Shown: positions 1-64,000 of the stretch, piece after piece
How the letters are laid out: each line of letters begins with the position of its first letter
How positions within the stretch are numbered: position 1 is the first letter of the stretch
DNA from: an uncultured Acidobacteriota bacterium
GTDB lineage: Bacteria > Acidobacteriota > UBA6911
Direction: 5' to 3'
Length of the DNA: 64,000 bases
NCBI GenBank assembly: GCA_964474425.1
Contig: CAYYTC010000006.1
Coordinates: forward strand, 20,503-84,502
Position numbers and translations under genes: made by a program
The notes under the pieces: generated by a model
The model's database searches: none
What the model was told of the DNA's origin: nothing
The model's input: the letters and a program-made list of their open reading frames with translations, nothing else

Positions 1-254
1 AGCGTCTGCCAAAATCTCCAACGGAAGGCATGCGCAACACAAAGCCGTACCGGTTACATTTTTTAAAAATCTTCTTCTGGTACGATTCTCTTGTCCCAAT
101 AAAGTCATGGCGCCTCCCGTTTTCAATAGGGATTATAGGGTATTAAGGGTATCGAAAATCAGAATTTCTGGAAATCCCGTTCCCGGAGTGGATAAATTCA
201 TGACGGGCTTGCGCGATCCCGGCATATCGAATAAGATATAAACTCTTTATCCGA

Positions 255-330
255 GGCGCCGTACCCAAGTGGCTAAGGGGGAGGTCTGCAAAACCTTTAT
301 GCAACGGTTCGAGTCCGTTCGGCGCCTCCA
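255..330 (+). tRNA. tRNA-Cys (anticodon GCA)
   Basis: Cloverleaf readable by eye: acceptor stem GGCGCCG/CGGCGCC, anticodon stem GAGGT/ACCTT with loop CTGCAAA (U33, anticodon GCA, A37), T-arm AACGG-TTCGAGT-CCGTT, discriminator U73 (a Cys identity element), encoded CCA. Confidence 0.85.
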
Positions 331-513
331 TAGGTACTCCCGTCGGGGATGGATGAAACTCCTCAACTTTCAATGACGAAGGAATGCGAATCCGGCGCAT
401 ATCGATAAACCAAGCCTGATTGGCCTGATCCTTCAGACTTATATGCATTGAGGTTGTGTTCCCTTAGCTGCCGGGATCCCGGGTCCCGAAGAGTCCCCAA
501 AGGGAAAATGTGA

Positions 514-1599
514 ATGGTCTGGCTCTATTCCGGCTTTTTGGCGCTTGTCCTGGTGCTGTTGGCCCTTGACCTGGGAGTCTTTCACAGAAAGGCGCATGTC
601 ATTTCGGTCAGGGAAGCCCTGGGCTGGTCCGCCTTCTGGATTTGCCTCGGGCTCATGTTCAGCGGCTTTATCTACCTGGGCTACGAAAACCATTGGCTTG
701 GCCTTGGCTTGACCCCGGACATGATGGGCTCGGTCGCTGTGGACGTCCCGGGTGTTGGGACCGTCTATAACGATGGCTCCTCGGCCGTGATGAAGTATCT
801 CACGGGTTACCTGGTCGAGAAATCGCTCTCCGTCGACAACATCTTCGTCATCAGCATGATTTTCTCATTCCTTGCGGTGCCTCCGATATACCAGCACCGG
901 GTGCTGTTCTGGGGCATCCTCGGGGCGCTCCTGATGCGAGGCCTGATGATTGCCGTCGGCGCCGCGATGATCCAGCGTTTTTCGTGGATCATCTATGTTT
1001 TCGGGGCCTTCCTAATCCTTACGGGCATCAAAATGCTGCTGCTGAAAGACCAGCATACAGATCCCCATTCGAATATCGTCGTGCGCCTGACGCGCAGGCT
1101 TTTCCCCATAACGCAGCGTTTCCACGGGCAGCACTTTTTCGTCCGCGCGGGATCGGGAGCGTCTCTGGAAGCGCCGGCGCCGGGGATGGAAATACTCCGG
1201 GACGAAGTTGTGGATGCGGCAAGCCGCGGAGCCCTTCTGGCCACTCCGCTGTTTCTCGGTCTGGTGATGGTCGAATTCACGGACCTTATTTTTGCGGTAG
1301 ATTCTATCCCCGCGATTTTTGCGATCACGTCCGATCCTTTCCTGGTTTTCACCAGCAACGTGTTTGCGCTCCTCGGCCTCAGGAGCCTCTATTTTGCGCT
1401 GGCCGGAATGATCGGGAAATTCCGCTATCTGAAAGTCTCGCTGGCTCTTGTCCTCGTGCTCGTAGGAATCAAGATGATGGCCCACACGTGGCTGAAGGAG
1501 ATGCTGGGCGGCGGCTTCAATCTGTTTGTGCTGGCGGCAGTCGTGCTGATCCTTGCCGGAGGTGTTGTGGCTTCGCTCGTGGCGGCCAGGAGGAGATAA
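514..1599 (+). CDS. TerC/Alx-family integral membrane protein
   Basis: 361 aa, multiple TM helices, duplicated TerC signature (LSVDNIFVI... and ...FAVDSIPAIFAITSDPFLVFTSNVFALLGLRSLYF). Confidence 0.85.
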   Translation: MVWLYSGFLALVLVLLALDLGVFHRKAHVISVREALGWSAFWICLGLMFSGFIYLGYENHWLGLGLTPDMMGSVAVDVPGVGTVYNDGSSAVMKYLTGYLVEKSLSVDNIFVISMIFSFLAVPPIYQHRVLFWGILGALLMRGLMIAVGAAMIQRFSWIIYVFGAFLILTGIKMLLLKDQHTDPHSNIVVRLTRRLFPITQRFHGQHFFVRAGSGASLEAPAPGMEILRDEVVDAASRGALLATPLFLGLVMVEFTDLIFAVDSIPAIFAITSDPFLVFTSNVFALLGLRSLYFALAGMIGKFRYLKVSLALVLVLVGIKMMAHTWLKEMLGGGFNLFVLAAVVLILAGGVVASLVAARRR

Positions 1600-1654
1600 C
1601 GCCGACATACGCTGAAAAGGGCGCTGACGAGCGTCTGATCGCTGGCGTGGGTTT

Positions 1655-2272
1655 TCAGGGCACTATGTTCATGGCTGAAATAATCAGCCGGGCTGCCTTC
1701 TCCGGCTGGTTTTTCGAGTCGATCATGATGTCGTAGAGCAGCGGATTGAACCTGTCCTCTCCATAATGAAGGCGGACATAGTCCAGGCGGATGGCATCGA
1801 TTTTGCGGATCTGTGCTTCCACGTTTTTGCCCGGCGGAACGCGCGTTTGGATCCTGCGAACCCGGTCTTCCCAGCGCGCATAGATGAGGGCATGGTACAC
1901 GTCTTCTTTTCCCCGCAGGACGCACTGCGCGCCGCGTCCGACGATTACGCAATTTCCCATTTTGTATACTTCTTCAATAATCTGCCTGGCGAGTTTGGCC
2001 GCCTTCTGGGCGTCAAACAAATCCACCGGCGCAACGGGGGAAATCCCGTCGGCTCCCAGGCCCCAGATCGATCGCGTCAGGCGGTGCATCCACGGATCCA
2101 CCATTTCGTCGAAAGCCGCCACCTCACTGGCCGGGACCTGCTCCTTGCGGCTGATCTCGGCAATCAGCTCTCGGTCCATGAGCCTCCAGCCCAGTTCATG
2201 CGCAATGATTCCGGCAATTTCCGCGCCGCCGCTCCCGTACTCCCTGGATACCGTTAAAATTCTGTATCTCAT
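1655..2272 (-). CDS. cytidylate kinase-like family protein (P-loop NMP kinase-like)
   Basis: 205 aa; N-terminal Walker-A-like SREYGSGGAEIAGIIAHELGW followed by a CMK-like helical core. Motif-level assignment only. Confidence 0.6.
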   Translation of the reverse strand: MRYRILTVSREYGSGGAEIAGIIAHELGWRLMDRELIAEISRKEQVPASEVAAFDEMVDPWMHRLTRSIWGLGADGISPVAPVDLFDAQKAAKLARQIIEEVYKMGNCVIVGRGAQCVLRGKEDVYHALIYARWEDRVRRIQTRVPPGKNVEAQIRKIDAIRLDYVRLHYGEDRFNPLLYDIMIDSKNQPEKAARLIISAMNIVP

Positions 2273-2585
2273 TTTCCCCCTCGCCCAATCCGCTTTTTAG
2301 AGACGCGCAAAAGCCGTACGCCGGGCTATGACTGCGGCTTTTGCACATTCCATTCAGGCCGACATTGAAGAATTCACTCCATGCACATTTTACACGAAAC
2401 CGCCTGGTTTCACGCCGCAACGTGCCCCACCACCAATTATAGACAAGCCGCGGCCGGACCCGGAGAATATTTGCAGCGAGGAGCAGCAGGCGCCCGGAAA
2501 CAGCCGGCTGCATATATGAAGGGCGGGGAGGCAAGCTCAACGAGCATCCCTATTTTTGCGCAGCTGCGGCTCCCCGTCAGCCCTG

Positions 2586-3992
2586 TCACGCGCCTCCGCC
2601 CAGGACTTTATACAGCGCTACGAGACTGGCCAGCCTTGCCAGGCGGATGCTGACGAGCTGCTGTTGGGCAACATACAAAGAACGCTGGGCTACGAGGACG
2701 CTCAGGTAGCTGTCGATTCCTCCCTTGAAGCGCGCTTCGGAAAGACGATGGGTTTCCGCAAGCGCATTCACGAGAGATTGGAGAGCATTCTGCTGGGCCA
2801 CCAGAGTGCTTCGCAGGTTCAGTGCGTCGCTAACCTCGCGGAAGGCTGTTTGTATCGCTTTTTCGTAATCCGCGACCAGGATGTCGCGGTCCAGCCGGGC
2901 CGCCTCGTAATTGGCCTGCCGCGCCCCGTAGTCAAAAATCGGCAGGGTCACACTGGGTGCGAAGTTCCAGGTTCCCGCCGCAGGCTTAAAAAGGTTTCCA
3001 AGGTCGCCGCTGGTGATGCCGGCAGCTGCGGTCAATGCAATGCGGGGGAAGAACGCCGCACGCGCGGCCCCGATATTGGCCTCCGCGGCTTTTAGCTGAT
3101 GCTCCGCCGTGAGAATATCGGGCCGGCGCAGCAGCACTTCGGATGACATTCCGGCTGAAATGTCCCTCATGGCCGTGATGCCGTCCAGGCTGTCCGGCAG
3201 CACATCCTTCGCAACCGGCGCGCCGACCAGAAGGTCCAAAGCGTTTTCGTCGAGCGCTGTCTGGCCGGTGTATTTCGCGATATCCACCTTGGCGGCCTCC
3301 ACCTGGCTTCGAGACTGACTCACTTCAAGGTCGGAGGTCATCCCGTGATCTCTGGTTTGTACGATCAGCTCGTAAGTAGCCTGCTGGGTATTGAAGGTCG
3401 CCAGTGCAAGGCGAAAGTTCTCCCGGTCGGCTGCAAGATTCAGATAAGCGGCGGCCACGGCGGCCACCAGCGATATCTGAGTGGCGGAACGGGCCTGCTC
3501 CGTTGCCAGGTATTGCTCCAGCGCGCGGCTTTTCAGGTTCCGGATGCGCCCGAAGAAGTCCAGTTCCCAGGAGACTGTGCCCAGCCCAACCGTGAACTGC
3601 GCAACCGTTTCCGGATGGCCGGAACCGGACAGATTTTCGGGTATCCGATAGGCGTCGGCGCCGGCTGAAGCGGTGATGGCCGGATAGAGCTCAGCGCTCT
3701 GAATGCGATACAAAGCCCGGACTTTCTCGATATTCAGAGTGGCCATCCGGAGATCGCGGTTGTTGGCCAGCGCCATTTCGATGACAGCCTGGATCTGCCG
3801 GTCGGTAAAGAATTCATGCCATCTTACATCGAGAGTTTCGGGAGCGCCGCCAGCGACCGGATCGCTGGCGGCGCTTTCCGGCCACGTGGCAGGAACCGGC
3901 AGGTTGGGCTGATGATACTGCGTCGATTTTGGACAGCCGCAAAGGAAAATGGACATGCCGAAAAGCATCAGCAAAACAAATTTACGCTTCAT
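2586..3992 (-). CDS. RND efflux outer-membrane factor lipoprotein (TolC/OprM family)
   Basis: Lipoprotein signal (LLMLFGMSIFLCGC), two long OEP/TolC-like coiled-coil repeats. Last gene of the MFP-RND-OMF operon. The supplied ORF start at 4022 is an upstream extension; the likely start is MKRKFV, overlapping the RND pump stop. Confidence 0.8.
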   Translation of the reverse strand: MKRKFVLLMLFGMSIFLCGCPKSTQYHQPNLPVPATWPESAASDPVAGGAPETLDVRWHEFFTDRQIQAVIEMALANNRDLRMATLNIEKVRALYRIQSAELYPAITASAGADAYRIPENLSGSGHPETVAQFTVGLGTVSWELDFFGRIRNLKSRALEQYLATEQARSATQISLVAAVAAAYLNLAADRENFRLALATFNTQQATYELIVQTRDHGMTSDLEVSQSRSQVEAAKVDIAKYTGQTALDENALDLLVGAPVAKDVLPDSLDGITAMRDISAGMSSEVLLRRPDILTAEHQLKAAEANIGAARAAFFPRIALTAAAGITSGDLGNLFKPAAGTWNFAPSVTLPIFDYGARQANYEAARLDRDILVADYEKAIQTAFREVSDALNLRSTLVAQQNALQSLVNALAETHRLSEARFKGGIDSYLSVLVAQRSLYVAQQQLVSIRLARLASLVALYKVLGGGA

Positions 3993-6900
3993 GGTGCGCC
4001 CCTCCCTGCAGAGTCCCTGCATCCGGGCCGGGAACCCCGGGCCGCCTTCTGATCTTGTTGCCGAACAGCCTGCTGACGGTTACGAAAAACAGGGGAATAA
4101 AGAAAATGGCCAGGAACGTGGCTGTGATCATTCCGCCCAGCACGCTGGTGCCTATGGCTTTCTGTGCGCCGGCTCCTGCGCCCGTTGCAATCGCCAGCGG
4201 CAAAACGCCGAAACCAAAAGCCAGGGAAGTCATCACTATGGGCCGAAGTCTCAACTTCGCGCCTTCCAGCGTTGCTTCGATCAGGCCCATCCCCTGTTCG
4301 ACGCGGATCTTGGCGAACTGAACGATCAGAATGGCATTCTTGGTTGTCAATCCCAGGACGGTCAGGAGCCCGATCTGAAAGTAGACATCATTGGGCAGAT
4401 TGCGCCAGGTGGTGGCCATGACGCCGCCCACAACTCCGAGCGGCAAAGCAAGCAGAATCGAGATGGGGATCGTCCAACTCTCGTACAAGGCAGCCAGGAC
4501 CAGAAAAATGGCGAGGACGGAAAAAGCATACAGGATGCCCGTCTGCCGTGAGGCCATCCGCTCCTGATAGGAGAGGCCGGTCCATTCATGTCCGATGCCC
4601 TTGGGCAGCTTCGCCGTAAGCTCCTCCATGGCCTTCATCGCCTCGCCGGAACTTTCCCCGGGGGCGGGTTCGCCTTGGAAATTCAATGCCGGGAAGCCGT
4701 TGAAGCGCTCGAGTTGAGGGGAGTCGTAGAACCAGTGTCCCGATACAAGGGCGTTGATGGGGACCATTTTACCTGCGTTATTCCGCACATAAAAATTCGC
4801 CAGGTCTCCGGGCAGCATGCGGTAGGGAGCATCCGCCTGGACATAGACACGCTTGACACGGCCGCCCTGGATGAAATCATTTACATAGGCGCTGCCAAAG
4901 GCTGCCGAGATTGTATTCTGAACGGCGCTGACCGGCACGCCGAGGGCGCCGGACTTGTCCCAGTCTATATCGATTTTGTACTGAGGCACGTCGTCCATCC
5001 CGTTGGGCCGTACTCTCGACAACCGCGGATCGCCGGCCGCCGCCATCAGCAGCTGAAGCCGCGCCTCCATTAGCCTTTGGTGGCCGAGTCCGCCGCGGTC
5101 CTGCAACATATAGTCGAATCCCTTCGCCATTCCGAGCTCCGTAACCGCCGGAGGCATAATTACATAAATCCGGGCGTTTCGAATCCTGGCAAAGGCCAGA
5201 TTCGCTCTTCTGACAACAGCATCTGCTCTCAAGTCGGTGGAATCGCGCAAATCCCAGTCTCGGAGTTTTATATAAACCATTCCCTGGTCCTGACCTGAGC
5301 CTGCCGAGCTGAAACCGCCGATAACCAGGCATGCCTCCACGGCTTGCTTTTCATCCTCCATAAAATGGCGGCGAATTTTGGTCAGAACCTCAACGGTCTG
5401 TTCCTGCGTGGCGCCGGGGGGTGTTTGCACAAGCGTCATAAGCACGCCCTGGTCCTCATCCGGCAGGTATGCCGTGGGCATTTTCATGAAAAAGATGCCC
5501 ATCAGCACCACGATCATGATGAACAGGGCGAAATAGGGAATTTTATATCCGAGTATATGTCCTACGGCGGAGCGGTACGCGTCCCTCAGACCATAAAACA
5601 TACGGTCGAACCAAAGGAAAAAGGGCCTGAGAAGACGGGAGCCGGCCTCTGCGGCCTCGTGCCCCTTGGCCACAGGTTTAAGAAGATTGGCGCAAAGTAC
5701 AGGCGTCAGAATCAAAGCGACCAGAACCGACAAAAGCATCGAGGAGATGAGGGTTATGGAGAATTGACGGTATATGATGCCGGTGGACCCTCCGAAAAAC
5801 ATCATGGGAACAAAGACTGCGGAAAGCACCAGGCCAATGCCCACAAGGGCGCTGGTGATCTCGTCCATGGACTTCCGGGTGGCCTCAAGCGGAGAGAGAC
5901 CCTCCTCCGTCATAATCCGCTCCACATTTTCCACGACCACGATCGCGTCATCTACCAGGAGGCCGATGGCCACAATCATGGCAAACATCGTCAGCATATT
6001 GATGGAGTAGCCGAAGGCTGCCAGCACACCAAATGTACCCAGAATGACCACAGGCACGGCGATGGTCGGGATGAGTGTGGCGCGCATGTTCCCGAGAAAA
6101 AGGTACATGACCAGGAACACCAGGATTATGGCCTCAATCAGCGTTCTCACGACTTCGGCAATGGCCGCCCTAACGAACGGGGTCGTGTCGTATGGGTAAA
6201 CGACCTTCATCCCGGCCGGGAAGTAGCGGGACATTTCCTCCATCGCTGCTTTAACCGCGTCGGCCGTTTCCAGGGCATTGGCCCCGGCCATTTGACGCAC
6301 AGCGAGAGCGGCGGCCGGGTACCCGTGGTTATAGGCGAGCCTGAAGATTGTAAACTCGGTTCCCAGCTCGGGACGGGCCACGTCCTTCACCCGGACCACG
6401 GAGCCGTCCGGATTATTGCGCAGCGGGATGGAGCCGAACTCCTCCGGAGTCTTCAAAAGATTCTGCACGGTAATGGTTACGTTAAGCTTCTGGCCCGGAA
6501 CCGCCGGCGTCCCGCCGAACTGGCCGGCGGATACCTGAACATTGTGCGCCCGGATCGCCGCGATGACATCGCCGGGCGTCATATTGAAATTTGTCATCTT
6601 GGCGGGATCCAGCCATACTCGCATGGCGTACTGAGAAGCCAGGGATTCCACTTCTCCCACACCGGGTACCCGCGCAAGCGATGTCTGGACCTGCGAGATG
6701 GCGTAGTCCATCAGATCGGCCTGATCCAGGCTGCCGTCTTCGCAAGTAAGCGTGACGATGAGGAGAAAATTGCGCGTGGACTTGCTGACCGAGAGGCCCT
6801 GGCGCTGCACTGTCTCGGGCAGCGTCGGCATGGCGAGCTGAAGCTTGTTTTGCACTTTCGCCCAGGCCAGATCCGGGTCGGTGCCGGGCGCAAAAGTGAG

Positions 6901-7173
6901 TTCGATGCTCCCCTGTCCTGAGGATGCGCTCTTGGATTGCATATAAAGCATCTGGTCCAGACCCGTCATTTTCTGCTCGATGATCTGGACGACTGTGTCT
7001 TCGACGGTCTTTGCCGAAGCGCCGGGGTACACGCCTCGAATACTGATCGACGGCGGTGCGATAGGAGGGTACTGAGCAACCGGCAGGTTGAAGATGGCCA
7101 ATACTCCAGCCAGCATCATGCCGATGGCGACAACCCATGCGAAAACAGGACGATTCAGGAAAAATCTGGCCAT
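3982..7173 (-). CDS. RND multidrug efflux permease, AcrB/MexB (HAE1) family
   Basis: 1063 aa, canonical N-terminus MARFFLNRPVFAWVVAIGMMLAGVLAIFNLPVAQYPPIAPP, 12-TM architecture with two large periplasmic loops. Confidence 0.95.
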   Translation of the reverse strand: MARFFLNRPVFAWVVAIGMMLAGVLAIFNLPVAQYPPIAPPSISIRGVYPGASAKTVEDTVVQIIEQKMTGLDQMLYMQSKSASSGQGSIELTFAPGTDPDLAWAKVQNKLQLAMPTLPETVQRQGLSVSKSTRNFLLIVTLTCEDGSLDQADLMDYAISQVQTSLARVPGVGEVESLASQYAMRVWLDPAKMTNFNMTPGDVIAAIRAHNVQVSAGQFGGTPAVPGQKLNVTITVQNLLKTPEEFGSIPLRNNPDGSVVRVKDVARPELGTEFTIFRLAYNHGYPAAALAVRQMAGANALETADAVKAAMEEMSRYFPAGMKVVYPYDTTPFVRAAIAEVVRTLIEAIILVFLVMYLFLGNMRATLIPTIAVPVVILGTFGVLAAFGYSINMLTMFAMIVAIGLLVDDAIVVVENVERIMTEEGLSPLEATRKSMDEITSALVGIGLVLSAVFVPMMFFGGSTGIIYRQFSITLISSMLLSVLVALILTPVLCANLLKPVAKGHEAAEAGSRLLRPFFLWFDRMFYGLRDAYRSAVGHILGYKIPYFALFIMIVVLMGIFFMKMPTAYLPDEDQGVLMTLVQTPPGATQEQTVEVLTKIRRHFMEDEKQAVEACLVIGGFSSAGSGQDQGMVYIKLRDWDLRDSTDLRADAVVRRANLAFARIRNARIYVIMPPAVTELGMAKGFDYMLQDRGGLGHQRLMEARLQLLMAAAGDPRLSRVRPNGMDDVPQYKIDIDWDKSGALGVPVSAVQNTISAAFGSAYVNDFIQGGRVKRVYVQADAPYRMLPGDLANFYVRNNAGKMVPINALVSGHWFYDSPQLERFNGFPALNFQGEPAPGESSGEAMKAMEELTAKLPKGIGHEWTGLSYQERMASRQTGILYAFSVLAIFLVLAALYESWTIPISILLALPLGVVGGVMATTWRNLPNDVYFQIGLLTVLGLTTKNAILIVQFAKIRVEQGMGLIEATLEGAKLRLRPIVMTSLAFGFGVLPLAIATGAGAGAQKAIGTSVLGGMITATFLAIFFIPLFFVTVSRLFGNKIRRRPGVPGPDAGTLQGGAHHEA

Positions 7174-7185
7174 CGATCGTCCCTC

Positions 7186-8409
7186 CTACCTTGATTCCAT
7201 TGAAGGCTGAGCGTTTGCCTCGGGCTCTTCATAGGGAACGGCCCTGACCGTGTTGCCGGCGCGCACGTTCTGGACTCCTTCAACGATCACGCTGTCGCCG
7301 GGGGTCAATCCACTCGTGACGATCCACCGATCTTCAATAGCGCGGTCCAGCGTCAGCATGCGCTGTTCCACTTTGTTGTCCTTGCCGACCAGGAGCGCGA
7401 TCGCATTCCCTTTCGTATCGCGAGTCACCGCCTGCTGGGAGACGAGCAGCGCCTGCTCGTTGACTCCTTCTTCCACGACCGCCCGGACGAACATGCCCGG
7501 GAGGAGAATCTGCCTGGGATTGGAGAACACGAGCCTCAATGTGACCGAACCCGTGGTCGGGTCCACGGTGACATCGCGGAATTGCAGGGTGCCTGCCGCC
7601 GGGTATTGGGTCCCGTCTTCCAGCAGCAGCCGGACCTTGCGCTGACTTGCTCCGGATCGTTTAAGCTCTCCCCCCTCGAGGCTTCGCCTCAAGCGCAACA
7701 ACTCCGCGCTGGCCTGAGTTACGTCCACATAGATGGGATCCAGTTGTTGAATCACGGCCAGCGGCGAAGGCTGATAAGCCGTTACCATCGCTCCCACGGT
7801 AATATTGGATTTGCCGATGCGTCCGGAAATTGGAGCTTTGATGGGTGTGTAGGAAAGGTTTATTGCGGCGCTTTCCATGGCGGCGCGGTTTACGTCGACA
7901 GCCGTCTTGCGTACGGCCAGATTGGCCTCGGCCTGCCGCAGAGCGGCGTCTGCGTCATCGGAATCCTGCTGCCCGACCGCGCGGATGTTTACCAGCCCTT
8001 TGAGACGTTCGGCGCGGGACCGGATGGCAGGCAGATTGGCCTCGGCCAGGGCGATTTGAGATTCGGCCATGGCAAGCGCGGCCTTGGCCTCGTTGTATGC
8101 CGCCTGGTACTGCGAGGGATCGATCTGATAAAGAATATCGCCTGCCTTTACATAGCTGCCTTCCTCGAAAAGGCGCTTCTGGAGAAGCCCGCTCACCTGC
8201 GGGCGGATCTCCGCGACAAGGAAGGCATTGATCCTGCCCGGCAATTCGGTTGTCAAAACGACCCGTTCCGACTTGACGGTCACGACTGCGACCTCCGCCG
8301 GACCTGCCGCGGGTGGAGCTTGCTTGGGCTTGCAGCCCGATAATAATAGTCCGGCAAGAACGCACGTTGCGGCGCCGACATATCTGGACCCATTTTTGAA
8401 CGGCATGTG
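7186..8409 (-). CDS. RND efflux periplasmic adaptor (membrane fusion protein, AcrA/MexA family) lipoprotein
   Basis: Lipobox LAGLLLSGCK, coiled-coil hairpin plus biotinyl/lipoyl-like and beta-barrel segments. Probable start MPFKNG, downstream of the ORF-track start. Confidence 0.8.
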   Translation of the reverse strand, partial: HMPFKNGSRYVGAATCVLAGLLLSGCKPKQAPPAAGPAEVAVVTVKSERVVLTTELPGRINAFLVAEIRPQVSGLLQKRLFEEGSYVKAGDILYQIDPSQYQAAYNEAKAALAMAESQIALAEANLPAIRSRAERLKGLVNIRAVGQQDSDDADAALRQAEANLAVRKTAVDVNRAAMESAAINLSYTPIKAPISGRIGKSNITVGAMVTAYQPSPLAVIQQLDPIYVDVTQASAELLRLRRSLEGGELKRSGASQRKVRLLLEDGTQYPAAGTLQFRDVTVDPTTGSVTLRLVFSNPRQILLPGMFVRAVVEEGVNEQALLVSQQAVTRDTKGNAIALLVGKDNKVEQRMLTLDRAIEDRWIVTSGLTPGDSVIVEGVQNVRAGNTVRAVPYEEPEANAQPSMESR

Positions 8410-9166
8410 AAAGCTCCTCAAGGCTACTACCGGCCGATAGCCCGGAACAGTATGAGATCCGGCTCTCGGACACAGCACATTCGAATTAGTTTCTGCTCCG
8501 AAAATAGCGGCCGCGATGGATCAATTACACCATTCGTTCACCCAACTGAGCGTCGGCGAAGCCGATTTTCATGCACTTGGGTGCGCCCCGGGCGCATGGA
8601 GGACTGTCGCGAAACTGGTTTGCGCTGCGCAGCGGCACCATGATTTTAGCCCGGCCTTTCATGGCAGGGAGCCGTGGTATTGGGAACAGCGCGTCGCGTA
8701 GGTCCTGAGATTCAGCGGTCCCTGCGCGACGGGAAACCGAATCCGTTTAGATCCATGCCTTAAAAGGCCTGGCTCAACTCAGCTGGCCGCGACGCGGCCC
8801 GGCTCTCATTTGCGGCTTTTATATAATATCAAATATCCTATCACCTGCTATAAAATCCGGTCTCTTCGCAAAACCCGAGTTTCGCGACAGAAGCGAATTA
8901 GCAATTTTTAATACTAAACCGCCGCGGTTCAGGAGGCAAGCACTGCCGGTCGCTGTTCGCTGTGCCTTGTTGCCGGTAGCCGGAAAAGGAACAAGACGCA
9001 GTTGCAGCAAGATTTATGCCATTCGGGCCGGGGACCCGGCATCGCGATAAATTCCGGAGGGTGCTGGTTTCCAAAAACCCTGCAGCCCTGTCCATGAAAT
9101 TCGGGGGATCCGCCGCACGCTTTTTGAATTACAATCAGGTTATTCCGGTGATGCATCGTTGAAGGG

Positions 9167-10306
9167 TTGGCGGACTCAATGGAGGCGGGTATGGCGCGCA
9201 GGAGTCGAAAGAGCAGGATACGAAGGGTGCATGCATCGATATTTTCCCGGCGCTCTCTCCCCGGCAGCGCACCCGGGACCCTGATCGTGGATCCGCATGC
9301 TCCGAAACCGGCCATACGCCTCGTATCCTTCAGCCCCGACAAGGTGATTGAAAAGCAGATCGATGATGTGCAGGATGCACGGTCCTTCGTAGGCATTGGG
9401 CCGGTTACTTGGATCAACGTGGCGGGACTCGGAGACCTGTCGGTAATCACAAAACTGGGCGAAATCTTCAACCTTCACCGGCTGGCCCTGGAAGATGTCC
9501 TCAACGTGCACCAGCGTCCCAAGGTGGAGCAGTACAAGGACTATATCTACATCGTGGTCCGGCTGGTGAAAGACGCGGAGAAATACGATTCCGAGCAGAT
9601 CAGCATTTTTCTCGGAAGAAACTTCGTGTTGAGTTTTCAGGAGCAGGCCGGCAAATATTTCGATCCCGTAATCGATCGTATCCGCGCCGGGACCGGCCGC
9701 ATGCGCACCGCCGGCACCGATCATCTGACCTATGCCCTGATCGATGCGGTCATCGACTGTCATTTCCCGATTCTGGAGCGTTTTGGAGAAACGGTGCAGT
9801 CTCTGGAGGACTCCATTGTCGCACAGCCCGACAGCCAGCTTATCGGACAGATACACGAACTGCGGCAGGGGCTGCTGACCCTGCGCCGCGTTGCCTGGCC
9901 CATGCGGGAAGCCATGGGGGTTCTATATCGCGATCCAATCCCGCTCATCGACGAGGAGGAGCGCTTCTACTTGCGGGACTGCTATGACCACATGGTGCAG
10001 ATCATAGATTTGATCGAGAATTACCGGGATGTAACCTCGGGACTGATGGAGGTGTACCTTTCAAGCATCGGCAACCGCACCAACGAAATCATGAAGGTTT
10101 TAACCATCATTTCGGCGGTGTTCATCCCTCTCACGCTCATCGCCGGAATCTACGGGATGAACTTCAACACCAAAGTCTCGCCCTGGAACATGCCGGAGCT
10201 GGAATGGATCTGGGGATATCCGTTTGCTTTGGGCCTGATGGCGCTGGTCGGGCTCATCCTCCTGCTGCTCTTCCGGTGGAAGGGCTGGCTCGGCAAGGCG
10301 AAATAG
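9167..10306 (+). CDS. corA: CorA-family Mg2+/Co2+ transporter
   Basis: 379 aa, cytoplasmic N-domain, two C-terminal TM helices with the YGMNF signature (IYGMNFNTKVSPW). An alternative start at about 9191 is possible. Confidence 0.85.
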   Translation: MADSMEAGMARRSRKSRIRRVHASIFSRRSLPGSAPGTLIVDPHAPKPAIRLVSFSPDKVIEKQIDDVQDARSFVGIGPVTWINVAGLGDLSVITKLGEIFNLHRLALEDVLNVHQRPKVEQYKDYIYIVVRLVKDAEKYDSEQISIFLGRNFVLSFQEQAGKYFDPVIDRIRAGTGRMRTAGTDHLTYALIDAVIDCHFPILERFGETVQSLEDSIVAQPDSQLIGQIHELRQGLLTLRRVAWPMREAMGVLYRDPIPLIDEEERFYLRDCYDHMVQIIDLIENYRDVTSGLMEVYLSSIGNRTNEIMKVLTIISAVFIPLTLIAGIYGMNFNTKVSPWNMPELEWIWGYPFALGLMALVGLILLLLFRWKGWLGKAK

Positions 10307-10322
10307 TTGAAACCGGGAATGC

Positions 10323-11081
10323 TCAGGATCGCGAGAACATCCTGGAAATAAACTGGAGAATGGGATCGCCGCCCTCCGGATACCCGAAAAGCCGGCCCAT
10401 GCCGGCATCCGTTTCGACCGGATGCGCGGCATATTCAATCTGCTTCATCCTTAATTGCTCTTCCTGCTCCCGGAGCCTGGCCTGCTCCCGCTCGCGCGCC
10501 TTGCGGAGCCCGCCGTTTCGTATGAAGGACACGATCCGCTGAAGCTCCAGCCTGTCGAACCAGCTCCCGTGATCCCGGCACCAGTCCAGAACGACTCCGG
10601 AGCATCCGGAAAAGTTTTTATGATTCATCAGCTTCCCGCATTCCGGGCAAGGGATATAGGCGCGTTGCGGTTTGCTTGACGGCGTCGCCGGAGAATCATC
10701 TGTTCTGGATTGGAATCCGAGAACGGCTTCCTGGTCTTCCTCCTGCGTGCAGATTACCTGAAAGCTGTCTTTGTCCACCCAAATACCGCCGCACCGGGTG
10801 CATATCTGCAGGGAATGTCGTCCGACGGTTGCCGGCGCCAGGCCGGTTTTGCAGCGAGGGCACTTCAGGGAGCCGGATTTTTGCGGAACGGCGGGATCCA
10901 TTTTGGCGCCGCAAAAGGGACAATGTTTCATCCCAATGGCAACCGCGCCGAAACAGGAAGCACATACGCGGACAGCCAGTGCGGACCTGCAATATGGACA
11001 GGATGGGCTGTCGGGGGCGACGGCAGCTCCACAGTTCGGGCAATGGAACGCCCCAAGCCTGGTTTTTCCGGTTCCATCCAT
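10323..11081 (-). CDS. zinc-ribbon protein with N-terminal double zinc ribbon and two zf-TFIIB-like (CPxC...CxxCGGxWxD) modules
   Basis: 252 aa, at least 8 CxxC pairs, including CPRCKTGLAPATVGRHSLQICTRCGGIWVDKDSF and CPECGKLMNHKNFSGCSGVVLDWCRDHGSWFDRLELQRI. Charged helical C-terminus. Confidence 0.6.
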   Translation of the reverse strand: MDGTGKTRLGAFHCPNCGAAVAPDSPSCPYCRSALAVRVCASCFGAVAIGMKHCPFCGAKMDPAVPQKSGSLKCPRCKTGLAPATVGRHSLQICTRCGGIWVDKDSFQVICTQEEDQEAVLGFQSRTDDSPATPSSKPQRAYIPCPECGKLMNHKNFSGCSGVVLDWCRDHGSWFDRLELQRIVSFIRNGGLRKAREREQARLREQEEQLRMKQIEYAAHPVETDAGMGRLFGYPEGGDPILQFISRMFSRS

Positions 11082-11448
11082 TCAAAGCCCTCCGAAATCT
11101 TTATCCTCCATCCATTGCCGTCCTGTGTATCCATCGGATCAATCTTCAGGCACCATTAGCCCGTGCTTCCTATGGATGTTTGCGGGCTGTTGGCGGTGCC
11201 GTCGTCAATAAATGTCTTCATTGCCGGGTCCTGACGCAGACGAAGACCATGAATCGCCAACAAAATTCCGGCTTTGCCGATGAATCTCGGTGCGGCGGTA
11301 TCCCGTGGAATTGTGATCTGCATCACAGAACCGATCGCAAAGTCGCCATAAACTGGTAAACCTCAGATATCAATACGCTTCAGGCAGTATTGACACGGAG
11401 CGCTTCCCCTCGCATTCCGGCCGTGAACCTGTTTCCAGGAGAAGGCAA

Positions 11449-13200
11449 ATGTATCGAAAAAGGGGATTACTGTCGGTTCTGGCAATAGTTTTCGTTCTTC
11501 TAGTCGGATCAGCATCTTTTGGTCAGTCGCTGTCGGATATACGGCACAACATCAAAGCTAAGGGACAGAAGTGGATTGCAGGCGATACATCGATTTCCAT
11601 GCTGCCGGACAACGAGAAAAAGCGGCGCCTGGGATTGATCAGGCAGGCCGCAAACGGTAAGGAAAAAATTGTCCAGCTGCAGGAACCGGAGACGGGCCTG
11701 GCACCATCCGTCGATTGGACGAATTTCACCACCCCGGTGAGAAATCAGGGAAGCTGCGGGAGTTGCTGGGCTTTTGCCGTCACGGGCGCCCTGGAGGCCA
11801 ACATTCTGATCCGTGAAAACATGCCCCTCGGGGAGGATAACCGGGCGGAGCAGATCCTTGTTTCGTGCAGCGGGGCAGGAAGCTGTGGCGGCGGGAGTGT
11901 CGGTTCGGCGTCGATCTACGTTCAGTCCGTCGGCCTGCCGCCGGAATCGGATTTCCCCTACACAGCCACAGACAACACCTGCTCGAATGCCGAGCCAGGG
12001 TGGCAGGACAACACCAGTAAAGTCGGCTCGTGGTCCTATGTGAATACCACTCCGGCCAACCTTACGGCCATAAAAAATGCCCTTTCAACCTATGGCCCCT
12101 TGGTTACAACGATGGATGTCTATTACGATTTCTACTCATACAAGGGCGGAATCTACGAGTACTCTACAGGATCCCTTCAGGGAGGACACGCAGTTCTGAT
12201 CGTGGGATACACCGATGATCCGTCGCGCCCGGATGGGGGCTATTTCAAAGTTAAAAACAGCTGGGGAACCGGTTGGGGCAGCGGCGGCTATTTCCTGATC
12301 GGCTATTCGCAACTTAATAAACCGGTCTATTTTGGTGAATGGACCCTTGCGTACACGGCGCCGGCTTTAGTCTCGCCTCCGGCGGCGCCGGGCGGTTTGA
12401 CTGCATCCGCAGTTTCTTCCAGCCGTATCGATCTTGCCTGGACCGATAACTCAAACGATGAAGAGGGATTTAGAATTGAGCGCTGCACCGGCTCCGGTTG
12501 CAGCAATTTTTCGCAGCTGGCCACGGTCGGAATCGGTGTTACCTCCTACTCCAATACCGGCCTGACCGGAGGCGCAAGTTATTCCTACCGGGTGCGCGCG
12601 TACAACAACGGCGGCAACTCAGCCTATTCCGGCGCCGCAACCGCGACGACTCCGGCCGTGCAACCTCCTGCCGCCCCTACCGGTTTGACCCCTACCTCGG
12701 CTTCCACCAGCCAGATAAACCTAACGTGGACGGACAACTCCAGCAACGAAGCCGGTTTTAAAATTGAGCGCTGCACCGGTTCCGGGTGCACCGGCTTTGC
12801 GCAGATCGCCACAGTCGGTGCAGGCGTCCGGTCGTATAGCAACACGGGTCTTTCTGCAAATACCACATACGGATACAGGGTACGCGCCTATAATGCCGAT
12901 GCGAACTCGGCGTATTCGGGCGAAGCAAGCGCCAAAACGCTTTGCAGCTGCACAATTTCACCCACCAGCAAAAGCTTCCCGGCTTCCGGGGGCACCCTCA
13001 GCGTGACCGTTACTGCGGCCGCAGGCTGCAACTGGACGGTGAATGAAAGCCTGTCATGGGTGGAGAGCGTGAGTGCGGCAAGCGGCACAGGCAACGGCTC
13101 GTACACTTACAGAGTTGCCACAAACGCCAATCGCGCCCGGCGCGCCGGGACCATCAATATCGGGGGCAAGACCCACACGATCACACAGGCTAAGAAATAG
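11449..13200 (+). CDS. secreted papain-family (C1) cysteine peptidase with two tandem FN3 domains and a C-terminal BACON-like beta domain
   Basis: Signal peptide. Catalytic Gln/Cys (NQGSCGSCWAF), His (GGHAVLIVGY) and Asn-Ser-Trp (NSWGTGWG) motifs. Two about-94-aa repeats with ERCTGSGC...YRVRAYN...NSAYSG. C-terminal CSCTISP...CNWTV... domain. Confidence 0.8.
   Translation: MYRKRGLLSVLAIVFVLLVGSASFGQSLSDIRHNIKAKGQKWIAGDTSISMLPDNEKKRRLGLIRQAANGKEKIVQLQEPETGLAPSVDWTNFTTPVRNQGSCGSCWAFAVTGALEANILIRENMPLGEDNRAEQILVSCSGAGSCGGGSVGSASIYVQSVGLPPESDFPYTATDNTCSNAEPGWQDNTSKVGSWSYVNTTPANLTAIKNALSTYGPLVTTMDVYYDFYSYKGGIYEYSTGSLQGGHAVLIVGYTDDPSRPDGGYFKVKNSWGTGWGSGGYFLIGYSQLNKPVYFGEWTLAYTAPALVSPPAAPGGLTASAVSSSRIDLAWTDNSNDEEGFRIERCTGSGCSNFSQLATVGIGVTSYSNTGLTGGASYSYRVRAYNNGGNSAYSGAATATTPAVQPPAAPTGLTPTSASTSQINLTWTDNSSNEAGFKIERCTGSGCTGFAQIATVGAGVRSYSNTGLSANTTYGYRVRAYNADANSAYSGEASAKTLCSCTISPTSKSFPASGGTLSVTVTAAAGCNWTVNESLSWVESVSAASGTGNGSYTYRVATNANRARRAGTINIGGKTHTITQAKK
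12367..12931 (+). repeat. tandem direct repeat (2 x ~282 nt) encoding the two FN3 modules of the protease
   Basis: The two protein repeats are nearly co-linear (WTDNSN/SDEEGF-R/KIERCTGSGC...SYSNTGL...Y-YRVRAYN...NSAYSG), implying a recent intragenic duplication. Confidence 0.6.
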
Positions 13201-13253
13201 CGACAGCAGGGGTGTGCCAAAGCTACTTCTGTCCATAACGCCACTTGGGGAAA

Positions 13254-13278
13254 GGGGGCGGCCGGAAGGCCGCTCCCC
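13254..13278 (+). terminator. GC-rich stem-loop (10-bp stem, GGAA tetraloop) downstream of the protease gene; candidate intrinsic terminator without a U-tract
   Basis: GGGGGCGGCC-GGAA-GGCCGCTCCCC, one G-U wobble, 54 nt after the stop codon. Confidence 0.35.
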
Positions 13279-13738
13279 AAGCCGTCTGCTCCCCACATCC
13301 AGCCGGTCCTGCATTCTTCAACGAATTCCACCTTCCACCTTCTACCTTCCACCTTTTTCATCTCCCGACCTCCGTCTTCCATGTCCCGCCGTCCTTTTGC
13401 GGCCTATCATGAGCACAGCCCTTTGTCGGGTATTGATCCAATAATCCCTGATTTTTGCCTAACTTTATATGCCGCAACTATGCTAATATTGCATGGCTAT
13501 TTCAAAATGATAGGGCAACGAGGTTTTTGTTGAAAATACTGACGGGATTGAGCGTCTGGTGCATCCAATGGAACGATATTTGGCTGCGGCCAGGTAAGCG
13601 TTTAAACGGACAGAATTGAGGCGGCCGCAGCAAGCACTGGTGAATTCCGCAGTAAAGCTTGTGTAGTCACTACCGCAGATAAAAATCGGCATAGCCAGAC
13701 TGCAGCGGGTGTTCGACTCTGTCATCGGAGCATGAACC

Positions 13739-14317
13739 TTGACAGTGGAAAAGTTCAGCCCCTTTGTTCAAAGTGATGCTGAAAAGTGCATCGGCTGCAG
13801 GACTTGCGAGATTGCCTGTTCACTTGCCCATTCCCCGGATCCTGTGAAGACCGCCGGTGCGGCCGTCGGAGCATTCGTTCCCCGGCTGTTCGTGATGGTT
13901 ACGGCCGAAGTGGCGGCTCCTGTGCAATGCCATCACTGCGAAAACGCGCCCTGCCGCAATATTTGCCAGATGTCGGCTATCTCCCGGGTGGACGGCAGGA
14001 CGGTTGTCGATACCGGACGGTGCGTCGGCTGCAAGCTCTGTTTTATGGCGTGCCCCTTTGGGGCCATTGAATTTGTCCCCCAGCCCGACGGCACAAGGCC
14101 GATACATCTCGGAGCCTATTCCAGTCCGGAGGAATGGGCGAGCCGGCGCTGTCACCGCGCCAACAACTGCGACTTGTGCGTGAACCGCAAGGGTGGACCG
14201 GCCTGCGTCGAAACCTGTCCTCAAAAAGCGCTTGACCTTGTCAATCCGGCGGCGGAAAAAAACCGGCGCAATACTGAAGCGGCGCTGGACTTGCTGCTGC
14301 AGATGGGCGGAGATTAG
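13739..14317 (+). CDS. HycB/HydN-type 4x[4Fe-4S] ferredoxin
   Basis: 192 aa with four CxxCxxCxxxCP-type motifs (CIGCRTCEIAC, CHHCENAPCRNIC, CVGCKLCFMACP, CDLCVNRKGGPACVETCP). Confidence 0.8.
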   Translation: MTVEKFSPFVQSDAEKCIGCRTCEIACSLAHSPDPVKTAGAAVGAFVPRLFVMVTAEVAAPVQCHHCENAPCRNICQMSAISRVDGRTVVDTGRCVGCKLCFMACPFGAIEFVPQPDGTRPIHLGAYSSPEEWASRRCHRANNCDLCVNRKGGPACVETCPQKALDLVNPAAEKNRRNTEAALDLLLQMGGD

Positions 14318-14335
14318 CAAAAGCAAAAAGGAGTA

Positions 14336-15724
14336 GTGCGGGTGACTGAAGGATTTAGCCGGATTGATCAGGAGCTGTGCACCGGGTGCGACAACTGCAC
14401 CGCGACATGCCCCGCCGATGCCATCAGCGGTCAAAAGTATCAACCTCACGCGATTTCCGAGGAGCGTTGCGTGAGCTGCGGGCGATGCGTTCAAATCTGC
14501 AACGCTTACGACTCGATTTTCCAGAAATACCCGACACCGCGGGACCTGAGGCTGAAGCAACGGGACCTTCCGCCCGGATTCCCTGAGCCCCTGTTTGCGG
14601 CTTATGACCGGCGCTTTACCTCGAGTGTCAAGGCGGCCCTGGCCGATCCCGGCCTTGTGGTGATGGCTCAACTGGGACCGGCCGTATGCGGGCCCCTGGC
14701 CGAGGATTTCGGTTTGCCCGCGGGATCCCTGACGGAAGGGCGGGTCGTGGCAGCGCTGAAAAAGGCCGGCTTTCGGAAGGTATATAGCTTTTCGCTTCCG
14801 GCGGCGATGGCGGTGCTCGAAGAAGCGCATGAACTTGTCGAGCGGCTGCGGGAGGGCAGAATTTTGCCCGTTATCAACTCCTCGTGTCCGGCGGGAGTCA
14901 AGTTTATCGAGCAGTCCCACCCGGAGCTGATCCACTATATTGCGGGAAATAAATCCCCGCACCAGATAGCGGGCACGCTTGTCAAGTCGCGCGCTGCAAA
15001 AATGCTCCAGCTTTCTCCGGAAAGGATTTACAGCGTTTCCATCGGCCCCTGCAATTCCCGGAAATTTGAGGCAAGCCGGCCGGAGATGGCCTCCGGAGGA
15101 CGCCGGGACATCGATGCGGTATTGACGTCCCGGGATCTGGCTCATCTGATCAAGGACCTCGGAATCGACCTGTCTTCAATGGGTGAAGAAAGCCACGACC
15201 ATGAACTCCCCCCCCTGGTCGGGATGGATAGGGTCTACGGCATCCCGGGAGACATTACCGAAGCGGTCCTGAAGGCCGGTTACGGGCTTCTCGCGCCCTC
15301 GGCGGGACAGGCGCTGGAAGTGCAGTTTACCGAAACGGAAACCGAGGGAGTCCGCGCCGCCTCCGTAAAACTGGATGCATTCAGCGTAAAGGCAGTCGCC
15401 CTTACCGGGCTGCCGAATGCGGTCCCATTTCTCGATGCGATAAAGGCCGGCAAAAGCGACATCGCGTTTCTGGAAATCCTGGCATGCCCGATGGGCTGTG
15501 TCAGCGGCGGGGGACAGCCCAAGATCCTGCTGCCCCAGGATAAAACAGCCGCCTACCTGGAACGGGCGCGGCTCAACGGTGTCCCGGATGCCCGGGCCCT
15601 GCACAGTCTCGCGCGCAACGCTGAAGTGCAGAGGATCTATCGCGAGTGTTTTGGCAGACCCTGCGGCAACAAATCGAATCACGGCATTTATACGCAGTAT
15701 GTGGAGCGAAAACTGAGCCAATGA
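14336..15724 (+). CDS. [FeFe]-hydrogenase H-domain protein (M2-type: two N-terminal ferredoxin clusters) with non-canonical L1 motif
   Basis: L2 GPCNSRKFEA and L3 EILACPMGCVSGGGQP match the H-cluster signatures MPCxxKxxE and ExMACxxGCxxGGGQP. L1 reads NSSCPAG instead of TSCCPGW. N-terminus CTGCDNCTATCP and CVSCGRCVQIC. Confidence 0.8.
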   Translation: MRVTEGFSRIDQELCTGCDNCTATCPADAISGQKYQPHAISEERCVSCGRCVQICNAYDSIFQKYPTPRDLRLKQRDLPPGFPEPLFAAYDRRFTSSVKAALADPGLVVMAQLGPAVCGPLAEDFGLPAGSLTEGRVVAALKKAGFRKVYSFSLPAAMAVLEEAHELVERLREGRILPVINSSCPAGVKFIEQSHPELIHYIAGNKSPHQIAGTLVKSRAAKMLQLSPERIYSVSIGPCNSRKFEASRPEMASGGRRDIDAVLTSRDLAHLIKDLGIDLSSMGEESHDHELPPLVGMDRVYGIPGDITEAVLKAGYGLLAPSAGQALEVQFTETETEGVRAASVKLDAFSVKAVALTGLPNAVPFLDAIKAGKSDIAFLEILACPMGCVSGGGQPKILLPQDKTAAYLERARLNGVPDARALHSLARNAEVQRIYRECFGRPCGNKSNHGIYTQYVERKLSQ

Positions 15725-15770
15725 GGAATCGGGCGGTCCTTTTCGGAAGCGGATCGCCGCGGGGCGAAAC

Positions 15771-16250
15771 ATGGGATTTTTGCTGATAACACCGGAAGAC
15801 TGCACCAGTTGCCATTCGTGCGAACTGGCCTGTTCTCTGTTTCACGAAGAGGAGTTTAACCCTGCCCGCGCCCGCGTCGAGGTTCGGACGTGGGACGACA
15901 ACACGCACTCCGCCTCCGTAATGTGCCTGCAATGTGAAGAAGCCGGATGCATGGCCATCTGCCCGGCGGGAGCCATTACTGAAGACAAAACCACAGGGGC
16001 GCGCCTGGTCAACGGGTCGAAGTGCATCAAGTGCCGGATGTGCATCCAGATCTGTCCGTTCGGCAGCAATTTCTTCGACCTCAAGGGCCGCAAAATACTC
16101 AAATGCGACCTTTGCGACGGGGACCCGCAGTGCGCGAGGGTCTGCCCCTCGGGCGCCATCGTGTACGGGGAGCGGAATACGGCGAACACGGCGAAGCGGC
16201 AGCAGGCGGCCGCCAAGCTGAAAGTAATTTCCCGGGGAGCGAGAAGGTAA
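15771..16250 (+). CDS. 4x[4Fe-4S] ferredoxin (HycB-like)
   Basis: 159 aa, four Cys clusters (CTSCHSCELAC, CLQCEEAGCMAICP, CIKCRMCIQICP, CDLCDGDPQCARVCP). Confidence 0.75.
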   Translation: MGFLLITPEDCTSCHSCELACSLFHEEEFNPARARVEVRTWDDNTHSASVMCLQCEEAGCMAICPAGAITEDKTTGARLVNGSKCIKCRMCIQICPFGSNFFDLKGRKILKCDLCDGDPQCARVCPSGAIVYGERNTANTAKRQQAAAKLKVISRGARR

Positions 16251-17563
16251 TGTTCGGTTGGTGTGGACGATTGTTGCGGGTGAATCTGACGGACGGCGCC
16301 ATCGCCAGGGAATCCCTGGACCCTGAAGCCGCCAGAACCTTTCTTGGCGGGCGCGGGCTCGGGACCCGGCTGCATGCAAAAGAGGTCTCTTCCTCCTGCG
16401 AACCGCTGGGCGCCGCAAACCATCTGGTGTTTATCACCGGCCCTCTGACGGGCACCGTCGCGCCTAACGGCGGCCGCTACACGGTTGTCACCCGCGTGCC
16501 GCCCGAAGGCTCCATTGCCGCGGCCAGCATCAGCGGGAAATGGGGTTCGGAGCTCAAATTCGCCGGATTCGACGGGATCATCGTCGAGGGCAGAGCGGCT
16601 GAACCGTCCTATCTCTGGATTAAGGACGGCCATGCGGAATTGCGCTCCGCCGCGCGCGTTTGGGGCAAGCCGGTGAGGGAAACGACCGACCTGCTGGTCG
16701 CGGAAACGCACGAGAGATCGGTCGTTTCCTGTATCGGCCCCGCGGGCGAGAACGGCGTGAAAGGGTCGGTAATCGTCAGCGATTATTTTTCGGCTGCAGG
16801 CGGAGCGGGCGCGGGCCGGGTCATGGGCTCGAAGAATCTAAAGGCCATCGTCGTCTGCGGCACAATCGGGTTCCGTGCAGCCGATCACAGGCGGTTTCTC
16901 AAGCTGGCCACGGAATTCCGGACCTGGATGAAGACCAAACCGATTGCCGCAAGGGGCGTGCGTCTGCATGATTGCTTTCTCCGGGCGGACAGTGTCGCGT
17001 GGGATGCTGCGGCGCCCGAATCCAGGCCGGCCCGAACCAGGGGCTGCTTCGGTTGCGCAACTTCTTTTTCGTCTTTTACATTCGATGACAAAGTCAGGGC
17101 CCTGCCGCTGCTTGCGGGATCGCCGCCCGCCGAACTGGGCGAGAGGCTGAGGGAATACCGGCATTTTGCCGACCTGGGGCTGGATTTTGTCGCAGCCAAG
17201 ACCTCCCTGGCTTCTCTCGGCAAAGAGGCCGAAGCGGATCCGGCCGGGTTTGCCCGAAAGCTGGCCGCCGGCGAAATGGAAGGAACCGGAAGCATAAACG
17301 GCAATCGCGCGATGGACCGGGGAGCCTGTTTTGCTTCCGGTTACGCGGTTGCCCCGAATATCTCCCAGGGCAACGGACAGGACAGGGCGCTGAGCTGCCT
17401 GGTAAGCATTCTTGATTCCGCGGGATTGTGTCCGTTCCTTGCCGCCGGGATAGAAACAGGCACGATCGCCGGGCTGCTGAATGCGGCCACGGGAATCGAT
17501 TTTTCGCAGGAAGAAATCCTGCAGGCGGGGCAGCGCATCAGCCTGCCCGGCAACACCGACTGA
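16250..17563 (+). CDS. aldehyde:ferredoxin oxidoreductase (AOR) family protein, truncated (N-terminal AOR domain plus shortened C-terminal region)
   Basis: Start is TAATG-coupled to the preceding ferredoxin. N-domain MFGWCGRLLRVNLTDG...GGRGLG...LVFITGPLTG...KNLKAIVVCGT is typical AOR. C-terminus keeps CFGC and the DSAGLCPF (DSxGLCxF) cluster-ligand motif, but the protein is about 437 aa versus about 600 for canonical AORs. Confidence 0.65.
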   Translation: MFGWCGRLLRVNLTDGAIARESLDPEAARTFLGGRGLGTRLHAKEVSSSCEPLGAANHLVFITGPLTGTVAPNGGRYTVVTRVPPEGSIAAASISGKWGSELKFAGFDGIIVEGRAAEPSYLWIKDGHAELRSAARVWGKPVRETTDLLVAETHERSVVSCIGPAGENGVKGSVIVSDYFSAAGGAGAGRVMGSKNLKAIVVCGTIGFRAADHRRFLKLATEFRTWMKTKPIAARGVRLHDCFLRADSVAWDAAAPESRPARTRGCFGCATSFSSFTFDDKVRALPLLAGSPPAELGERLREYRHFADLGLDFVAAKTSLASLGKEAEADPAGFARKLAAGEMEGTGSINGNRAMDRGACFASGYAVAPNISQGNGQDRALSCLVSILDSAGLCPFLAAGIETGTIAGLLNAATGIDFSQEEILQAGQRISLPGNTD

Positions 17564-17628
17564 AGGCGTTGCCGAAGGGACTATGAAGAACACGTGCGCA
17601 ATGATACGCCGGTCGTTGATCTCCGCGC

Positions 17629-19038
17629 TTGGCATTCACAGGGGGTGAAGACTTGTTCCTGTTGCCTGTACTGTTAGCTGCGGCAGCAATGCTGGGTACC
17701 CTGGCCGTAGTGGTTCGCAGCTATGGCGCTGTCTGGTCCTTTGACCTGGGCACCGTGCCCTGGCTGGCCGGCCGGGAGGCCTTATTCGGCATCCGTATCG
17801 ACGGATTGAGTTCCCTGATGCTGCTGGCTATCACCGTAGTCGGCTTTCTGATCATCCTTTACTCCGGCGGATACGTGAGCGCCCGCAACCGCGAGCACCC
17901 GTCCAACGAAGGACAGGGACGGTACTATTTCTTCATGCTGCTCTTCGTTGCCGCGATGATCGGCCTGGTGATTTCGCCCAATTTCTTTCAGTTGTTCATT
18001 TTTTGGGAACTGACGACGCTCTGCTCCTGGGGTCTGATAGCCTTCTACCGCGACAGGGAAGCGCTGGGTTCCGCTTATAAGGCGCTGTTGATCACCCATG
18101 CCATGGGGCTCTTCCTCGAAGCTGGCATCATTCTCGTTTACGTCAACACCGGTTCATTCGCCTTTCCCGCCATCGAGCAGCTTTCCCCCGCGCTGAAGAC
18201 ACTGGCCGTGGTTTTCTTTGTGATCGCGGCGCTGGCGAAGGCCGCGCAGTTTCCGTTCTTCACGTGGCTTCCTACGGCCATGGCGGCCCCGACTCCGGCC
18301 AGCGCCTATCTTCATGCCGCGGCAATGGTCAAGGCCGGCATCTATCTGATAGCCCGGCTGCTGATCAGTATGAGCGTGTTCCCGCCCAAGGTCGGTGTTG
18401 TTCTCGGCGCCCTGGCGATGGTGACCATGCTGACCGCCGTGCTGCTCTACTTCGTTCAGGACGACTTGAAAAGGCTTCTTGCCTACTCCACCATTGCAAA
18501 TCTGGGCTACATGGTCCTGGGTCTTTCGCTCGGCAGCCTGGGATCCAGCCTGGCTTTGCGTGGCGGCCTGCTTCATCTCATCGGGCACTCATTCACCAAA
18601 AGCCTGCTTTTCCTGGCGGTCGGCGCGATATCGTTCGCGACCGGGACGCGCAGGATCTCAACGCTGAGCGGCCTCAACAAGAGAATGCCGCTGACTTCTT
18701 TGGCCTTCGTCCTCGGGGCTCTCGCCATCAGCGGCGTCCCTCCCTTCAACATGTTCTGGAGCAAGTTTTTCATAATTGCCGGCGCTTTTCAGCTGCATAC
18801 GGGTTGGGGGTGGACGCTCGGGCTGCTGGCACTGGTGGAAAGCGTCGCGGGATTTGCATGGTTTCTGCATGTCGTGCACAAGGTTGTTTTCGGCGCCCCG
18901 GCCCCGGCAGCCGAAGGAGCGCAGGATCCGCCCGCCGTTATGGCGATACCCTTGCTGGCGCTGATGGGCCTAATCCTGCTTTCGACCGTTTTCGCCTTGC
19001 CGATTATTGACCGGCTGGTCGGAGGATTGGGACGATGA
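17629..19038 (+). CDS. hydrogenase-4 antiporter-like membrane subunit (HyfD/NuoM/MnhD-like)
   Basis: 469 aa polytopic protein of the NuoL/M/N fold. Start codon uncertain. Confidence 0.8.
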   Translation: MAFTGGEDLFLLPVLLAAAAMLGTLAVVVRSYGAVWSFDLGTVPWLAGREALFGIRIDGLSSLMLLAITVVGFLIILYSGGYVSARNREHPSNEGQGRYYFFMLLFVAAMIGLVISPNFFQLFIFWELTTLCSWGLIAFYRDREALGSAYKALLITHAMGLFLEAGIILVYVNTGSFAFPAIEQLSPALKTLAVVFFVIAALAKAAQFPFFTWLPTAMAAPTPASAYLHAAAMVKAGIYLIARLLISMSVFPPKVGVVLGALAMVTMLTAVLLYFVQDDLKRLLAYSTIANLGYMVLGLSLGSLGSSLALRGGLLHLIGHSFTKSLLFLAVGAISFATGTRRISTLSGLNKRMPLTSLAFVLGALAISGVPPFNMFWSKFFIIAGAFQLHTGWGWTLGLLALVESVAGFAWFLHVVHKVVFGAPAPAAEGAQDPPAVMAIPLLALMGLILLSTVFALPIIDRLVGGLGR

Positions 19039-21062
19039 CCGCAATGCAAGTATTCGCCGGCTCCATGGCTGTTCTGGCCGCGACCTCCGTTCTTACGCTG
19101 CTGACGGCAGATCGCCGAAAAGTGGCCGGCGGGATTAATTTTGCCGGCACCGCCTGTGCGGCTCTGGGGATGCTGTGGCTCGCGGCCAGGGCGCTGTTTG
19201 CGGGCCCGCTGGAATTCGGGTATGGAAGCGTCCGTGTTCTGGGCCTGAGCGCACAGCTGGATTTTCGCATTGACGGCCTGAGCGCCCTTTTTCTCTCGAT
19301 TATCGCAATCCTTGTCACGGGCTCCGCTCTCTACAGCATCGGCTATCTCGATCACTACCGCCACGAAGGGCTGCGAAGGTACTATTTCCCCTTTCCGTTG
19401 TTCATGGCCGGCATGCTGGCGGTGGTGACCGCTGCCGACTGGTTCTGGTTCCTGGTTTTCTGGGAGGTCATGACGCTGACGTCCTATTTCCTGGTGGTCT
19501 TCGAAAACGACAACAAGGAAAACCTTTCGGCCGGATTCCTATATTTTTTCATGACGCATCTCACGTCGGCCGGGCTGATGGTCGCGGTGATGTTCCTGGC
19601 GAACAGGTCCGGCTCATTTGCCTTTGCGGCGCTTCCGGACCTGTTTAACAACCTTGCCTACACGAACCCGGCCGGCCTTCACCTCCTCCTGCTCCTCTTC
19701 TTCATCGCATTCGGGACCAAGGCGGGGATGTATCCCCTCGGTGTCTGGCTGCCCGCCGCGCATCCCGCGGCTCCGGCCAGCGTCAGCGCACTGCTCTCGG
19801 GCGTCATGATCAAAATCGGGGTCTACGGAATGCTGCGGGTCTTCGTCTGGATGCTCCCGGTAGTTTCGGCGGCCGTCCTCTGGGGAACCGTTATCGCCAC
19901 CTTCGGGATTATTTCCATGGCGGTCGGGACACTGCGCGCGCTGGGTGAACACGACTGCAAAAGGCTGCTGGCCCAGAGCAGCATCGGCCAGATGGGATAC
20001 ATCCTGCTCGGTCTGGGGCTCGGCATGGTTTTCATGTCCCGCAGCCCGGTTTTCGGCGTGATCGCGCTGATCGGCTGCCTCTACCACATTGTCAATCATG
20101 CCTGCTTCAAATCCCTGCTCTTTTTCAATACCGGTTCACTGTTGTTCCGGACAGGCACGCGGAACCTGGATAAGATGGGCGGCATGATACAGCTGATGCC
20201 GGTGGCCGGGGCATGCGCCATCGTTGGAGCGCTTTCCATCGCCGGAGTCCCCCCTTTCAACGGCTTCGTCAGCAAATGGCTTCTCTACCAGAGCGCCATC
20301 TTTGGGAAGCCTGCATCCGTTTTCATCGTGTACGCCGTCATCGCAATTTTCATGAGCACGGTTACCCTGGCCTATTTCATCAAGTACCTGGGCACCGCCT
20401 ATCTCGGCACGATGCCGGAACGTTTTGCCGGCAGCCCCCACGGATCTCCCCGGTCGATGGAAATCGTGCAGCTCGTGCTCGCGGCCGGATGCCTGATGCT
20501 TGGGATCTACCCGGCGACCGTGGTTCTGGTCCTGCTGGGAGTCCTGGAACCTGCCCTGAGCATAGCCAATTCCCGTCTGGCCCAGGGGGCGCTCGGCGCT
20601 TTGCCGTGGCTCGGGATGAAGCTGGACCTGAATTCTGTAAGCACGGCCGCTGCGGGCCCCGCCATCATACTGGCGGCGCTCGCCGCCTGTGCAGGTATTG
20701 CGTATCTGATATATCGCAGCGTCCAGGTGGAGAGCCGGCCCGCATCCATCTGGAATTGCGGGGAAGTTGTTTCCGACGAAGCGGTGCGCTATCGCGCCAG
20801 CAGTTTTTACAAGCCGTTCCGGAACCTGATCAGCCCTGTGTACCGGAAAATCCGGTGGCCCCGGATTTCTCCGCCTCAATCCTTCGCGCGCAGCCTGGAC
20901 CTGGACCGCTGGTTGTACTTTCCAATAGGTTCTGCCTTTGTCCGCATCGGCAGGGCTTTCAGCAGGATTCATAACGGCGTGCCTCAGTTCTACCTCCTAT
21001 GGCAGGTGGTGGGGCTCGTCCTTTCCGTTATGTTTGTTTTCTGGTTGATGGGAGGAAAATAA
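19035..21062 (+). CDS. hydrogenase-4/formate hydrogenlyase antiporter-like membrane subunit (HyfB/HycC, NuoL-like)
   Basis: 675 aa, about 16 TM, conserved WLPxAHxAPxPVSALL motif. ATGA overlap with the upstream gene. Confidence 0.85.
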   Translation: MTAMQVFAGSMAVLAATSVLTLLTADRRKVAGGINFAGTACAALGMLWLAARALFAGPLEFGYGSVRVLGLSAQLDFRIDGLSALFLSIIAILVTGSALYSIGYLDHYRHEGLRRYYFPFPLFMAGMLAVVTAADWFWFLVFWEVMTLTSYFLVVFENDNKENLSAGFLYFFMTHLTSAGLMVAVMFLANRSGSFAFAALPDLFNNLAYTNPAGLHLLLLLFFIAFGTKAGMYPLGVWLPAAHPAAPASVSALLSGVMIKIGVYGMLRVFVWMLPVVSAAVLWGTVIATFGIISMAVGTLRALGEHDCKRLLAQSSIGQMGYILLGLGLGMVFMSRSPVFGVIALIGCLYHIVNHACFKSLLFFNTGSLLFRTGTRNLDKMGGMIQLMPVAGACAIVGALSIAGVPPFNGFVSKWLLYQSAIFGKPASVFIVYAVIAIFMSTVTLAYFIKYLGTAYLGTMPERFAGSPHGSPRSMEIVQLVLAAGCLMLGIYPATVVLVLLGVLEPALSIANSRLAQGALGALPWLGMKLDLNSVSTAAAGPAIILAALAACAGIAYLIYRSVQVESRPASIWNCGEVVSDEAVRYRASSFYKPFRNLISPVYRKIRWPRISPPQSFARSLDLDRWLYFPIGSAFVRIGRAFSRIHNGVPQFYLLWQVVGLVLSVMFVFWLMGGK

Positions 21063-22760
21063 ATGACGACTTCGGCGGATCTGATTGCAGCGGTACAGGA
21101 ACGGTTTCCCGGAGCCCTGGTATCCAGCGAGCAGCCGAGCCGGGACCGGCTGTTTTTGACGGTAACACGGGAAAGCATGCCGCGGGTTGCGGACTACCTG
21201 TTCAATTCTGCGGGGGCAAGACTCATCCTGTCCTCGGGGACGGACAAGAGTCCGATCAACGGGACTTACGAGGTGACCTACATTTTCTGCCTGGATCAGG
21301 ACAATCTGATCCTCGCCGTCAAGGAAATCGTGGACCCCGCCGACCCGCGCATACCATCGCTGACCAACATCATTCCGGGGGCGGACTGGCACGAGCGCGA
21401 GATGTACGACATGATGGGCATCGTTCCCCAGGGGCATCCGGATCCGCGGCGCCTGGTGGTTTCCGACGACTGGCCTGAAGATGTCTACCCGCTGCGCAAG
21501 GAGGTTCCGTACAACTTCAAGCCGCCGCGCGTTGCGGAAGTCAAGCCGCCGATGCGTGAGCCCAGGGAGGGTGAGAAGCAGGCTACGATCCTGAATGTCG
21601 GTCCTTTTTTCCCGACGCTGGAAGAGCCGGCCTATTTCCGCCTGTACGTGGAGGGGGAGAAGATTGTCGGCAGCGATTATAGGGGCTTTTTCGCCCACCG
21701 CGGCATTGAAAAGCTGACCGAAACCGTGATGGACTACAACCAGGTGCCCTTTATCGCGGAGCGCATCTGCGGAATCTGCGGTTTTGTTCACAGCGCCACT
21801 TACTGCATGGCGGTGGAGCAGGCGGCCGGGATTGAAACCCCGCCGCGCGCAAAGTATATCCGCTCCATCATGCTGGAGCTGGAGCGCGTGCACAGCCATC
21901 TGCTATGGCTGGGCCTGGCCGCGCACTATCTCGGCTTCGATACCGTTCTGATGCAGGCCTGGAGAATCCGCGAACCGATCATGTGGCTGACCGAGGAAAT
22001 TACCGGCAACCGCAAAACCTTCGGAATGAACCTGCCGGGCGGAGTGCGCCGCGATATTGATGCCGCCACGGCGGAAAAAATACTCAAGACGCTCGAAAAG
22101 GTGGACTCGGAGACCCGGGAGTTGATCGAAGCCGCGGTCGAGGACAACTCGCTGAAAATGCGCCTGGAACATGTGGGCGTTCTCAGCAAGGAGGATGCCC
22201 GCAAGGTTTGCGTGGTGGGGCCCACCGCCCGGGCTTCCGGCGTGGCGATCGATGTCCGGAAGGACCGCCCCTATCTGGCCTATCCCGACCTGGATTTCAA
22301 AGTCGCGGTTCAGGAAGGCTGCGACATATGGGCCCGGACGCTGGTGCGCGCCGAAGAGGTCTTCAGCGCAATTTCCCTGATGCGGCAGATGATCGAAAAG
22401 ATGCCCTCCGGGGAAATCATGGCTGATGTCGGTCCGATTGCGCCGTGGCGCGAGGGTATCGCGACCGTTGAAGCCCCGCGCGGCGAGTGTTGCCACTACG
22501 TGATAACGGGGCCGGACAACCGGCCGTACCGCTGGCGCGTCCGCGCCTCGACCTATCCCCAGCTCCAGTCCATTCCCAGGATGCTGGACAACATGAGCGT
22601 GGCCGATTTCCCCATCATCGTGGGCAGCATCGATCCCTGCTTTTCCTGCACGGAGAGGGTTATCACGGTGGATGCAAGAAGCCGGAAGATCCGGACCTAT
22701 TCCGGGGAAGAGCTTTTGGCCTTGAGCCGAAGAAACAGCGGACAAGGGAGACGTTCGTGA
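21063..22760 (+). CDS. group-4 [NiFe]-hydrogenase large subunit (HycE/HyfG type, NuoC-NuoD fusion)
   Basis: N-terminal Ni-Fe ligand motif RICGICGFVHS and C-terminal DPCFSCTERV. 565 aa with a NuoC-like N-terminal segment. Confidence 0.9.
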   Translation: MTTSADLIAAVQERFPGALVSSEQPSRDRLFLTVTRESMPRVADYLFNSAGARLILSSGTDKSPINGTYEVTYIFCLDQDNLILAVKEIVDPADPRIPSLTNIIPGADWHEREMYDMMGIVPQGHPDPRRLVVSDDWPEDVYPLRKEVPYNFKPPRVAEVKPPMREPREGEKQATILNVGPFFPTLEEPAYFRLYVEGEKIVGSDYRGFFAHRGIEKLTETVMDYNQVPFIAERICGICGFVHSATYCMAVEQAAGIETPPRAKYIRSIMLELERVHSHLLWLGLAAHYLGFDTVLMQAWRIREPIMWLTEEITGNRKTFGMNLPGGVRRDIDAATAEKILKTLEKVDSETRELIEAAVEDNSLKMRLEHVGVLSKEDARKVCVVGPTARASGVAIDVRKDRPYLAYPDLDFKVAVQEGCDIWARTLVRAEEVFSAISLMRQMIEKMPSGEIMADVGPIAPWREGIATVEAPRGECCHYVITGPDNRPYRWRVRASTYPQLQSIPRMLDNMSVADFPIIVGSIDPCFSCTERVITVDARSRKIRTYSGEELLALSRRNSGQGRRS

Positions 22761-23659
22761 CAAACATCGCTATCGGCGTCTTCAATATACTGCTGGTCCT
22801 CCTTGCCGCGCCTCTGCTGGACGGCGTTTTGCGAAAGGTGCGGGCTTTGATTCATTCGCGGCAGGGGCCTCCCGTGTTGCAGACCTATTACGACCTGGCC
22901 AAGTTGATGGTGAAAGAGGACCAGAGCGCGGTCAACAATTTCCTGTTTAATGCCGCGCCGATTGTTTGCCTGGCTTCCGTCCTGCTGGCCGCCCTTTTTA
23001 TTCCCATGGGCGGGGTGGTTCCGCTGGGATTTGCCGGGGACGCGCTGGTGCTGATGTACATCCTGACGCTGGCCCCGATCTTCCTGTGCCTGGGCGGTAT
23101 GGCTTCGGGCAGCCCTTACGCATATGTCGGCGCGAGCCGGGAAATAATGATGCTGATGGTGGTCGAGCCGGTTCTTGCGATCACGCTGATTGCCACGGCG
23201 GTCAAGGCCAACTCGCTGCTGCTTGCGAACTGCATCGAACGGTACGTGTCCGGCCCCCCGGATATTTCTCTGATTATCTGCGCCATTGCCTTCTTTCTCG
23301 CCCTCCAGCCGGAAGTCGCCAAGGTTCCTTTCGACCTGGCCGAAGCCGAACAGGAAATCATGGAGGGCCCGCTGGTCGAATATTCGGGCCGCAAGCTGGC
23401 GCTGCTCAAGTGGTCGATGTATTCCAAGCAGATTGTATTTATCGCCCTGCTGGCCGGAGTCTTCCTCCCCTGGCCCAGGACGGGATTTTTGCCGTTGAGC
23501 GTCGTATTCACGCTTTTGAAGGTCCTGGGGATCGCCGTGCTGGTGGAGGTGATCGCCCTGGTGTTCCCGCGGCTTAAGATCAACCAGGCGATCCGCTATT
23601 TCGCCATAGTGATCGCCGTCGCCTTGACGGGTTTGATACTTGCCGTCATGGGTCTATAA
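22757..23659 (+). CDS. formate hydrogenlyase membrane subunit HycD/HyfC (NuoH-like)
   Basis: GTG start overlapping the hycE stop (GTGA). N-terminus ...LLDGVLRKVRALIHSRQGPPVLQTYYDLAKL is a classic NuoH/HycD signature. Confidence 0.85.
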   Translation: MTNIAIGVFNILLVLLAAPLLDGVLRKVRALIHSRQGPPVLQTYYDLAKLMVKEDQSAVNNFLFNAAPIVCLASVLLAALFIPMGGVVPLGFAGDALVLMYILTLAPIFLCLGGMASGSPYAYVGASREIMMLMVVEPVLAITLIATAVKANSLLLANCIERYVSGPPDISLIICAIAFFLALQPEVAKVPFDLAEAEQEIMEGPLVEYSGRKLALLKWSMYSKQIVFIALLAGVFLPWPRTGFLPLSVVFTLLKVLGIAVLVEVIALVFPRLKINQAIRYFAIVIAVALTGLILAVMGL

Positions 23660-23677
23660 GGGATTCGGGAAACAACG

Positions 23678-24205
23678 ATGATACCGCTTTTGAAAGAAGC
23701 CTGGATTTGCCTGCGGGCCGGCCGCGTGACGCTGCCGTATCCGCTGAAACCGACGAAAGCTCCGCCTCGATTCCGCGGGCGCCCGAGCATCGATGGAGAC
23801 AAATGCATCGGGTGCGGCGCCTGCGCGGAAGTGTGTCCTCCACGGTTGATTACGGTCACCGATGAGGGCGCTACCCGTCGCATTTCCATGGATTATTCCC
23901 GGTGCACCTACTGCGCGCGCTGTCAGGAAATATGTCCGGTCCAGAGCGCCAGGCTCACCGAGGATTTTGAGGACGCCACAGCCGACCGCGCCGACTTGAC
24001 GGTCGCAGTGGAATTGGAACTCGCTCCGTGCAGGAACTGCGGCACGCCGTTCATCACCCGGCGAATGCTGGCCAAGCTGTCCGATGAATTCTCCCCTCCC
24101 TGGATGAAGGAAAAGCTTGAAGCTCCGGACTGGTTCCAGCTGTGCCCGGATTGCCGGCTCGAAAAAACAGGGGCCGCCATAGACAGGAGCGTCAAACATG
24201 AGTAG
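23678..24205 (+). CDS. formate hydrogenlyase 2x[4Fe-4S] subunit HycF/HyfH (NuoI-like)
   Basis: CIGCGACAEVCP and CTYCARCQEICP motifs, 175 aa. Confidence 0.85.
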   Translation: MIPLLKEAWICLRAGRVTLPYPLKPTKAPPRFRGRPSIDGDKCIGCGACAEVCPPRLITVTDEGATRRISMDYSRCTYCARCQEICPVQSARLTEDFEDATADRADLTVAVELELAPCRNCGTPFITRRMLAKLSDEFSPPWMKEKLEAPDWFQLCPDCRLEKTGAAIDRSVKHE

Positions 24206-24863
24206 CTATGCGATCATGTACATCAGCCTGCTCATGATTGTGACTTCGCTGGTGGCGATGGAGTGGCGCAGGCTTCCGGAAGCCGTTCACACATACCAGG
24301 TCCAATCGGTGCTGATTGCGCTGATCTTCGCCATTTATGCCTATTCGCTCAAAAATCCCGCGTTGTACTACTGGAGCGCCACCGCGCTGGTCAGCAAGGG
24401 GATCGTGGTTCCGTGGCTGCTTCGACGCTACGTTTTGAAAGTGCACGCAAAGGAAACCCCGCCGCTGCTGAGCCTGCTGCCGTCCCAGGCTTTCGCGATC
24501 CTGGTTTCGCTGCTGGCATTCGGCTGGGCCTTTAAGCATCACGCGGACCTGGTGCTCCTGCCCGGACTGGCCGGGGAGCCCTACCGCATGAATTCCGCGG
24601 TGGCCGCGACGGTGCTCGCCATCGGCTTTTTCGCCTTGTTGACGAGGAAGGACGCCTTCAAGATCGTCATCGGCCTGTGCCTGCTGGAGAACGGCGTTCA
24701 TATGAGCCTGATCAGCCTGGCTCCGTCCATCCCGGAAACAGCCCTGATCGGCGTGGTGACCGACGTGGTTGTCTCGGTCCTTATGCTTCTTTATATCGTC
24801 ACCGGGGTTTATCGATCGGCGGGTTCCCTCGACACATCCAACATGGCGAAGTTGCGTGGCTGA
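24198..24863 (+). CDS. hydrogenase-4 membrane subunit HyfE-like
   Basis: 221 aa, about 6 TM, position and size equivalent to HyfE between HycF and HyfF. Confidence 0.7.
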   Translation: MSSYAIMYISLLMIVTSLVAMEWRRLPEAVHTYQVQSVLIALIFAIYAYSLKNPALYYWSATALVSKGIVVPWLLRRYVLKVHAKETPPLLSLLPSQAFAILVSLLAFGWAFKHHADLVLLPGLAGEPYRMNSAVAATVLAIGFFALLTRKDAFKIVIGLCLLENGVHMSLISLAPSIPETALIGVVTDVVVSVLMLLYIVTGVYRSAGSLDTSNMAKLRG

Positions 24864-24878
24864 AAGAGGATTCTCAAA

Positions 24879-26483
24879 GTGACAGAATCGATGCTATTAA
24901 TCTGGCTGTTCCTGATACCCGCAATAGCGGCGCTAGCGGAATATGCCCTGGGCAGAAAATATCCGGCTTCGGCCGGCAGGATCGCGATCCTGGGATCGAC
25001 GGCGGCATTCGGCGTTTCCGTGGCGATGGTCTGCCGGCTGCTGGGCGGCGATCGCCTGGTCGCAATGGGACACCAGCTGCACGCCGACGCTTTCGCGGGC
25101 TTTGTGGCCTTGGTCGTTTCCTTCGTGGGGTGGGCCACGACGATCTTCGCCTATCCATACCTGCGCCATGAAGTGAAGGAAGGGAAAGTCGCCGTCGAGC
25201 GCCTGCCGCTTTACTATGTCTGGAGCATGGTGTTCCTCAGCACGATGACGGCGGTGACCGTCAACAACAACATCATCATGATGTATGTGCTCGTCGAGGC
25301 AACGACCCTGGCATCCGCTCTCCTGGTGACCTTTTACTGGAAGCCTGAATCCCTGGAGGCCGGCTACAAATACCTGCTGCTGTGTTCGGTAGGCATTACG
25401 ATCGGCCTGTTGGGCTGCGTGATCATTTACGCTTCGGCCGTCCCCCTGGTTGGCGGCGCCAATGCGATGCTGATAACCGAAATCGCCAAGGTCGCCGGAA
25501 AGTTCCCGCCTATGGTCGTGCTCGTGGCGGGAGTCCTCCTGATCATCGGTTTTGGATCCAAGGCGGGTTTTGTACCCTTCCATGCGTGGCTGCCCGACGC
25601 TCATTCGCAATCCCCCAGCCCGGTCAGCGCCCTGCTGTCCGGTGTGACCATAAAGGTTGCGATTTACGCCATCGCACGGATAGCAACGCTTTTTTACCCG
25701 GGTCACAGCGCGCTGGGAACCTTCGGGATTATCCTGGGGGCGGTCACGATGCTGGCGGGGATAGTGATTGCCTATCAGCAGACCGACCTGAAGCGCATGC
25801 TGGCCTACAGCAGCGTCAGCCAGATGGGCTATATAATACTCGGGCTCAGCATCGGCACCTACCTCGGCTTCTACGGCGCCATCTATCACCTGCTCAACCA
25901 CGCGGTCAACAAGGCGATGCTCTTCCTGTGCAGCGGCATACTGCTGTATTCCTTCGGCACAACAGACATGCAGCTATTGGGCGCGAAGAAGCACCGCCGT
26001 CTGACGGCGGTCTGTTTTTTCATCGGTGCGCTCGGGATCGGGGGCATGCCGCCCCTGAATGGGTTCTGGAGCAAATTCGGAATTTACGTGGCGGCGGCCC
26101 AGGCGCACCTGTGGTGGGCCTTTGGCATCGCCCTATTCACCAGCCTGCTGACGCTCGCGGTTTTGATCCGGGCCGGCGCCCGCATGTTTCTGCAGGACAG
26201 CCACGCCGTCCACGCCTACGAATTGCCTTTTCAGCCTGCGGCAATTGCCGCCCCAACCGCGGCCGGCGCGATAACGGCCATGCAGGATGCTCACGCGTCG
26301 GGCGGGGCAGGGCCCGAAAGAGCGCATCCCTGCCCGGTGGCCATGAATGCCGTGATTGTGGCCATGACGCTGCTGATCCTCGCTACGGGCCTGAATCTGG
26401 GATTCGTGAACCGGCTGATCGATTTATCAGTCAAAGCTCTGCTGCAGCAGATGGCGGGAGGTTCGGTCGATGTCACTCTATAA
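24879..26483 (+). CDS. hydrogenase-4 antiporter-like membrane subunit HyfF (NuoN/L-like)
   Basis: 534 aa, GTG start, conserved HAWLPDAHSQSPSPVSALLSG motif. Confidence 0.8.
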   Translation: MTESMLLIWLFLIPAIAALAEYALGRKYPASAGRIAILGSTAAFGVSVAMVCRLLGGDRLVAMGHQLHADAFAGFVALVVSFVGWATTIFAYPYLRHEVKEGKVAVERLPLYYVWSMVFLSTMTAVTVNNNIIMMYVLVEATTLASALLVTFYWKPESLEAGYKYLLLCSVGITIGLLGCVIIYASAVPLVGGANAMLITEIAKVAGKFPPMVVLVAGVLLIIGFGSKAGFVPFHAWLPDAHSQSPSPVSALLSGVTIKVAIYAIARIATLFYPGHSALGTFGIILGAVTMLAGIVIAYQQTDLKRMLAYSSVSQMGYIILGLSIGTYLGFYGAIYHLLNHAVNKAMLFLCSGILLYSFGTTDMQLLGAKKHRRLTAVCFFIGALGIGGMPPLNGFWSKFGIYVAAAQAHLWWAFGIALFTSLLTLAVLIRAGARMFLQDSHAVHAYELPFQPAAIAAPTAAGAITAMQDAHASGGAGPERAHPCPVAMNAVIVAMTLLILATGLNLGFVNRLIDLSVKALLQQMAGGSVDVTL

Positions 26484-26967
26484 AACGCTGGTCGAGAAAT
26501 TTTTCAGGCGCTCCTTATGGGTCTACCATGCGAATGCAGGCGGATGCAACGGGTGCGACATCGAGGAGATCAACGCATTCACTCCTTACTACGATGCGGA
26601 GCGGTTCGGGCTGAAGCTGGTGGGCTCGCCGCGGCATGCCGATATCCTGCTGGTTTCAGGGCCTGTGACGCGCAACGTGGAATCACGGCTGAAGCTTCTT
26701 TATGAAGCGGTGCCGAATCCGAAGGTGGTGATCGCGTGCGGGTCTTGTGCCGTGGGCGGCGGGCTGTGGTTTGATTCGTATCACGTGCTCGGGGGGTGCG
26801 ATAAAGTCATCCCGGTGGATTTCTATATCCCGGGGTGCCCTCCCAGGCCGGAAGCGATCCTTTGGGGCGCAGCCGTTGCCATGGGCCTGGTCAAGGGGAA
26901 GGCGCAGCCTTACCGCTACCGCCAGGAGGATGCGGAGGCCGAGGCGAAGGCGAAGCTGGCTTCATGA
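26470..26967 (+). CDS. group-4 [NiFe]-hydrogenase small subunit HycG/HyfI (NuoB-like)
   Basis: Proximal-cluster ligands CNGCDIE, GSCAVGGG, PGCPP. 165 aa. Confidence 0.9.
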   Translation: MSLYKTLVEKFFRRSLWVYHANAGGCNGCDIEEINAFTPYYDAERFGLKLVGSPRHADILLVSGPVTRNVESRLKLLYEAVPNPKVVIACGSCAVGGGLWFDSYHVLGGCDKVIPVDFYIPGCPPRPEAILWGAAVAMGLVKGKAQPYRYRQEDAEAEAKAKLAS

Positions 26968-27446
26968 TGCGCGAAGCGGCGGAGTTGGAAAAGGGACTGA
27001 AGCAGCGGCTGAAAGGCAGGGTGCTGCTGGTAGGCGCCGGCAACACGCTTCGCGGCGACGATGGGGCAGGTCCGGCGGTTGTGTCCCTGTTGGAAGGCAG
27101 AGTGACGGCGAGCCTGCTCGATGCCGGGGAAGCGCCGGAAAACTATTCGGGCAGGATCCTGGCTGAACAGCCGGATACGGTTGTCCTGATTGATGCGGCC
27201 GATTTTGGGGCGGCGCCGGGGGATCTGGCCATTCTGGAAGCGGAAGATATGGCGAAGGTGGGCGTGTCCACGCATCGGATCCCTTTGGAGGTTTTGTTCC
27301 GCTACATAAGGGAAAATAGCGGAGCGGACATGTTTGCGCTCGGGATACAGCCGGCCGGGATCGGATTTGGAGAATCCCTGAGCCCCGCCGTATCAAATTC
27401 GGTAAAGGCGCTGGCGGAGATCTTGCGGCGGCTGCTCCCGGCCTAA
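26964..27446 (+). CDS. hydrogenase maturation endopeptidase HycI-type
   Basis: LLVGAGNTLRGDDGAGP motif. ATGA overlap with hycG. Confidence 0.8.
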   Translation: MMREAAELEKGLKQRLKGRVLLVGAGNTLRGDDGAGPAVVSLLEGRVTASLLDAGEAPENYSGRILAEQPDTVVLIDAADFGAAPGDLAILEAEDMAKVGVSTHRIPLEVLFRYIRENSGADMFALGIQPAGIGFGESLSPAVSNSVKALAEILRRLLPA

Positions 27447-27476
27447 GAAAAAACTAGGAACGCAGATTTTTATTTT

Positions 27477-27508
27477 CAGCGTTCAACGTTCAAACGTTCA
27501 ACGTTTTT
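27477..27508 (+). repeat. tandem heptamer repeat (CGTTCAA)x3 followed by a T-run, in the hycI-hycB intergenic gap
   Basis: cagCGTTCAACGTTCAAACGTTCAACGTTTTTat. Contains self-complementary AACGTT cores, so small hairpins followed by TTTTT are possible. Confidence 0.5.
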
Positions 27509-27521
27509 ATCGGCAGGTGTA

Positions 27522-28049
27522 ATGATGAACACACTGGTTATCGCGGATCCGGGAAAATGTATCGGCTGCCGCACCTGTGAGGTGGCCTGTGTGCTGGCCC
27601 ATTCCGCACCGGATGCATTGTCAAAACTGGCTCCCGCATTCTTTATTCCCCGCATGAAGGTGGTCAAAACATCCAGGGTGAGCACTCCGGTCCAGTGCCG
27701 GCAATGCGAGGATGCTCCCTGCGCCAAGGTTTGCGCTACGGGCGCGCTGATCCACAGCCACGACTCGATACAGGTGATCCAGTCGCGCTGTATCGGCTGC
27801 AAGAGCTGTGTCATGGCCTGTCCCTACGGCGCCATGGAAGTGGTGACGCACGAATCGTTCGCCGACCGGCGTCCCCCGGCAGGCGCCAACGTTGTGGAAG
27901 CTTATAAGTGCGACCTCTGCGTCCACCGCTCCCAGGGCCCGGCCTGCATTGAAGTGTGCCCGACCAAAGCGCTCTACACCATCGACGCCAAGGTGCTCGA
28001 AGACAAGGCGCGCAAGCGGCGGGAGCAGGCGGCGCTTGCCCAATTGTAA
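27522..28049 (+). CDS. formate hydrogenlyase ferredoxin subunit HycB/HyfA-type (4x[4Fe-4S])
   Basis: 175 aa with CIGCRTCEVAC, CRQCEDAPCAKVC, CIGCKSCVMACP, CDLCVHRSQGPACIEVCP. Confidence 0.8.
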   Translation: MMNTLVIADPGKCIGCRTCEVACVLAHSAPDALSKLAPAFFIPRMKVVKTSRVSTPVQCRQCEDAPCAKVCATGALIHSHDSIQVIQSRCIGCKSCVMACPYGAMEVVTHESFADRRPPAGANVVEAYKCDLCVHRSQGPACIEVCPTKALYTIDAKVLEDKARKRREQAALAQL

Positions 28050-28119
28050 AAGGAAGAAGCCGGGAGCCGGAATTTGAAAGCTGTTTTTTCCCGGCTTCTC
28101 AATCATTCACACGAAGAGG

Positions 28120-30264
28120 ATGGAAGTGATGTCGGAAAAAGTGCTGACCGTATGTCCCTATTGCGGCGCCGGGTGCATGCTCAACCTGCTGGTTGACAAC
28201 GGCACGATTGTGGGAGCTGAACCTGCGCCCGGACGGACCAATCAAAGCGAGCTCTGCCTGAAGGGCTACTATGGCTGGGATTTTCTCAACGATACCAACC
28301 GTCTCACGCCGCGATTGAAGAAGCCCCTGATCCGCCGCCGCCGGGACGGCAAATTCGAGGAAGCCTCGTGGTTTGAGGCCATCGATTTTGCGGCCGGCAA
28401 GCTGCAGGAGATCAAGCACAAATACGGGCCGGATGCGATCATGCTCACCGGATCTGCCCGTGGACCGGGGAACGAAGCCAACTACGTCATGCAGAAGTTC
28501 GCCCGCGCGGTGATCGGCACAAACAATATCGATCACTGCGCCCGCGTCTGACATGCCCCTTCCGTGGCCGGGCTGGCCGCGACGCTGGGTAACGGGGCGA
28601 TGAGCAACTCCATCCCTGAAATCGAGGACACGCGGTGTGTCTTTATCTTCGGATATAACGCCGCCGATTCTCATCCGATTGTGGCGCGCCGCATCGTCAA
28701 TGCGAAACAGAAGGGCGCCAAGATCGTTGTGGTCGACCCGCGCATGACGGAGTCGGCGCGGATCGCTGACCTGTGGCTGCCGATACGCAACGGTACCAAC
28801 ATGGTCCTGGTGAATGCGTTCGGATATGTGCTGATCGAGGAAGGTCTGTATAACAGGGACTATGTCGCCAGCTATACCCAGGGCTTTGAGCAGTACAAGG
28901 CCATTGTTTCCAAATACACTCCCGAGTACGCGGAACAGGTTACGGGGATCCCCGCCAAAGATATACGCGAGGCGATGAGGATTTACGCGGCGGCTCCGAG
29001 CGCCTTCATCCTGTACGGCATGGGCGTGACGCACTATGGACAGGCGGTCGATGTCGTCAAGGGCCTGTCCGGCCTGGCGCTGCTTACGGGCAACTTCGGC
29101 CGGCCCAATGTCGGGATCGGCCCCGTGCGCGGCCAGAACAACGTCCAGGGAGCCTGCGATCACGGCGCGCTTCCCAACGTTTTCCCCGGATACCAGCCTG
29201 TTACGGACGAAGCCATACGCGCCAAGTTCGAAAAAGCCTGGGGCGTCTCCAGGCTGCCGGACAAGGTGGGTTGCACGCTGACGGATGTCCCCCACCTGGT
29301 TAAGGAAGGCAAGCTGAGGGCCTACTACATTTTCGGCGAGGACCTGGTTCAGACCGATCCCGATTCCGCTTCCCTCAGGGAAACCCTGAAGAGCATGGAG
29401 TTTGTTATTGTGCAGGATATCTTCATGAACAAGACCGCCCTGCATGCCGACGTGATTTTCCCCGCGACATCGTGGGGGGAGCACGAAGGGACCTATTCCA
29501 CGGCCGACCGGGGCTTCCAGCGCTTCCGCAAAGCCCTGGAGCCCAAGGGGGATGTGAAGACGGACTGGGAGATTATCTCCATGATGGCTACGGCCATGGG
29601 CTATCCCATGAAATACAGCAACACCGAGGAGATCTGGAACGAAATGCGTTCCCTGTGCCCGTCTTTTGCGGGTGTTACCTACGAAAGACTCGATAAGCTG
29701 GGCACCCTGCAATGGCCGTGCCCCAGCGAGGATCATCCCGGCACTCCCTATCTTTACGCGGGCAACAAATTCAATACGCCCGACGGCAAAGGACTGCTTT
29801 TTGCCGCGGAGTGGCGGCCGCCGCTCGAGCAGCCCGATAAGGACTACCCTCTGGTTTTATCGACCGTCCGCGAGGTCGGGCATTATTCCGCGCGCACCAT
29901 GACCGGCAACTGCGCCGCTCTGCAGGTCCTGGCGGATGAGCCGGGATATCTGCAGATCAGCGGCAAGGACGCCGAACGCCTGGGAATCCGGGACCAGGAA
30001 CTGGTCTGGATTTCGTCGCGCCGCGGCAAAGTGATCAGCCGGGCTCAGGTGACCGATCGCGTCAATATTGGCGCGGTATACATGACGTATCAGTGGTGGG
30101 TGGGCGCCTGCAACGAGCTGACCATTCATCACGTGGATCCGATATCCAAAACCCCGGAATACAAGTATTGCGCCGTGGCGGTGGAAAAGATAGACGACCA
30201 GGAGCAGGCCGAACGCTACGTTCAGGAGGAATACAGTCGTTTCAAAACCGCCATGAACATATAG
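28120..30264 (+). CDS. fdhF: formate dehydrogenase H (FdhF-type, molybdopterin), selenocysteine-containing; UGA at 28549-28551 is read as Sec
   Basis: N-terminal CPYCGAGC [4Fe-4S] motif. The two supplied ORFs (28120..28551 and 28564..30264) are in the same frame and separated only by TGA. Context NIDHCARV-U-HAPSVAGL matches the E. coli FdhF Sec140 region (...HCARV-U-HGPSVAGL...). Confidence 0.9.
28563..28581 (+). promoter_or_regulatory. candidate bacterial SECIS hairpin 11 nt downstream of the fdhF UGA
   Basis: CGUGGCC-GGGCU-GGCCGCG (7-bp stem including one G-U, 5-nt loop), placed as in known bacterial SECIS elements. Confidence 0.5.
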
Positions 30265-30331
30265 GGTTCTTTCGGCCGCCACCCTGGATTGTAGCTTTTC
30301 TTTGGTTGCGCAGCGGCGGCCGAAAGAATCC
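30264..30331 (+). terminator. long perfect hairpin (17-bp stem, 34-nt loop) immediately after the fdhF stop; candidate terminator or structured RNA element between convergent genes
   Basis: GGGTTCTTTCGGCCGCC ... GGCGGCCGAAAGAATCC. All 17 positions pair (one G-U). Confidence 0.45.
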
Positions 30332-30458
30332 TGTGCGATTCGCGACAGGAACCATCTATCGAAAAAGGGGAGTCGCAGGCATTACCAGACTCAGAGTGGC
30401 CGATCGCCAATATAAATGGCGGAGATTGCATGCATTCACGGATTCTATGGGTAGTGCA

Positions 30459-31892
30459 TTAATGTTCCGCTGCACGGGCAATGCCGCGCAGCATCCCGGA
30501 AAACACAAACTGGTGGACCAGGTAAAGGGAATACCAATATAAAAGCCCCCCTAAACCTACGGGATCGAAGATTGCGGTTTGCCGGATAACGGAGCCGCCC
30601 CCATCCTCAGTTACTTCAAATTCCAGCCATGCGCGTCCTGGCAGTTTCATTTCCGCCGTCAGAAGCAGCCTACGTTCCGGCTCAAACGATTGCACGCGCC
30701 AGAAGTCGAGAGAATCCCCGACTTTCAGATGAATCCTGTCGCGCCGTCCGCGGCGCATCCCTACCCCTCCCGCAAGCAAATCGATCCAGCCGCGGAGAAT
30801 CCACAGCCAGTTGCCATAATACCAGCCTGTCGAACCGCCAATCCGCTGAATGGGCATGAAAGCAGTTCGAGGAGGGACGGAAACATGGACCGTTCGCGAA
30901 TCGATAAGCCGGTTGCCGAAACGCACACCTCCCCAACGGGAAACCACTCCGGCGGACGATAGCGCATCCGCCCAATGGGTTTCGGAATACTCATGGTCTT
31001 CATGGCGCAGCGCGCGCGCAATAGCTTCCTTCACGCCAATCGGCCTAACGGAGAATGCGCGCATTGCGGCATCATCCTGCACAATTGTGGTATGACGAAT
31101 GCTGTCGATGAGCTTTCGGCCGACACGGGCATATAGGGGCGTAACCAGACCCAGCCACAGGCTTGACAGGCGGGGCGTTAAAATCGGAACCGGTAGCATG
31201 AAACGGCGAAGGCCGCGTTGGCTTGCATATTCGCGCATCAAACCGCCATAGGACACCCGGTCCGGGCCGCCGATCTCGAAAATTGGAGATCCCTGGACGG
31301 GCAAATCCAGGGCGCAGCGCAAATACCGAATCACATCGTCAACCGCAATGGGTTGGGCGAGCGCTTTGGCCCAGCGCGGTGTGATCATGATCGGGAGACG
31401 TTCGACCAGGGCCCGAATCATTTCAAATGAAAGGCTGCCCGATCCCAGGATGATCGAAGCCCGAAACTCGATGATCGGCACTCCAGACCGGCGAAAGATG
31501 GCGCCGACCTCCTGGCGGCTTCGCAGGTGAGGAGATAGCCTGAGGTCGTTCCCCAAACCTCCAAGGTAGATGATTCTTTCAATCCCCGCAGCCCGCGCAG
31601 CGCCGGCGAAATTTTCGGCTGCTTTGCGGTCCATTTCCTCAAATCCATGGGCCGTCCCCATGGAGTGAACCAGATAATAAGCCGTGCGGACGCCTGCCAT
31701 GGCGCTATTGAGCGAGTCCGGATTCAAAAGGTCGCCGGCAAAAACCTCGGTTTCGGTTCCCGCATGATCCCGCAGCATTTCAGGTCGCCGGACAATACAA
31801 CGCACGGGATGCTGTTCGGCCTCGAACCGTTTCAGAAGACGGCCGCCGATATAGCCCGTGGCGCCAGTCAGGAGAATCAGGGGGCCCATCAT
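30459..31892 (-). CDS. NAD(P)H-binding SDR/NmrA-like protein fused to a C-terminal DUF2867-like domain
   Basis: N-terminal Rossmann motif LLTGATGYIGGRL. Total 477 aa. Confidence 0.7.
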   Translation of the reverse strand: MMGPLILLTGATGYIGGRLLKRFEAEQHPVRCIVRRPEMLRDHAGTETEVFAGDLLNPDSLNSAMAGVRTAYYLVHSMGTAHGFEEMDRKAAENFAGAARAAGIERIIYLGGLGNDLRLSPHLRSRQEVGAIFRRSGVPIIEFRASIILGSGSLSFEMIRALVERLPIMITPRWAKALAQPIAVDDVIRYLRCALDLPVQGSPIFEIGGPDRVSYGGLMREYASQRGLRRFMLPVPILTPRLSSLWLGLVTPLYARVGRKLIDSIRHTTIVQDDAAMRAFSVRPIGVKEAIARALRHEDHEYSETHWADALSSAGVVSRWGGVRFGNRLIDSRTVHVSVPPRTAFMPIQRIGGSTGWYYGNWLWILRGWIDLLAGGVGMRRGRRDRIHLKVGDSLDFWRVQSFEPERRLLLTAEMKLPGRAWLEFEVTEDGGGSVIRQTAIFDPVGLGGLLYWYSLYLVHQFVFSGMLRGIARAAEH

Positions 31893-31993
31893 CCATTCCT
31901 TTCATCCTGTTCAATATCCGGTTTCAACCGGCACCAAACTCGGCTCGTATGAAATCCTCGAATGCATGGGCGCGGGCGGTATGGGGATGTCGG

Positions 31994-32524
31994 CTATTCC
32001 GGTAGCAATTCTTCCAGCCTGGGTCGGAGGCTTTCGGGGCAAAACCGCCTGATGAGGCTCCAATCCAGCTTATGTCGCTGCATTTCCACGATGGTTTGGG
32101 CGTCTTCGAGGTCCCGAGCCGAACCTGCCAGCAATTTTAACAGGATCACATCCTCGGGCGATGCGACCGGAATGGAGACATCCTCGATAGTGAGGATTCG
32201 AACCCGGGTCAACACGTCGGCAGGGGCGTTCCGGATTCCGATCAGGATGTCCACTTCGAACGGATCCGCGGTGGAGCCCATATCAATCCGGATCACCTCT
32301 GAAACCGGATCATCCCAATCACCGATCCGATGTTCAAATTGCATTCCCTCTTCATGCAACGCCTCTATCAGACGCCGGGAGTCGCCGGCGCAAAAGAGAT
32401 CCAGGTCGCGCGTAGCCCGTTCTTCTCCCCATGCCGCCACCGCATATCCCCCGATGACGGCATAGGGGATCTGACGTTTTACAAAAACCCTGTTGATTTG
32501 TCTAAATAGGCCGGAGAGGTTCAC
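31994..32524 (-). CDS. minimal nucleotidyltransferase-fold protein (Pol-beta superfamily)
   Basis: GGYAVAAWGEERATRDLDLF fits the hG[GS]x9-13DhD motif. 176 aa. Confidence 0.65.
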   Translation of the reverse strand: MNLSGLFRQINRVFVKRQIPYAVIGGYAVAAWGEERATRDLDLFCAGDSRRLIEALHEEGMQFEHRIGDWDDPVSEVIRIDMGSTADPFEVDILIGIRNAPADVLTRVRILTIEDVSIPVASPEDVILLKLLAGSARDLEDAQTIVEMQRHKLDWSLIRRFCPESLRPRLEELLPE

Positions 32525-32715
32525 TTTCGCCCTTTTTTAAGGATTTGCAGAATTTCCGTCTCGCCGAGGCCCTGGCTGCGCAAAGCCGCAATCCGCAGTT
32601 TGCGTGCTTCCGAGCTCAGCGTGAAGGCTGCCATCATTTTCTGGCCGGGGGACAATGTGTTTCGCGCCAGTCGCCGCTTTATTTTCGCTTCCAGCAGAAG
32701 TCCAGATCTGCCCAT
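32521..32715 (-). CDS. small hypothetical protein (64 aa), translationally coupled upstream partner of the nucleotidyltransferase
   Basis: 4-nt overlap (32521-32524) with the nucleotidyltransferase gene. Basic, helical. Confidence 0.4.
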   Translation of the reverse strand: MGRSGLLLEAKIKRRLARNTLSPGQKMMAAFTLSSEARKLRIAALRSQGLGETEILQILKKGRK

Positions 32716-33587
32716 CGGATGGAATCCTCTCCCGATATAAATAACAGGAATTGCGCAGCCTGTCTCTATATTTGTTGCAGGCTAATACGGCTGACATAGG
32801 GCTGCTTCATAGCTATAAAATTGATAGTAGTTTGCTTTTTCCGAAGGGGGAAGGAAAGAGCTTATCGGACAACTCCCGGAATTCTCGTGAACTGCATATA
32901 ATAAGGGGAAATATTCCGTCATCCAGGACTGCCATTTGCATCTTCCATTTGAGAAGTTCCGTGATCTGCCTCCTGCCTTCGGCTCATTTTTGTGCCCTGG
33001 CTTGCGCATACTTCTGCATTGGCGCAGATGCATGCCGAACTGCGTTCACGGCCGACAGCAACATCCTGACCATGGGCCGTGGCCGCCAGATTTAGTTCTA
33101 TTGGTAAATCCACGGCTCTGCCGGGAGACTCATAGAGTTTGACATCTCCGTATTTGGAAACGCTGAGATACGCTGACAAAAGCGCTGACAACCGATTTGT
33201 TCGGCGAGGGTCGGCGTTCAAGACCAGCGTAAATCCTCCAACCGCTTTGAGCGGTTCCAATCCTTCAAGCCTCCGGCTTTGCCGTAGGTGCCTGACATCT
33301 GTCTCTGATAAATCGGAGAAAAGTCTGCCCTATAAAAAGGCATGGAGTAAAATACATGAGCTGGCGGCGTGGCATGGCGTGTTGGATGGCCGTTCTCCCC
33401 ATAAAGATCCCTCCTAATGCAAATGCCGCGAGGAGGCCAGAAATATCGCTCGATCGCAGCCGTCGTCCATAGGCCGAACTATTGCGGATAGGGATTGTGG
33501 CGCGGCAACAGAAGTGTCCGAACGGTTTACTCATTGAAAAGCTGATGCGTGAAGCAGTGATGGAACTTACATAGAACGGAAATAAAC

Positions 33588-34463
33588 ATGTCAAATGTCA
33601 AATATTTCGCGCTTGCGGGGCAGGGAAATCCTGTCCATAAATCTATTGAACCTGAAAACGCGAGAGTCAACGCGGTATGGATGGACGGCAGCGTGGTGCA
33701 AGGCTGCATGTTTAATGAGATGTCCTGGTACATAAAGAGCTGCAGCGAACCCGGACTGATAAAACACAATTCCGACAAAGTAATGTTCTTTCTCGGAAGC
33801 AACGTTGAGGATCCTGAGAACCTGAACGCTACCGTAGAACTATGGATAGAGAACGACAAACTTACTCTCACAAAGACCTGCGCCGTTTTTGTCCCCGAAG
33901 GCGCCGCCCATGGAAATATTCAGGTTGGAAATCTAAAAAAGCCCTTTTTGAACTACGCCTGCCATCTCCGCACCAGCAATTATGAGGCCCTTCCAGCGAA
34001 GGCAAAGGCGGTTCCAGGAACTTATGCCGGCTACTATGTTGAAAGATATGAGCGTCCGGACGGGACATTGCCTTTGGCGCCTGAAGGCTTCCTCAAGTTT
34101 CTGGTATTTCTGGACGGCAAAAGGCTGAAAGGCGCGCCCTATGCCGAGGCGGTCTGGTTCCTTACCACGAATGACACGGGTCCCGCGCCGCACACTCATG
34201 AAAAATTTGACGAGTTTATAGGATTCATAGGATCGGATCCGGAACATCCTGACGCATTGAACGCTGAGATTGGTTTTTATGTAGAGGATGAAAAAATAAC
34301 CGTAACAAAGAGCTGTCTTGTCTATATCCCCAGAGGCCTCACCCACAGCCCGATATCTGTCCCGAAGCTTCAACGCCCAATAATCCATTTCTCCGGGGGC
34401 AACGGCGGAGACTATGCCAGAGGGGGCGGCAAGCACCGTGACGACAATTTGTTCAGGAAGTAG
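33588..34463 (+). CDS. bicupin-fold protein of unknown function
   Basis: Internal duplication, each half with cupin-like motifs. Half 1: H-NSD...PEGAAHGN. Half 2: HTHEKFDEFIGFIG (HxHxxxE) ...PRGLTHSP (PxGxxH). Lower GC than neighbours. Confidence 0.55.
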   Translation: MSNVKYFALAGQGNPVHKSIEPENARVNAVWMDGSVVQGCMFNEMSWYIKSCSEPGLIKHNSDKVMFFLGSNVEDPENLNATVELWIENDKLTLTKTCAVFVPEGAAHGNIQVGNLKKPFLNYACHLRTSNYEALPAKAKAVPGTYAGYYVERYERPDGTLPLAPEGFLKFLVFLDGKRLKGAPYAEAVWFLTTNDTGPAPHTHEKFDEFIGFIGSDPEHPDALNAEIGFYVEDEKITVTKSCLVYIPRGLTHSPISVPKLQRPIIHFSGGNGGDYARGGGKHRDDNLFRK

Positions 34464-34538
34464 CGGGATATCGGACCGCGGATGCCGGCAGCCGGAAATC
34501 AGGCTGAAGAAATCCGGATCGCCGTCTCCGCAGTTGCC

Positions 34539-36497
34539 CTAAGCAGGCTTGAAAAAGGTGACGGCCAGAGGCGGCAGCGTCAGGCTCAAGGAAAAGCTGC
34601 GGCCATGGGAGGGTATCGGCTCCGCGCTGACTCCGCCCAGGTTGCCCATCCCGCTGCCCCAATATTCTTTCCCGTCGCTGTTCAGGAGTTCCTTCCAGTA
34701 GCCTTCTTCCGGCACACCGAGACGGTATTGCAGGCGGGGGACCGGTGTGAAATTGCATACGACCAGGATTGTCTGACGGGGGCCGGTTCCCTTGCGCATG
34801 AAGGAGATCACACTGTTGTCCGAATCATTGCCGTCCACCCACTCGAATCCGGCAGGTTCGGTATCCAGGTGCATGGCGGCTTCGTCTTGGTAGAGCCGGT
34901 TGATGCTCTCAATCCAACTGCTGAGCCCTCGGTGGCGATCGTACTCCAGCAGGTTCCAATCCAGGCTGGAATTGTGGTCCCATTCCCGCCACTGCCCGAT
35001 CTCGGCCCCCATGAACAGCAGTTTTTTGCCCGGTTGCGCATACATGTATCCGATCAGCAGCCGCAGGTTGGCAAACTTCTGCCAGTTGTCGCCGGGCATT
35101 TTGGACAAGAGCGACCTTTTTCCATGAACGACCTCATCGTGGGAAAGAGGCAGTATGAAGTTCTCGGTGAAGGTATAGAGCGACCGGAAGGTAAGCTCAT
35201 TATGGCGATACTTGCGGTGGACAGGGTCGTGGCTGACATATTTAAGCGTATCGTGCATCCAGCCCATATCCCACTTTAGTCCGAAACCGAGGCCGCCCAC
35301 ATAGGGAGGTCTTGTCGCCATGGGCCAGGCAGTCGATTCCTCCGCAATCGTCTGAATATCCGGATGGGATTGGTACGCCTCCTGGTTGAACCGGCGGATA
35401 AAATCGACGGCTTCCAGGTTTTCTCTCCCTCCGTATCGGTTAGGAATCCATTCTCCTTCCTTGCGCGAATAGTCGAGGTACAGCATGGAAGCTACGGCGT
35501 CCACCCGCAAGCCGTCGATATGATATTTGTCCAGCCAGAACAGGCCGCTGCTGACAAGAAAGCTCCGGACCTCATTCCGTCCATAATTGAAAATGCACGT
35601 GTTCCAGTCCGGATGCATTCCCTGCTGCGGATCGGCATGCTCGTAAAGGTACGTTCCGTCGAAAAATGCAAGCCCATGCTCATCGTTGGGGAAATGCGAG
35701 GGGACCCAGTCCAGAATGACCCCGATGCCATGCTGATGCAGGCAATCGATGAGATACATGAAATCCTGTGGAGTGCCGTAGCGGCTGGTAGGCGCGAAAA
35801 AGGCTGTAACCTGGTACCCCCACGAGCCGAAAAACGGATGCTCCATGACGGGCAGGATTTCCACATGGGTGAAGCCCATCCGAGCCAGGTATTCGGGAAG
35901 GGCGGATGCCAGTTCCCGATAGGTCATGGAGCGGTGCTCTTCCCCGGGGATACGCCTCCAGGAACCCAGGTGCACTTCGTAAATGGCCATGGGAGCATGC
36001 AGCGAATTGCGGGCGCGCCTTTCGCGCATCCAGTCCTGGTCTCTCCATGAGTAGTCCAGATCCCAAACAATCGAGGCTGTCTCGGGCGGGACCTGGGAAT
36101 AGGACGCAAGCGGGTCGGCTTTGTCCACGACGTATCCGTGATGTTTGGTCGAAATGCGGAATTTGTACCGGGCACCGCGATCCACGCCGACCAGGAACCC
36201 TTCCCAGATCCCGGAGTCCTTCCTGGACCGGAGGGGGTGCCGCATACCGTTCCACTGGTTGAAATCCCCGATGGCGCTGACTCTTTCAGCGTTGGGCGCC
36301 CAGACCGCGAAATAAGTCCCGCGTTTTCCGGACAGGGTCGCGGGATGAGCCCCGAGCTTTTCATAAAGGCGGAAGTGCGATCCTTCGTTAAATAGATACA
36401 GATCGTCGTCGGTGATCAGGCTCACGCCATATTCCGGCCCGATGATGGTTTCAGCCATAAAACCCCCGATAGAATGACGAATGACGAAGTTAAGCAT
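34539..36497 (-). CDS. glgB: 1,4-alpha-glucan (glycogen) branching enzyme
   Basis: N-terminus LITDDDLYLFNEGSHFRLYEKLGAHP, GH13 catalytic core (DAVASMLY, GFGLKWDMGWMHD). Start may be at MAETII. Confidence 0.9.
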   Translation of the reverse strand: MLNFVIRHSIGGFMAETIIGPEYGVSLITDDDLYLFNEGSHFRLYEKLGAHPATLSGKRGTYFAVWAPNAERVSAIGDFNQWNGMRHPLRSRKDSGIWEGFLVGVDRGARYKFRISTKHHGYVVDKADPLASYSQVPPETASIVWDLDYSWRDQDWMRERRARNSLHAPMAIYEVHLGSWRRIPGEEHRSMTYRELASALPEYLARMGFTHVEILPVMEHPFFGSWGYQVTAFFAPTSRYGTPQDFMYLIDCLHQHGIGVILDWVPSHFPNDEHGLAFFDGTYLYEHADPQQGMHPDWNTCIFNYGRNEVRSFLVSSGLFWLDKYHIDGLRVDAVASMLYLDYSRKEGEWIPNRYGGRENLEAVDFIRRFNQEAYQSHPDIQTIAEESTAWPMATRPPYVGGLGFGLKWDMGWMHDTLKYVSHDPVHRKYRHNELTFRSLYTFTENFILPLSHDEVVHGKRSLLSKMPGDNWQKFANLRLLIGYMYAQPGKKLLFMGAEIGQWREWDHNSSLDWNLLEYDRHRGLSSWIESINRLYQDEAAMHLDTEPAGFEWVDGNDSDNSVISFMRKGTGPRQTILVVCNFTPVPRLQYRLGVPEEGYWKELLNSDGKEYWGSGMGNLGGVSAEPIPSHGRSFSLSLTLPPLAVTFFKPA

Positions 36498-36569
36498 ACC
36501 GCCCGCTTACCGGGAAGGCTGTTCCTATTTCGGATTCGCCCGTTCTCTGTCATTCGCAATTCGTAATTC

Positions 36570-37427
36570 TCAAGCCGCTCCCTGCTTCCGGAACCAGGCG
36601 AGCAGTCTTTTCCATCCGTCCGCTGCGTCTTCCTTGCGGTAGCTTGGGCGGATATCGGCAAAGAATCCATGGCCTGCCTCCGGATAGACATGGATCTCAG
36701 AGGGATTCCCGGCCTTCTTCAGCGCATCCCGCATACGTTCTACCGTGTCGAGCGGGATGCCCTGGTCTTTCCCGCCGTATAAGCCCAGGACCGGAGCCTT
36801 GAGCGATGCAACAATGTCGATTGGGTGCTTCGGCTGCAGCGGCGATGAATCGCCGACCAGACGCCCATACCATGCGACACCGGCTTTGACCTTCGGATTG
36901 TGGGCGGCATATAACCATGTGACCCGGCCGCCCCAGCAAAAGCCGGTCACACCCATCTTCGCGGTGTCCCCCTGGTTTTTGGATGCCCATTCGACAGCGG
37001 CATCCAGATCGGAAAGGACCTGCGCGTCCGGGGTCTGGGATACGATTTTAAAAACCTCGTCCATCTTTTCGATCTTCGAAACATCCCCGTGGCGGAAGAA
37101 GAAGTCCGGAGCAATGGCCAGATAGCCTTCCTTGGCAAAACGCCGGCAGATATCTTTGATGTGCTCCTGCAGCCCGAATATTTCACAGACAACCAGGGCC
37201 ACCGGAAAGGGGCCGTTGGAAGCCGGCCTCGAGCGGTAGGACGGAATTTCCCCGTTCGACACGGGAATTTTAACATCTCCGGATGTCAGTCCCTTTGCAT
37301 CCGTCGTGATATTCTGGCCGGCCACAGGCGCTGCGGCCAATGCGATTCCCGCGGATACCGTGGCGGCAACAAATTCCCTTCGAGTCAGTTCGGTTTCAGA
37401 CGATTGATCCCTTAGATTCTCGTGCAT
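36570..37427 (-). CDS. dienelactone hydrolase-family alpha/beta hydrolase with twin-arginine signal
   Basis: TAT motif [20 protein letters not shown]. The ORF-track start at 37493 is an upstream extension. Confidence 0.7.
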
Positions 37428-37628
37428 GCCTTTTCCCTCCTTAGATCTGTGGCGCTGCCCCAATGTTAACGGAAATCGGGTGGTATTCTGCAACTAATTA
37501 ATGGGGTCAGGTTGCTGACCCTTGAAGGGAATCAACTCGAATGGAGGATTTTCCGATTTCTTCGTGCCTTTTGACGGAAAATGATAATCTTGCATTCAGA
37601 GCCCCATTGCAGCGGGGGGAGAGAGCCC

Positions 37629-38387
37629 ATGGAACTTACGAAGGAAGAAATGCTTCGGTACAGCAGGCAAATACTGATTCCCGAAATTGGGATAGAAGGG
37701 CAACGGAAGCTCAAAGCGGCGAAGGTGTTTGTGGCCGGCGTTGGCGGCTTGGGCTCCATATCGTCCTACTATCTGACAGCAGCCGGGATCGGTCATCTGA
37801 GGATTGTGGACAGGGACAAGGTCGATTCCAGCAATCTGAACCGCCAGATCATTCACTGGACCGACGATGTCGGCTCGTACAAAGCGGATTCGGGCCGGCG
37901 CAAACTCGAACGCCTGAATCCCAACTGCACGATCGAGGCAATCCAGGCGGAAATCACGGAAAACAACTGCCGGGAACTCATCGGCGACTGCTCTCTGATC
38001 GTGGATGCAATGGATAACATGAAGGGAAGGAGGATATTGAATGCCGCCTCTGTCAGAAATGGGATCCCATATTTATACGGAGGCGTCCATCAGCTGGACG
38101 GTATGACAACCACCTTCATCCCGGGCCAGACTCCCTGTCTGGAATGTGTATTCCCCGGCGGGCATGAGGAATCTACGCAGGCACCCCCCGGAATCCTGGG
38201 CCCCGCGCCGGGGATTGTCTCATGCGTACAGTCCATTGAGGCCATAAAAATCCTATTGGGCATCAAGGGTCTGCTGACCGGCAGGCTGCTGTTCTTCTCC
38301 GGATTCGACATGACCTTCAGGGAGTACAAGATAACCGCCAATCCCCAATGCCGGGTCTGCGGGGCACAGGCACAGCAGCCGTCATAG
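37629..38387 (+). CDS. ThiF/MoeB/HesA-family E1-like adenylyltransferase
   Basis: LRYSRQIL...VFVAGVGGLGS Rossmann motif and C-terminal CLEC...CRVC zinc motif. Start taken at MELTKEEML. Confidence 0.8.
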   Translation: MELTKEEMLRYSRQILIPEIGIEGQRKLKAAKVFVAGVGGLGSISSYYLTAAGIGHLRIVDRDKVDSSNLNRQIIHWTDDVGSYKADSGRRKLERLNPNCTIEAIQAEITENNCRELIGDCSLIVDAMDNMKGRRILNAASVRNGIPYLYGGVHQLDGMTTTFIPGQTPCLECVFPGGHEESTQAPPGILGPAPGIVSCVQSIEAIKILLGIKGLLTGRLLFFSGFDMTFREYKITANPQCRVCGAQAQQPS

Positions 38388-38416
38388 CCTTGGGATGATC
38401 AACAAACCGGGGACGC

Positions 38417-39586
38417 TCATGAGCATTTCCGGAACGCGCGCGCGAAGCTCGGGAGCGAACGCACTATGGTTTCCCGAGGCACCGTCAGTGAGAGGCGGAT
38501 GTAAGGGCCGCGTCCAAAGCCTGTGCCGGGCACAGCGAGTACACCCTCTTCCTGAAGTATCCGCAAGAACGCCACATCATCCGGGATAGGTGTCTTCGGA
38601 AAGACATAGAAAGCCCCCTGGGGCTTGCAGACTTCGTATCCGATCTCGGCCAGCCCGTTGCACATCAGGTCCCGCTTCTCCTGGTAGGCAGCCACATCCG
38701 GAAGCTCTTCCGGCGCCTCGGCCGTGACCATCTGCCAGACCGCAGGAGCGTTGATAAATCCGAGGATGCGGTTGGCGAAAGTGCAGGCGTTGGCCAGATC
38801 TTCCGCTCCGGGCAGCCTGGGCGAGATGGCCAGGTACCCGATGCGCTCACCGGCCAATGCCCAGGTTTTGGACCATGAAGTGGCGATGATGCAATTGCTG
38901 ATGATCGATGCCGTTTCCGGGCACTTCACGCCATCGTAAACGATGGCTTTATAGGGCTCGTCGCTGATCACCGCGATGGTGTGATCCGCCTTCTGCAGCA
39001 CGGCCTCGAGGTCCCTTAACGATGCTTCAGAATATAGGACGCCGGTAGGGTTGTTCGGCGAGTTGATGATGATTGCCCGTGTGCGTGAGGTGATTTTCGA
39101 CTCAATGGCCGGCACATCCAGCGAAAAATCCTTGCAGGTTTCCACCGGCACGGTGCGTCCGCCGTGATTGAGGATGTAAAAATTGTAGTCGGGGAAGTAC
39201 GGATTGCATACGATGACCTCGTCTCCCGGGTCGAGAATGGCCTTCAACGCTGTATTCATGGCGCCCGCACAACCGACCGTCATGAGAACCAGGTCTTCGT
39301 TGAAGGGTACTCCCGTATCCCGCCGCAGGCGCTGGGCAACAGCCCGGCGCACGGCAGGGAATCCGGCGTTGGGCATATAGCCGTGTGCCGTGGGACGGTT
39401 TTCGCCCGCCAGCCGGCGAAAAGTTTTCAGCACGCCGGACGGCGGGTCTTCACTCGGATTCCCGAGCGTAAAATCGAATATGTTTTCCGCTCCCCGTTCT
39501 GCTTTCAATTGAATGCCTTCCTCAAACATCCTGCGGATCCATGAGGAGTTCTCCAGCTGCTTTTTAATCACATCCGCGACAATCAT
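38417..39586 (-). CDS. PLP-dependent aminotransferase, class I/II (AspAT-like)
   Basis: 389 aa. SWSKTWALAGERIGY contains the class-I PLP-lysine context. Confidence 0.8.
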   Translation of the reverse strand: MIVADVIKKQLENSSWIRRMFEEGIQLKAERGAENIFDFTLGNPSEDPPSGVLKTFRRLAGENRPTAHGYMPNAGFPAVRRAVAQRLRRDTGVPFNEDLVLMTVGCAGAMNTALKAILDPGDEVIVCNPYFPDYNFYILNHGGRTVPVETCKDFSLDVPAIESKITSRTRAIIINSPNNPTGVLYSEASLRDLEAVLQKADHTIAVISDEPYKAIVYDGVKCPETASIISNCIIATSWSKTWALAGERIGYLAISPRLPGAEDLANACTFANRILGFINAPAVWQMVTAEAPEELPDVAAYQEKRDLMCNGLAEIGYEVCKPQGAFYVFPKTPIPDDVAFLRILQEEGVLAVPGTGFGRGPYIRLSLTVPRETIVRSLPSFARAFRKCS

Positions 39587-39766
39587 TTTTGGCTCCCATA
39601 GTAATTATTGCATCCATACGGCCTGCCGGGCGCCTTGCAGGGCCCCACAGACAATGAGTTCAAATTCTAACTTCCGTTGCGGCAGCATGCAAGTCGGTTG
39701 CTGCACCGCAGGAGGCCGGGAGTCAGGGACGCATTCCGGCCTCTCTCTTCGGGATTTTTGTCTTTT

Positions 39767-41044
39767 TCAGGGAATGTATTCGGGGAAAAAGGAGCGGACG
39801 ACCATGGTCAGCGTCAACACGATGATCACGATGCAGGTAGTCCAGGCAATGGCATTGAACGCCCGGCTGTTGCGGTGCGCACCCATGAGATCTTCCCGGT
39901 TGCACAGCCTCAGCATAAATATCAAAACGAAGGGCAGCAGGACGCCGTTGGCGACCTGGGTGAACAGGATTATGGGAACCTGTTTCCTCTCGCTGAGAAC
40001 CAGTACGGCGAGGCCGCCCAGGATGATCAGCCCCGTGTAGAGCGAATAAAACACGGGAGCTTCGTGGGGCCGTTTATCAATGCCGGATTCAAAACCCAGG
40101 CCTTCGCAGACGGTGTAGGCCGTTGCAAGCGGCAGGATGCTGGCTGCGAACAATGAGGCATTGCACAGTCCCAGCGCGAAGAGGGCACTGGCGGCTCTCC
40201 CGGCGAGAGGCTCCAGCGCGAGGGCGGCGTCGGCCGCGCCGTTAATCTGCTGATGGCCTCCCATAAAAATCGTGGCCGCGCAGGCCACAATAATGAAGTA
40301 GGCGACCACGCTGACCAGGATGCAGCCGATAATGACATCCAGCCGTGACTGCCTGTAATTCTCAACCTTGATGCCCTTCTCGACGACGGCTGCCTGCAGG
40401 TAAAACTGCATCCAGGGGGCAATGGTAGTCCCTACCAGGCCGAGGATCATATAGAGCTCGCCGGTGCTGAGGCTCATCCGGGGGACAACCGTTCCCAATA
40501 GGGCCGACTCCCAATCCGGATCGGCCAAAAAGCCCGAAATCACATAGGCGACATAGAATACGCATGCCGCAAGGAACACCCTTTCCACGGTTTTGTGGCT
40601 TCCCCGGAAAACCAGAAGCCAGACCAGAACCGCTCCCAGGGGGACGGACAGGAATCTGCTGACATGAAAAATGGACATTCCCGATGCCAGGCCGGCGAAT
40701 TCCGATACGGTATTGCCCCAGTTGGTCAGCAGCAGCAGGGCCATAAGAATAAAGGTCATGCGGAAGCCATATTCCTCCCGAATGAGATCTGCCAGCCCCT
40801 TGCCGGTGACAACGCCCATGCGCGCCGCCATTTCCTGGACGATTATGAGAGCTGCCGTTATGGGGATCAGGGTCCATAGAAGGGCATAACCATAGCGGGC
40901 GCCGGCTGCCGAATAGGTGTAGATGCCCCCGGCATCGTTGTCCACATTGGCGGTGATGATGCCCGGACCGACTACGCTCAGAAAGATAAGCAGGCTGGTC
41001 TTCCAGCGCCGGAGTCTTGCGAGATTCATTGGCAGCGTGAGCAT
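39767..41044 (-). CDS. SLC11/NRAMP-family transporter with non-canonical metal site (NRMT-like, putative Mg2+ transporter)
   Basis: TM1 reads DAGG where canonical NRAMP has DPGN. TM6 reads TTIAPW where canonical has AxxMPH. Gap-free alignment to the MntH TM1 block. Confidence 0.8.
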   Translation of the reverse strand: MLTLPMNLARLRRWKTSLLIFLSVVGPGIITANVDNDAGGIYTYSAAGARYGYALLWTLIPITAALIIVQEMAARMGVVTGKGLADLIREEYGFRMTFILMALLLLTNWGNTVSEFAGLASGMSIFHVSRFLSVPLGAVLVWLLVFRGSHKTVERVFLAACVFYVAYVISGFLADPDWESALLGTVVPRMSLSTGELYMILGLVGTTIAPWMQFYLQAAVVEKGIKVENYRQSRLDVIIGCILVSVVAYFIIVACAATIFMGGHQQINGAADAALALEPLAGRAASALFALGLCNASLFAASILPLATAYTVCEGLGFESGIDKRPHEAPVFYSLYTGLIILGGLAVLVLSERKQVPIILFTQVANGVLLPFVLIFMLRLCNREDLMGAHRNSRAFNAIAWTTCIVIIVLTLTMVVRSFFPEYIP

Positions 41045-41050
41045 GATCCG

Positions 41051-42325
41051 TCACTTTTCCTTAACGACCAGTTCCAGAACGTCGTCGGCTGTTACCACTC
41101 CCAGAAGCCGGCCGTTATCGTCGACCACCGGCAGAGTAAGAAGGTTGTATTTATGAAAAGTGCTGATGACGGTTTTTTTGTCCGCATGGAAGGGTACCGA
41201 AATCGGCGGGTCCGCGACCAGATCGCAAAGCCGGGAATTCTTGCCCGCAAGGAGCAGGAGCGCCAGGGGCACCGTCCGTGTCAGTTCCAGGTTTTCCGAT
41301 ATCAAATAGACGGAATGAACAGTCTCGACCGGTCCGTTGAAATTCCTTAGGGCTTCGACGGCCGCTTCCACGGTCGCCGTTTCCGCCAGCACTATGAATT
41401 CCGTTGTCATGAAGCCGCCGGCCGTGTTTTCCTCGAACCCGAGCAGTTCGCGCACTTCTTCGGCTTCAGCTTCCTCCATGTTCGCAAGAACCTCCGCTGA
41501 GGTTTCCGGCGGGAGTTCCTGCAGCACATCGGCCGCCTCATCCGGAGCCATCTCCTCGACAATGTCGGCAGCCTTTCCGGCAGAGAGGCTGTTCAATAGC
41601 GCCACCTGCATGCGCGTCGGAATTTCGGAAACGGCTTCGGCTGCCGTTTCGTCATCCAGCGACTCGATAACGGACCTTTGCTCGTCGCGGCTCAATTCCT
41701 CGAGAATATCGGCCAGGTCCGCCGGATGAAGCTGGGCCAGCCGGTTGTAGGAAATCCTTAGCTTGACGCGCCTTGCCGGGTCCGGCTCGATCAGGTTGAC
41801 AAATTCCCAGGGGATGGTCTGCGTGGACAGAACGGAGACTATCGTGCGGATCCGGTGTTTTGCGAACAGGCCTTGTAACAGGCGGCGGGCTGCGGCCGAC
41901 GTCCCGACGTTCACTGCGACGATGCGCAACTCCGTTTGTTTGTGGTCGGGCTGAATGTCAAAATCCACGTCGATGACACGGACCACTTTCCGGTCATTGA
42001 CGTCGATAATCTGCTGATCCAGGACGTCTTTTTTGATGCAGATCAATCCTTCGTCGGGAGTGGAGCTGCCGATTTCGTTCGCCGGGACACTGGTCTGCAC
42101 GGCGCGCACCGAAATCGTGGAAATCCATCCATGCTCGATGCACAGAAGCTTCTTCTGAGGCGTCATGACATAGAAATAGGCCACCAGAAAGGAATTCTGG
42201 CTCGGGTTGATCGCCAGTTCCACCAGGCGTCCGAGATATTCACCCTTTGCGTCATAAGTCGGCAGATTTTCGAGTTCGGTGAAGTAGATCATAGGAGCCT
42301 CGCTGACTGAGGATTCAGAAATCAT
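41051..42325 (-). CDS. soluble PRC-barrel / MgtE-N-domain / CBS-pair protein (MgtE cytoplasmic regulatory module without transmembrane pore)
   Basis: Acidic helical MgtE_N repeats (LHPADLADILEELSRDEQ..., ADIVEEMAPDEAADVLQELPPETSAEVLANMEEAEAEEVRELLGFEENTAGGFMTTEF) followed by two CBS motifs. The ORF-track N-terminal extension to 43000 overlaps cbiM and is rejected; start taken at MISESSVS. 6-nt gap to the NRAMP-like gene. Confidence 0.75.
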   Translation of the reverse strand: MISESSVSEAPMIYFTELENLPTYDAKGEYLGRLVELAINPSQNSFLVAYFYVMTPQKKLLCIEHGWISTISVRAVQTSVPANEIGSSTPDEGLICIKKDVLDQQIIDVNDRKVVRVIDVDFDIQPDHKQTELRIVAVNVGTSAAARRLLQGLFAKHRIRTIVSVLSTQTIPWEFVNLIEPDPARRVKLRISYNRLAQLHPADLADILEELSRDEQRSVIESLDDETAAEAVSEIPTRMQVALLNSLSAGKAADIVEEMAPDEAADVLQELPPETSAEVLANMEEAEAEEVRELLGFEENTAGGFMTTEFIVLAETATVEAAVEALRNFNGPVETVHSVYLISENLELTRTVPLALLLLAGKNSRLCDLVADPPISVPFHADKKTVISTFHKYNLLTLPVVDDNGRLLGVVTADDVLELVVKEK

Positions 42326-42470
42326 AGTACACCAAGTTCCTGGAAGATGAGGGACGTAAACACTGCCGGATGGCGCCAATGGCGCGGGCCGCCTGTCCCG
42401 CCTGCGGCCGCCTGTCGCAGATCGGGTTCTTTGTCGCTGTTTTTCAGCGCCGGCTTGGTCTAGAATCTCG

Positions 42471-43388
42471 ATGATGCATATGCCAGATGGATTTTTGTCC
42501 AACCCGATGGCAATTTCCCTGAACGTGGTATCTGCGGCAAACGTATGGTATGCGGCCCGGCGCACGAAGATTGATCTTTCGGGACGCATGGTCCCCATGA
42601 TGGGGATGCTCGCGGCATTCGTTTTCGCGGCCCAGATGCTCAATTTCCCCGTGCTCGGCGGCACCTCGGGCCACCTGATAGGGGGCAGCCTCCTGGCCAT
42701 CCTGCTTGGGCCGATGGCAGGATCCCTGGCCATGACGACGGTGATTGTTGCCCAGGCGTTGTTCCTCCAGGACGGAGGCCTGGTCGCCCTCGGGGCCAAT
42801 ATATTCAACATCGGTGTCGTTACCAGCATGAGCGGGTATGCCATATTCCGGCTCCTCGGAGGGGATGTGCGCGGCGGCAGACGCCTGTTCCTGGCCGGAT
42901 TTCTTGCCGGATGGTCCTCTTTGGTCATTTCGGCTGCTTTTTGCGCGCTTGAACTGGGCCTATCGGGCGCCATCCCCTTGCGCATCGCCCTGATGACCAT
43001 GGTTGGGTATCATGCCGCCGTGGGGATTCTGGAGGGCATGCTGACGGCGGGAGTCCTGAATTTCCTGCATAGGGTGAGGCCGGATCTCATGGCCATCGAC
43101 GGCCTGAGCAAATTCAGGATGCCGGATTGGATCGGGGCTGTTCTGTTTGTAGCGATTCCCGGCGCGATCCTGGTCATGGCCGGCAGTTCCAGTCTCCCGG
43201 ACCCTCTTGAAAAGCTGCTGGAAGCAAGCCCGCTGAAGGCCGAATCCGGGGCCGACATCAGTCCGGAAGGGCTTGTGTCCACAGGGCGCCTTGCCGAGTA
43301 CCTGTTGCGAACCGCGATCTTCCTTGTGTTGATCGGTCTCGGATTGCTCGCGATGCGCATGGCGAAGCGAAGGAGAGGCCGGTCATGA
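42471..43388 (+). CDS. ECF transporter substrate-capture component CbiM/NikM fused to an N-like C-terminal two-TM segment (Co2+/Ni2+)
   Basis: N-terminal MHMPDGFLSNP (essential His2). 305 aa with extra C-terminal TM pair. Confidence 0.8.
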   Translation: MMHMPDGFLSNPMAISLNVVSAANVWYAARRTKIDLSGRMVPMMGMLAAFVFAAQMLNFPVLGGTSGHLIGGSLLAILLGPMAGSLAMTTVIVAQALFLQDGGLVALGANIFNIGVVTSMSGYAIFRLLGGDVRGGRRLFLAGFLAGWSSLVISAAFCALELGLSGAIPLRIALMTMVGYHAAVGILEGMLTAGVLNFLHRVRPDLMAIDGLSKFRMPDWIGAVLFVAIPGAILVMAGSSSLPDPLEKLLEASPLKAESGADISPEGLVSTGRLAEYLLRTAIFLVLIGLGLLAMRMAKRRRGRS

Positions 43389-44095
43389 GACACAGCTTCA
43401 TAGACCGCTATGCTTCGCTGGATTCGCCCCTGCATGTTCTGGAAGCCCGCTCCAAGCTTATCGCTTTTACCGCCCTGATGGTGGGCGTTCTATGCATCCC
43501 GGCGGAACGGGGATCGATGTTCTTCATCTATTTTTTTGCCACGGCGATCCTGATGGGCATCTCGCAGATCCCGCTGACCTACATCGTGGGGCGGACTTTT
43601 CTGATCCTGCCGTTCATAGTGCTGGCCGGTCTGGCGGCGCCCTGGAAGGGGGGGTATTGGGGTTTGGGCATCCTTTTTATCCGCGCCGTTCTGTGCCTGT
43701 TCCTGCTGGTTCTCCTGACCAACACCACACGCTTTGTCGAGCTGCTGCGCGGCATGCGGAGGCTGGGATGTCCCCAAATCCTGGTTATGAACCTTGGTTT
43801 CCTCTACCGGTATCTTTTTGTCCTCACGGAGGAGGCGATGAGAATGAAGCAGGCGCGCGACTGCCGCCGCGTCGGACGGGCCGGGTTCGGGGAAGAAATA
43901 AAAATACTGAGTTCGATGCTTGGAACTCTTCTGATACGCTCTTTCGAGCGGGCGGAACGTATGCATTCGGCCATGCTTTCCCGCGCCTATGCAGGCGATT
44001 TTCCCGTCGTGTCGCCGCGGAAATTTACGCTGCGCGATGCCGCATTTCTTTCGGGCGTGGTAATTTTTATCACTTTGTCGTTTTGGATAGGATGA
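43385..44095 (+). CDS. ECF transporter transmembrane T component (CbiQ/NikQ)
   Basis: ATGA overlap with the M component. 236 aa, 5-6 TM. Confidence 0.8.
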   Translation: MRHSFIDRYASLDSPLHVLEARSKLIAFTALMVGVLCIPAERGSMFFIYFFATAILMGISQIPLTYIVGRTFLILPFIVLAGLAAPWKGGYWGLGILFIRAVLCLFLLVLLTNTTRFVELLRGMRRLGCPQILVMNLGFLYRYLFVLTEEAMRMKQARDCRRVGRAGFGEEIKILSSMLGTLLIRSFERAERMHSAMLSRAYAGDFPVVSPRKFTLRDAAFLSGVVIFITLSFWIG

Positions 44096-44149
44096 AACCC
44101 GGCGGGCAGCAAAAACGCCTGGATCGGACGCCCGCCGAACAGGACTGAC

Positions 44150-44893
44150 ATGACCGGCTATGCGGTTCGGATAACCCGGCTGAACTACACATACCCCGAT
44201 GGCACAAAGGCGCTGGAGGGGATCGATCTCGATGTGCGGTCGGGAGAGCGGGTGGCAATCGTGGGCCCGAGCGGGGCCGGAAAATCCACTCTGCTCCTTC
44301 ACCTGAACGGCATCCTGCCGGCCAGCGCGGCCGTGCGGATCAAGGGCCAAAGCCTGGATACGGCCGATTTAAAGCGAATCCGCAAGCAGGTCGGGTTGCT
44401 CTTTCAGGATCCCAATGACCAGCTTTTTTGTCCGACCGTATTCGAGGATGTGGCTTTCGGCCCGTTGAATCTTGGAGTGCCTGCGGACGAAATTCCCCGC
44501 CGGGTGGAGAAGGCGCTGCTGGACTCGGGGTTGGAGTATGCCATCCGGTCCCGTTCGTCGCATCATCTGAGCCTGGGCGAAAGAAGGCGGGTTTCTCTGG
44601 CAGCCGTTCTTGTGATGGAGCCGGAAATCCTGGGAATGGACGAACCGACGAGCAACCTCGATCCGAGGAACCGCCGCCATTTGATTGAAGTGGTCGCCGG
44701 GCTCGAGGCAACCCTGATCATCGCCACGCACGACCTGGAGCTTGTTCTGGACGTGTGTCCGCGAACGGTCCTGATGGATCGCGGCAGGATCTGGGCGGAC
44801 GGCGAGACGCGCGCCATGCTGGCCGATGCCCGGCTGATGGATCTCCACGGTCTGGAAGTGCCGTTGAGCCTGAGGTCCGGGACCCGGCCATAA
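44150..44893 (+). CDS. ECF transporter ATPase A component (CbiO/NikO)
   Basis: Walker A GPSGAGKST, signature LSLGERRRV, Walker B LVMDEPTSNLD. Confidence 0.9.
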   Translation: MTGYAVRITRLNYTYPDGTKALEGIDLDVRSGERVAIVGPSGAGKSTLLLHLNGILPASAAVRIKGQSLDTADLKRIRKQVGLLFQDPNDQLFCPTVFEDVAFGPLNLGVPADEIPRRVEKALLDSGLEYAIRSRSSHHLSLGERRRVSLAAVLVMEPEILGMDEPTSNLDPRNRRHLIEVVAGLEATLIIATHDLELVLDVCPRTVLMDRGRIWADGETRAMLADARLMDLHGLEVPLSLRSGTRP

Positions 44894-45032
44894 GATTTCG
44901 AAAAAACCGAAGCTTCCGGTTGTCTCAAAACCCGATGGATAGATAAGGATCGCGGGCCGCGGATCGAAAATCGGTGACCGGATGGTTCCGGGCCGCTGGC
45001 TCAAAGGATTTTATCAGAAAACTGGAGTGAGT

Positions 45033-45668
45033 ATGCCGTTCATGATTCCGGCCGGACCGCTGCAGCTGGAGGCGCATCTGCGGGAGCCCCGGGAAACGCT
45101 CCGGGGGGCCGCGCTATTCTGCCATCCGCACCCGGTCTACGGCGGCACGATGGATAACCGGGTTGTTTACCGCGCGGCCAAGTCTGCGGCCGCAGCCGGC
45201 TTTGCGGCTTTGCGTTTCAACTTCCGCGGCGCAGGCAACAGCACAGGTTCCTTTGACCAGGGGATCGGTGAGAAAGATGATGTCCTGGCGGCGCTGGATT
45301 GGCTGGAGGGAAAATACCCCGGGCGTTTTCTGGCGCTCGGGGGATACTCCTTCGGCGCCTGGGTAGGTCTTCAGATCGGGTGCGGGGACCGGCGCGTCCG
45401 GGCGCTGCTGGGCCTGGGATTGCCCCTGAATCTTTACAGCATGGATTTCCTGGCCGATTGTTCCAAGCCGGCGCTTTACATCGTCGGAAGCCGGGATGAA
45501 TTCTGCTCCCCGGAAAACCTGGACCGGTTGTCGCAACGGCTTCCCGCGACTTCAAGGGTGCACCGTATAGCCGGCGCCGATCATTTTTTTAATGGACACA
45601 TAGAATTCGTCGAAAGACTAATGGCCGGATTTTTCGAGGGAATGCATACCGGTCAGGGTGCGGCATGA
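45033..45668 (+). CDS. alpha/beta hydrolase-fold protein
   Basis: GGYSFGAW nucleophile-elbow motif. An alternative upstream start at 44982 is possible. Confidence 0.65.
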   Translation: MPFMIPAGPLQLEAHLREPRETLRGAALFCHPHPVYGGTMDNRVVYRAAKSAAAAGFAALRFNFRGAGNSTGSFDQGIGEKDDVLAALDWLEGKYPGRFLALGGYSFGAWVGLQIGCGDRRVRALLGLGLPLNLYSMDFLADCSKPALYIVGSRDEFCSPENLDRLSQRLPATSRVHRIAGADHFFNGHIEFVERLMAGFFEGMHTGQGAA

Positions 45669-46696
45669 GAAAAGTTTTATTGACGGCGGCTCTCGTTTTG
45701 GCATCGGCTCAAGGCCCGGGATCCTCATTTGCCGCGGCGCGCTTTGAAAAGGTGAGCGATCACTGCTATTGCCTTCAGTCGGCTGAGAGCGGAGGGAACG
45801 TCGGAGCCGTCGCAACGGAAGAAGGCGTCTTAATGATTGATCCCCCTCCGGAACCGGCTCTGTCCGCTGCGGTGGAGGCCCTGAAAAAGCTGACCTCGAA
45901 AGCCGTACGGTGGGTAGTCTTCACCGATCCGGCCCGTATCAGAACTGAGAATGCCCGTTATTATGCCGGCCAGGGGGCTGTCCTTGTAGCAAGCTCACAG
46001 ATGTACAGCCTTTATGCATCCGCCAATGGCGATCCGAATGCTCCGGGAACCGAAGCCCGCGCAGGAGGTCCGGCCAAGCCCCCGGACTCATCCTGGTTCA
46101 TTTTCGACCGGCAGATGCGCCTGTTTCCCGCAAATCTGGAGGTGCGCATTGTCGCCTTGCAGTCGAAATCCCGGACCGGCGGGGATGTTTTTGTATTTGT
46201 CCCCGCGGAAAAAGTTCTGTTTGTGGGGGGACTCTACGAATACGCGAGATATCCGGATATCGATGAGGCGCTGGGGGGAAGTGCCGATGGCTGGATTGAG
46301 GGATTGAGCCAGGTAGTCGATACGGTGCCGCTTTTGAAAGCCGCAATCCCCGCAGCAAAGCCTTTGCCCAAATCCGCGCCGAAGCCGGCGGCGAAGCCTG
46401 AGACAAAGCCGTCCCCAAAGGCTGCCGCAAAACAGGAAGAGCTCGAAGACGAAGAGGAGAAGACCCTGGAAGAGGGAATCGCCATCATCTCCGCCTCGGG
46501 CAGCGCCTCCAATCTTCGGGAAATGAAGGAAATGCTGCAAACCTCGCGAAGGCTCCGGAATGATATTTCAAGGGCTGCCAGGACAGGAGGGGGCTGTGAG
46601 AATTTCCTCGCTTCCTCCCGGTCCGGCGCATACCGGAATTTTGCCAATTTGGATGCCTTTGCCTGCCGTCTCTTCGAAGCCCTTCAGCGGAAGTAA
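45665..46696 (+). CDS. secreted protein with a degenerate metallo-beta-lactamase-like N-domain, a Pro/Ala/Lys-rich linker and a C-terminal domain
   Basis: Signal peptide. MBL-like blocks (GVLMIDPP..., GGDVFVFVPAEKVLFVGGLY) but no HxHxDH motif. Linker PAAKPLPKSAPKPAAKPETKPSPKAAAK. Confidence 0.45.
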   Translation: MRKVLLTAALVLASAQGPGSSFAAARFEKVSDHCYCLQSAESGGNVGAVATEEGVLMIDPPPEPALSAAVEALKKLTSKAVRWVVFTDPARIRTENARYYAGQGAVLVASSQMYSLYASANGDPNAPGTEARAGGPAKPPDSSWFIFDRQMRLFPANLEVRIVALQSKSRTGGDVFVFVPAEKVLFVGGLYEYARYPDIDEALGGSADGWIEGLSQVVDTVPLLKAAIPAAKPLPKSAPKPAAKPETKPSPKAAAKQEELEDEEEKTLEEGIAIISASGSASNLREMKEMLQTSRRLRNDISRAARTGGGCENFLASSRSGAYRNFANLDAFACRLFEALQRK

Positions 46697-46789
46697 ACTG
46701 CGGAAATCAGCGCAATAACGCGGCCCGCGAATCAGCCATGCTCCGCCGAAATAACCGGTACCGCTTTTCTTTCAAGACCCGCTTCCCCG

Positions 46790-47542
46790 TCACCGTTCCA
46801 GATGCGCGACGACAGGGGCGTGGTCGCTCGTGCCGAACTGGGCGAGTACGGAGCACCGCTTAATGCGGTTTGCAGCAGGCCGGCTCGCCAACACATAGTC
46901 GAGCCGCCAGCCTATGTTTCTCTGCCGCATGTTGCGCCAGGGCGGCCACCATGTGAAAAGCTGATCGTTGTCGGGATCGAGGGTTCGCCCGACGTCGACC
47001 ATTTCTCCACCGGCGAGGACGCGCTCAAAGAGCTCCCGCTCTTCGGGCCTCTGGCCTATGGCATCCGGTTTGCGTTCCTTGGGATGAACGTCCTGGTCGG
47101 TCCGGGTGACGTTCATGTCGCCGCAGAGAATCAGGTCCAGACCAACGGACCTGCAGTTTACGGCGTAGCGCTCCAGAGCTTCGAGAAAATGCAGCTTGGC
47201 CGCGAAATCCTTCCCCCCGTTCGGCACATAAACGGACCCGATGATGAGGTTTTCGATGCGGGCTGTCACGATCCGTGTCTCGAAGTCGAATTCAGGATGC
47301 TCAAACCGGGGTTCCTCGGGGGACACGCTGCGGCGGATGTGCAGACCAACGCCGGAATAAGCGCGCTCGCCATGCCAGCAGCACCAATAGCCGGCCAGAT
47401 TGCGGAGCGGTTCGGGAACCTGCTCGCGCGCGGCCTTGATTTCCTGTAGGCAAACGACATCCGGCTGGTCGCGCTCCATCCACTCCAGGACCTGCTGCTG
47501 GCGTGCGCGAATTCCATTCACGTTCCAGGTTGCGATTTCCAC
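46790..47542 (-). CDS. xth: exodeoxyribonuclease III
   Basis: EEP-fold motifs (IATWNVNGIR, CLQEIK, GDMNV, WWPPW, SDHAPV). GTG start. Confidence 0.9.
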   Translation of the reverse strand: MEIATWNVNGIRARQQQVLEWMERDQPDVVCLQEIKAAREQVPEPLRNLAGYWCCWHGERAYSGVGLHIRRSVSPEEPRFEHPEFDFETRIVTARIENLIIGSVYVPNGGKDFAAKLHFLEALERYAVNCRSVGLDLILCGDMNVTRTDQDVHPKERKPDAIGQRPEERELFERVLAGGEMVDVGRTLDPDNDQLFTWWPPWRNMRQRNIGWRLDYVLASRPAANRIKRCSVLAQFGTSDHAPVVAHLER

Positions 47543-47551
47543 GTGTGCACC

Positions 47552-48748
47552 TCAAGGATTCGTGAGGTAAATTCGGGGTACCCGCGCGGCGATCGCGCAA
47601 AGGATTTCGTAGGGAATGGTATCCAGAGCTTCCGCCCAATCCTGGGCCGTGGTGCGGCAGTGGTCGCTCGATCCCAGCAGAATCACCTCGTCCCCTTCCC
47701 GGGCGTCGGGGAGGTCTGTCAGGTCCACCGCGATCATGTCCATGGAGACTGCGCCGATAACCTCGGCGCATCGGTCACGGACAATGATGCGGGTCCGGCC
47801 GCTGAGGCGCCGATGGAATCCATCCGCATACCCGACCGGCAATATGCCGACCCTCGTTTGCCTGGACGCGGTGAACCTTCTTCCATATCCCAGGGATTCT
47901 CCCGCCGCAATCGAGCGAATGGGGCCGATCGCGGTTTTAAGGGTCAATACGGGGCGCAGTGTAACGGGAGAGCGGCGCGAGTCCGGCGAGTAACCATAGA
48001 GAGCGATTCCGGAACGCGCGTTCCACTGCCGGAAGCACTCGTGATATAGAATACCTGCGCTGTTCGCAAAATGAATGGTCCCCGGATTCAGATGGGCGTC
48101 CCTGACTGCGGAGAGGGCGCGGTCGAACCGGCGCTTCTGCTCCATGGTGAAAGACGTATCCGTCTCATCCGCGCTGGACAGGTGGGAAAAGACTCCTTCG
48201 ATGCGGATGCGGCGCGCGCGCTGCACCGCGGTCAGCAAAGGATCCAATGCATCCCATCGGGCTCCCAGACGAGCCATTCCGGTGTCCACTTTAATATGGA
48301 CGGCAATGGAAACGGCCATCTCGGCGCCCATGGAGTCCAGGCAGCACACGCTTTCGGGTGTATCGACGGAAAGGGTGAGGCGGTTCTGCACGGCCGGTTT
48401 CTCCAGCCCCTGCCAGGATGTCCCGAGCACCAGGACCTCTTGAGTAATTCCTGCCTGGCGCAATGCTACGCCTTCATCGACCACGCCCACCGCAAACGCC
48501 GTGGCTCCTGCGGATGCCAGCGCCCGCGCGACAGGAATCATCCCATGACCGTAGGCGTCGGCCTTGACGACCGGAAAAATTCTCGGGTTGCCGCCGCCGG
48601 AAGGCGATAAAAGGGAAGAGAGCGCCTTGAAATTTTCCGCCAGGGCATTCAGATCAACCTCCGCCCATGTCGGCCTCCCTTCAGGTCTCATCCCGAAGTT
48701 GCTGCCAGCCCTTTCGCACTTCATCGTCTTACCGATCGCCTCTTTCAT
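47552..48748 (-). CDS. alr: alanine racemase
   Basis: PLP-lysine context VVKADAYGHG, C-terminal racemase domain. True start may be the internal MRPEGRPTWAEVDL. Confidence 0.85.
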   Translation of the reverse strand: MKEAIGKTMKCERAGSNFGMRPEGRPTWAEVDLNALAENFKALSSLLSPSGGGNPRIFPVVKADAYGHGMIPVARALASAGATAFAVGVVDEGVALRQAGITQEVLVLGTSWQGLEKPAVQNRLTLSVDTPESVCCLDSMGAEMAVSIAVHIKVDTGMARLGARWDALDPLLTAVQRARRIRIEGVFSHLSSADETDTSFTMEQKRRFDRALSAVRDAHLNPGTIHFANSAGILYHECFRQWNARSGIALYGYSPDSRRSPVTLRPVLTLKTAIGPIRSIAAGESLGYGRRFTASRQTRVGILPVGYADGFHRRLSGRTRIIVRDRCAEVIGAVSMDMIAVDLTDLPDAREGDEVILLGSSDHCRTTAQDWAEALDTIPYEILCAIAARVPRIYLTNP

Positions 48749-48763
48749 GTTCGGCCTGTCCCT

Positions 48764-48805
48764 GACCGCTAACCGCTAACCGCTAACCGCTAACCACTAA
48801 CCACT
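48764..48805 (+). repeat. tandem heptamer repeat (CCGCTAA)x4 (CCACTAA)x2 in the alr-dnaB intergenic gap
   Basis: gaCCGCTAACCGCTAACCGCTAACCGCTAACCACTAACCACTAAg. Confidence 0.6.
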
Positions 48806-50150
48806 AAGTTCCTTCCTGGTACAGGCTGTCGAATTTCGTAAACTGTTTGCTGAAGGCAAGCTGTATGGATCCCGTGGGCCCGTTTCTCTGTTTTCCTATG
48901 ATCAGTTCGGCGAGCCCGTTGTTTTCCTCCGTGGGATTGAACATATCCTCGCGATAAATGAACAATACAACATCGGCGTCCTGCTCGATGGAACCGGATT
49001 CCCGGAGATCCGAAAGCTGCGGACGGCGGTGCTCGCCGGTCCTGGATTCGACGGCGCGGCTGAGCTGGGAGACCGCGATGACGGGAACGTTGAGGTCTTT
49101 GGCAATTGCCTTCAAGCCCCTGGAAATCTGGGAAATTTCCTGCGTGCGGTTTTCGTAGCGCTGATTGGAGCCCGACATGAGCTGCAGGTAATCGACAATT
49201 AAAAGGTCCATTCCGTGTTCCAGGCTCAAACGCCGGGCTTTCGTGCGCAGTTCGGATACGGTAACACTGGCGGTATCGTCGATAAAAATTTTGGTGTCGG
49301 ACAGGTCGCCGGAAGCGTGGCTCAGCCTGTTCCAGTCCTCCTTGTTCAGGAAGCCGGTGTTGACCCGGTGGGCGTCAATCCTCGCCTCGCTGCACAGAAG
49401 CCGCTTGACCAGCTGTTCCTTGCTCATCTCCAGGCTGAAGATCCCGACGGTTTTGTGCTTTCTGATGGCGACATGTTCGGCGATATTGAGACAGAGACTG
49501 GTTTTTCCCAGTCCGGGCCGTGCGGCAACGATGATGAGGTCCGACGGGTGTAAGCCGGCGGTCATGCGGTCCAGGTCGACAAATCCGGTTTCCAGGCCCG
49601 TTACGGGGGCTTTGCGATTGGACAACTCCTCGATCTGCTTGAAGACGTCGCTGACGATGGGCGTGATGGAGGAAAAGCCCGTGTGGAACTGCTGGCTGGC
49701 TATGTCGAAGATCGTCTTTTCGATGTGCTGGAGGATATCTTCGGCAGGCTCCTCGTCCTGATAGCTGCGGGCCATGATCTCGCCCGAGATCTGGATCAGT
49801 CGGCGCAGAGTGGACTTGGATCTGACAATCTGCGCGTAGTACTCGATATTGAGCGCCCGGGGCAGATAGTCGGTAAGGCTTGCCAGGTAGGCGGCTCCGC
49901 CGATGCTTTCGAGCTCGTTCGCGCGCTGGAGCTCCTCTTTGAGAGTGATAAGGTCGATCGGCCGCGAATTGTTCATGAGCTGGAGCATTCGATCGAAGAT
50001 TCTCCGATGACTCTCCAGGTAAAAGTCCTGCGACTTGATTATTTCAAAGACGGGAATCGCGGCCTTATCGTCCAGCAGGATGGCCCCCAGTATAGAGCGC
50101 TCCGCTTCCAGGTTGTGGGGAAGCGTTTTTTCCAGGCTGATATCGGCCAT
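48804..50150 (-). CDS. dnaB: replicative DNA helicase
   Basis: Walker A GARPGLGKTS and DnaB N-terminus MADISLEKTLPHNLEAERSILGAI. The ORF-track start at 50222 (TTG) translates the heptamer repeats (SIVNRQSSIVNRQ) and is rejected. Confidence 0.9.
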   Translation of the reverse strand: MADISLEKTLPHNLEAERSILGAILLDDKAAIPVFEIIKSQDFYLESHRRIFDRMLQLMNNSRPIDLITLKEELQRANELESIGGAAYLASLTDYLPRALNIEYYAQIVRSKSTLRRLIQISGEIMARSYQDEEPAEDILQHIEKTIFDIASQQFHTGFSSITPIVSDVFKQIEELSNRKAPVTGLETGFVDLDRMTAGLHPSDLIIVAARPGLGKTSLCLNIAEHVAIRKHKTVGIFSLEMSKEQLVKRLLCSEARIDAHRVNTGFLNKEDWNRLSHASGDLSDTKIFIDDTASVTVSELRTKARRLSLEHGMDLLIVDYLQLMSGSNQRYENRTQEISQISRGLKAIAKDLNVPVIAVSQLSRAVESRTGEHRRPQLSDLRESGSIEQDADVVLFIYREDMFNPTEENNGLAELIIGKQRNGPTGSIQLAFSKQFTKFDSLYQEGT

Positions 50151-50151
50151 T

Positions 50152-50240
50152 TTGATTGACGATTGACGATTGACGATTGACGATTTAGGACTGGCGGAAT
50201 CATTTTTAATCGTCAATCGCAAAACGTCAATCGCAAATCA
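50152..50240 (+). repeat. palindromic tandem-heptamer element: (GATTGAC)x4, spacer, then inverted AATCGTC/AATCGCA units
   Basis: tGATTGACGATTGACGATTGACGATTGACGATTt ... aATCGTCAATCGCAAAACGTCAATCGCAAATCa. The arms are reverse complements and can form a long stem-loop. Confidence 0.65.
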
Positions 50241-50348
50241 CAGGGTGTTTTCGGTTCCACATGAACCTTGTCGGCTAGAAGGACCACTCCAGGCCCGTCG
50301 GTAAGCGCTAATTGCCGGGCTGACCTATGCGCTTCAGCATGGAGATTT

Positions 50349-50400
50349 TCGATTGCATTAGCATCCTTCAAATCGTCAATCGAAAATCGCAAATCGTCAA
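50349..50400 (+). repeat. second copy of the AATCGNN heptamer array directly after the rplI stop
   Basis: tcGATTGCattagcatccttcaAATCGTCAATCGAAAATCGCAAATCGTCAAT. Confidence 0.6.
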
Positions 50401-50859
50401 TTAGGTGGCGGCTTCCGGTTCCGGTTCCACGATGACTCTGATGGGCACCGTGACTTCGCGGTGCAGCCGGATCGGCACCTGGTATTCTCCGAGCGTCTTT
50501 ATGGGCTCTTCCAGCTGTATCTTGCGCTTATCGATATCGATCTTGTGGTTGACCAGGAAGTCCGCGATATCCAGCGCAGTCACGGACCCGTAAAGCGATC
50601 CCTCTTCTCCGGATTTCTTCTGGATTGTCACCGTAAGCTTAACGATGTCGCGGGCCAGAAGAGTGGCGGATTCCTTCTCCCGGTGGTCGCGGCGCGCCTG
50701 GGAGATCTTTTCCACCTCGGCTATCTTAATGTTGCCCGGAGTGGCCTCAATCGCGAGATTTCTGGGGATCAGATAATTGCGCCCGTAGCCGGGGGCAACC
50801 TTTACGACATCGCCGGTTTTGCCCAGTTTCTCTACGTCCTGCTTTAAAATGACCTTCAT
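50401..50859 (-). CDS. rplI: 50S ribosomal protein L9
   Basis: MKVILKQDVEKLGKTGDVVKVAPGYGRNYLIPRNLA. Confidence 0.9.
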   Translation of the reverse strand: MKVILKQDVEKLGKTGDVVKVAPGYGRNYLIPRNLAIEATPGNIKIAEVEKISQARRDHREKESATLLARDIVKLTVTIQKKSGEEGSLYGSVTALDIADFLVNHKIDIDKRKIQLEEPIKTLGEYQVPIRLHREVTVPIRVIVEPEPEAAT

Positions 50860-50883
50860 GTCTCACCCTCTGGGAAAAAAGTC

Positions 50884-51117
50884 TCAATCCGCTACGAATG
50901 GGAGAATCGCCATGTGTCTGGCGCGCTTTATGGCTTCCGCGAGCAACCGCTGATGCGTCGAGCAGACGCCGCTGATTCTCCGCGGCAGTATCTTCCCTCT
51001 TTCTGGAATAAAATGGCCGAGGAGTTTCCCGTCTTTAAAGTCGATATATGTAATTTTTTCCGCGCAAAACTTGCACACTCTCTTGCGCCGCACACTGAAT
51101 CGTCTTGGACCTGGCAT
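50884..51117 (-). CDS. rpsR: 30S ribosomal protein S18
   Basis: [43 protein letters not shown]. Confidence 0.9.
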
Positions 51118-51177
51118 AGTTCTTAGCCTTTCTACTTTGTGGGACCGGATTTTCGAATGCGGTCCCCGATGAAGACC

Positions 51178-51576
51178 CTACAGATCGGATAAGGACGCCT
51201 CTTCCGCGTCGGTACCCCGGGAGATATCCGGCGCCTGTTTGGGCACCTTTTTTTGTCTTGTCGCTTTGATCTTTTCGGAACGTTTGAGATCCTCGTCGAT
51301 TCGAACCGAAATAAAGCGGATGATATAATCGGTCACCCGGAAGCGGCGCTCCAGTTCCGCGATGGCGCTGCCATCCCCCTCAATGGATAGCACCACGTAA
51401 TAGCCCTCTCGGAATCTCTTGATCTTGTAAGCCAGGGATTTTTTCCCCCAGTTGTCGACCTTGACCACCTTGCCGTTCTTGCTCTCAACCACTGTCTGGA
51501 TATGGTTGATAAAGCCGTCCAGCTCTTCACTGGTTAGCGTGGGGGCGGCAACAAAGACCACTTCGTAATTTCTCAC
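51178..51576 (-). CDS. rpsF: 30S ribosomal protein S6
   Basis: MRNYEVVFVAAPTL...RFREGYYVVL. Confidence 0.9.
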   Translation of the reverse strand: MRNYEVVFVAAPTLTSEELDGFINHIQTVVESKNGKVVKVDNWGKKSLAYKIKRFREGYYVVLSIEGDGSAIAELERRFRVTDYIIRFISVRIDEDLKRSEKIKATRQKKVPKQAPDISRGTDAEEASLSDL

Positions 51577-51594
51577 GGCCTTCTCCTTACAGCT

Positions 51595-52164
51595 TCATGC
51601 GTTAAAAATCGCCATTGTTTTGGAAACGCCGTCGCGCAGTATCGATTTCACGGCATTCCCGGTCTGAAAAATTATTTCGTTGACCCCGGTCCATTTTTCC
51701 GGCGGAAAATCCGATAGAACGAAAGCAGCCTTGTCTTCGGGCATCTGCTCTTCGCCGATTCCAACCCGCACGCGCAGGACCTCATCCGTCCCCAGCATCG
51801 TGAGGACGGATTCGAGGCCATGATGCCCGCCGCCGGATCCTCGCTCCCTGACTCGTATGCGGCCGAACGGGAGATTCAGGTCGTCGACCACCAGCACAAG
51901 GTCCTCCGGACCCTTTTTAAGGTTGGAAAGCAGCGCGTGGACAGCCTTTCCGCTCTGGTTCATAAAAGTCGACGGTTTCACCAGCAATACAATATGCCCG
52001 GCAATTGACGCCCGGCATGTGGCGGAAAGCAGGTCCGCCGACCAGGTCCCTGGCGCTTCCCGGGCGAGGGCGTCCAAAACCATGAATCCGACATTGTGCC
52101 GGTTCCCGGAATACGCCGCTCCGGGATTGCCCAATCCGACGATAACCCTGGCCAGTGTCTCCAT
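51595..52164 (-). CDS. pth: peptidyl-tRNA hydrolase
   Basis: VGLGNPGAAYSGNRHNVGF signature. Confidence 0.9.
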   Translation of the reverse strand: METLARVIVGLGNPGAAYSGNRHNVGFMVLDALAREAPGTWSADLLSATCRASIAGHIVLLVKPSTFMNQSGKAVHALLSNLKKGPEDLVLVVDDLNLPFGRIRVRERGSGGGHHGLESVLTMLGTDEVLRVRVGIGEEQMPEDKAAFVLSDFPPEKWTGVNEIIFQTGNAVKSILRDGVSKTMAIFNA

Positions 52165-52227
52165 TGGTGCTGAAGCGCCTGCATCACACTCCGCCCGAAC
52201 ATCGCGAAGGGTTCAGCCGGATAGCCT

Positions 52228-52923
52228 TTATTGCTTGGGCTCAGGCTTTGGGGCCTTGGATTTCTGCTCCTCCTCCGCGCCTTCCTCTGCAACCTTGCCC
52301 TTCTTGATCACTTCCGGTTCAGCAGTCTCGGGCACCGCCTCGACCGGGACCTCCTCCTTGATCGGAGGAACGATGGTTACGATAACGACTTCGGGATCGG
52401 TGAGAATTCTGACTTTTGCATCCGTCTGAATGTTCTTCACCCGTATATAGTCGTTGATCTTCAGGTGGCTGACATCCACCCGGATCGATTCGGGAATATC
52501 CGAAGGCAGGCACTCGACCTGGATCGAACGCGTGACGATATCCATGATGCCGCCGTCGAGCTTTACGCCTTCGGCTTCGCCGACGGTCTCGATATTGACC
52601 GTCAATTCGAGCAGGCGGTCCATCGCGATTTCGAGAAAATCCGCATGTATCAGGGCCCCCTGGACGGGATCCAACTGGTAGTCCTTGACCATGGCGTTGC
52701 TTTGCTCAGAACCGTCCACGCTGACGCCGAAGATGCTGTTGCGCCCGGTTTCCGAATGGAGGATGGCCTGCACCTCGCCCGGATCAACCGAAACCACGAT
52801 CGGCTGCTTCCCGGGGCCATAGATAACGGCCGGAATTCTTCCCGCTTTCCGGAGCCGCCTGTTGGCATTTTTGCCGCCCGGGGTCCGTACCTGAGCTTCG
52901 ATTACTGTTGGCATGAAACCCAA
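52228..52923 (-). CDS. 50S ribosomal protein L25 / general stress protein Ctc
   Basis: N-terminal L25 domain with an acidic/Lys-rich C-terminal extension. Confidence 0.85.
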   Translation of the reverse strand: MGFMPTVIEAQVRTPGGKNANRRLRKAGRIPAVIYGPGKQPIVVSVDPGEVQAILHSETGRNSIFGVSVDGSEQSNAMVKDYQLDPVQGALIHADFLEIAMDRLLELTVNIETVGEAEGVKLDGGIMDIVTRSIQVECLPSDIPESIRVDVSHLKINDYIRVKNIQTDAKVRILTDPEVVIVTIVPPIKEEVPVEAVPETAEPEVIKKGKVAEEGAEEEQKSKAPKPEPKQ

Positions 52924-53002
52924 CTCCTTCCTAAGAATCTCAGAATTTTGAAGCCTGCCGGTTTTTTATCCCGTCAGGGCTCCAAGGCTCGAAGACTCGA
53001 CT

Positions 53003-53965
53003 CTAAACAAAAAGATTACTGACGCTCGTTTCCTCATGAATGCTCTGAATGGCGGTGCCCAACAGGCCGGCAACACTCAGGATGGTCATATTGGGCAGTT
53101 TCCTGGAATCGGGCACCGGAACGGTGTTGGTAAGAATGATCTGCTCGATCGGGGTTTTGCGCAGCCTCTCGATCGCGGGGCCGCTCAGGATTCCGTGGGT
53201 CGCGCAGGCGATGATGCGCCCCGCCTTTTTTTTATGGAGTGCGAGGACCGTATTGACCAACGTGCCCGCCGTGTCGATCATGTCGTCGCAGATAACGATA
53301 TTCCTCCCGCTCACGTGGCCGATGATGTGAAGCAGCTCGGCCTCGTTGGGCCCGGTGCGGCGTTTGTCGACGATGGCCAGATCCGCGTCGAGCCTCTTGG
53401 CGAATGCCCGGGCGCGCTCCACTCCTCCTGCGTCGGGCGAGACTATCGTGAGGTCGGGGATTTTCATATTCTTCAAATACTCGATCAAAACAGGCGCCGC
53501 GAACAGATGATCAACCGGGATGTCGAAAAATCCCTGGATCTGTCCCGCATGGAGGTCCATCGACAGGATACGGTCCGTACCGGCGGCCGTGAGCAGGTCC
53601 GCCACCAGCTTGGACGAAATCGGAACGCGGGGCTTGTCTTTTCGATCCTGCCGCCCATACCCGTAATAAGGCATTACGGCCGTAATCCGCGTGGCGGAAG
53701 AGCGCTTGAACGCATCGATCATGACCAGCAGCTCAACCAGGTTGTCGTTCACCGGGGAAGAGGTGGGCTGGATCAAAAAGACGTCCTTGCCGCGGACGTT
53801 TTCCAGGATCTGGCAGTAAATTTCGCCGTCGCTGAACCGTGTCAGGTTAATCTTTCCCATGGGAATTTGCAGATGATCGCAGATCTCCTGCGTCAAAGCC
53901 ATGTTGGCATTTCCCGAAAAGACCTTCAGTTCTCTGTTCACTCGCTTGTATCCAGTGTTAATCAT
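53003..53965 (-). CDS. prs: ribose-phosphate pyrophosphokinase
   Basis: MALTQEICDHLQIPMGKINLTRFSDGE... and PRPP-binding loop DDMIDTAGT. Confidence 0.9.
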   Translation of the reverse strand: MINTGYKRVNRELKVFSGNANMALTQEICDHLQIPMGKINLTRFSDGEIYCQILENVRGKDVFLIQPTSSPVNDNLVELLVMIDAFKRSSATRITAVMPYYGYGRQDRKDKPRVPISSKLVADLLTAAGTDRILSMDLHAGQIQGFFDIPVDHLFAAPVLIEYLKNMKIPDLTIVSPDAGGVERARAFAKRLDADLAIVDKRRTGPNEAELLHIIGHVSGRNIVICDDMIDTAGTLVNTVLALHKKKAGRIIACATHGILSGPAIERLRKTPIEQIILTNTVPVPDSRKLPNMTILSVAGLLGTAIQSIHEETSVSNLFV

Positions 53966-53992
53966 GAGCGCGCTCCTGGAGGCGATGCGAGA

Positions 53993-54067
53993 TGGCTGGG
54001 GCGGGAGGATTCGAACCTCCGAATGCAGGTTCCAAAGACCTGTGTCTTACCGCTTGACGACGCCCCA
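53993..54067 (-). tRNA. tRNA-Gln (anticodon UUG)
   Basis: Minus-strand cloverleaf: acceptor UGGGGCG/CGCCCCA (U1-A72), anticodon stem CAGGU/ACCUG with loop CUUUGGA (anticodon UUG), T-arm GGAGG-UUCGAAU-CCUCC, discriminator G73, encoded CCA. Typical position upstream of prs. Confidence 0.85.
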
Positions 54068-54204
54068 GCAGTACGCAAAATGAAAAGCGGCGCAACCCCC
54101 GCGATCCGCAAACAGACCCGCGCCTGCCTCAAGCTGCCCCGGACGGCAGTTCCGTTGCCGTTCCAGGGCGAAACCTTTTGAGAAATGCGGGCCTGAACCG
54201 GCGT

Positions 54205-55089
54205 CTACCCGAACATGTTTTGGAAATACTCAGCCCGAGAAAGGGTCTTCGCCGGAAACACTCGCCAGGCTTCCCGGGTGTTTTCCCGGGCTACCGCGAA
54301 CGCTGATTCCTCATCAGGGAAGAATCCGAAGACAGAGGATCCGCTGCCGGACAGCAGGGTCGCCGTCGAGCCCCGTTCCTCCAGGAAACTCTTGGCTTCC
54401 CGGATGGGCGGGTAGGCAGGCAGGATCGAAGCCTCGAAATCATTAAAGATCCCGGCCAGGCAGCTCTTGCCCTCTTTCGCCTGACCATAAAAACGTTGAA
54501 TTCTATGGTCCTCGCGGCAGGAAGTCAATCCCAAATTGAGAGACCGGTAGGCCTCGGCGGTGGATACGCTGATCCCGGGGAAGATCACCACCAGATGTCC
54601 GGAGGGCAGATCGGGCCAGGGCAAAACCTTTTCTCCCCTCTCCATGCCCAGGGCAGTACCGCCGCTGAGGAAAAAAGGAACGTCGGAACCGAGGGTTGAG
54701 GCCGCCGCAGGCAGGTCCACGCTCTCTTCGACATTCCAGAGGCGGCAAAGGCTCAGCAGCGTCACGGCCGCATTGCTGCTCCCTCCGCCCAGGCCCGCCC
54801 CCGCAGGGATCCTTTTCCGGAGCACAATGGATGCGCCGCGCTTCTCCGGCAGCCTGGCTGCAAGAGCTTCGGCCGCTTTCCAGACCAGATTCTCTTCCCG
54901 GGGGACGCCGCGGAGGTTTTCGCAGCTCAGTTCCAGCCTCGAAGATAGCCGGAACTCGATTTCGTCGTGCAGGCTGATGCTCTGAAAGACGGTCTGGATG
55001 TCATGGTAGCCGTCCGTTCTCCGGCCCAGAACAGACAGCGCCATGTTTATCTTTGCGAAGGAACGTGCCCGAAGCAGCGGAGTTGTCAC
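54205..55089 (-). CDS. ispE: 4-diphosphocytidyl-2-C-methyl-D-erythritol kinase
   Basis: GHMP-kinase motifs (KINMALSV, PAGAGLGGGSSNAA). GTG start overlapping the TPR gene stop (GTGA). The ORF-track start at 55194 would overlap the upstream gene by about 100 nt. Confidence 0.85.
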   Translation of the reverse strand: MTTPLLRARSFAKINMALSVLGRRTDGYHDIQTVFQSISLHDEIEFRLSSRLELSCENLRGVPREENLVWKAAEALAARLPEKRGASIVLRKRIPAGAGLGGGSSNAAVTLLSLCRLWNVEESVDLPAAASTLGSDVPFFLSGGTALGMERGEKVLPWPDLPSGHLVVIFPGISVSTAEAYRSLNLGLTSCREDHRIQRFYGQAKEGKSCLAGIFNDFEASILPAYPPIREAKSFLEERGSTATLLSGSGSSVFGFFPDEESAFAVARENTREAWRVFPAKTLSRAEYFQNMFG

Positions 55090-57110
55090 TTTGCCGATTT
55101 TTGTTTTCGCATCATTTGCTGAAGCATTTCCAGCTTTTGGCGAACCCTTTGGATGTCTTCCGGTTCTGTTCCGATGCTGACGGATCTCATCCAATAGCTC
55201 TGGGCTTTGGAAAAATCGCCGGTTTTATAATAGAGGTCTCCGAGATGGTCATCGATGACGGGATCGTTTTTGACCAGTTCGTCGGCCTGCAGCAGGTACT
55301 TTTCGGCATTCTCCAGGTCGTTCAGCTTGAAAAACGCCCAGCCGAGGGAATCGAGATAAGCCCCGTTATGGGGATCGATGGCCAGCGCGCCCTGGACGTA
55401 TTTGAGAGCTTCCTCGAGCCGGACTCCCCGGTCGGCCAGCATGTATCCGATGTAGTTCAGTGCGACGGCATTGTCCGGGTTGGCCTGCAAAATTTCCCGG
55501 AAAAGCGATTCCGCGCGATCGAAATCCCTCTGCTTCTCATAGACGGTTGCCCGCTGGAACTTCAATCTTTCCTTGTCCGATTCGTTTTCCAGCTTTTTCT
55601 CTTCGGCCCGGAGAAGTATTTTTTCCGCATCGCCGTATTTTTTGTCCTGCAGGTACACCTGGCTGAGATTTACGTAGATGTCGACGTTCATCGGATTGGA
55701 TTGCAGCAGCCGGGAGAGAATTTCAGCGCCTTCCCTGGTTTTGTTGGCGTCGGCCAGGGTCCGAGCGTATATGACGGCCGTATGGATGTCGCCGGGATCC
55801 TTTTCGTACAGCTGTTTTCCCAAGGACAGAGCCTTGTCGAACTGCCGGTCAATCCGGTAGGCATTCGCAAGCTGCGGATTGAATTTGGGATCGGACTTTG
55901 CCAGCTCCTGATAGATCGCGATGGCTTTTTCATTTTCTCCCATTTCCTGGTAGTCCGCAGCCAGATGCTGCTGGAATACAACCCGGTTGGCCTGGCCTTC
56001 CTCGTTGGCGTCCGTGGTTATTTCCAGCAGCCGGGAGAAGATTTTCGCAGCCTGCGCCGGTCTGCCGCTCTGCTCGTAAGCCGTGGCAAGATAAAACTGG
56101 GCTTCGATATCTTCGGGATTGACCGCAATTATTGATTGCAGGGTTTCGATTGCCCCGGGGTATTCCCGGCGGGCGATCTGCGATCGGCCCAGAAGCAGCT
56201 GAGCGTCCCTGTCTTTGGGCGCTGCCTTGACAAGATCCTCAAGGATGCGGGATGCCTCGTCGTACTCGCCCGCTTCGACGAGCGACGCGGCGAGCCGCCG
56301 GCTCACACTCGGGTTGTTTCCCGCAACTTTCAGGAATTTTTTGAAAATAGGGATTGCTTCCTTGTGCTTTCCCTGTCTTGCATAAATCGAGCCCAGCATG
56401 TAGAGGCTTTCGGCCGAATCCGGCCAGGCTTTCAAACCCCTGTCGAGGTATTCGATGGCCTTTTCGTAGTTGCCCTCGCGGTCATAGTACTTGGCAATTT
56501 CCCTGTAGCCGCTGTCCCCCTCAGGAGACAGACTCTGGTATTTCTCATACGACTGGATCGCCTTTTCCGGCTCGTCCATTTGGAAATAAGCCCAGCCCAG
56601 GGCAGAGAAGACCCGCTCGTCGTCAGGGGTCAGACTTTTCAGCAGTTCCAGTTCCTGGATCGCCTTTTTCATGTTATCGGCTGCGGCTGCACCCGGTTCC
56701 TGGGACTTGAAATAGATATTGGCCAAGAGCCAATGCGGATCCGGATCCTTGGGGTCAAGCCGGACTGCCTCCTGGGCATATTCAATCGCTTCGCGCAAGT
56801 TTCCGGATTTTTCCAGCAGGGATGCCAACTCTAGACGGATCGCAGGGCTATCGGGATTGTACTTCAGCGCCGTGTGCATCTCCGAAAGAGCTTTCGGCAA
56901 ATCTCCCCTGTCTTCACTCCATTTTGCAAGAGAGTAATGGTAATAGCTCGCGGCCCTATCCGCTGGAACCTGTTCTTCCAGGGCCTTATCCAGGTTAATC
57001 GGCTGCGAGGGACGAGGCATTTTCTCCTGGGCGGACGCCGCTACAAAAAAGAGCATTAAAGCCAGACACAGAATCCCGCATCTTAGATAAAGCAAGGAGC
57101 TGCATTTCAT
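55086..57110 (-). CDS. tetratricopeptide-repeat lipoprotein/secreted protein
   Basis: Signal peptide, then more than 15 TPR units. Confidence 0.8.
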   Translation of the reverse strand: MKCSSLLYLRCGILCLALMLFFVAASAQEKMPRPSQPINLDKALEEQVPADRAASYYHYSLAKWSEDRGDLPKALSEMHTALKYNPDSPAIRLELASLLEKSGNLREAIEYAQEAVRLDPKDPDPHWLLANIYFKSQEPGAAAADNMKKAIQELELLKSLTPDDERVFSALGWAYFQMDEPEKAIQSYEKYQSLSPEGDSGYREIAKYYDREGNYEKAIEYLDRGLKAWPDSAESLYMLGSIYARQGKHKEAIPIFKKFLKVAGNNPSVSRRLAASLVEAGEYDEASRILEDLVKAAPKDRDAQLLLGRSQIARREYPGAIETLQSIIAVNPEDIEAQFYLATAYEQSGRPAQAAKIFSRLLEITTDANEEGQANRVVFQQHLAADYQEMGENEKAIAIYQELAKSDPKFNPQLANAYRIDRQFDKALSLGKQLYEKDPGDIHTAVIYARTLADANKTREGAEILSRLLQSNPMNVDIYVNLSQVYLQDKKYGDAEKILLRAEEKKLENESDKERLKFQRATVYEKQRDFDRAESLFREILQANPDNAVALNYIGYMLADRGVRLEEALKYVQGALAIDPHNGAYLDSLGWAFFKLNDLENAEKYLLQADELVKNDPVIDDHLGDLYYKTGDFSKAQSYWMRSVSIGTEPEDIQRVRQKLEMLQQMMRKQKSAK

Positions 57111-57524
57111 AGGCGATCTGTTCCTTTATATCCAGGAATCCATTGCGTTAACAATTATGGCACATGAGGTTCATGGTTTCCACATTTCGTGCCGTCCCCG
57201 CGCCTGAGTTTACAAAGAACAGCAACTTCAGGCTTTCCCATGGGCGTTTTGTGGGTTCCTATTCCACGTATAGGATTGAGCCGCGGAGTACGCCTGTTTC
57301 AGCAACGGATTGGGTGTGCAGGTCAGGCAGAGCTTGCGGCTTCCGACCTTCCACTTCGGATTGTTGCACAATGGTGCGTCTATCTTGCCCCCAATCCAGC
57401 ATTTAAGGCGGGGCATTGCGGGACAAGGCGTCGGGGAAACAGTCGTCTGCTTTTATTTTTGGCTCAAAAGACCGGCTGCCCATTAGATATCGGTAAGCAT
57501 ATAAATCTCACAAAGGAGGTTTCC

Positions 57525-57821
57525 ATGATATTCAAAAAGGTTAAGGCGGCTTGCCTGGTGATGCTGTTGTTGAGCATGGCTATGGGGCCTGTTTTAGCGC
57601 TGGCTCAAAAATCCAGCCCGGCATCGACGGAGAAGATAAATCTGAATACAGCAACCGTCGAGCAGCTTCAATCTCTTCCCGGGATCGGGCCCTCGATTGC
57701 CAAAAGCATTTTGGATCACCGGGCCAAAGTGGGGAAATTCAATCGCATTGAAGAAGTCATCAATGTGAAAGGGGTCGGGGAGAAGAAGTTTCAGAAAATA
57801 AAAGACCGCCTGGTGGTTTAG
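57525..57821 (+). CDS. ComEA-like secreted helix-hairpin-helix DNA-binding protein
   Basis: Signal peptide plus LNTATVEQLQSLPGIGPSIAKSILDHR...VKGVGEKKFQKIKD (tandem HhH). RBS AAAGGAGG upstream. Confidence 0.75.
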   Translation: MIFKKVKAACLVMLLLSMAMGPVLALAQKSSPASTEKINLNTATVEQLQSLPGIGPSIAKSILDHRAKVGKFNRIEEVINVKGVGEKKFQKIKDRLVV

Positions 57822-57835
57822 GCGCCCGCATCTTC

Positions 57836-57887
57836 GAGTCTTCGAGTCCCAGAGGCCCGCGACCTGCCTTAAAAGCTCGAAGACTCG
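57836..57887. terminator. bidirectional inverted repeat between the convergent comEA-like gene and truB
   Basis: TCTTCGAGTCTTCGAGTC ... GCTCGAAGACTCGAAGG (about 16-bp stem, about 30-nt loop). Confidence 0.5.
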
Positions 57888-57901
57888 AAGGTTTCGCCGA
57901 T

Positions 57902-58816
57902 TCAATTGCTGAAAATCAGATGGGGATGGATCCGGATCCATTGGGCCGGTTGCGCGACGGGAGGAGAGAACGATTGAATGCGTCGGGCAAGGGCAATGAG
58001 TTCGCCCGATTCATCGAGCATGCGGAATTCCTCCGATTCCCAATCGGCGCTGATGAGGTTCAGGTCCATTCCGTGAATCAGCTTTTTCCTGTCTCCCTCG
58101 GAAATCACTATAGCGGGAATCTCGTGGAGAAGATCGCGCATCGGCATAATCCGGCTCAGGAAAAACTCCCTGGATGGGAAATCCGAACCCTCATTCAGGG
58201 CAACGGCCGCCTCAATCGAAAATTCGCCGCTGCGAGTCCGCCTCAGACGGACGAGATGGGCGCCGCATCCATAATCCCTGCCGATGTCATGGGCCAGACT
58301 CCGCGCGTAGGTCCCCGTGGTGCAGGCGAGTTCGAATTCGGCCTCGCAACCATCCACCGCAAGCAGTTTCAGAGATTTGATGGTAACGGCCTTGGTCGCC
58401 TGGCCCATATCGATGCCTTTTCGGGCGTAGGAATACATGGGCCTGCCCTGTATTTTCTTGGCTGAATAGGGAGGCAGCGTCTGATGGATCGGGCCGAGGT
58501 ACGCGGCGAAAATTTCCTGAAGCCGGGGCATGTCCAGCTGGGGACGGCAGTCATCCCCGAGCGGCTCGCCGTCCACGTCATAGGTGGTGGTCGCGAAGCC
58601 GAAACGCATGACTCCGTGATAGGTCTTGTCGGAGGCAAGAAAATAATTCGTCAGCCGGGTGGCATGGCCGAGAGTGAGAGGAAGGACGCCGGTGGCAAAA
58701 GGGTCGAGGGTACCGGTGTGCCCCACTTTCCTGATCTTGGTCAGATTCCGGATTTTGGCCACAACGTCGTGTGAGGTCCATCCGGAAGGTTTGTCAATGA
58801 TCAACACCCCATCCAT
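57902..58816 (-). CDS. truB: tRNA pseudouridine-55 synthase
   Basis: GVLIIDKPSGWTSHDVV...VGHTGTLDPFATGVLPL (catalytic Asp). Confidence 0.9.
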   Translation of the reverse strand: MDGVLIIDKPSGWTSHDVVAKIRNLTKIRKVGHTGTLDPFATGVLPLTLGHATRLTNYFLASDKTYHGVMRFGFATTTYDVDGEPLGDDCRPQLDMPRLQEIFAAYLGPIHQTLPPYSAKKIQGRPMYSYARKGIDMGQATKAVTIKSLKLLAVDGCEAEFELACTTGTYARSLAHDIGRDYGCGAHLVRLRRTRSGEFSIEAAVALNEGSDFPSREFFLSRIMPMRDLLHEIPAIVISEGDRKKLIHGMDLNLISADWESEEFRMLDESGELIALARRIQSFSPPVAQPAQWIRIHPHLIFSN

Positions 58817-58817
58817 G

Positions 58818-59174
58818 TCAGCTTTCCTCATGCTCCCGGATTTCGTCTATGAGCCGGTCGATATGTTCCCCGTAATCCTGCGAGGTATCGGCCAGAAACA
58901 CCAGGTCGGGCAAAAATTTCATGCGGATCCTTTGCCCAAGCTCGTGCCGAATCCAGCCGGATGCATGGTTGAGTGTTTCCAGGCTTTCTTTTTTTTCGCT
59001 CTCGGATCCCATCTGTGAGACGTATATCTTTGCGTGCCTCAGGTCCGGAGTCATCTGCACTCCCGTGACGGTCACAAAGCCGATTCTTCTATCTTTCATG
59101 TCGCGGGAGATCATCAGGCTAACTTCGTGCTGAATCTGAAGCGCGATTCTTTGGGGCCTTCGGGATGGCTGCAT
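58818..59174 (-). CDS. rbfA: ribosome-binding factor A
   Basis: RIALQIQHEVSLMISRDMKDRRIGFVTVTGVQMTPDLRHAKIYVS. Confidence 0.85.
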   Translation of the reverse strand: MQPSRRPQRIALQIQHEVSLMISRDMKDRRIGFVTVTGVQMTPDLRHAKIYVSQMGSESEKKESLETLNHASGWIRHELGQRIRMKFLPDLVFLADTSQDYGEHIDRLIDEIREHEES

Positions 59175-59182
59175 AAGGGGCT

Positions 59183-59470
59183 CTATGGATCAATAAATGA
59201 GACCTGGCAATCGATCAGGATGCCTTCGAGAATATTTTCGGCCTCACGGACGAATTGCTGGGTGACGCGTTCCAGGACCGTATGGTCGGCGCCCACCGTG
59301 ACCGCGGCCAGCTTCGCGCGCTGCCACAAGTCCTGGTAATCGACTTCCGCGATCGAGAAATTCGATCTCGCGCGCAGACGGTCCTGAGCCTTCCGCAGCA
59401 CCATCCGCTTTTCTTTAAGCGACTGGGAATAGGGCAGGAAAAGCTCCAAGGTGCAGTAGGCTATCGGCAT
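59183..59470 (-). CDS. DUF503 (YlxP-like) protein
   Basis: Conserved position between infB and rbfA. The ORF-track N-terminal extension translates the heptamer repeats and is rejected; start taken at MPIAYC. Confidence 0.7.
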   Translation of the reverse strand: MPIAYCTLELFLPYSQSLKEKRMVLRKAQDRLRARSNFSIAEVDYQDLWQRAKLAAVTVGADHTVLERVTQQFVREAENILEGILIDCQVSFIDP

Positions 59471-59542
59471 TTCACATTTACGATTTACGATTGACGATTG
59501 CAGCCTGATTCCAATCGTCAATCGTAAATTGTCAATCGTCAA
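59471..59542 (+). repeat. palindromic tandem-heptamer element between infB and the DUF503 gene
   Basis: TTTACGATTTACGATTGACGATTG-cagcctgattc-CAATCGTCAATCGTAAATTGTCAATCGTCAAT. About 22-bp near-perfect stem built from ACGATTG/CAATCGT units. Confidence 0.65.
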
Positions 59543-62305
59543 TTAGAGAGAGGTGGGCTGGACTTTTTCAATGACATAAGCCTCGATGATGTCGCCCACC
59601 TTCACATCGGAAAAATGCTCGAACCCGATGCCGCACTCGAATCCCGATTTCACTTCGGAGACATCGTCCTTGAAACGGCGCAGCGAGCCGATTTTGCCTT
59701 CGTGGATTACGGCATTATCCCGGAGCAGCCGGGCTTCGGAGTTGCGTCGAATAACGCCATCGAGCACATAGGAGCCCGCGATAAATCCGAACTTGGGTAC
59801 TTTGAACGTGTCGCGGACTTCGGCACGGCCCACATATTTCTCGTGGGTTGTGTATTCCAGCATGCCGATCATCGCCGCGCGGATATCGTTGGACAGGTTG
59901 TATATGATGGTATAAAGCCTGATTTCGACGCCTTCCGCGTCCGCCAGTTCCTGGGCTTTGCGCTCGGGCCTGACGTTGAACCCGATGATGATGGCATTCG
60001 AGGCGGATGCAAGCAGGACATCGGTCTCGGTTACTGCGCCTGCTCCGCTGTGCAGTATCTTTACCTTGGCTTTTTCGGTGCTGAGCTTGTTCAGCATGTC
60101 GGTGATGACTTCCACCGAACCCTGTACGTCGCCTTTGACGATGAGCGGAAGCTCTTTGACCGTTCCTTCCTTCATCTGCTCGTAGAGAGCCTGCAGGGAA
60201 AGCCGCGATGTCTTGCGCAGCGATTGCTCCCGTTCCTTCGCCTGGCGGTATTCGGCCACCTGCCGGGCCTTGTTGGCGTCCTCGAACACCTGGAGGGTGT
60301 CTCCCGCAAAAGGCAGGTCCTGAAGCCCCTGTATTTCCACGGGCATCGAAGGTCCTGCGGTGATTACGTTGCTGCCGCGGTCGTTGATAAGAGCGCGCAC
60401 GCGCCCGTGCACCGATCCGGCGACGAAAGAATCTCCCAGCTCCAGCGTCCCGTTTTGAACAAGGACGGTCGCTACGCATCCGCGCCCCTTATCCACCTTG
60501 GCTTCCAGAACGACGCCGGAGGCCAGCCGCCGCGGATTTGCTTTGAGGTCTTTCATGTCCGCCACCAGGAGAATCATCTCGAGCAGCAGATCGATATTGG
60601 AGCGCTGTTTAGCAGAAACCGGGACGGTCACTATGTCTCCGCCCCAGTCTTCGGCCAGGAGACCCTGGTCCGAGAGCGCCTGTTTGACCCGATCGATCTG
60701 GGCTCCGGCCTTATCGATCTTGTTGATGGCCGCGATGATGGGCACGTTGGCCGCTTTGGCATGGTGTATGGCTTCGATGGTCTGCGGCATCACCCCGTCA
60801 TCGGCGGCGACCACCAGCACAACGATATCGGTGGCCTGGGCGCCGCGGGCGCGCATCATCGTGAAAGCTTCATGGCCCGGAGTATCCAGGAAAACGATGC
60901 TCCGGCCGCGGATATCTACCTGATAGGCGCCGATGTGCTGGGTGATTCCCCCTTCTTCGGTCGCCGTGACGTTTGTTTCGCGAATCGCGTCCAGCAGGGA
61001 TGTCTTGCCGTGATCCACGTGGCCCATGATAGTAACGACGGGCGGTCTGGCTACATGATCTTCGGGATTGTCTGCCACTTCCTGTTTAGCCTCGGCTTCC
61101 TGTTCAAAACTGATGACATCAGCCCGGAATCCGAACTCGGCGCAGACTTCCTTCGCCGCATCCAGATCGAGTGCCTGATTGATGGAAGCGAGAACTCCTT
61201 TTGAAATTAGCTTTTGAATGATGTATTTGGACTTGATATCCATCTTCTCCGCCAGTTCCTTGATTGTGACCCCCTCCGTGATGGATATCGGTCTGAAATC
61301 TTCCGGGGATGCCGGCGGCCGCGGCAGGTCGACCACTTTGGGCGCCCTTTCAATAATTTCGGGCTTCCCAGTCTTTTTCCTCCGGACAAGTCTCGACGGG
61401 GCAAAAGCCCTCTGCGCAGTCGGCCTGTCCTGAAGCCCCCTCAGGATGCGGTCTGTGATTTCAGGGGTCACGACTCTTTCCGTGCTTGTCCGCATTAGGA
61501 TTTTCGTCTTCGCTTTGGGAACGACTATTTTCTTGGAGACGATTCCAGGATGCGCCGCCGGCTCCGCTGCCTTCGCGGGAGGCTGTTGTGCCGCCTCAGC
61601 CGGTCGGGCTGCTTCAGGCGCCGGCTTCGCAATTTGCGGAGGTTCGAGTATCGGGGCTGCCGGAGGCGTTTCAGGCTCAGCCGCAGGACCCGAAATTTCG
61701 GGCGGAGCCTCGATCTCGACCGCCGCTTCCTCTGCCGGCGGCAGGACGGCGGGCGGAACAGCAGGCTCCGCCTCGACGGGTTCTGCGGGCAGGATTTCAG
61801 CCAGGGCCGGCACCTCCGCCGGTTTTTCAGCCGCTTTGGCTGCAACCTGATCTACAAGCCCGGCAGACTCGCGGTCATAATGTTTGCGTCCCTTGCGAGG
61901 CGCGAGGGAGATTTTCGGGGCAGGTTCCTCGGGCTTTACCTCTACGACCTTCTCGACCTTGACCTTGGCCGCCTTTTTCGCCTTTTGAGGGACGGCGGGG
62001 GCGACGGGTTGGGGTTCGGCAGCCTTTGCGGCGGCCTTCTTCGGGGGTTTCTTATCCGCCTTCTTGTTTGCCTCGGCTTCCTTTTTCTTTTCCGCTTCCA
62101 GCGCCTTGGCTTCTTCGGCTTCCCTTTGCGAGAGGATTTTTTTGCGGATGGTCTCGGCGAAATTCACGTCAATCGTCGCAGCGGGCGATACCACATACAG
62201 ACCCAGGCGCTTCAGTTCAGCGAGCACTACCTGGTTCTTTACTGAACATTCTGTCGCCAGTTCCGCGACCGTAATCTTATCCATTTGCGCAAAGACCTCT
62301 GCCAA
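59543..62305 (-). CDS. infB: translation initiation factor IF-2
   Basis: 920 aa. Low-complexity Ala/Pro/Glu/Lys N-region, G-domain (GHVDHGKTSLLD, DTPGH, NKIDK). Confidence 0.95.
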   Translation of the reverse strand: MAEVFAQMDKITVAELATECSVKNQVVLAELKRLGLYVVSPAATIDVNFAETIRKKILSQREAEEAKALEAEKKKEAEANKKADKKPPKKAAAKAAEPQPVAPAVPQKAKKAAKVKVEKVVEVKPEEPAPKISLAPRKGRKHYDRESAGLVDQVAAKAAEKPAEVPALAEILPAEPVEAEPAVPPAVLPPAEEAAVEIEAPPEISGPAAEPETPPAAPILEPPQIAKPAPEAARPAEAAQQPPAKAAEPAAHPGIVSKKIVVPKAKTKILMRTSTERVVTPEITDRILRGLQDRPTAQRAFAPSRLVRRKKTGKPEIIERAPKVVDLPRPPASPEDFRPISITEGVTIKELAEKMDIKSKYIIQKLISKGVLASINQALDLDAAKEVCAEFGFRADVISFEQEAEAKQEVADNPEDHVARPPVVTIMGHVDHGKTSLLDAIRETNVTATEEGGITQHIGAYQVDIRGRSIVFLDTPGHEAFTMMRARGAQATDIVVLVVAADDGVMPQTIEAIHHAKAANVPIIAAINKIDKAGAQIDRVKQALSDQGLLAEDWGGDIVTVPVSAKQRSNIDLLLEMILLVADMKDLKANPRRLASGVVLEAKVDKGRGCVATVLVQNGTLELGDSFVAGSVHGRVRALINDRGSNVITAGPSMPVEIQGLQDLPFAGDTLQVFEDANKARQVAEYRQAKEREQSLRKTSRLSLQALYEQMKEGTVKELPLIVKGDVQGSVEVITDMLNKLSTEKAKVKILHSGAGAVTETDVLLASASNAIIIGFNVRPERKAQELADAEGVEIRLYTIIYNLSNDIRAAMIGMLEYTTHEKYVGRAEVRDTFKVPKFGFIAGSYVLDGVIRRNSEARLLRDNAVIHEGKIGSLRRFKDDVSEVKSGFECGIGFEHFSDVKVGDIIEAYVIEKVQPTSL

Positions 62306-62423
62306 GTTTATCTTCGGGCCTGGCTTATAAGAGTCAAATTACAAATCTTAAATCAAAACTGCTATCGTTTGCAACCGCCGGATTTTGCTCAGAAGGATTT
62401 CAGGAAGGCGCCACCAATCCCGG

Positions 62424-63908
<1,485 letters not shown>

Positions 63909-63911
63909 ATT

Positions 63912-64000
63912 TCAGGACCCCTGAGGCCTCATGCTCAAATCCCCTATCAAGCTGGCCTTTTCGATGTCCGCCAGCGCGATTTCAACCTGTTTGCCCGGGG
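63912..64000 (-). CDS. rimP: ribosome maturation factor RimP, 3' partial (continues beyond the window)
   Basis: Open frame ending ...MRPQGS-stop immediately upstream of nusA, the conserved rimP-nusA-infB order. Only about 29 codons visible. Confidence 0.45.
   Translation of the reverse strand, partial: PGKQVEIALADIEKASLIGDLSMRPQGS

Follow-up and report, generated by a model that had tools for sequence, protein, structure and literature searches.

Is a TGA codon that interrupts a formate dehydrogenase gene a true stop, or is it read as selenocysteine (Sec)? The question is raised by two open reading frames (ORFs) in a 64,000-nucleotide stretch of acidobacterial DNA, hereafter the window. ORF 28120-28551 and ORF 28564-30264 are both in frame with the TGA at 28549-28551, and the preliminary description of this DNA had joined them into a single selenoprotein gene, fdhF, in which the UGA is followed by a compact SECIS-like hairpin. 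The features discussed below are listed in Table 1.

Table 1. Coordinates, in the window, of fdhF, of the elements around its UGA and of the upstream operon
Feature	Position	Strand	Basis
hyf/hyc-type formate hydrogenlyase operon, directly upstream of fdhF	17629-28049	+	NCBIfam scans
HyfD-like	17629-19038	+	NCBIfam
HyfB	19035-21062	+	NCBIfam
[NiFe] large subunit HycE/NuoCD	21063-22760	+	NCBIfam
NuoH-like	about 22757-23659	+	NCBIfam
HycF/HyfH	23678-24205	+	NCBIfam
HyfE	24198-24863	+	NCBIfam
HyfF	24879-26483	+	NCBIfam
Small subunit HycG	26470-26967	+	NCBIfam
Protease HycI	about 27024-27446	+	NCBIfam
HydN	27522-28049	+	NCBIfam
fdhF (formate dehydrogenase H, catalytic Mo/W-bisPGD subunit)	28129-30264	+	Single selenoprotein gene
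UGA, predicted Sec codon, counterpart of E. coli FdhF U140	28549-28551	+	Opposite X140 of the PDB sequence
Spacer from UGA to SECIS upper stem, 11 nt (His-Ala-Pro codons and UC of Ser)	28552-28562	+	Direct reading
Predicted SECIS upper stem-loop	28563-28581	+	Minimum-energy fold, pair probabilities, covariation, UGA-type association, sub-threshold SECIS_3 match

Two open reading frames form one fdhF gene

Read through the TGA, the joined ORFs encode a protein that includes ...IDHCARV*HAPSVAGLAATLGNGAM..., of which residues 6-712 align with residues 2-709 of E. coli FdhF (1aa6) at 1043 bits. This end-to-end alignment bears out the proposal that both ORFs belong to a single FdhF gene, as does the TIGR01591 profile, which scores 915.1 bits on the whole protein (cutoff 666.25) and is covered from its first to its last position (1-672 of 672). 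Kept in the alignment to 1aa6 are H141, R333 (in PVRGQNNVQG), K44 and the four Fe-S cysteines of the N-terminal CxxCxxxC...C. Translation likely starts at ATG 28129, giving a product of 711 aa with Sec as residue 141: an AGAGGA lies 8 nt 5' of this codon, and FdhF relatives start with M-A-E-K-V-L-T-V, several of them without any Met farther upstream. An alternative in-frame ATG upstream, at 28120, would give 714 aa and place Sec at residue 144.

The alignment around E. coli U140, which had been suggested as a check, aligns the TGA with the X that stands for U140 in the PDB sequence. Of the orthologous loci, 54 (41 unique segments) have TGA at this site, and 126 others have TGC or TGT. The TGA-bearing loci span Acidobacteriota, Negativicutes and Clostridia, Aeromonas/Vibrio/Shewanella, and Enterobacterales. 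The claim that the in-frame UGA is the Sec codon of FdhF is upheld by its place and by its recurrence.

If instead the TGA were a true stop, fdhF would be a pseudogene or a split gene, and the hairpin a by-product of the amino-acid sequence. Gene callers do divide fdhF, and report the downstream part as a 566-aa product starting from GTG 28564 (P0001). This part, however, needs neither a ribosome-binding site nor a start of its own, and the TGA coincides precisely with the codon of the catalytic Sec, where it is kept across several phyla. Moreover, dN/dS is 0.03 to 0.09 on either side of the UGA, with dS above 1 relative to most relatives. The gene is under purifying selection downstream of the UGA, in agreement with the earlier statement that it is not a pseudogene.

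A hairpin follows the UGA

The stem of 7 bp and loop of 5 nt that had been described 11 nt past the UGA were found exactly as given: a 5' arm CGUGGCC (28563-28569), a loop GGGCU (28570-28574) and a 3' arm GGCCGCG (28575-28581), overlying the codons Ser-Val-Ala-Gly-Leu-Ala-Ala. One of the seven pairs is a wobble (U28565-G28579), and the distance from the UGA to the apical loop is 18 nt (28552-28569). Folding of positions 28549-28600, also proposed at the outset, places the hairpin in the minimum-energy fold. Its pair probabilities are 0.89 to 1.0 in contexts of 52, 121 and 201 nt, and the folding energy of the isolated hairpin is -12.1 kcal/mol.

By itself, the hairpin does not stand out statistically. 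Shuffled sequences have fold energies about as low as that of 28549-28600 (z = -0.21), so that thermodynamic significance is not informative here. When the same peptide (SVAGLAA) was resampled synonymously with the codon usage of the operon, 8% of the draws reached 7 pairs and 21% reached 6. An energy that does not exceed that of shuffles, and a hairpin that is fairly probable given the peptide, are both points on the side of a true stop. An extended lower helix, pairing GCCCC (28555-28559) with GGGGC (28594-28598), is also present in the minimum-energy fold. It was given no weight, because four of the five pairs vary hardly or not at all, which conserved protein-coding positions would explain, and the only wobble-wobble pair is left open in 15 of the 22 sequences.

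The hairpin is associated with UGA-type genes

Comparison of UGA-type with Cys-type orthologues was more discriminating. A stem of at least four uninterrupted pairs, with its loop on the same Gly codon, was present in all 36 unique UGA-type segments, compared to 5 of 116 unique Cys-type segments; for the first 80 loci, the difference in stems between the two types gave P = 8e-12 (Mann-Whitney test). The Cys-type orthologues have other residues (Q, M or T) after SVAGL. In all aligned UGA-type orthologues, the 11-nt spacing is identical.

The stem also covaries, with a score of 0.335 compared to 0.116 in shuffles, a value as high being reached in none of 500 shuffles. The covarying pairs are 18-30, 19-29 and 21-27 of alignment A1; pair 18-30 occurs as AU (9), GC (6) or CG (5), and pair 19-29 as GC (15) or UA (5). 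Between clades, the stem takes the forms GUGGCC/GGCCGC, GUCUCC/GGAGAC, GUAGCU/AGCUAC, GGUGGCC/GGUCACC and GUUGCC/GGUAAC. Conservation and covariation in UGA-type genes were thus found together with near absence from Cys-type ones, the combination expected of a SECIS, and we regard this comparative evidence, drawn from aligned sequences, as decisive for the hairpin. The lack of the hairpin in Cys-type orthologues speaks against a mere by-product of the peptide, and the reading of fdhF as a pseudogene or split gene appears very improbable.

Decoding of the UGA

The preliminary description implied that selA, selB, selC and selD lie elsewhere in the genome. Within the 64-kb window, none of selA, selB, selD and tRNA-Sec was found: NCBIfam scans of all long ORFs revealed no sel genes, tblastn searches with E. 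coli SelA, SelB and SelD matched only an IF-2 GTPase domain, and the tRNA search (ARAGORN and Rfam) returned only tRNA-Cys(GCA) and tRNA-Gln. That the machinery is not seen in the window is a further point on the side of a true stop; with no sel gene in the window, it is here assumed. Among the flanks of related loci, selB lies near fdhF only in Vibrio and Shewanella, and no tRNA-Sec was found near fdhF in 23 UGA-type loci taken from the genome scan. Selenoproteins are on record for Acidobacteria (PMC1794560).

The UGA might also be read by a route other than SelB and tRNA-Sec, such as a Cys- or Ser-inserting opal suppressor of the allo-tRNA or selC* type. Acidobacteria are indeed reported to have allo-tRNAs that resemble tRNA-Sec and could work as missense or nonsense suppressors; the selC*-type Cys tRNA, proposed to suppress opal codons, comes from other phyla (PMC5389517). 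However, the two tRNAs of the window include no such suppressor. More importantly, a SECIS-type hairpin with a conserved G-rich loop is maintained specifically in UGA-type genes, which is a signature of SelB-dependent decoding. We consider a suppressor route scarcely credible.

We conclude, with a probability of roughly 0.93, that the UGA is a genuine Sec codon in an acidobacterial FdhF, followed by a recoding hairpin. By analogy with E. coli and Moorella, SelB, loaded with Sec-tRNA(Sec), would bind this hairpin through its C-terminal winged-helix domains. Tethered in this way, the Sec-tRNA would read the UGA in place of release factor 2, and the inserted Sec would be a ligand of the Mo/W centre of FdhF. 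The recoding itself is already known; a UGA followed by a hairpin is the textbook arrangement, which makes the finding an ordinary one, and the recoding event shows nothing that is new to biology. The practical consequence concerns annotation: the two ORFs are best entered as a single selenoprotein gene in which the UGA is marked as a translation exception. The gene also marks the organism as a probable user of selenium with a formate hydrogenlyase.

The gene fdhF is the last of a hyf-type operon, which brings together a complete formate hydrogenlyase set: large and small hydrogenase subunits, NuoH-like and antiporter-like membrane subunits, Fe-S subunits, the endopeptidase and FdhF. A gene order ending in hycI-hydN-fdhF is common to several loci of Acidobacteriota (L001-L004, L081, L082, L087, L164 and L165). 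Electrons from formate would pass from FdhF to HydN, and then to the membrane-bound hyf-type [NiFe] hydrogenase encoded directly upstream, the two enzymes together forming the formate hydrogenlyase.

No second selenoprotein candidate emerged in the window. Sec variants have recently been reported among the large subunits of group 4 hydrogenases (PMC13582414); the adjacent [NiFe] large subunit has motifs of the Cys type, RICGICGFVH and DPCFSC, and is not one of them. The other pairs of long ORFs joined by a TGA are adjacent gene ends or open frames in GC-rich DNA, as traced for TGA 19008 and TGA 24861 and read from the ORF map for the rest.

Comparison with known SECIS elements and models

Published criteria for bacterial SECIS elements (PMC13188914) are a loop of 3 to 9 nt, an upper stem of 4 to 16 bp, a distance of 16 to 37 nt from UGA to loop, and a minimum free energy of at most -7.5 kcal/mol. 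In the consensus model, one or both of the first two loop nucleotides are G, and the next is usually G or U (PMC13188914). The present hairpin agrees throughout with this model, as used in bSECISearch (loop of 5 nt beginning GG then G, 7 bp, 18 nt, -12.1 kcal/mol). There is no difference of substance, the model being a permissive one.

Among the closest known systems is the fdhF element of E. coli and Salmonella (SECIS_2, RF01988). The protein is orthologous, the UGA occupies the same codon, and partnership in a formate hydrogenlyase is common to both. The upper stem starts 11 nt past the UGA in both cases, the homologous stems of the E. coli-type loci L057 and L061 falling in the same alignment columns; in E. 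coli-type fdhF (sequence in PMC4489274) the S-V-A-G-L codons likewise form the hairpin, with a loop that lies on the Gly codon and starts with GG. The earlier placement of the hairpin at the position expected of a SECIS is thus confirmed. The two elements differ, however, in stem sequence and register. The loop of the window has 5 nt and is closed by C-G, whereas that of E. coli has 4 nt (GGUC) and is closed by A-U. The bulged U17 of E. coli, required according to PMC8659212, is absent here, U28565 being engaged in the G-U wobble. Of the E. coli loop, G23 has an equivalent in the window, but the equivalent of U24 is G28572. Differences extend to the residues following Leu (Ala-Ala compared to His-Gln in E. 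coli FdhF) and to the partner hydrogenase, which is hyf-like (HyfB/D/E/F) in the window and hyc-like in E. coli.

At gathering thresholds, the Rfam search reported no SECIS in the window. A permissive search of 201 nt gave a match to SECIS_2 at 18.3 bits (gathering threshold 70) and one to SECIS_3 (RF01989) at 28546-28604, with 34.0 bits and an E-value of 2.5e-6, below the gathering threshold of 63. The SECIS_3 match runs over the full length of the model (positions 1-59 of 59) and spans GUC-UGA and the hairpin, with the lower-stem pairs of the model mostly unformed. Relatives that have the canonical loop are also below threshold for SECIS_3 (35.5 and 21.8 bits), which indicates that this model is narrower than the present clade and that the Rfam result does not discriminate.

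Also close are the fdhF genes of related Acidobacteriota (L001-L004, L081-L087, L164, L165, L167, L168 and L169-L175), whose FdhF is 81 to 89% identical to that of the window. They share an identical stem, (C/U/G)GUGGCC...GGCCGC(A/G/C), and the same hyf-hycI-hydN-fdhF synteny. Their loops are all GGUCU, except in L165 and L166, which have GGGCU as in the window.

A rare apical loop

The sole point of mild specialist interest is this U-to-G change in a near-invariant loop, a departure that was absent from the preliminary description. The loop is GGUCU in 38 of the 41 unique UGA-type segments, and its Gly codon is GGU in 39 of them (the remaining one reading GGUUU). In Cys-type genes, all four Gly codons are used at the same site. 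Two ideas about this loop were discarded. After the first two scans, GGGCU seemed unique to the window (1 of 41 UGA-type loci), which was refuted by its recurrence in a second acidobacterial genome, GCA_040961015.1 (L165), where a separate Logan assembly (L166) reproduces it. A sequence error is countered by this second genome, and by the Logan assembly of run SRR8925802, which likewise reads GGG in the loop. A neighbour-joining tree puts L165 among sequences that carry GGUCU (92% identity) rather than beside the window (88.7%), a placement suggesting that GGGCU arose twice.

The constraint on the corresponding nucleotide of E. coli, U24, is reportedly also apparent in crystal structures of SelB with SECIS. 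A review lists U24 among the non-variable SECIS positions (PMC8659212), and Sec insertion could therefore be less efficient with GGGCU. The SECIS would then be real but impaired, the U-to-G change weakening SelB binding, and fdhF would be a selenoprotein gene that works at low efficiency or has recently begun to decay. Retention of GGUCU in nearly all UGA-type segments, even though GGU is the rarest Gly codon of the operon (31 of 296), is consistent with such a cost. On the other hand, GGGCU recurs in a second genome and possibly arose twice, the consensus model allows a G at this place, and there is no relaxed constraint on fdhF. Overall, an impaired element seems improbable. Mutation pressure towards GC may be wearing the SECIS down, with measurably weaker Sec insertion. 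That GGGCU is instead a functional SECIS variant, seen twice, in non-sister positions, within a single clade of Acidobacteriota from soil and peat, is a tentative proposal that we hold to be rather unlikely. If GGGCU is functional, SelB here would tolerate G where nearly all sampled UGA-type fdhF genes have U, and the loop would be a natural experiment on the specificity of the SelB-SECIS interaction. The U-to-G change could serve as a probe of the latitude that SelB allows at that nucleotide.

Selenocysteine recoding in fdhF

The TGA at 28549-28551 terminates one ORF (28120-28551) and shares its frame with the next (28564-30264), as seen by direct reading and on the ORF map. Translation across it yields ...NNIDHCARV*HAPSVAGLAATLGNGAMSNS..., and an alignment of the read-through product (residues 6-712) to E. 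coli formate dehydrogenase H (PDB 1aa6, residues 2-709) scores 1043 bits. In it the TGA is matched to the X by which 1aa6 denotes U140, and conservation extends to the His beside Sec, the arginine of PVRGQNNVQG, K44 and the Fe-S cysteines near the N terminus. The preliminary description had placed an in-frame UGA in the Sec context of FdhF and had taken the two ORFs for a single gene, not a pseudogene. Its observation and its interpretation are both correct: the alignment with E. coli FdhF runs end to end, and the product scores 915 bits on the TIGR01591 profile (cutoff 666). This is a textbook case, an E. coli fdhF orthologue with the homologous Sec codon and a SECIS element in an acidobacterial formate hydrogenlyase operon. 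Such recoding is already known in kind, and the main worth of the finding is annotation.

Compared with eight acidobacterial relatives, fdhF has a dN/dS of 0.02 to 0.10 upstream of the UGA and 0.03 to 0.09 downstream, with dS above 1 in most of the comparisons. These low values on both sides imply that translation of the 570 downstream codons has been maintained for as long as the lineage has existed, which argues against a pseudogene. Two in-frame ATGs lie within 28120-28131, at 28120 and 28129. FdhF of the relatives begins M-A-E-K-V-L-T-V (MSEKVLTV from 28129 in the window), and in several of them no Met precedes this motif; ATG 28129, preceded at 8 nt by AGAGGA, is therefore the probable start, and the annotated start at 28120 would be three codons too long. 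The resulting protein has 711 residues, with Sec at residue 141.

A SECIS hairpin downstream of the UGA

The hairpin proposed earlier, a 7-bp stem with a 5-nt loop starting 11 nt past the UGA, matches the sequence base for base (see table); one of its seven pairs is a U-G wobble.

Coordinates of the hairpin elements and of the genes preceding the hyf operon
Feature	Position	Strand	Basis
SECIS 5' arm CGUGGCC	28563-28569	+	direct reading
SECIS apical loop GGGCU	28570-28574	+	direct reading
SECIS 3' arm GGCCGCG	28575-28581	+	direct reading
[FeFe]-hydrogenase-like protein	14336-15724	+	Fe_hyd_lg_C
4Fe-4S ferredoxin	15771-16250	+	
Aldehyde:ferredoxin-oxidoreductase-like	16022-17563	+	AFOR_N complete; AFOR_C match short and weak

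It forms part of the minimum-energy structure, with pair probabilities of 0.89 to 1.0 in 52-, 121- and 201-nt folds. Dinucleotide shuffles of 28549-28600 fold just as stably as the real segment (z = -0.21). When the same peptide was recoded with codons re-drawn from the operon's own usage, at least 7 pairs arose in the same register in 8% of draws, and at least 6 in 21%. The peptide SVAGLAA by itself thus favours a hairpin, and taken alone the hairpin is not more than chance. The case for it must therefore rest on comparison.

The consensus bacterial SECIS model (PMC13188914) calls for a loop of 3 to 9 nt, a stem of 4 to 16 bp, a G at loop position 1 or 2 (as a rule with G or U after it), a UGA-to-loop distance of 16 to 37 nt, and an MFE of at most -7.5 kcal/mol. 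All of these hold for the fdhF hairpin (18 nt; -12.1 kcal/mol). Compared with the typical element of Itoh et al. (6-8 bp stem, conserved G about 20 nt past the UGA), its loop Gs stand 19 to 21 nt past the UGA. In a search of 201 nt, the Rfam SECIS_3 model matches 28546-28604 over its full length at 34 bits (E = 2.5e-6), short of its gathering score of 63. Relatives whose loop is canonical are likewise sub-threshold (35.5 and 21.8 bits), which points to a narrow seed, not to a defect of the element.

Comparison of UGA-type and Cys-type orthologues

Two scans, one covering species-representative genomes and the other metagenomes, yielded 160 orthologous fdhF loci, to which exact-protein look-ups added others. 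The codon aligned with U140 was TGA in 54 loci (41 unique 63-nt segments) and TGC or TGT in 126. At least four contiguous pairs closing the loop on the Gly codon were found in all 36 unique UGA-type segments counted, but in only 5 of 116 such segments of the Cys type; a Mann-Whitney test of stem pairing between the two types gave P = 8e-12 on the first 80 loci. The arms of the stem covary: GUGGCC/GGCCGC in Acidobacteriota, GUCUCC/GGAGAC in Aeromonas, Vibrio and Shewanella, GUAGCU/AGCUAC in some clostridia, GGUGGCC/GGUCACC and GUUGCC/GGUAAC on metagenome contigs, and GUUGCA/UGCAC in the E. coli type. In a 22-sequence alignment, the helix was 72% paired versus 60% after shuffling, with a covariation score of 0.335 versus 0.116, neither being reached in 500 shuffles; every slid register gave lower values, and alignment pair 18-30 occurred as three pair types (AU 9, GC 6, CG 5). 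The residues past SVAGL also differ systematically (UGA-type proteins: AA, AY, ET or HR; Cys-type proteins: mostly QV or QA), so that the FdhF protein has evidently been moulded by the need for the stem.

Acidobacteriaceae-type fdhF genes (L007, 10430; L008, 5334; L090-L092), 72 to 78% identical, carry Cys (TGC/TGT) at the Sec codon and Gln after SVAGL, without the hairpin. Sec-to-Cys switching has thus occurred within the phylum. Several contigs (L063, L088, L116, L124, L126, L128 and L141) hold UGA-type and Cys-type paralogues within about 6 kb, the hairpin being present in the UGA-type copy only.

The GGGCU loop

The apical loop was GGUCU in 38 of the 41 unique UGA-type segments, GGUUU in one and GGGCU in two; the Gly codon GGG was located at 28570-28572 in the window, 10007-10009 in L165 (GCA_040961015.1) and 50-52 in locus L163. 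Given this near-constancy, and since GGU is the rarest Gly codon of the operon (31/296) while Cys-type genes use all four there, the loop U is normally under selection. In SelB-SECIS crystal structures, the G23-U24 dinucleotide contacts winged-helix domain 4. U17, G23 and U24 are listed as the non-variable positions of the E. coli SECIS in a review (PMC8659212); the equivalent of U24 is a G in the window.

An error or a unique lesion was considered for this loop. Against it, the Logan assembly of run SRR8925802 has the same GGG codon, and GCA_040961015.1 carries GGGCU on the same stem, as a separate Logan assembly also shows. Neighbour joining of FdhF places the latter genome among GGUCU-bearing sequences (92% identity), apart from the window (88.7%), so the U-to-G change may have arisen twice. 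The third loop position was replaced by G only, never C or A, in agreement with the rule of the consensus model that G or U comes after the G. Decay of fdhF was rejected as a reading; the variant is taken to be tolerated, perhaps with slight weakening, and is a minor curiosity.

Selenocysteine machinery

The standard bacterial SelB/Sec-tRNA(Sec) pathway is the best explanation of the read-through. The C-terminal winged-helix domains of Sec-tRNA(Sec)-bound SelB would dock on the hairpin, and SelB would bring the charged tRNA to the UGA before RF2 (for SelB delivery, see PMC4605307, PMC5311926). Within the window, ARAGORN and Rfam found tRNA-Cys and tRNA-Gln only, no tRNA-Sec; neither NCBIfam scans of long ORFs nor tblastn with E. 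coli SelA, SelB and SelD revealed selA, selB or selD, the sole selB match in NCBIfam being the sub-cutoff GTPase domain of IF-2 (59543-62305). The preliminary description had inferred selA, selB, selC and selD elsewhere in the genome; the strength of purifying selection past the UGA lends this indirect support, and Acidobacteria are on record as having selenoproteins (PMC1794560). A selB homologue lies about 9 to 10 kb upstream of UGA-type fdhF in Vibrio/Shewanella loci (L046, 41-1204; L047, 1-489), a linkage seen in no acidobacterial locus.

Operon and neighbourhood

By NCBIfam scans, fdhF closes a plus-strand operon for a hyf-type formate hydrogenlyase, in the order HyfD-like, HyfB, [NiFe] large subunit, NuoH-like, HycF, HyfE, HyfF, small subunit, HycI protease and HydN. 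The same gene order, ending in hycI-hydN-fdhF, recurs in the closest relatives (MAGs of Acidobacteriota and metagenome contigs from peat or soil; FdhF identity 81 to 89%). On a closed 6.89-Mb contig of a relative (L164, ERZ21831019 ctg34094c, 4389992-4411659; FdhF 84.6% identical over its full length), synteny extends from the hyf genes beyond fdhF through glgB, an aminotransferase, Nramp and MgtE. The window comes from a diderm genome, as judged by its RND efflux system, which includes an outer-membrane factor (2586-8478). The group 4 large subunit (21063-22760) carries RICGICGFVH and DPCFSC, the usual Cys motifs, and is no [NiFeSe] variant of the kind recently described for group 4.

The three same-strand genes that immediately precede the hyf genes (14336-17563; see table) are unusual neighbours for a formate hydrogenlyase. 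The 70-nt hydN-fdhF spacer holds an 11-bp inverted repeat, AGAAGCCGGGA ... UCCCGGCUUCU, with a U-rich loop (28055-28099); it folds modestly better than shuffles (z = -1.5) and may be an attenuator, a processing site or chance. The HyfE stop TGA at 24861 shares its frame with hyfF, whose start follows after 18 nt (24861-24881); this was read as plain adjacency, not recoding, the homologous genes of relatives also being separate ORFs.

Follow-up and report, generated by a model that had tools for sequence, protein, structure and literature searches.

Which ion is carried by an SLC11 transporter whose metal-site motifs depart from those of the canonical NRAMPs, and what is the role of the MgtE-like soluble protein encoded immediately ahead of it? 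These questions are raised by two minus-strand open reading frames, a transporter gene and a partner gene directly upstream of it (Table 1), within a 64,000-nucleotide stretch of DNA (the window). The host is a soil acidobacterium, an uncultured member of the Terriglobia (Acidobacteriota), and the operon is chromosomal. The locus has the two-gene layout of the published mgtE(N)-nrmT operons, with a homologue of the MgtE cytoplasmic domain directly upstream of the transporter gene on the same strand. We consider it rather probable that it encodes an NRMT importer of Mg2+ and Mn2+ together with a soluble divalent-cation sensor that restrains the transporter at high internal Mg2+.

Operon organization

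The partner stop codon (TGA, 41051–41053) is followed by exactly 6 nt (cggatc) before the nrmT ATG at 41044, as the initial annotation had stated, and a Shine-Dalgarno-like stretch, AAGGAAAAG, is found within the final codons of the partner gene, ahead of nrmT. We looked for a terminator-like site between the two genes and found none. The 6-nt gap fits the relatives, in which the genes are separated by a small gap or the stop codon of the first overlaps the start codon of the second. Co-transcription of the two genes is almost certain. The partner gene had been extended earlier to another in-frame ATG, at 42325, which would give a protein 11 aa longer; the start at 42292 is more likely, because most of the 120 closest partner homologues are 413 aa long with the N-terminus MIYFTELENL, and because GAGG lies 5 nt ahead of the ATG at 42292.

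Table 1. Features of the mgtE(N)-nrmT locus, in coordinates of the window
Feature	Coordinates	Strand	Description and basis
nrmT	39767..41044	(-)	425 aa; predicted NRAMP-related Mg2+/Mn2+ transporter, NRMT clade of SLC11
TM6 metal-site motif T206-T-I-A209-P-W211	40412..40429	(-)	alignment and translation; A-T-[IV]-M-P-H in canonical NRAMPs
TM1 metal-site motif D37-A-G-G40	40925..40936	(-)	alignment and translation; D-P-G-N in canonical NRAMPs
Spacer, partner stop to nrmT ATG	41045..41050	(-)	6 nt, read from the sequence
Partner gene	41051..42292	(-)	413-aa soluble protein, PRC-PRC-MgtE_N-CBS pair; Pfam, NCBIfam, PDB, Foldseek
CBS pair (aa 290-413)	41054..41425	(-)	Pfam, 55.3 bits; carries N383, D404, E407
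MgtE_N domain (aa 188-289)	41426..41731	(-)	Pfam, 96.7 bits; carries E219, D251, D255
PRC-like repeat 2 and linker (aa 85-178)	41759..42040	(-)	hhalign; invariant columns cluster here
PRC-barrel repeat 1 (aa 1-75)	42068..42292	(-)	Pfam PF05239, above gathering score
Leader, divergent intergenic region shared with cbiM	42293..42470	(-)	178 nt; no M-box, no unusual structure

Transporter identity and metal site

The nrmT product matches Pfam Nramp (344.8 bits), and its best PDB match is EleNRMT (7qia; E 1.5e-106, 360 bits), compared with about 110 bits for DraNramp and canonical proteins. It is 45.9% identical to EleNRMT over 399 aligned columns and 24–29% identical to MntH and DraNramp. The NCBIfam MntH model (NF001923) gives 154.4 bits and does not reach its cut-off of 430, and TIGR01197, at 64.6 bits, is likewise below its cut-off of 272.5.

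Alignment with E. coli MntH, DraNramp and EleNRMT places D37-A-G-G40 in the unwound center of TM1 and T206-T-I-A209, followed by P-W, in that of TM6. This is the NRMT signature, DxxG in TM1 and TxxA/T in TM6 without a methionine ligand (PMC8806188). The canonical DPGN and A/CxxM(PH) patterns are absent, and all five signature positions are unlike canonical NRAMPs, including N to G, A to T, M to A and H to W. Both motifs (DAGG and TTIAPW) are exactly those of EleNRMT. The alignment confirms the initial annotation on both points, D-A-G-G in place of D-P-G-N and T-x-x-A-P-W in place of A-x-x-M-P-H. The phylogeny that it had called for, a neighbor-joining tree only, built from 84 sequences with CabNRMT and ACP_2977 outside the set, groups the nrmT product with EleNRMT, and a long branch separates this group from E. 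coli MntH and DraNramp. By its signature, top structural match and position in the tree, the transporter is a member of the NRMT clade, as had been proposed.

EleNRMT transports Mg2+ and also Mn2+, but not Ca2+, without H+ coupling, and its affinity is higher for Mn2+ (Kd about 100 µM) than for Mg2+ (Kd about 400 µM) (PMC8806188). By analogy, the nrmT product would carry both Mg2+ and Mn2+.

Domain architecture of the partner

The partner carries PRC (32.6 bits, cut-off 21.2), MgtE_N and CBS matches in Pfam, and its PDB matches are MgtE cytosolic domains (E 7e-29). Against TIGR00400 (mgtE) it remains below the cut-off and covers profile positions 25–254 of 450 only, that is, the cytoplasmic part. 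Nothing follows the CBS pair, neither the plug helix nor a transmembrane domain, and the protein thus lacks the five-helix pore (Pfam MgtE, PF01769) of an MgtE channel. An AlphaFold2 model built from the partner and 33 close homologues is confident in the MgtE_N–CBS half (block-mean pLDDT about 80–96 over most of the CBS part), while residues 1–182 have pLDDT below 50, which makes the PRC fold and the domain arrangement unreliable. The top Foldseek matches of the model are MgtE cytoplasmic domains, reflecting its C-terminal half only. Together, Pfam, TIGR00400, PDB and Foldseek agree on a soluble MgtE cytoplasmic module without a pore, in line with the initial annotation.

That description had also given the partner one PRC barrel, an MgtE N-domain and a CBS pair. 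All of these domains are present, but the N-terminal region consists of two PRC-like repeats rather than one, which fill about 180 of the 413 aa (44%) and align with each other in hhalign (probability 79%, E 1.6e-5). On the N-terminal fragment alone, PF05239 scores 25.3 bits (cut-off 21.2); it matches 10 of 10 such fragments, from the window and nine proteins of diverse phyla, nine of the ten at or above the cut-off. Repeat 2 is the most conserved block of the partner family (LDQQIIDV, KVVRVxD, IPWEFV).

Metal and ATP residues of the partner

With the Mg2+ sites defined as in PMC5882242, alignment with T. thermophilus MgtE (TtMgtE) equates partner E219 with E59 (Mg7), D251 and D404 with D91 and D247 (Mg4), and D255 with D95 (Mg6), and the acidic residues of these three sites of the MgtE sensor module are therefore kept. 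The pore-coupling sites are missing or degenerate: Mg2 and Mg3, of the plug helix, are absent, and in Mg5 N383 replaces D226, with E407 corresponding to D250. Indeed, Mg1–Mg3 are impossible in the partner because it has neither the plug helix nor the five-helix pore. Among 45 partners, a set with CabNRMT, ACP_2976 and ACP_2977 outside it, 44 have D at the D95 position and 34 have E or D at the E59 position; the D91 and D247 equivalents are both kept in 32, both lost in 11 and split in 2. The kept residues suggest that the partner may be a Mg2+-binding, conformation-switching sensor.

The initial annotation had further assigned the partner an ATP-sensing gate. The ATP-binding side chains of TtMgtE are Y170, R187, D188, N203 and F227 (PMC5529423). 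In the partner these positions read S, A, L, A, L, and 39 of the 45 partners have L in place of F227. ATP sensing is therefore unsupported, and we reject the TtMgtE type of it on the basis of the lost contacts.

Genomic linkage of transporter and partner

A partner gene lies within 6 kb at 50 of 74 assessable related NRMT loci in genomes scanned with a 13-sequence profile, and directly upstream within 1 kb at 39 of them. Conversely, at 63 of 69 assessable partner loci in metagenomes (91%) an NRMT gene follows downstream on the same strand, 60 of them within 1 kb. The linkage of MgtE_N-CBS-only proteins to SLC11 genes, which had been put forward as a check, is thus strong in both directions, and the pairing is genuine and widespread.

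The other 24 of the 74 NRMT loci lack a partner within 6 kb. When the ORFs of the upstream 2.5 kb were searched with a profile, no hidden divergent partner came to light; these ORFs are heterogeneous, and the partner-less loci are scattered through the neighbor-joining tree with no separate paralogue clade. The six orphan partners have heterogeneous, unrelated neighbors, with no other Mg2+ transporter family adjoining them. At the "far" Acidobacteriaceae loci, genes for a glycosyltransferase-like protein, a GMC oxidoreductase and an aldo-keto reductase stand between partner and transporter, and there are no metal-related genes among these insertions.

The pairing had been presented as a new one in the initial annotation, but both it and the feedback idea are on record. 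According to Shin et al. (2014; PMC4072509), a gene for a homologue of the MgtE N-terminal cytoplasmic domain adjoins most NrmT genes; the pairs were named "mgtE-nramp operons", and feedback regulation from the cytoplasm was proposed for them, with a chaperone role for the partner as an alternative. We found nothing relevant in the later literature on the role of the partner or on PRC barrels together with MgtE.

Leader region and the transported ion

The strongest competing explanation, which we nevertheless regard as unlikely, is that the physiological substrate is Mn2+ or another transition metal, sensed by the partner, as Shin et al. (2014) put forward for their Acidobacterium capsulatum pair. 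That pair, ACP_2976/ACP_2977, fully rescued a Mn2+-uptake mutant and a Mg2+-uptake mutant only at millimolar Mg2+, and behaves mainly as a Mn2+ importer (PMC4072509). ACP_2977 is acidobacterial, its partner gene is adjacent and there is no riboswitch. The approximately four-fold higher affinity of EleNRMT for Mn2+ points the same way, against the Mg2+ reading, as does the leader of the window operon. Indeed, no M-box was detected in the window with a purpose-built covariance model (R1). Scans of the leader with gathering and E-value thresholds returned no Rfam family, its 178 nt fold no better than shuffled sequences (z = 0.04), and no sigma-70 consensus was matched in it. Furthermore, the divergent neighbor is a CbiMQO transition-metal importer.

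Against Mn2+ as the physiological substrate stands the regulation of the closest sequenced relatives. An M-box (RF00380, 115–137 bits) lies directly upstream of the partner gene at five loci (L002, L003, L005, L086 and L089) of the window's own subclade, in three of which (L002, L003 and L005) the NRMT is 68–73% identical to that of the window; an M-box also precedes the same operon at L040, L055 and L102. The M-box thus belongs to a subset of the mgtE(N)-nrmT family and is not obligatory. The Mn2+ riboswitch yybP-ykoY, in turn, was found in none of 34 related loci scanned with Rfam. In addition, the binding site is the same as in the Mg2+-transporting EleNRMT, and a Km of about 120 µM for Mn2+ is, we infer, far above usual environmental Mn2+, so that Mg2+ would out-compete Mn2+.

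The initial annotation had taken the partner as independent support for Mg2+ as the substrate. This does not hold: partner presence alone is no proof, because the similarly arranged A. capsulatum pair mainly imports Mn2+. Better support for Mg2+ comes from the M-boxes on the sister-lineage operons.

Role of the partner

Assuming an NRMT importer of Mg2+ and Mn2+, the partner could still be something other than a restraining sensor. It might not gate the transporter at all and might instead buffer or chaperone metal in the cytoplasm, or act as a sensor on another target, its adjacency resulting from co-regulation only; we judge this quite unlikely. PRC barrels are found in proteins with unrelated roles, and unpaired loci occur for both genes (24/74 and 6/69). 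Ca_c0685, Ca_c3329 and ACP_2977 function in B. subtilis without a partner, and co-expressing ACP_2976 with ACP_2977 did not change the rescue (PMC4072509), observations that speak against gating and were accompanied by the chaperone proposal. However, in 91% of assessable cases the partner gene immediately precedes an NRMT gene, and the stop codon of the first often overlaps or almost touches the start codon of the second, a pattern typical of fixed-ratio subunits. No other neighbor is consistent, and the residues kept in the partner are those that drive the conformational switch of MgtE.

Tight operon coupling would also be compatible with an obligate complex, in which the NRMT, in its native host, would depend on the partner as a positive subunit to be fully active, stable or able to transport with high affinity. 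NRMTs are reported to be unstable in isolation, 11 stabilizing mutations being needed for EleNRMT (PMC8806188), and Mg2+ rescue by ACP_2977 alone is weak (PMC4072509). Yet the failure of ACP_2976 to improve the rescue, transport by EleNRMT and the clostridial proteins alone, and the lack of a nearby partner at one third of related NRMT genes make a positive subunit very improbable. Finally, that the transporter is a canonical Mn2+/Fe2+ MntH with drifted motifs, as the Pfam Nramp match and the MntH model as best-scoring NCBIfam entry might suggest, has practically no chance and is ruled out by the NCBIfam scores (154 bits against 430), the PDB matches, the motif alignment (five of five signature positions differing) and the tree (a long branch, with 24–29% identity to E. 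coli MntH and DraNramp against 46% to EleNRMT).

Proposed mechanism

We therefore return to an NRMT importer held in check by a soluble sensor. The nrmT product would be a LeuT-fold SLC11 carrier with an enlarged, all-hard-ligand site formed by D37, G40, T206 and A209, which could accept largely hydrated Mg2+ and also Mn2+, and, by analogy with EleNRMT, its import of the ion would be driven by the membrane potential and independent of H+ coupling. The partner is most likely a cytoplasmic divalent-cation sensor and would act as a brake on the transporter when internal Mg2+ is high. As in MgtE, Mg2+ would bridge E219, D251 and D255 of the N domain and D404 of the CBS pair, giving a compact, locked state, and PRC repeat 2 might provide the contact with the transporter. 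We infer both that the two proteins are in physical contact and that regulation runs in this direction. We reason that import of the cell's most abundant divalent cation, if uncoupled, is expected to need a brake, as in MgtE and CorA.

A more specific form of this mechanism, to which we give somewhat less than an even chance, is a detachable Mg2+-operated brake that docks via PRC repeat 2 on the cytoplasmic face of the carrier. The module by which the MgtE channel is gated in cis would have been recruited to act in trans on an unrelated transporter, and the Acidobacteriaceae subclade without the Mg4 pair would have retuned or lost this control. Docking through repeat 2 is speculative, because the pLDDT of the PRC region is below 50.

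Should a soluble MgtE-type sensor be shown to brake an NRMT, one regulatory module would serve two Mg2+ transport machineries that are unrelated to each other. What the partner does has been a question since 2014, and the comparative data sharpen it by naming E219, D251, D255 and D404 as candidate metal-bridging residues and the strongly conserved PRC repeat 2 as a candidate docking surface. Furthermore, the roughly 100 natural gene pairs gathered here can be used for paired-alignment complex prediction.

Comparison with known systems

The locus brings no new kind of system; it is an ordinary new example of the one described in 2014, and the NRMT clade, its signature and the pairing have all been published. 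The closest characterized transporter is EleNRMT (PDB 7QIA/7QIC/7QJI/7QJJ; Ramanadane et al., 2022, PMC8806188), which shares full-length homology and identical binding-site motifs with the nrmT product. EleNRMT comes from another phylum (Eggerthella lenta), and Mg2+ transport has been shown for it, whereas for the nrmT product it is predicted. Canonical MntH/NRAMP proteins (E. coli MntH, DraNramp, ScaDMT, EcoDMT) belong to the same Pfam family and have, by homology, the same LeuT-type fold, but they carry DPGN and AxxMPH where the nrmT product has DAGG and TxxAPW, at 24–29% identity, and they are H+ symporters, whereas NRMTs are reported not to be H+-coupled (PMC8806188).

The operons of Shin et al. 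(Ca_c0685/Ca_c3329 and ACP_2976/ACP_2977) resemble the window operon in gene order, with the partner directly upstream. ACP_2976/2977 and the window pair are both acidobacterial and both without an M-box, whereas the clostridial operons (C. acetobutylicum) have one, and the partner of Ca_c0685 is split into two genes. The partner of Shin et al. is described as a small protein, with no mention of PRC repeats, in contrast to the 413-aa partner in the window with its two N-terminal PRC repeats. In the T. thermophilus MgtE cytoplasmic domain (2YVY/2YVX/5X9G), the N domain and CBS pair align with the partner over TtMgtE residues 24–253 (E 7e-29). Compared with TtMgtE, the partner keeps the acidic residues of Mg4, Mg6 and Mg7, has a degenerate Mg5, has lost the ATP contacts and the plug helix and pore, and has about 180 additional N-terminal residues that form the two PRC-like repeats.

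Operon Layout and Chromosomal Context

The annotated interval is filled by two minus-strand open reading frames (ORFs), the gene for the SLC11 transporter NRMT (nrmT) and, upstream of it, that for the soluble partner. The partner TGA stop codon, with AAGGAAAAG shortly before it, is separated by 6 nt (cggatc) from the next ATG, and no terminator-like site was found between the two genes. The initial annotation began the partner at 42325; a start at 42292 is more likely, because most of the 120 closest homologues are 413 aa long and begin MIYFTELENL, and GAGG lies ahead of the corresponding ATG. A class I/II aminotransferase gene, 180 nt downstream of nrmT, may be co-transcribed with the pair; the same gene (75% identity) lies downstream of nrmT in L082, the closest metagenome relative (partner 85% and NRMT 82% identical to those of the window).

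The operon lies in ordinary chromosomal DNA (DnaB, IF-2, glycogen branching enzyme, an RND pump and a hydrogenase-like membrane complex), and the best genome match to the transporter (73% identity) is in a Terriglobia (Acidobacteriota) MAG. Divergent from the operon, and having a 178-nt intergenic region in common with it, is cbiMQO, encoding a Co2+/Ni2+ importer of the energy-coupling-factor type. This intergenic region yielded no riboswitch hit, cobalamin or otherwise, and CbiM was near the operon in 0/12 of the closest loci checked. Elsewhere in the window lies what looks like a membrane-bound group 4 hydrogenase or related complex: the cluster encodes a fused Complex1_30kDa/49kDa protein, whose N-terminus is of the NiFe-hydrogenase large-subunit type, together with two antiporter-type subunits resembling Mrp/NuoL. 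Two predicted ORFs have no Pfam match.

Features of the window and of related loci (L-numbers, from genome and metagenome scans)
Feature	Location	Strand	Details
NRMT transporter ORF	window 39767-41044	-	425 aa; Pfam Nramp 344.8 bits
Partner ORF	window, end at 41051, likely start 42292	-	Pfam PRC 32.6 bits (cut-off 21.2), MgtE_N 96.7 bits, CBS 55.3 bits
CbiM-CbiQ-CbiO importer	window 42471-44893	+	Pfam CbiM 207.9 bits, CbiQ 101.2, ABC_tran 97.2
Aminotransferase, class I/II	window 38417-39586		
Aminotransferase, class I/II	L082:2888-4048		
Hydrogenase-like cluster	window 16022-22760	+	
Predicted ORF	window 28099-29736	-	545 aa
Predicted ORF	window 45665-46696	+	343 aa
M-box leader	L002:4418-4591		
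M-box leader	L003:4352-4529		
M-box leader	L005:4334-4510		
M-box leader	L086:3323-3496		
M-box leader	L089:255-432		
OprB-family porin	L086:3600-4988		Pfam 126.7 bits
OprB-family porin	L085:89-1486		
Acido-Lenti-1 motif (RF01687)	L008:4191-4240		38.8 bits
Acido-Lenti-1 motif (RF01687)	L083:245-290		60.7 bits
PyrR-binding-site match	L079:4436-4538	-	59.3 bits (cut-off 54)
PyrR-binding-site match	L081:4445-4549	-	54.5 bits (cut-off 54)

The Transporter Is of the NRMT Type

Sequence comparison identifies the transporter as an NRMT, as initially annotated. It scores 154 bits with the NCBIfam MntH model (cut-off 430) and 65 bits with TIGR01197 (cut-off 272). Its top match among all PDB sequences is the Eggerthella lenta NRMT of solved structure, EleNRMT (7QIA; E 1.5e-106, 360 bits), with all canonical NRAMPs in the PDB at <=110 bits; identities are 45.9% to EleNRMT, 28.9% to DraNramp and 23.8% to E. 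coli MntH. In an alignment with E. coli MntH (L001), DraNramp, EleNRMT and 56 cluster representatives, D37-A-G-G40 and T206-T-I-A-P-W211 align with the D-P-G-N and A-T-[IV]-M-P-H of canonical NRAMPs, respectively, and both metal-site motifs are exactly those of EleNRMT. The combination that defines NRMTs, DxxG and TxxA/T (Ramanadane et al., PMC8806188), is present in full. In a neighbour-joining (NJ) tree that combines the window protein with 80 genome homologues and three references (EleNRMT, E. coli MntH and DraNramp), the transporter falls inside the EleNRMT-containing clade, which a long branch separates from E. coli MntH and DraNramp. The transporter family comprises 932 clusters (50% identity) matching at E <= 1e-30.

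The Partner Is a Pore-less MgtE Module with Partly Retained Metal-Site Residues

The partner consists of an N-terminal extension followed by the cytoplasmic module of MgtE. It matches the mgtE model (450 positions) only at positions 25-254, its residues 184-410 align with residues 24-253 of Thermus thermophilus MgtE (TtMgtE; E 7e-29), and the chain terminates where the MgtE plug helix would start, bearing out the proposal of an MgtE module that lacks the pore. The AF2 model is confident for this MgtE-like half, with MgtE cytoplasmic domains as top structural matches, and unreliable for the PRC region. Within the first 180 residues, Pfam detects a PRC barrel in the N-terminal fragment of the window protein and in nine fragments from diverse phyla, and a second, divergent PRC-like repeat follows from profile comparison (hhalign probability 79%, E 1.6e-5). 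This repeat 2 (LDQQIIDV, KVVRVxD, IPWEFV) is the best-conserved block in the whole partner family.

In 45 partners taken from the genome loci, we located the counterparts of the published metal sites of MgtE (PMC5882242). For Mg6 (D95), 44/45 have D; for Mg7 (E59), 34/45 have an acidic residue, E or D; and Mg5 is degenerate, with N in place of D226 in 37/45. Of the Mg4 pair, D91 and D247, both residues remain in 32 of the 45, neither in 11 and a single one in two; the window partner retains E219, D251, D255 and D404. Joint loss occurs in L012, L021, L022, L031, L032, L039, L043, L047, L052 (Acidobacteriaceae), L079 and L081 (Smithella). Five of the six aligned partners that lie far from the transporter, with 1-4 kb of unrelated genes between, are among these losers, a pattern confounded by phylogeny. 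ATP sensing, also ascribed to the partner in the initial annotation, finds no counterpart here, since conservation is missing at the positions through which TtMgtE contacts ATP (PMC5529423), where the window partner reads S, A, L, A, L.

Partner and Transporter Genes Are Linked in Both Directions

Using the NRMT alignment as query against one genome per species, we kept the best 80 loci, 74 of which had enough upstream DNA. The partner lies upstream of the NRMT gene on the same strand within 60 nt in 21 of these and at 61-1000 nt in 18, upstream by >1 kb in nine, and downstream on the opposite strand in two, so that 50/74 have a partner within 6 kb. The remaining 24 are scattered among the paired loci in the NJ tree, and searching the ORFs of their upstream 2.5 kb with a partner profile revealed no hidden partner. 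Conversely, with the partner alignment as query against metagenomes, an NRMT gene lies downstream on the same strand in 63 of 69 assessable loci (60 within 1 kb); the genes around the six orphan partners are unrelated. Together the two scans yielded roughly 100 adjacent gene pairs. By our reasoning, this linkage, which the initial annotation had put forward as a check, is far above chance for a family with one or few copies per genome. One of the two main rival explanations, less probable in our view, leaves the partner without action on the transporter; the conserved linkage speaks against it, the unpaired NRMT loci for it.

M-box Riboswitches Precede the Operon in Sister Lineages

Neither Rfam nor a covariance model built from six M-boxes (Mg2+ riboswitches) of relatives detected an M-box in the window, and the operon leader has no unusual structure. 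Within the window's subclade, an M-box lies directly upstream of the same operon in five loci, three with an NRMT 68-73% identical to that of the window (L002, L003 and L005) and two with a partner 63-66% identical (L086 and L089). L040, L055 (Firmicutes) and L102 have M-boxes too; L004 and L083, like the window, have none, despite ample upstream DNA in both. The window leader (42293-42470) has no detectable nucleotide similarity to the M-box leaders of the sister lineages. This suggests that the riboswitch was lost or replaced in the window lineage, possibly coinciding with the arrival of cbiMQO as the operon's neighbour. The sister-lineage M-boxes point to a Mg2+ role more strongly than does the presence of the partner by itself.

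Other elements accompany the operon in relatives. An OprB-family outer-membrane porin gene lies between the M-box and the partner in L086, another immediately precedes the partner in L085, and a more distant copy adjoins the NRMT gene in L049; a porin within an M-box operon could provide a Mg2+-regulated route across both membranes. Acido-Lenti-1 small RNA motifs occur in L008, where the motif precedes the partner gene by ~170 nt, and in L083. In two Smithella genomes, PyrR-binding-site matches adjoin the 5' side of the partner on the opposite strand, probably as part of a divergent pyr gene.

A Proposed Mechanism and Comparison with Known Systems

We consider it moderately probable that NRMT imports Mg2+/Mn2+ and that the partner is a Mg2+-sensing restraint on the carrier. 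Driven by the membrane potential, NRMT would bring in Mg2+ as well as Mn2+; the partner would sense cytoplasmic Mg2+ via inter-domain acidic sites and restrain the carrier at sufficient Mg2+. The sequence data establish what the two proteins are, how their genes are arranged and linked, which residues are conserved and that riboswitches accompany the operon; we infer the substrate preference of the window NRMT, its physical contact with the partner and the direction of control.

The other main rival, also less probable, is a Mn2+-centred function of the pair, against which the sister-lineage M-boxes count. EleNRMT transports both Mg2+ and Mn2+ without H+ coupling and binds Mn2+ somewhat tighter (PMC8806188). 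The gene for Acidobacterium capsulatum ACP_2977 lies, as in the window, next to a partner gene and lacks a riboswitch; ACP_2977 restored Mn2+ uptake completely, but that of Mg2+ only when Mg2+ was millimolar (Shin et al., PMC4072509). In the same study, co-expression of the MgtE fragment had no visible effect; the authors speculated on cytoplasmic feedback regulation, the function we favour, or chaperone activity.

The pairing, initially annotated as new, was already published as mgtE-nramp operons (Shin et al., 2014, PMC4072509), and our literature search found no later paper on partner function; the window locus is therefore a further example of a known system. To this system the present work contributes four minor points: the two PRC repeats in tandem and the strong conservation of the second, which metal-site residues the partners keep and which they lose together, the lack of ATP-site conservation in the partner, and M-box control within Terriglobia.

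Follow-up and report, generated by a model that had tools for sequence, protein, structure and literature searches.

A 64,000-nt stretch of DNA from an uncultured Acidobacteriota bacterium (GTDB UBA6911; GCA_964474425.1, contig CAYYTC010000006.1, positions 20,503 to 84,502 of the forward strand), hereafter the window, carries short tandem arrays of 7-nt units in the spacers between rplI and dnaB, dnaB and alr, infB and DUF503, and a dienelactone-hydrolase gene and glgB, as well as in several other places (Table 1). Arrays were detected with TRF, arms were paired by inverted-repeat search, and 40 window ORFs were scanned against Pfam. An exact-protein look-up of DnaB gave no match.

Table 1. 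Heptamer arrays and hairpin parts in the window (units on minus-strand features are written as RNA)
Feature	Position	Strand	Units and context	Evidence
Single array	13326..13355	.	(TTCCACC)4.3, in 538-nt spacer	TRF, sequence, Pfam
Single array	27475..27505	+	(TTCAACG)4.3, between hycI and Fe-S/fdhH genes	TRF, sequence, Pfam
Marginal array	33588..33603	+	(ATGTCAA)2.3, overlaps candidate start codon	TRF, sequence
Dienelactone hydrolase-glgB, 3' arm	36472..36488	-	(UUCGUCA)2.4	TRF, sequence, Pfam
Dienelactone hydrolase-glgB, 5' arm	36549..36573	-	Second dialect: UGA stop of dienelactone-hydrolase gene, then GAAUUAC GAAUUGC GAAUGAC	TRF 36552-36573; Pfam supports gene
Single-orientation array after dnaB	48765..48807	-	(UUAGUGG)2(UUAGCGG)4	TRF 48765-48807, period 7, 6.1 copies, 97%
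rplI-dnaB, 3' arm	50154..50185	-	(AAUCGUC)4.6	TRF 50154-50185, period 7, 4.6 copies, 100%; inverted-repeat pairs; sequence
rplI-dnaB, loop of dnaB-proximal hairpin	50186..50206	-		Alignment A1
rplI-dnaB, proximal 5' arm	50207..50240	-	GAUUUGC GAUUGAC GUUUUGC GAUUGAC GAUU	TRF 50211-50237 (period 14); pairs with 50153-50185
rplI-dnaB, short inverted partner of distal array	50344..50356	-	GCAAUCGAAAAUC	Read directly from sequence
rplI-dnaB, distal array	50368..50401	-	UUGACGA UUUGCGA UUUUCGA UUGACGA UUUG	TRF 50370-50396; inverted-repeat search; fold
infB-DUF503, 3' arm	59471..59500	-	GCAAUCGUC AAUCGUA AAUCGUA AAUGUGAA	TRF 59476-59499; inverted-repeat search; Pfam DUF503
infB-DUF503, 5' arm	59512..59545	-	infB UAA (59545-59543), then UUGACGA UUGACAA UUUACGA UUGACGA UUGG	TRF 59512-59543

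Period-seven arrays in the window

Self-matching at lag 7 revealed four arrays with ≥ 18/21 matches in the window, while none reached this level at lags 4 to 6 or 8 to 12, or at lag 7 in 100 dinucleotide shuffles. Over 204 kb of sequence from the clade, array density was 15.7 per 100 kb at period 7 versus 0.5 at period 8. TRF and inverted-repeat search recovered the four arrays described in the initial annotation and added the TTCCACC, TTCAACG and ATGTCAA arrays and a third inverted pair (36472-36488 with 36549-36573), giving approximately 11 arrays of at least five unit types in 64 kb, all of them intergenic according to ORF and Pfam calls. The period-7 arrays are real: over 926 bp the sequence is the same in an independent Logan unitig, whose end falls within an array, and the same sequence or architecture recurs in two strains recovered from other samples and in seven further relatives.

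Two kinds of array coexist. Inverted pairs, with arms of 14 to 33 nt, lie at rplI-dnaB, infB-DUF503 and dienelactone hydrolase-glgB, whereas the TTAGCGG, TTCCACC and TTCAACG arrays have a single orientation, and inverted-repeat search found no hairpins in single arrays. The elements are thus not one family of palindromes, as had been proposed. The units are contiguous and only 7 nt long, unlike the 23- to 50-nt repeats with unique spacers of similar length that make up CRISPR arrays, which were correctly set aside at the outset. Rfam matched only two tRNAs in the whole window at the gathering threshold and nothing in 48600-50500 at E ≤ 5, and a full-text literature search for the unit strings returned no match.

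Hairpins between stop and start codons

On the transcript, the dnaB-proximal 3' arm ends 3 nt before the dnaB ATG (50150-50148), which has no Shine-Dalgarno (SD) sequence. The paired arms (50153-50185 with 50208-50240; 33 nt, 85% complementary) enclose a 22-nt loop with the motif AAAT..TYCGCCRSTC, kept in 10/10 relatives. The distal array begins within the rplI stop codon UAA (50403-50401) and has two possible partners, one local (50344-50356) and one long-range (50155-50186, which matches 50370-50401 over 32 nt at 88%); in the MFE fold (-88.9 kcal/mol, z -3.9) its partner is the dnaB-proximal arm. At infB-DUF503 the 3' arm ends directly at the DUF503 ATG (59470-59468), and arms 59476-59500 and 59512-59536 (25 nt, 92%) are predicted to fold at -28.5 kcal/mol (z -4.0). 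Inverted arms of 33, 32 and 25 nt bear out the earlier description of stems of at least 20 bp flanking essential genes; the elements occupy intercistronic spacers of essential-gene operons.

The pair at dienelactone hydrolase-glgB is shorter (inverted match of 14 nt, 86%); its 3' arm lies 13 nt upstream of the glgB ATG (36458) with a G-run at the SD position between them, and its predicted fold was no better than those of shuffles (z -1.5). The dnaB stop codon UAG (48806-48804) falls within the first unit of the array after dnaB, and 16 nt separate the end of this array from the alr ATG (48748). Inverted-repeat search found no partner for the array; therefore, it is not palindromic. Among the other single arrays, (TTCAACG)4.3 precedes a normal SD sequence (AGGTG), and the TTCCACC array is downstream of a terminator-like hairpin that itself follows a papain-like protease gene. 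A terminator scan found no intrinsic terminator at the arrays, where AT-rich stems give way to an A-rich stretch and then the ATG.

The longest ORFs traverse the arrays (48804-50222, 472 aa; 59183-59542, 119 aa). As DnaB is 445 to 450 aa in relatives and DUF503, counted from the ATG at 59470, has 95 aa, the suspicion that the ORF caller had been misled proved well founded.

Conservation and dialects among related acidobacteria

Comparison with close relatives, recommended in the initial annotation, covered nine related acidobacterial contigs at rplI-dnaB, six of which also cover infB-DUF503. One architecture (stop codon, 5' arm, loop, 3' arm, ATG) was present in 9/9 and 6/6, respectively, with the 3' arm in these two spacers usually 0 to 8 nt from an ATG lacking an SD sequence. 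Predicted pairing with the anti-SD sequence was 0 kcal/mol for dnaB and DUF503 in five genomes, versus -4 to -11 kcal/mol for most neighbouring genes. Fifteen spacers from the window and seven relatives were folded; short spacers gave predicted stems of 16 to 39 pairs at -19 to -44 kcal/mol, and in most of the folded spacers the predicted stem starts within -2 to +2 nt of the stop codon. These structures span from the rplI, infB or TPR stop codon to a few bases from the dnaB, DUF503 or ispE ATG. A metagenome scan with Prs yielded only bacteria at 52 to 64% identity, which served as a background set; those distant bacteria with adjacent rplI and dnaB showed no heptamer hairpin there.

The unit dialect varies by genome (GATTGAC versus GAATKAC, with a GC-rich variant peculiar to L207); it is always equal between arms and is the same at both loci in 6/6 genomes. 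Arms are 85 to 100% complementary despite 15 to 25% nucleotide divergence in dnaB, and in strain L208 the unit variants are mirrored in register between arms. A formal covariation count on the alignment was dropped, since more than one register of pairing is open to repeat arms, and arm-to-arm matching was tested instead by a chimeric-duplex matrix: duplexes of arms from the same genome averaged -30.9 kcal/mol, versus -22.9 kcal/mol for cross-genome chimeras, with blocks by dialect. In a single-gene neighbour-joining tree of dnaB, which carries no support values, GATTGAC occurs in two separate branches, suggestive of at least two dialect switches. The co-switching of dialect at the two loci amounts to about two independent events.

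Arrays grow, shrink and homogenize quickly, and many of them form convergent inverted pairs in which the two arms vary in step. The TTAGYGG array after dnaB has six copies in the window, four in L208 and one in L209, although these strains share 97% DnaB identity. Elements can also be gained. L123 has a lineage-specific hairpin at TPR-ispE, in its own dialect, that supplies a new TAA and ATG; in five other genomes the stop and start codons overlap (GTGA) exactly where this hairpin sits.

Strand-specific signatures, which would have pointed to selection at the RNA level, were sought in folding and in loop composition. Clade spacers folded equally stably in the sense and antisense orientations, G-U pairs were not enriched on the sense strand (41 versus 52), and loop composition across phyla showed no polarity relative to transcription (69 A versus 77 T). 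The symmetric folding and loops fit a strand-symmetric process at the DNA level better than selection on one RNA.

The same units in other phyla

The elements had been suggested to be lineage-specific and might have been confined to this locus. Neither holds, since more arrays were found in the window and in relatives, and (GATTGAC)3 was found in at least 119 loci distributed over many phyla, approximately one-fifth of them inverted pairs. Convergent inverted pairs of this unit outnumber divergent ones, 25 versus 10. Arrays in other phyla also lie flush with stop and start codons, flushness with stop codons being in part a trivial outcome of the TGA that GATTGAC contributes in each frame. With genes taken as crude longest-ORF calls, the inverted pairs fell between co-directional (15), convergent (6) and divergent (3) genes. 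Single arrays just upstream of starts preferred the GUCAAUC sense orientation (27:12, P = 0.02); an apparent orientation bias after stops (26:9) was an artefact of the TGA in the unit and disappeared once this was controlled.

Scans of viral contigs gave 31 loci for GATTGAC and 47 for GAATTAC, and permuted controls gave 4 and 20; GATTGAC is therefore mildly favoured at most, rather than uniquely so. Among the 4-mers of unrelated units AATC ranks first (38/160), AT-rich 4-mers being common generally.

Comparison with known repeats

Heptanucleotide simple sequence repeats (SSRs), with convergent inverted pairs among them, are a class known from earlier work (PMC4692102, PMC4679880), and the arrays have its features: head-to-tail 7-nt units, a bias to spacers, few divergent placements and copy-number polymorphism among strains. 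Heptanucleotides were identified as the most over-represented class of long SSR, intergenic and attributed to polymerase slippage (Mrazek 2007, as represented in PMC4679880 and PMC4692102). The SSRs GGGAATC of Xanthomonas and GGGGAYT of Nostoc (Rehm et al. 2015, PMC4692102) mostly have about four copies, are about 90% intergenic, lie nearest the 3' end of the upstream ORF, are rare between divergent genes and have no overall strand bias. The Xanthomonas heptamers make up 70 to 75 convergent pairs able to form stem-loops, are transcribed and occupy the same gene junctions in two species (PMC4692102). Tandem intergenic 7-nt units and convergent pairs near the upstream 3' end are shared with the arrays described here. 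The differences are the acidobacterial host, two interchangeable dialects, and pairs that span exactly from the stop to the start codon of downstream genes without SD sequences. In addition, GATTGAC, GAATTAC, TTAGCGG, TTCAACG and TTCCACC contain no GGG tract; not being G-rich, the units cannot form a G-quadruplex or i-motif, unlike those of Xanthomonas and Nostoc.

TAACTGA repeats of marine Beggiatoaceae, Cyanobacteria and Bacteroidetes (MacGregor 2015, PMC4679880) have two to six copies of a unit common to unrelated phyla. They lie immediately upstream of SD-less starts, over the expected ribosome-binding site, including in ribosomal-protein operons, and a role in translation was proposed (PMC4679880). 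Arrays abutting SD-less starts and one unit across phyla are found here too, but the unit differs and inverted pairs are conspicuous, whereas TAACTGA is almost exclusively direct and forward-oriented, with 169 direct sets versus one inverted (PMC4679880). The cyanobacterial STRR sequences and the heptanucleotides of Calothrix PCC7601, as summarized in PMC4679880 and PMC4692102, differ in units and host, and palindromic pairing lies outside the STRR definition. The arrays described here do not use their units. Those of STRR are CCCCAGT, TTGGTCA and CAACAGT.

REP, BIME and REPIN sequences resemble these elements in being abundant and extragenic, within operons or between convergent genes, and in forming hairpins as inverted doublets with a genome-specific consensus that evolves in concert and can yield new copies. 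A REP is a single imperfect palindrome of 20 to 40 nt with a conserved 5' tetranucleotide head, whereas the arms here are non-palindromic tandem heptamers; moreover, their copy number changes by slippage, and there is no RAYT among the 40 Pfam-scanned window ORFs. The proposed likeness to REP/BIME thus survives for intergenic siting between co-directional or convergent, rarely divergent, genes and fails for the defining palindromic unit with its conserved head.

A stable structure just after a stop codon, the ribosome termination structure (RTS), controls re-initiation on the following cistron or insulates it, as demonstrated experimentally in a synthetic E. coli operon only (Chemla et al. 2020, PMC7518266). 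The stable stems predicted here likewise start 0 to 2 nt past the stop codon and may affect re-initiation similarly. An RTS is defined by folding energy, whereas these stems are built from repeats and also cover the start region of the next gene.

Heptads are also read by proteins. The omega ribbon-helix-helix dimer of inc18 plasmids binds 7-bp heptads cooperatively, direct or inverted, in plasmid promoters. The analogy would lie in the 7-bp units and their two orientations; the omega heptads, however, are contiguous and lie in promoters.

Origin and possible roles

The best explanation, in which we place roughly even confidence, is that the elements are intergenic heptanucleotide SSRs of the known class that are tolerated or have been co-opted as intercistronic hairpins gating translation. 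The function is what we infer rather than observe, as no RNA strand-specific signature was detected. Arrays would originate by slipped-strand mispairing, and template switching, conversion or copy-and-paste within the genome could both generate inverted copies and keep them uniform; such copying would make the heptamer pairs REP-like, semi-selfish DNA. In the polycistronic mRNA a pair would fold into a hairpin of 20 to 32 bp, clamping the stop to the start codon and burying the SD-less initiation region, such that a low-abundance downstream protein (DnaB, DUF503) might be produced at no more than a low, gated rate. Gating could depend on ribosomes terminating upstream or on insulation of the RTS kind, possibly after RNase III cleavage. 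Elements would be retained at operon junctions since such a geometry permits, or benefits, expression of the downstream gene. A transcript-level role, attenuating as suggested earlier or insulating, fits the anatomy, but folding, G-U pairs and loop A/T content lend it no strand-specific support. Approximately one in four inverted pairs from other phyla falls between convergent genes, an arrangement that precludes coupling and speaks against gating at the RNA level.

The elements could instead be purely neutral, debris of slippage and template switching left wherever spacers tolerate it and persisting as precise deletion is hard. Though on balance unlikely, this accounts well for the rapid copy-number change after dnaB (1, 4, 6), the many unrelated units, the occupation of all types of spacer including convergent ones, the lack of a strand-specific signature and the arrays that permuted control heptamers form in viral contigs (4 and 20 versus 31); experiments in Xanthomonas also gave no regulatory role (PMC4692102). 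It fares worse with arms that stay 85 to 100% complementary, with mirrored variants, across 15 to 25% dnaB divergence, with an architecture kept in every relative examined at two junctions with SD-less downstream genes, with the under-use of divergent (promoter) spacers, and with the orientation bias upstream of start codons.

Non-autonomous mobility of the REPIN or MITE kind, the pair being copied by an enzyme acting in trans (for example, a RAYT-like HUH/Y1 transposase on single-stranded DNA hairpins), seems rather unlikely. The genome-specific dialect common to unlinked loci, the own-dialect copy that L123 gained within a formerly overlapping gene junction, the excess of convergent over divergent pairs (25:10) expected for defined element ends, and REP-like placement all suit such an element, for which REPIN biology provides a model (PMC3116915, PMC3337134). 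Each dialect would then be the currently active family of its genome. However, no transposase was found among the 40 Pfam-scanned window ORFs, and the arms are tandem heptamers without a conserved GTAG-type head rather than 20- to 40-nt imperfect palindromes; single-orientation arrays and copy-number slippage require no transposase. A MITE was rejected, as no junction in 10 genomes has a target-site duplication and the arms abut stop and start codons. In each relative examined the elements sit in the same spacers, which points to long residence over repeated insertion.

It is distinctly improbable that these are self-homogenizing elements spanning phyla, with a dialect set by a co-evolving trans-factor, that insert at stop/start junctions and rewire coupling. 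The candidate factor would be a hairpin-specific transposase or a heptad-reading protein. If this were true, the elements would supply new stop and start codons in essential operons, and the 7-nt period would be the footprint of the factor and not a product of slippage.

Iterated double-stranded DNA sites for a heptad-reading protein, serving as operator, roadblock or nucleoid organizer with a specificity that co-evolves with dialect, are highly doubtful. Strand-symmetric features, direct and inverted arrangements and genome-wide dialects would be expected of them, and a preprint on Nostoc infers an unidentified heptamer-binding partner affecting the recO and recF promoters (10.1101/2022.06.06.494920). 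Nevertheless, one genome has many unrelated units, arrays avoid divergent promoter spacers, arms are parted by loops of 10 to 60 bp unlike contiguous operator heptads, copy number is free to vary among strains, and no candidate protein was identified.

As GATTGAC contains a -35-like TTGAC, the arrays might supply an internal dnaB promoter, the 3' arm being an unstructured SD-less leader. One site (TTGACG-17-AAAAAT, minus strand, 50230..50202) has this form, and L124 and L207 have TTGACA just upstream of the conserved loop motif. This is very unlikely given that a promoter scan did not exceed shuffles (2 found, 1.6 expected), that the GAATTAC/GAATGAC dialect and other units occupy the same positions without TTGAC, and that arrays lie in convergent spacers too.

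The chance of an artefact, either collapsed low-complexity assembly or translated N-terminal extensions of DnaB and DUF503, is negligible: the longest ORFs do traverse the arrays, but the independent unitig, the two other-sample strains and the seven further relatives carry the same sequence or architecture, DnaB homologues are 445 to 450 aa, and a 7-nt period cannot hold a reading frame.

Implications

In practical terms, the arrays cause gene callers to extend N termini, as happened with dnaB and DUF503, and break short-read assemblies. The clade described here provides a clean comparative system, with occupied junctions, two interchangeable dialects, SD-less downstream genes and one recent gain of an element. 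These properties make slippage debris, a mobile hairpin, protein-binding heptads and a translational gate directly testable.

Period-7 arrays in the window and the genes that flank them

The heptamer arrays of the initial annotation are real according to Tandem Repeats Finder, lag-7 statistics and an inverted-repeat search, and further arrays lie elsewhere in the window (see table). At lag 7 there were six exact self-match runs, compared with none to three at any other lag from 4 to 15. With ≥ 18/21 self-matches, four arrays were found at lag 7 and none at lags 4-6 or 8-12, nor in 100 dinucleotide-preserving shuffles. Palindromic pairing, claimed for the family, holds for the rplI/dnaB arrays and the arms at 59476-59536, but not for the array at 48765, which, like those at 13326 and 27475, has no inverted partner in the inverted-repeat search. 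Collapse during assembly, which had been raised as a possible objection, is excluded because a separately assembled Logan unitig matches the window exactly over 926 bp. This unitig terminates within the (GATTGAC) array, indicating that short-read assemblies break at such arrays. Nor are the repeats confined to a single locus, the other objection raised, as further arrays occur in the window, in relatives and in other phyla.

Heptamer arrays and other features located in the window
Feature	Position	Strand	Method or detail
Period-7 array	48765-48807		Tandem Repeats Finder; 6.1 copies, 97%
Period-7 array	50154-50185		Tandem Repeats Finder; 4.6 copies, 100%
Period-7 arrays	50211-50237 and 50370-50396		Tandem Repeats Finder
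Period-7 arrays	59476-59499 and 59512-59543		Tandem Repeats Finder
Arrays beyond those initially annotated	13326-13355, 27475-27505, 33588-33603, 36472-36488, 36552-36573		Tandem Repeats Finder
Inverted arms	50153-50185 x 50208-50240		Inverted-repeat search; 33 nt, 85%
Inverted arms	50155-50186 x 50370-50401		Inverted-repeat search; 32 nt, 88%
Inverted arms	59476-59500 x 59512-59536		Inverted-repeat search; 25 nt, 92%
Inverted arms	36472-36485 x 36549-36562		Inverted-repeat search; 14 nt, 86%
dnaB-proximal hairpin loop	50186-50206	-	Motif AAAT..TYCGCCRSTC
Hairpin directly after rpsF stop	51110-51180	-	CAUCGGGGACCG...CGGUCCC
[FeFe]-hydrogenase-like gene	14336-15724		
Aldehyde:ferredoxin oxidoreductase	16022-17563		
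Group-4 [NiFe]-hydrogenase/formate-hydrogenlyase-like cluster	17629-27446	+	
Formate-dehydrogenase-H-like molybdopterin oxidoreductase	28120-30264	+	In-frame TGA at 28549-28551
Lower-GC stretch	31994-34500		0.52 vs ~0.58-0.60
AbiEii-type nucleotidyltransferase toxin gene	31994-32524		
tRNA gene	255-327	+	Rfam
tRNA gene	53996-54067	-	Rfam

The genes concerned all lie on the minus strand and run as follows: nusA-infB-DUF503-rbfA-truB ... prs-rplY-pth-rpsF-rpsR-rplI-dnaB-alr. Metagenomes are the source of the DnaB homologues (83-97% identity), several of which are labelled 'Acidobacteria bacterium'. As had been suspected, the longest ORFs of dnaB and DUF503 traverse the arrays and carry N-terminal extensions; the true starts are the ATG at 50150, giving a DnaB of 448 aa (445-450 aa in relatives), and 59470.

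On the transcript strand, the rplI/dnaB spacer reads UAA-(UUGACGA-type x4)-...-(GAUUKRC x4)-loop-(AAUCGUC x4.6)-AAA-AUG, that of infB/DUF503 reads UAA-(UUGACGA-type x4)-loop-(AAUCGUM x3)-AAUGUGAA-AUG and that of dienelactone hydrolase/glgB reads UGA-(GAAUKRC x3)-60 nt-(UUCGUCA x2.4)-13 nt-AUG. The first two have predicted folds of -88.9 kcal/mol (z -3.9 vs shuffles) and -28.5 kcal/mol (z -4.0), while that of the third is not well below shuffles (z -1.5). In the minimum-energy fold of rplI/dnaB, the array on the side of the rplI stop is paired with that on the side of the dnaB start. The motif in the dnaB-proximal loop was kept in 10/10 related sequences (alignment A1, of this region in relatives), although the arms switch unit type, and could be a protein site, or a piece of the dnaB promoter or leader.

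In five relatives, anti-Shine-Dalgarno (SD) pairing was 0 kcal/mol for the 18 nt that precede dnaB and DUF503; for most neighbouring genes (prs, rplY, rpsF, rplI and others) it was -4 to -11. Bases directly before the ATG are A-rich as a rule, and C-rich at dnaB in the related contigs L124 and L207. The short GC-rich hairpin after rpsF is an ordinary, non-heptamer structure, which appears to be kept in most of the rpsF/rpsR spacers compared (L121-L124, L206 and L207); by visual inspection, the changes within it look compensatory.

Conservation and gain among acidobacterial relatives

Seven related contigs (L121-L124 and L205-L207; dnaB 15-25% divergent at the nucleotide level) were compared along with two near-identical strains (L208 and L209; DnaB 97%), a check proposed in the initial annotation. 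Synteny is kept, and the same build was found in the rplI/dnaB spacer of 9/9 relatives and the infB/DUF503 spacer of the 6/6 that also cover it: a stop codon, directly followed by 3-5 heptamers, a loop and inverted heptamers ending as a rule 0-8 nt from the ATG (a few spacers have longer unpaired tails). In more distant bacteria where rplI and dnaB are neighbours, this junction lacks a heptamer hairpin.

Pairing of the arms is conserved among relatives; their sequence is not. The unit type, or dialect, is GATTGAC/GTCAATC in the window and L123, GAATTAC or GAATGAC in L121, L124, L206 and L207 (L207 having its own GC-rich variant in both arms) and mixed in L122 and L205. Mean arm-duplex energy was -30.9 kcal/mol within a genome vs -22.9 kcal/mol for cross-genome chimeras, and blocks in the chimeric-duplex matrix correspond to dialects. 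In L208, unit variants alternate in the 5' arm (GAUUUGC/GAUUGAC/GAUUUUC/GAUUGAC), and the 3' arm (GUCAAUC/GUAAAUC/...) mirrors them in register. Within each of the six genomes with both junctions, the two junctions share one dialect. As GATTGAC is found on two separate branches of a neighbour-joining tree built from dnaB alone and lacking support values, dialect appears to have switched at least twice, at both loci together each time.

Three strains differ in the length of the single array after dnaB (6, 4 and 1 units), and in other relatives that spacer has different period-7 units, starting within the stop codon. Additional period-7 arrays with GATT-containing units (GATTCGA, GGATTYC) occur at L123 13430-13490 (another inverted pair), L124 12135-12172 and L206 11359-11382. 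Their absence from the matching spacers of sister genomes shows that heptamer arrays are apparently gained and lost rapidly.

One gain can be followed at TPR/ispE. The window and four other relatives show an overlapping stop/start, GTGA, for this gene pair. In L123 the two genes are separated by a 68-nt spacer with a hairpin in that genome's own dialect (L123 4973-5042): TAA, ATTGACG ATTAACG GTTGTAG ATTG, AAAA, (AATCGTC)x4 and ATG. The hairpin takes the place of the first ~8 ispE codons and provides a new ATG. Since it is present only in L123 and the overlap in five genomes, the element evidently entered, or was copied into, a translationally coupled junction, a lineage-specific and recent gain. 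It brought both a new stop and a new start codon, recreating the stop-hairpin-start geometry.

Heptamer arrays in other phyla and viral contigs

An exact scan for (GATTGAC)3 in one genome per species (596 Gb) gave at least 119 loci, where ~0.3 matches were calculated for a 21-mer by chance. The matches listed include Chloroflexota, Bacteroidota, Acidobacteriota, Planctomycetota, Verrucomicrobiota, Nitrospirota, Gemmatimonadota and some Proteobacteria; thus, the element is not lineage-specific, contrary to an initial suggestion. The matches listed, with the window, form 134 single-orientation clusters, 25 convergent inverted pairs and 10 divergent pairs. In this set, inverted pairs are frequently flush with the stop and start codons of long ORFs, and in convergent spacers they abut both stop codons. 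By crude longest-ORF gene calls, 15 inverted-pair spacers are co-directional, six convergent and three divergent. Single arrays of the same set have no overall sense or antisense preference; right before start codons the GUCAAUC sense orientation is favoured 27:12 (p = 0.02). An orientation bias after stop codons vanished after controlling for the TGA within GATTGAC.

Arrays of period 7 and period 8 occur at 41.7 and 5.7 per 100 kb, respectively, in GATTGAC-ascertained loci among the matches listed, 15.7 and 0.5 in this acidobacterial clade, and 7.6 and 0.5 in an unrelated metagenome control. Exact 21-mer patterns in viral contigs gave 31 loci for (GATTGAC)3 and 47 for (GAATTAC)3, with 4 and 20 for two permuted heptamers, 2 for an 8-mer and 44 for a 6-mer (many from giant-virus contigs). 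Heptamers as a class are favoured over octamers, and the GATTGAC and GAATTAC units at most mildly. Some Bacteroidota MAGs (Bacteroidales, Ignavibacteria, Saprospiraceae) have GTCAATC arrays of 130-350 bp (L004 1842-2192, L036 6614-6884 and L007 5512-5639), far exceeding the 3-6 units usual in the acidobacterial clade.

Other features of the window

The hydrogenase cluster encodes three Mrp/NuoL-like antiporter subunits, a fused 30-kDa/49-kDa large subunit, a NuoK-like protein and a HycI protease, and adjoins genes for an Fe-S protein and FdhH. Together with the upstream [FeFe]-hydrogenase-like and aldehyde:ferredoxin oxidoreductase genes, it suggests an anaerobic, fermentative acidobacterium. 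The in-frame TGA that splits the formate-dehydrogenase-H-like gene, within CARV-U-HAPSVA, almost certainly encodes selenocysteine rather than marking a pseudogene. The lower-GC stretch, with the AbiEii-type gene and ORFs without Pfam match, may be a small acquired island. The two tRNA genes are the only Rfam gathering-threshold matches in the window.

Proposed mechanism

Copy number changes in a slippage-type manner, and slipped-strand mispairing is the probable origin of the arrays. Arm complementarity is maintained through unit changes and dialect is shared within a genome; template switching, conversion or copy-and-paste may keep inverted copies alike. The pairs are placed from stop to start, recently so at a coupled junction, with no SD sequence downstream. 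In polycistronic mRNA, a pair would form a long hairpin whose base brings the upstream stop codon beside the downstream AUG, burying the initiation region. DnaB and DUF503 would then be synthesised at a low rate, with upstream ribosomes as the gate: on terminating, a ribosome would melt the first 5'-arm units and so free the last units beside the AUG. Alternatively, the hairpin may insulate against re-initiation, as does the ribosome termination structure to which it can be likened (Chemla et al., PMC7518266). Either would fit junctions where strong expression of the upstream gene (L9, IF2) is followed by a low-copy downstream protein. Stems of ≥ 20 bp are also plausible RNase III substrates.

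Confidence in this intercistronic translation gate is moderate, because nothing singles out the transcript strand as the target of selection. Folding is equally good on the sense and antisense strands (41 vs 52 G-U pairs), loops have no polarity in A/T content, and one quarter of pairs elsewhere (matches listed; crude longest-ORF calls) lie between convergent genes. This leaves a process at the DNA level that treats both strands alike, be it neutral, mobile or protein-bound, as a serious rival. The initial interpretation is partly supported; as regards a REP-like element it stands for behaviour only. REP/REPIN or MITE membership finds no support, with no Y1/RAYT transposase within the window (Pfam scan of ORFs) and no target-site duplications visible at array junctions. 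A promoter with TTGAC as -35 element is dismissed, since the scan was not above background and the other dialect lacks TTGAC.

Relation to known repeats

The arrays have no match in Rfam, nor GATTGAC repeat strings in a full-text literature search. Their features match a published but unexplained class, intergenic heptanucleotide simple-sequence repeats (SSRs). Two Xanthomonas genomes each have ~185 GGGAATC arrays, ~90% of them intergenic, near the 3' end of the upstream ORF and rare between divergent genes, with 70-75 convergent inverted pairs; no function was found (Rehm et al., PMC4692102). TAACTGA arrays, common to unrelated phyla, abut SD-less start codons, including those in ribosomal-protein operons (MacGregor, PMC4679880). 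Among long SSRs, those with heptamer units are the most over-represented, and 7 nt was suggested to match the polymerase footprint (Mrazek, cited in PMC4692102 and PMC4679880). In Nostoc, heptamer arrays at recF and recO are reported to affect expression (preprint, 10.1101/2022.06.06.494920). New within this class are the phylum, Acidobacteriota, and the units. What deserves attention is the palindromic arrangement from stop to start, conserved in architecture before SD-less essential genes, and its co-variation both between arms and between loci.
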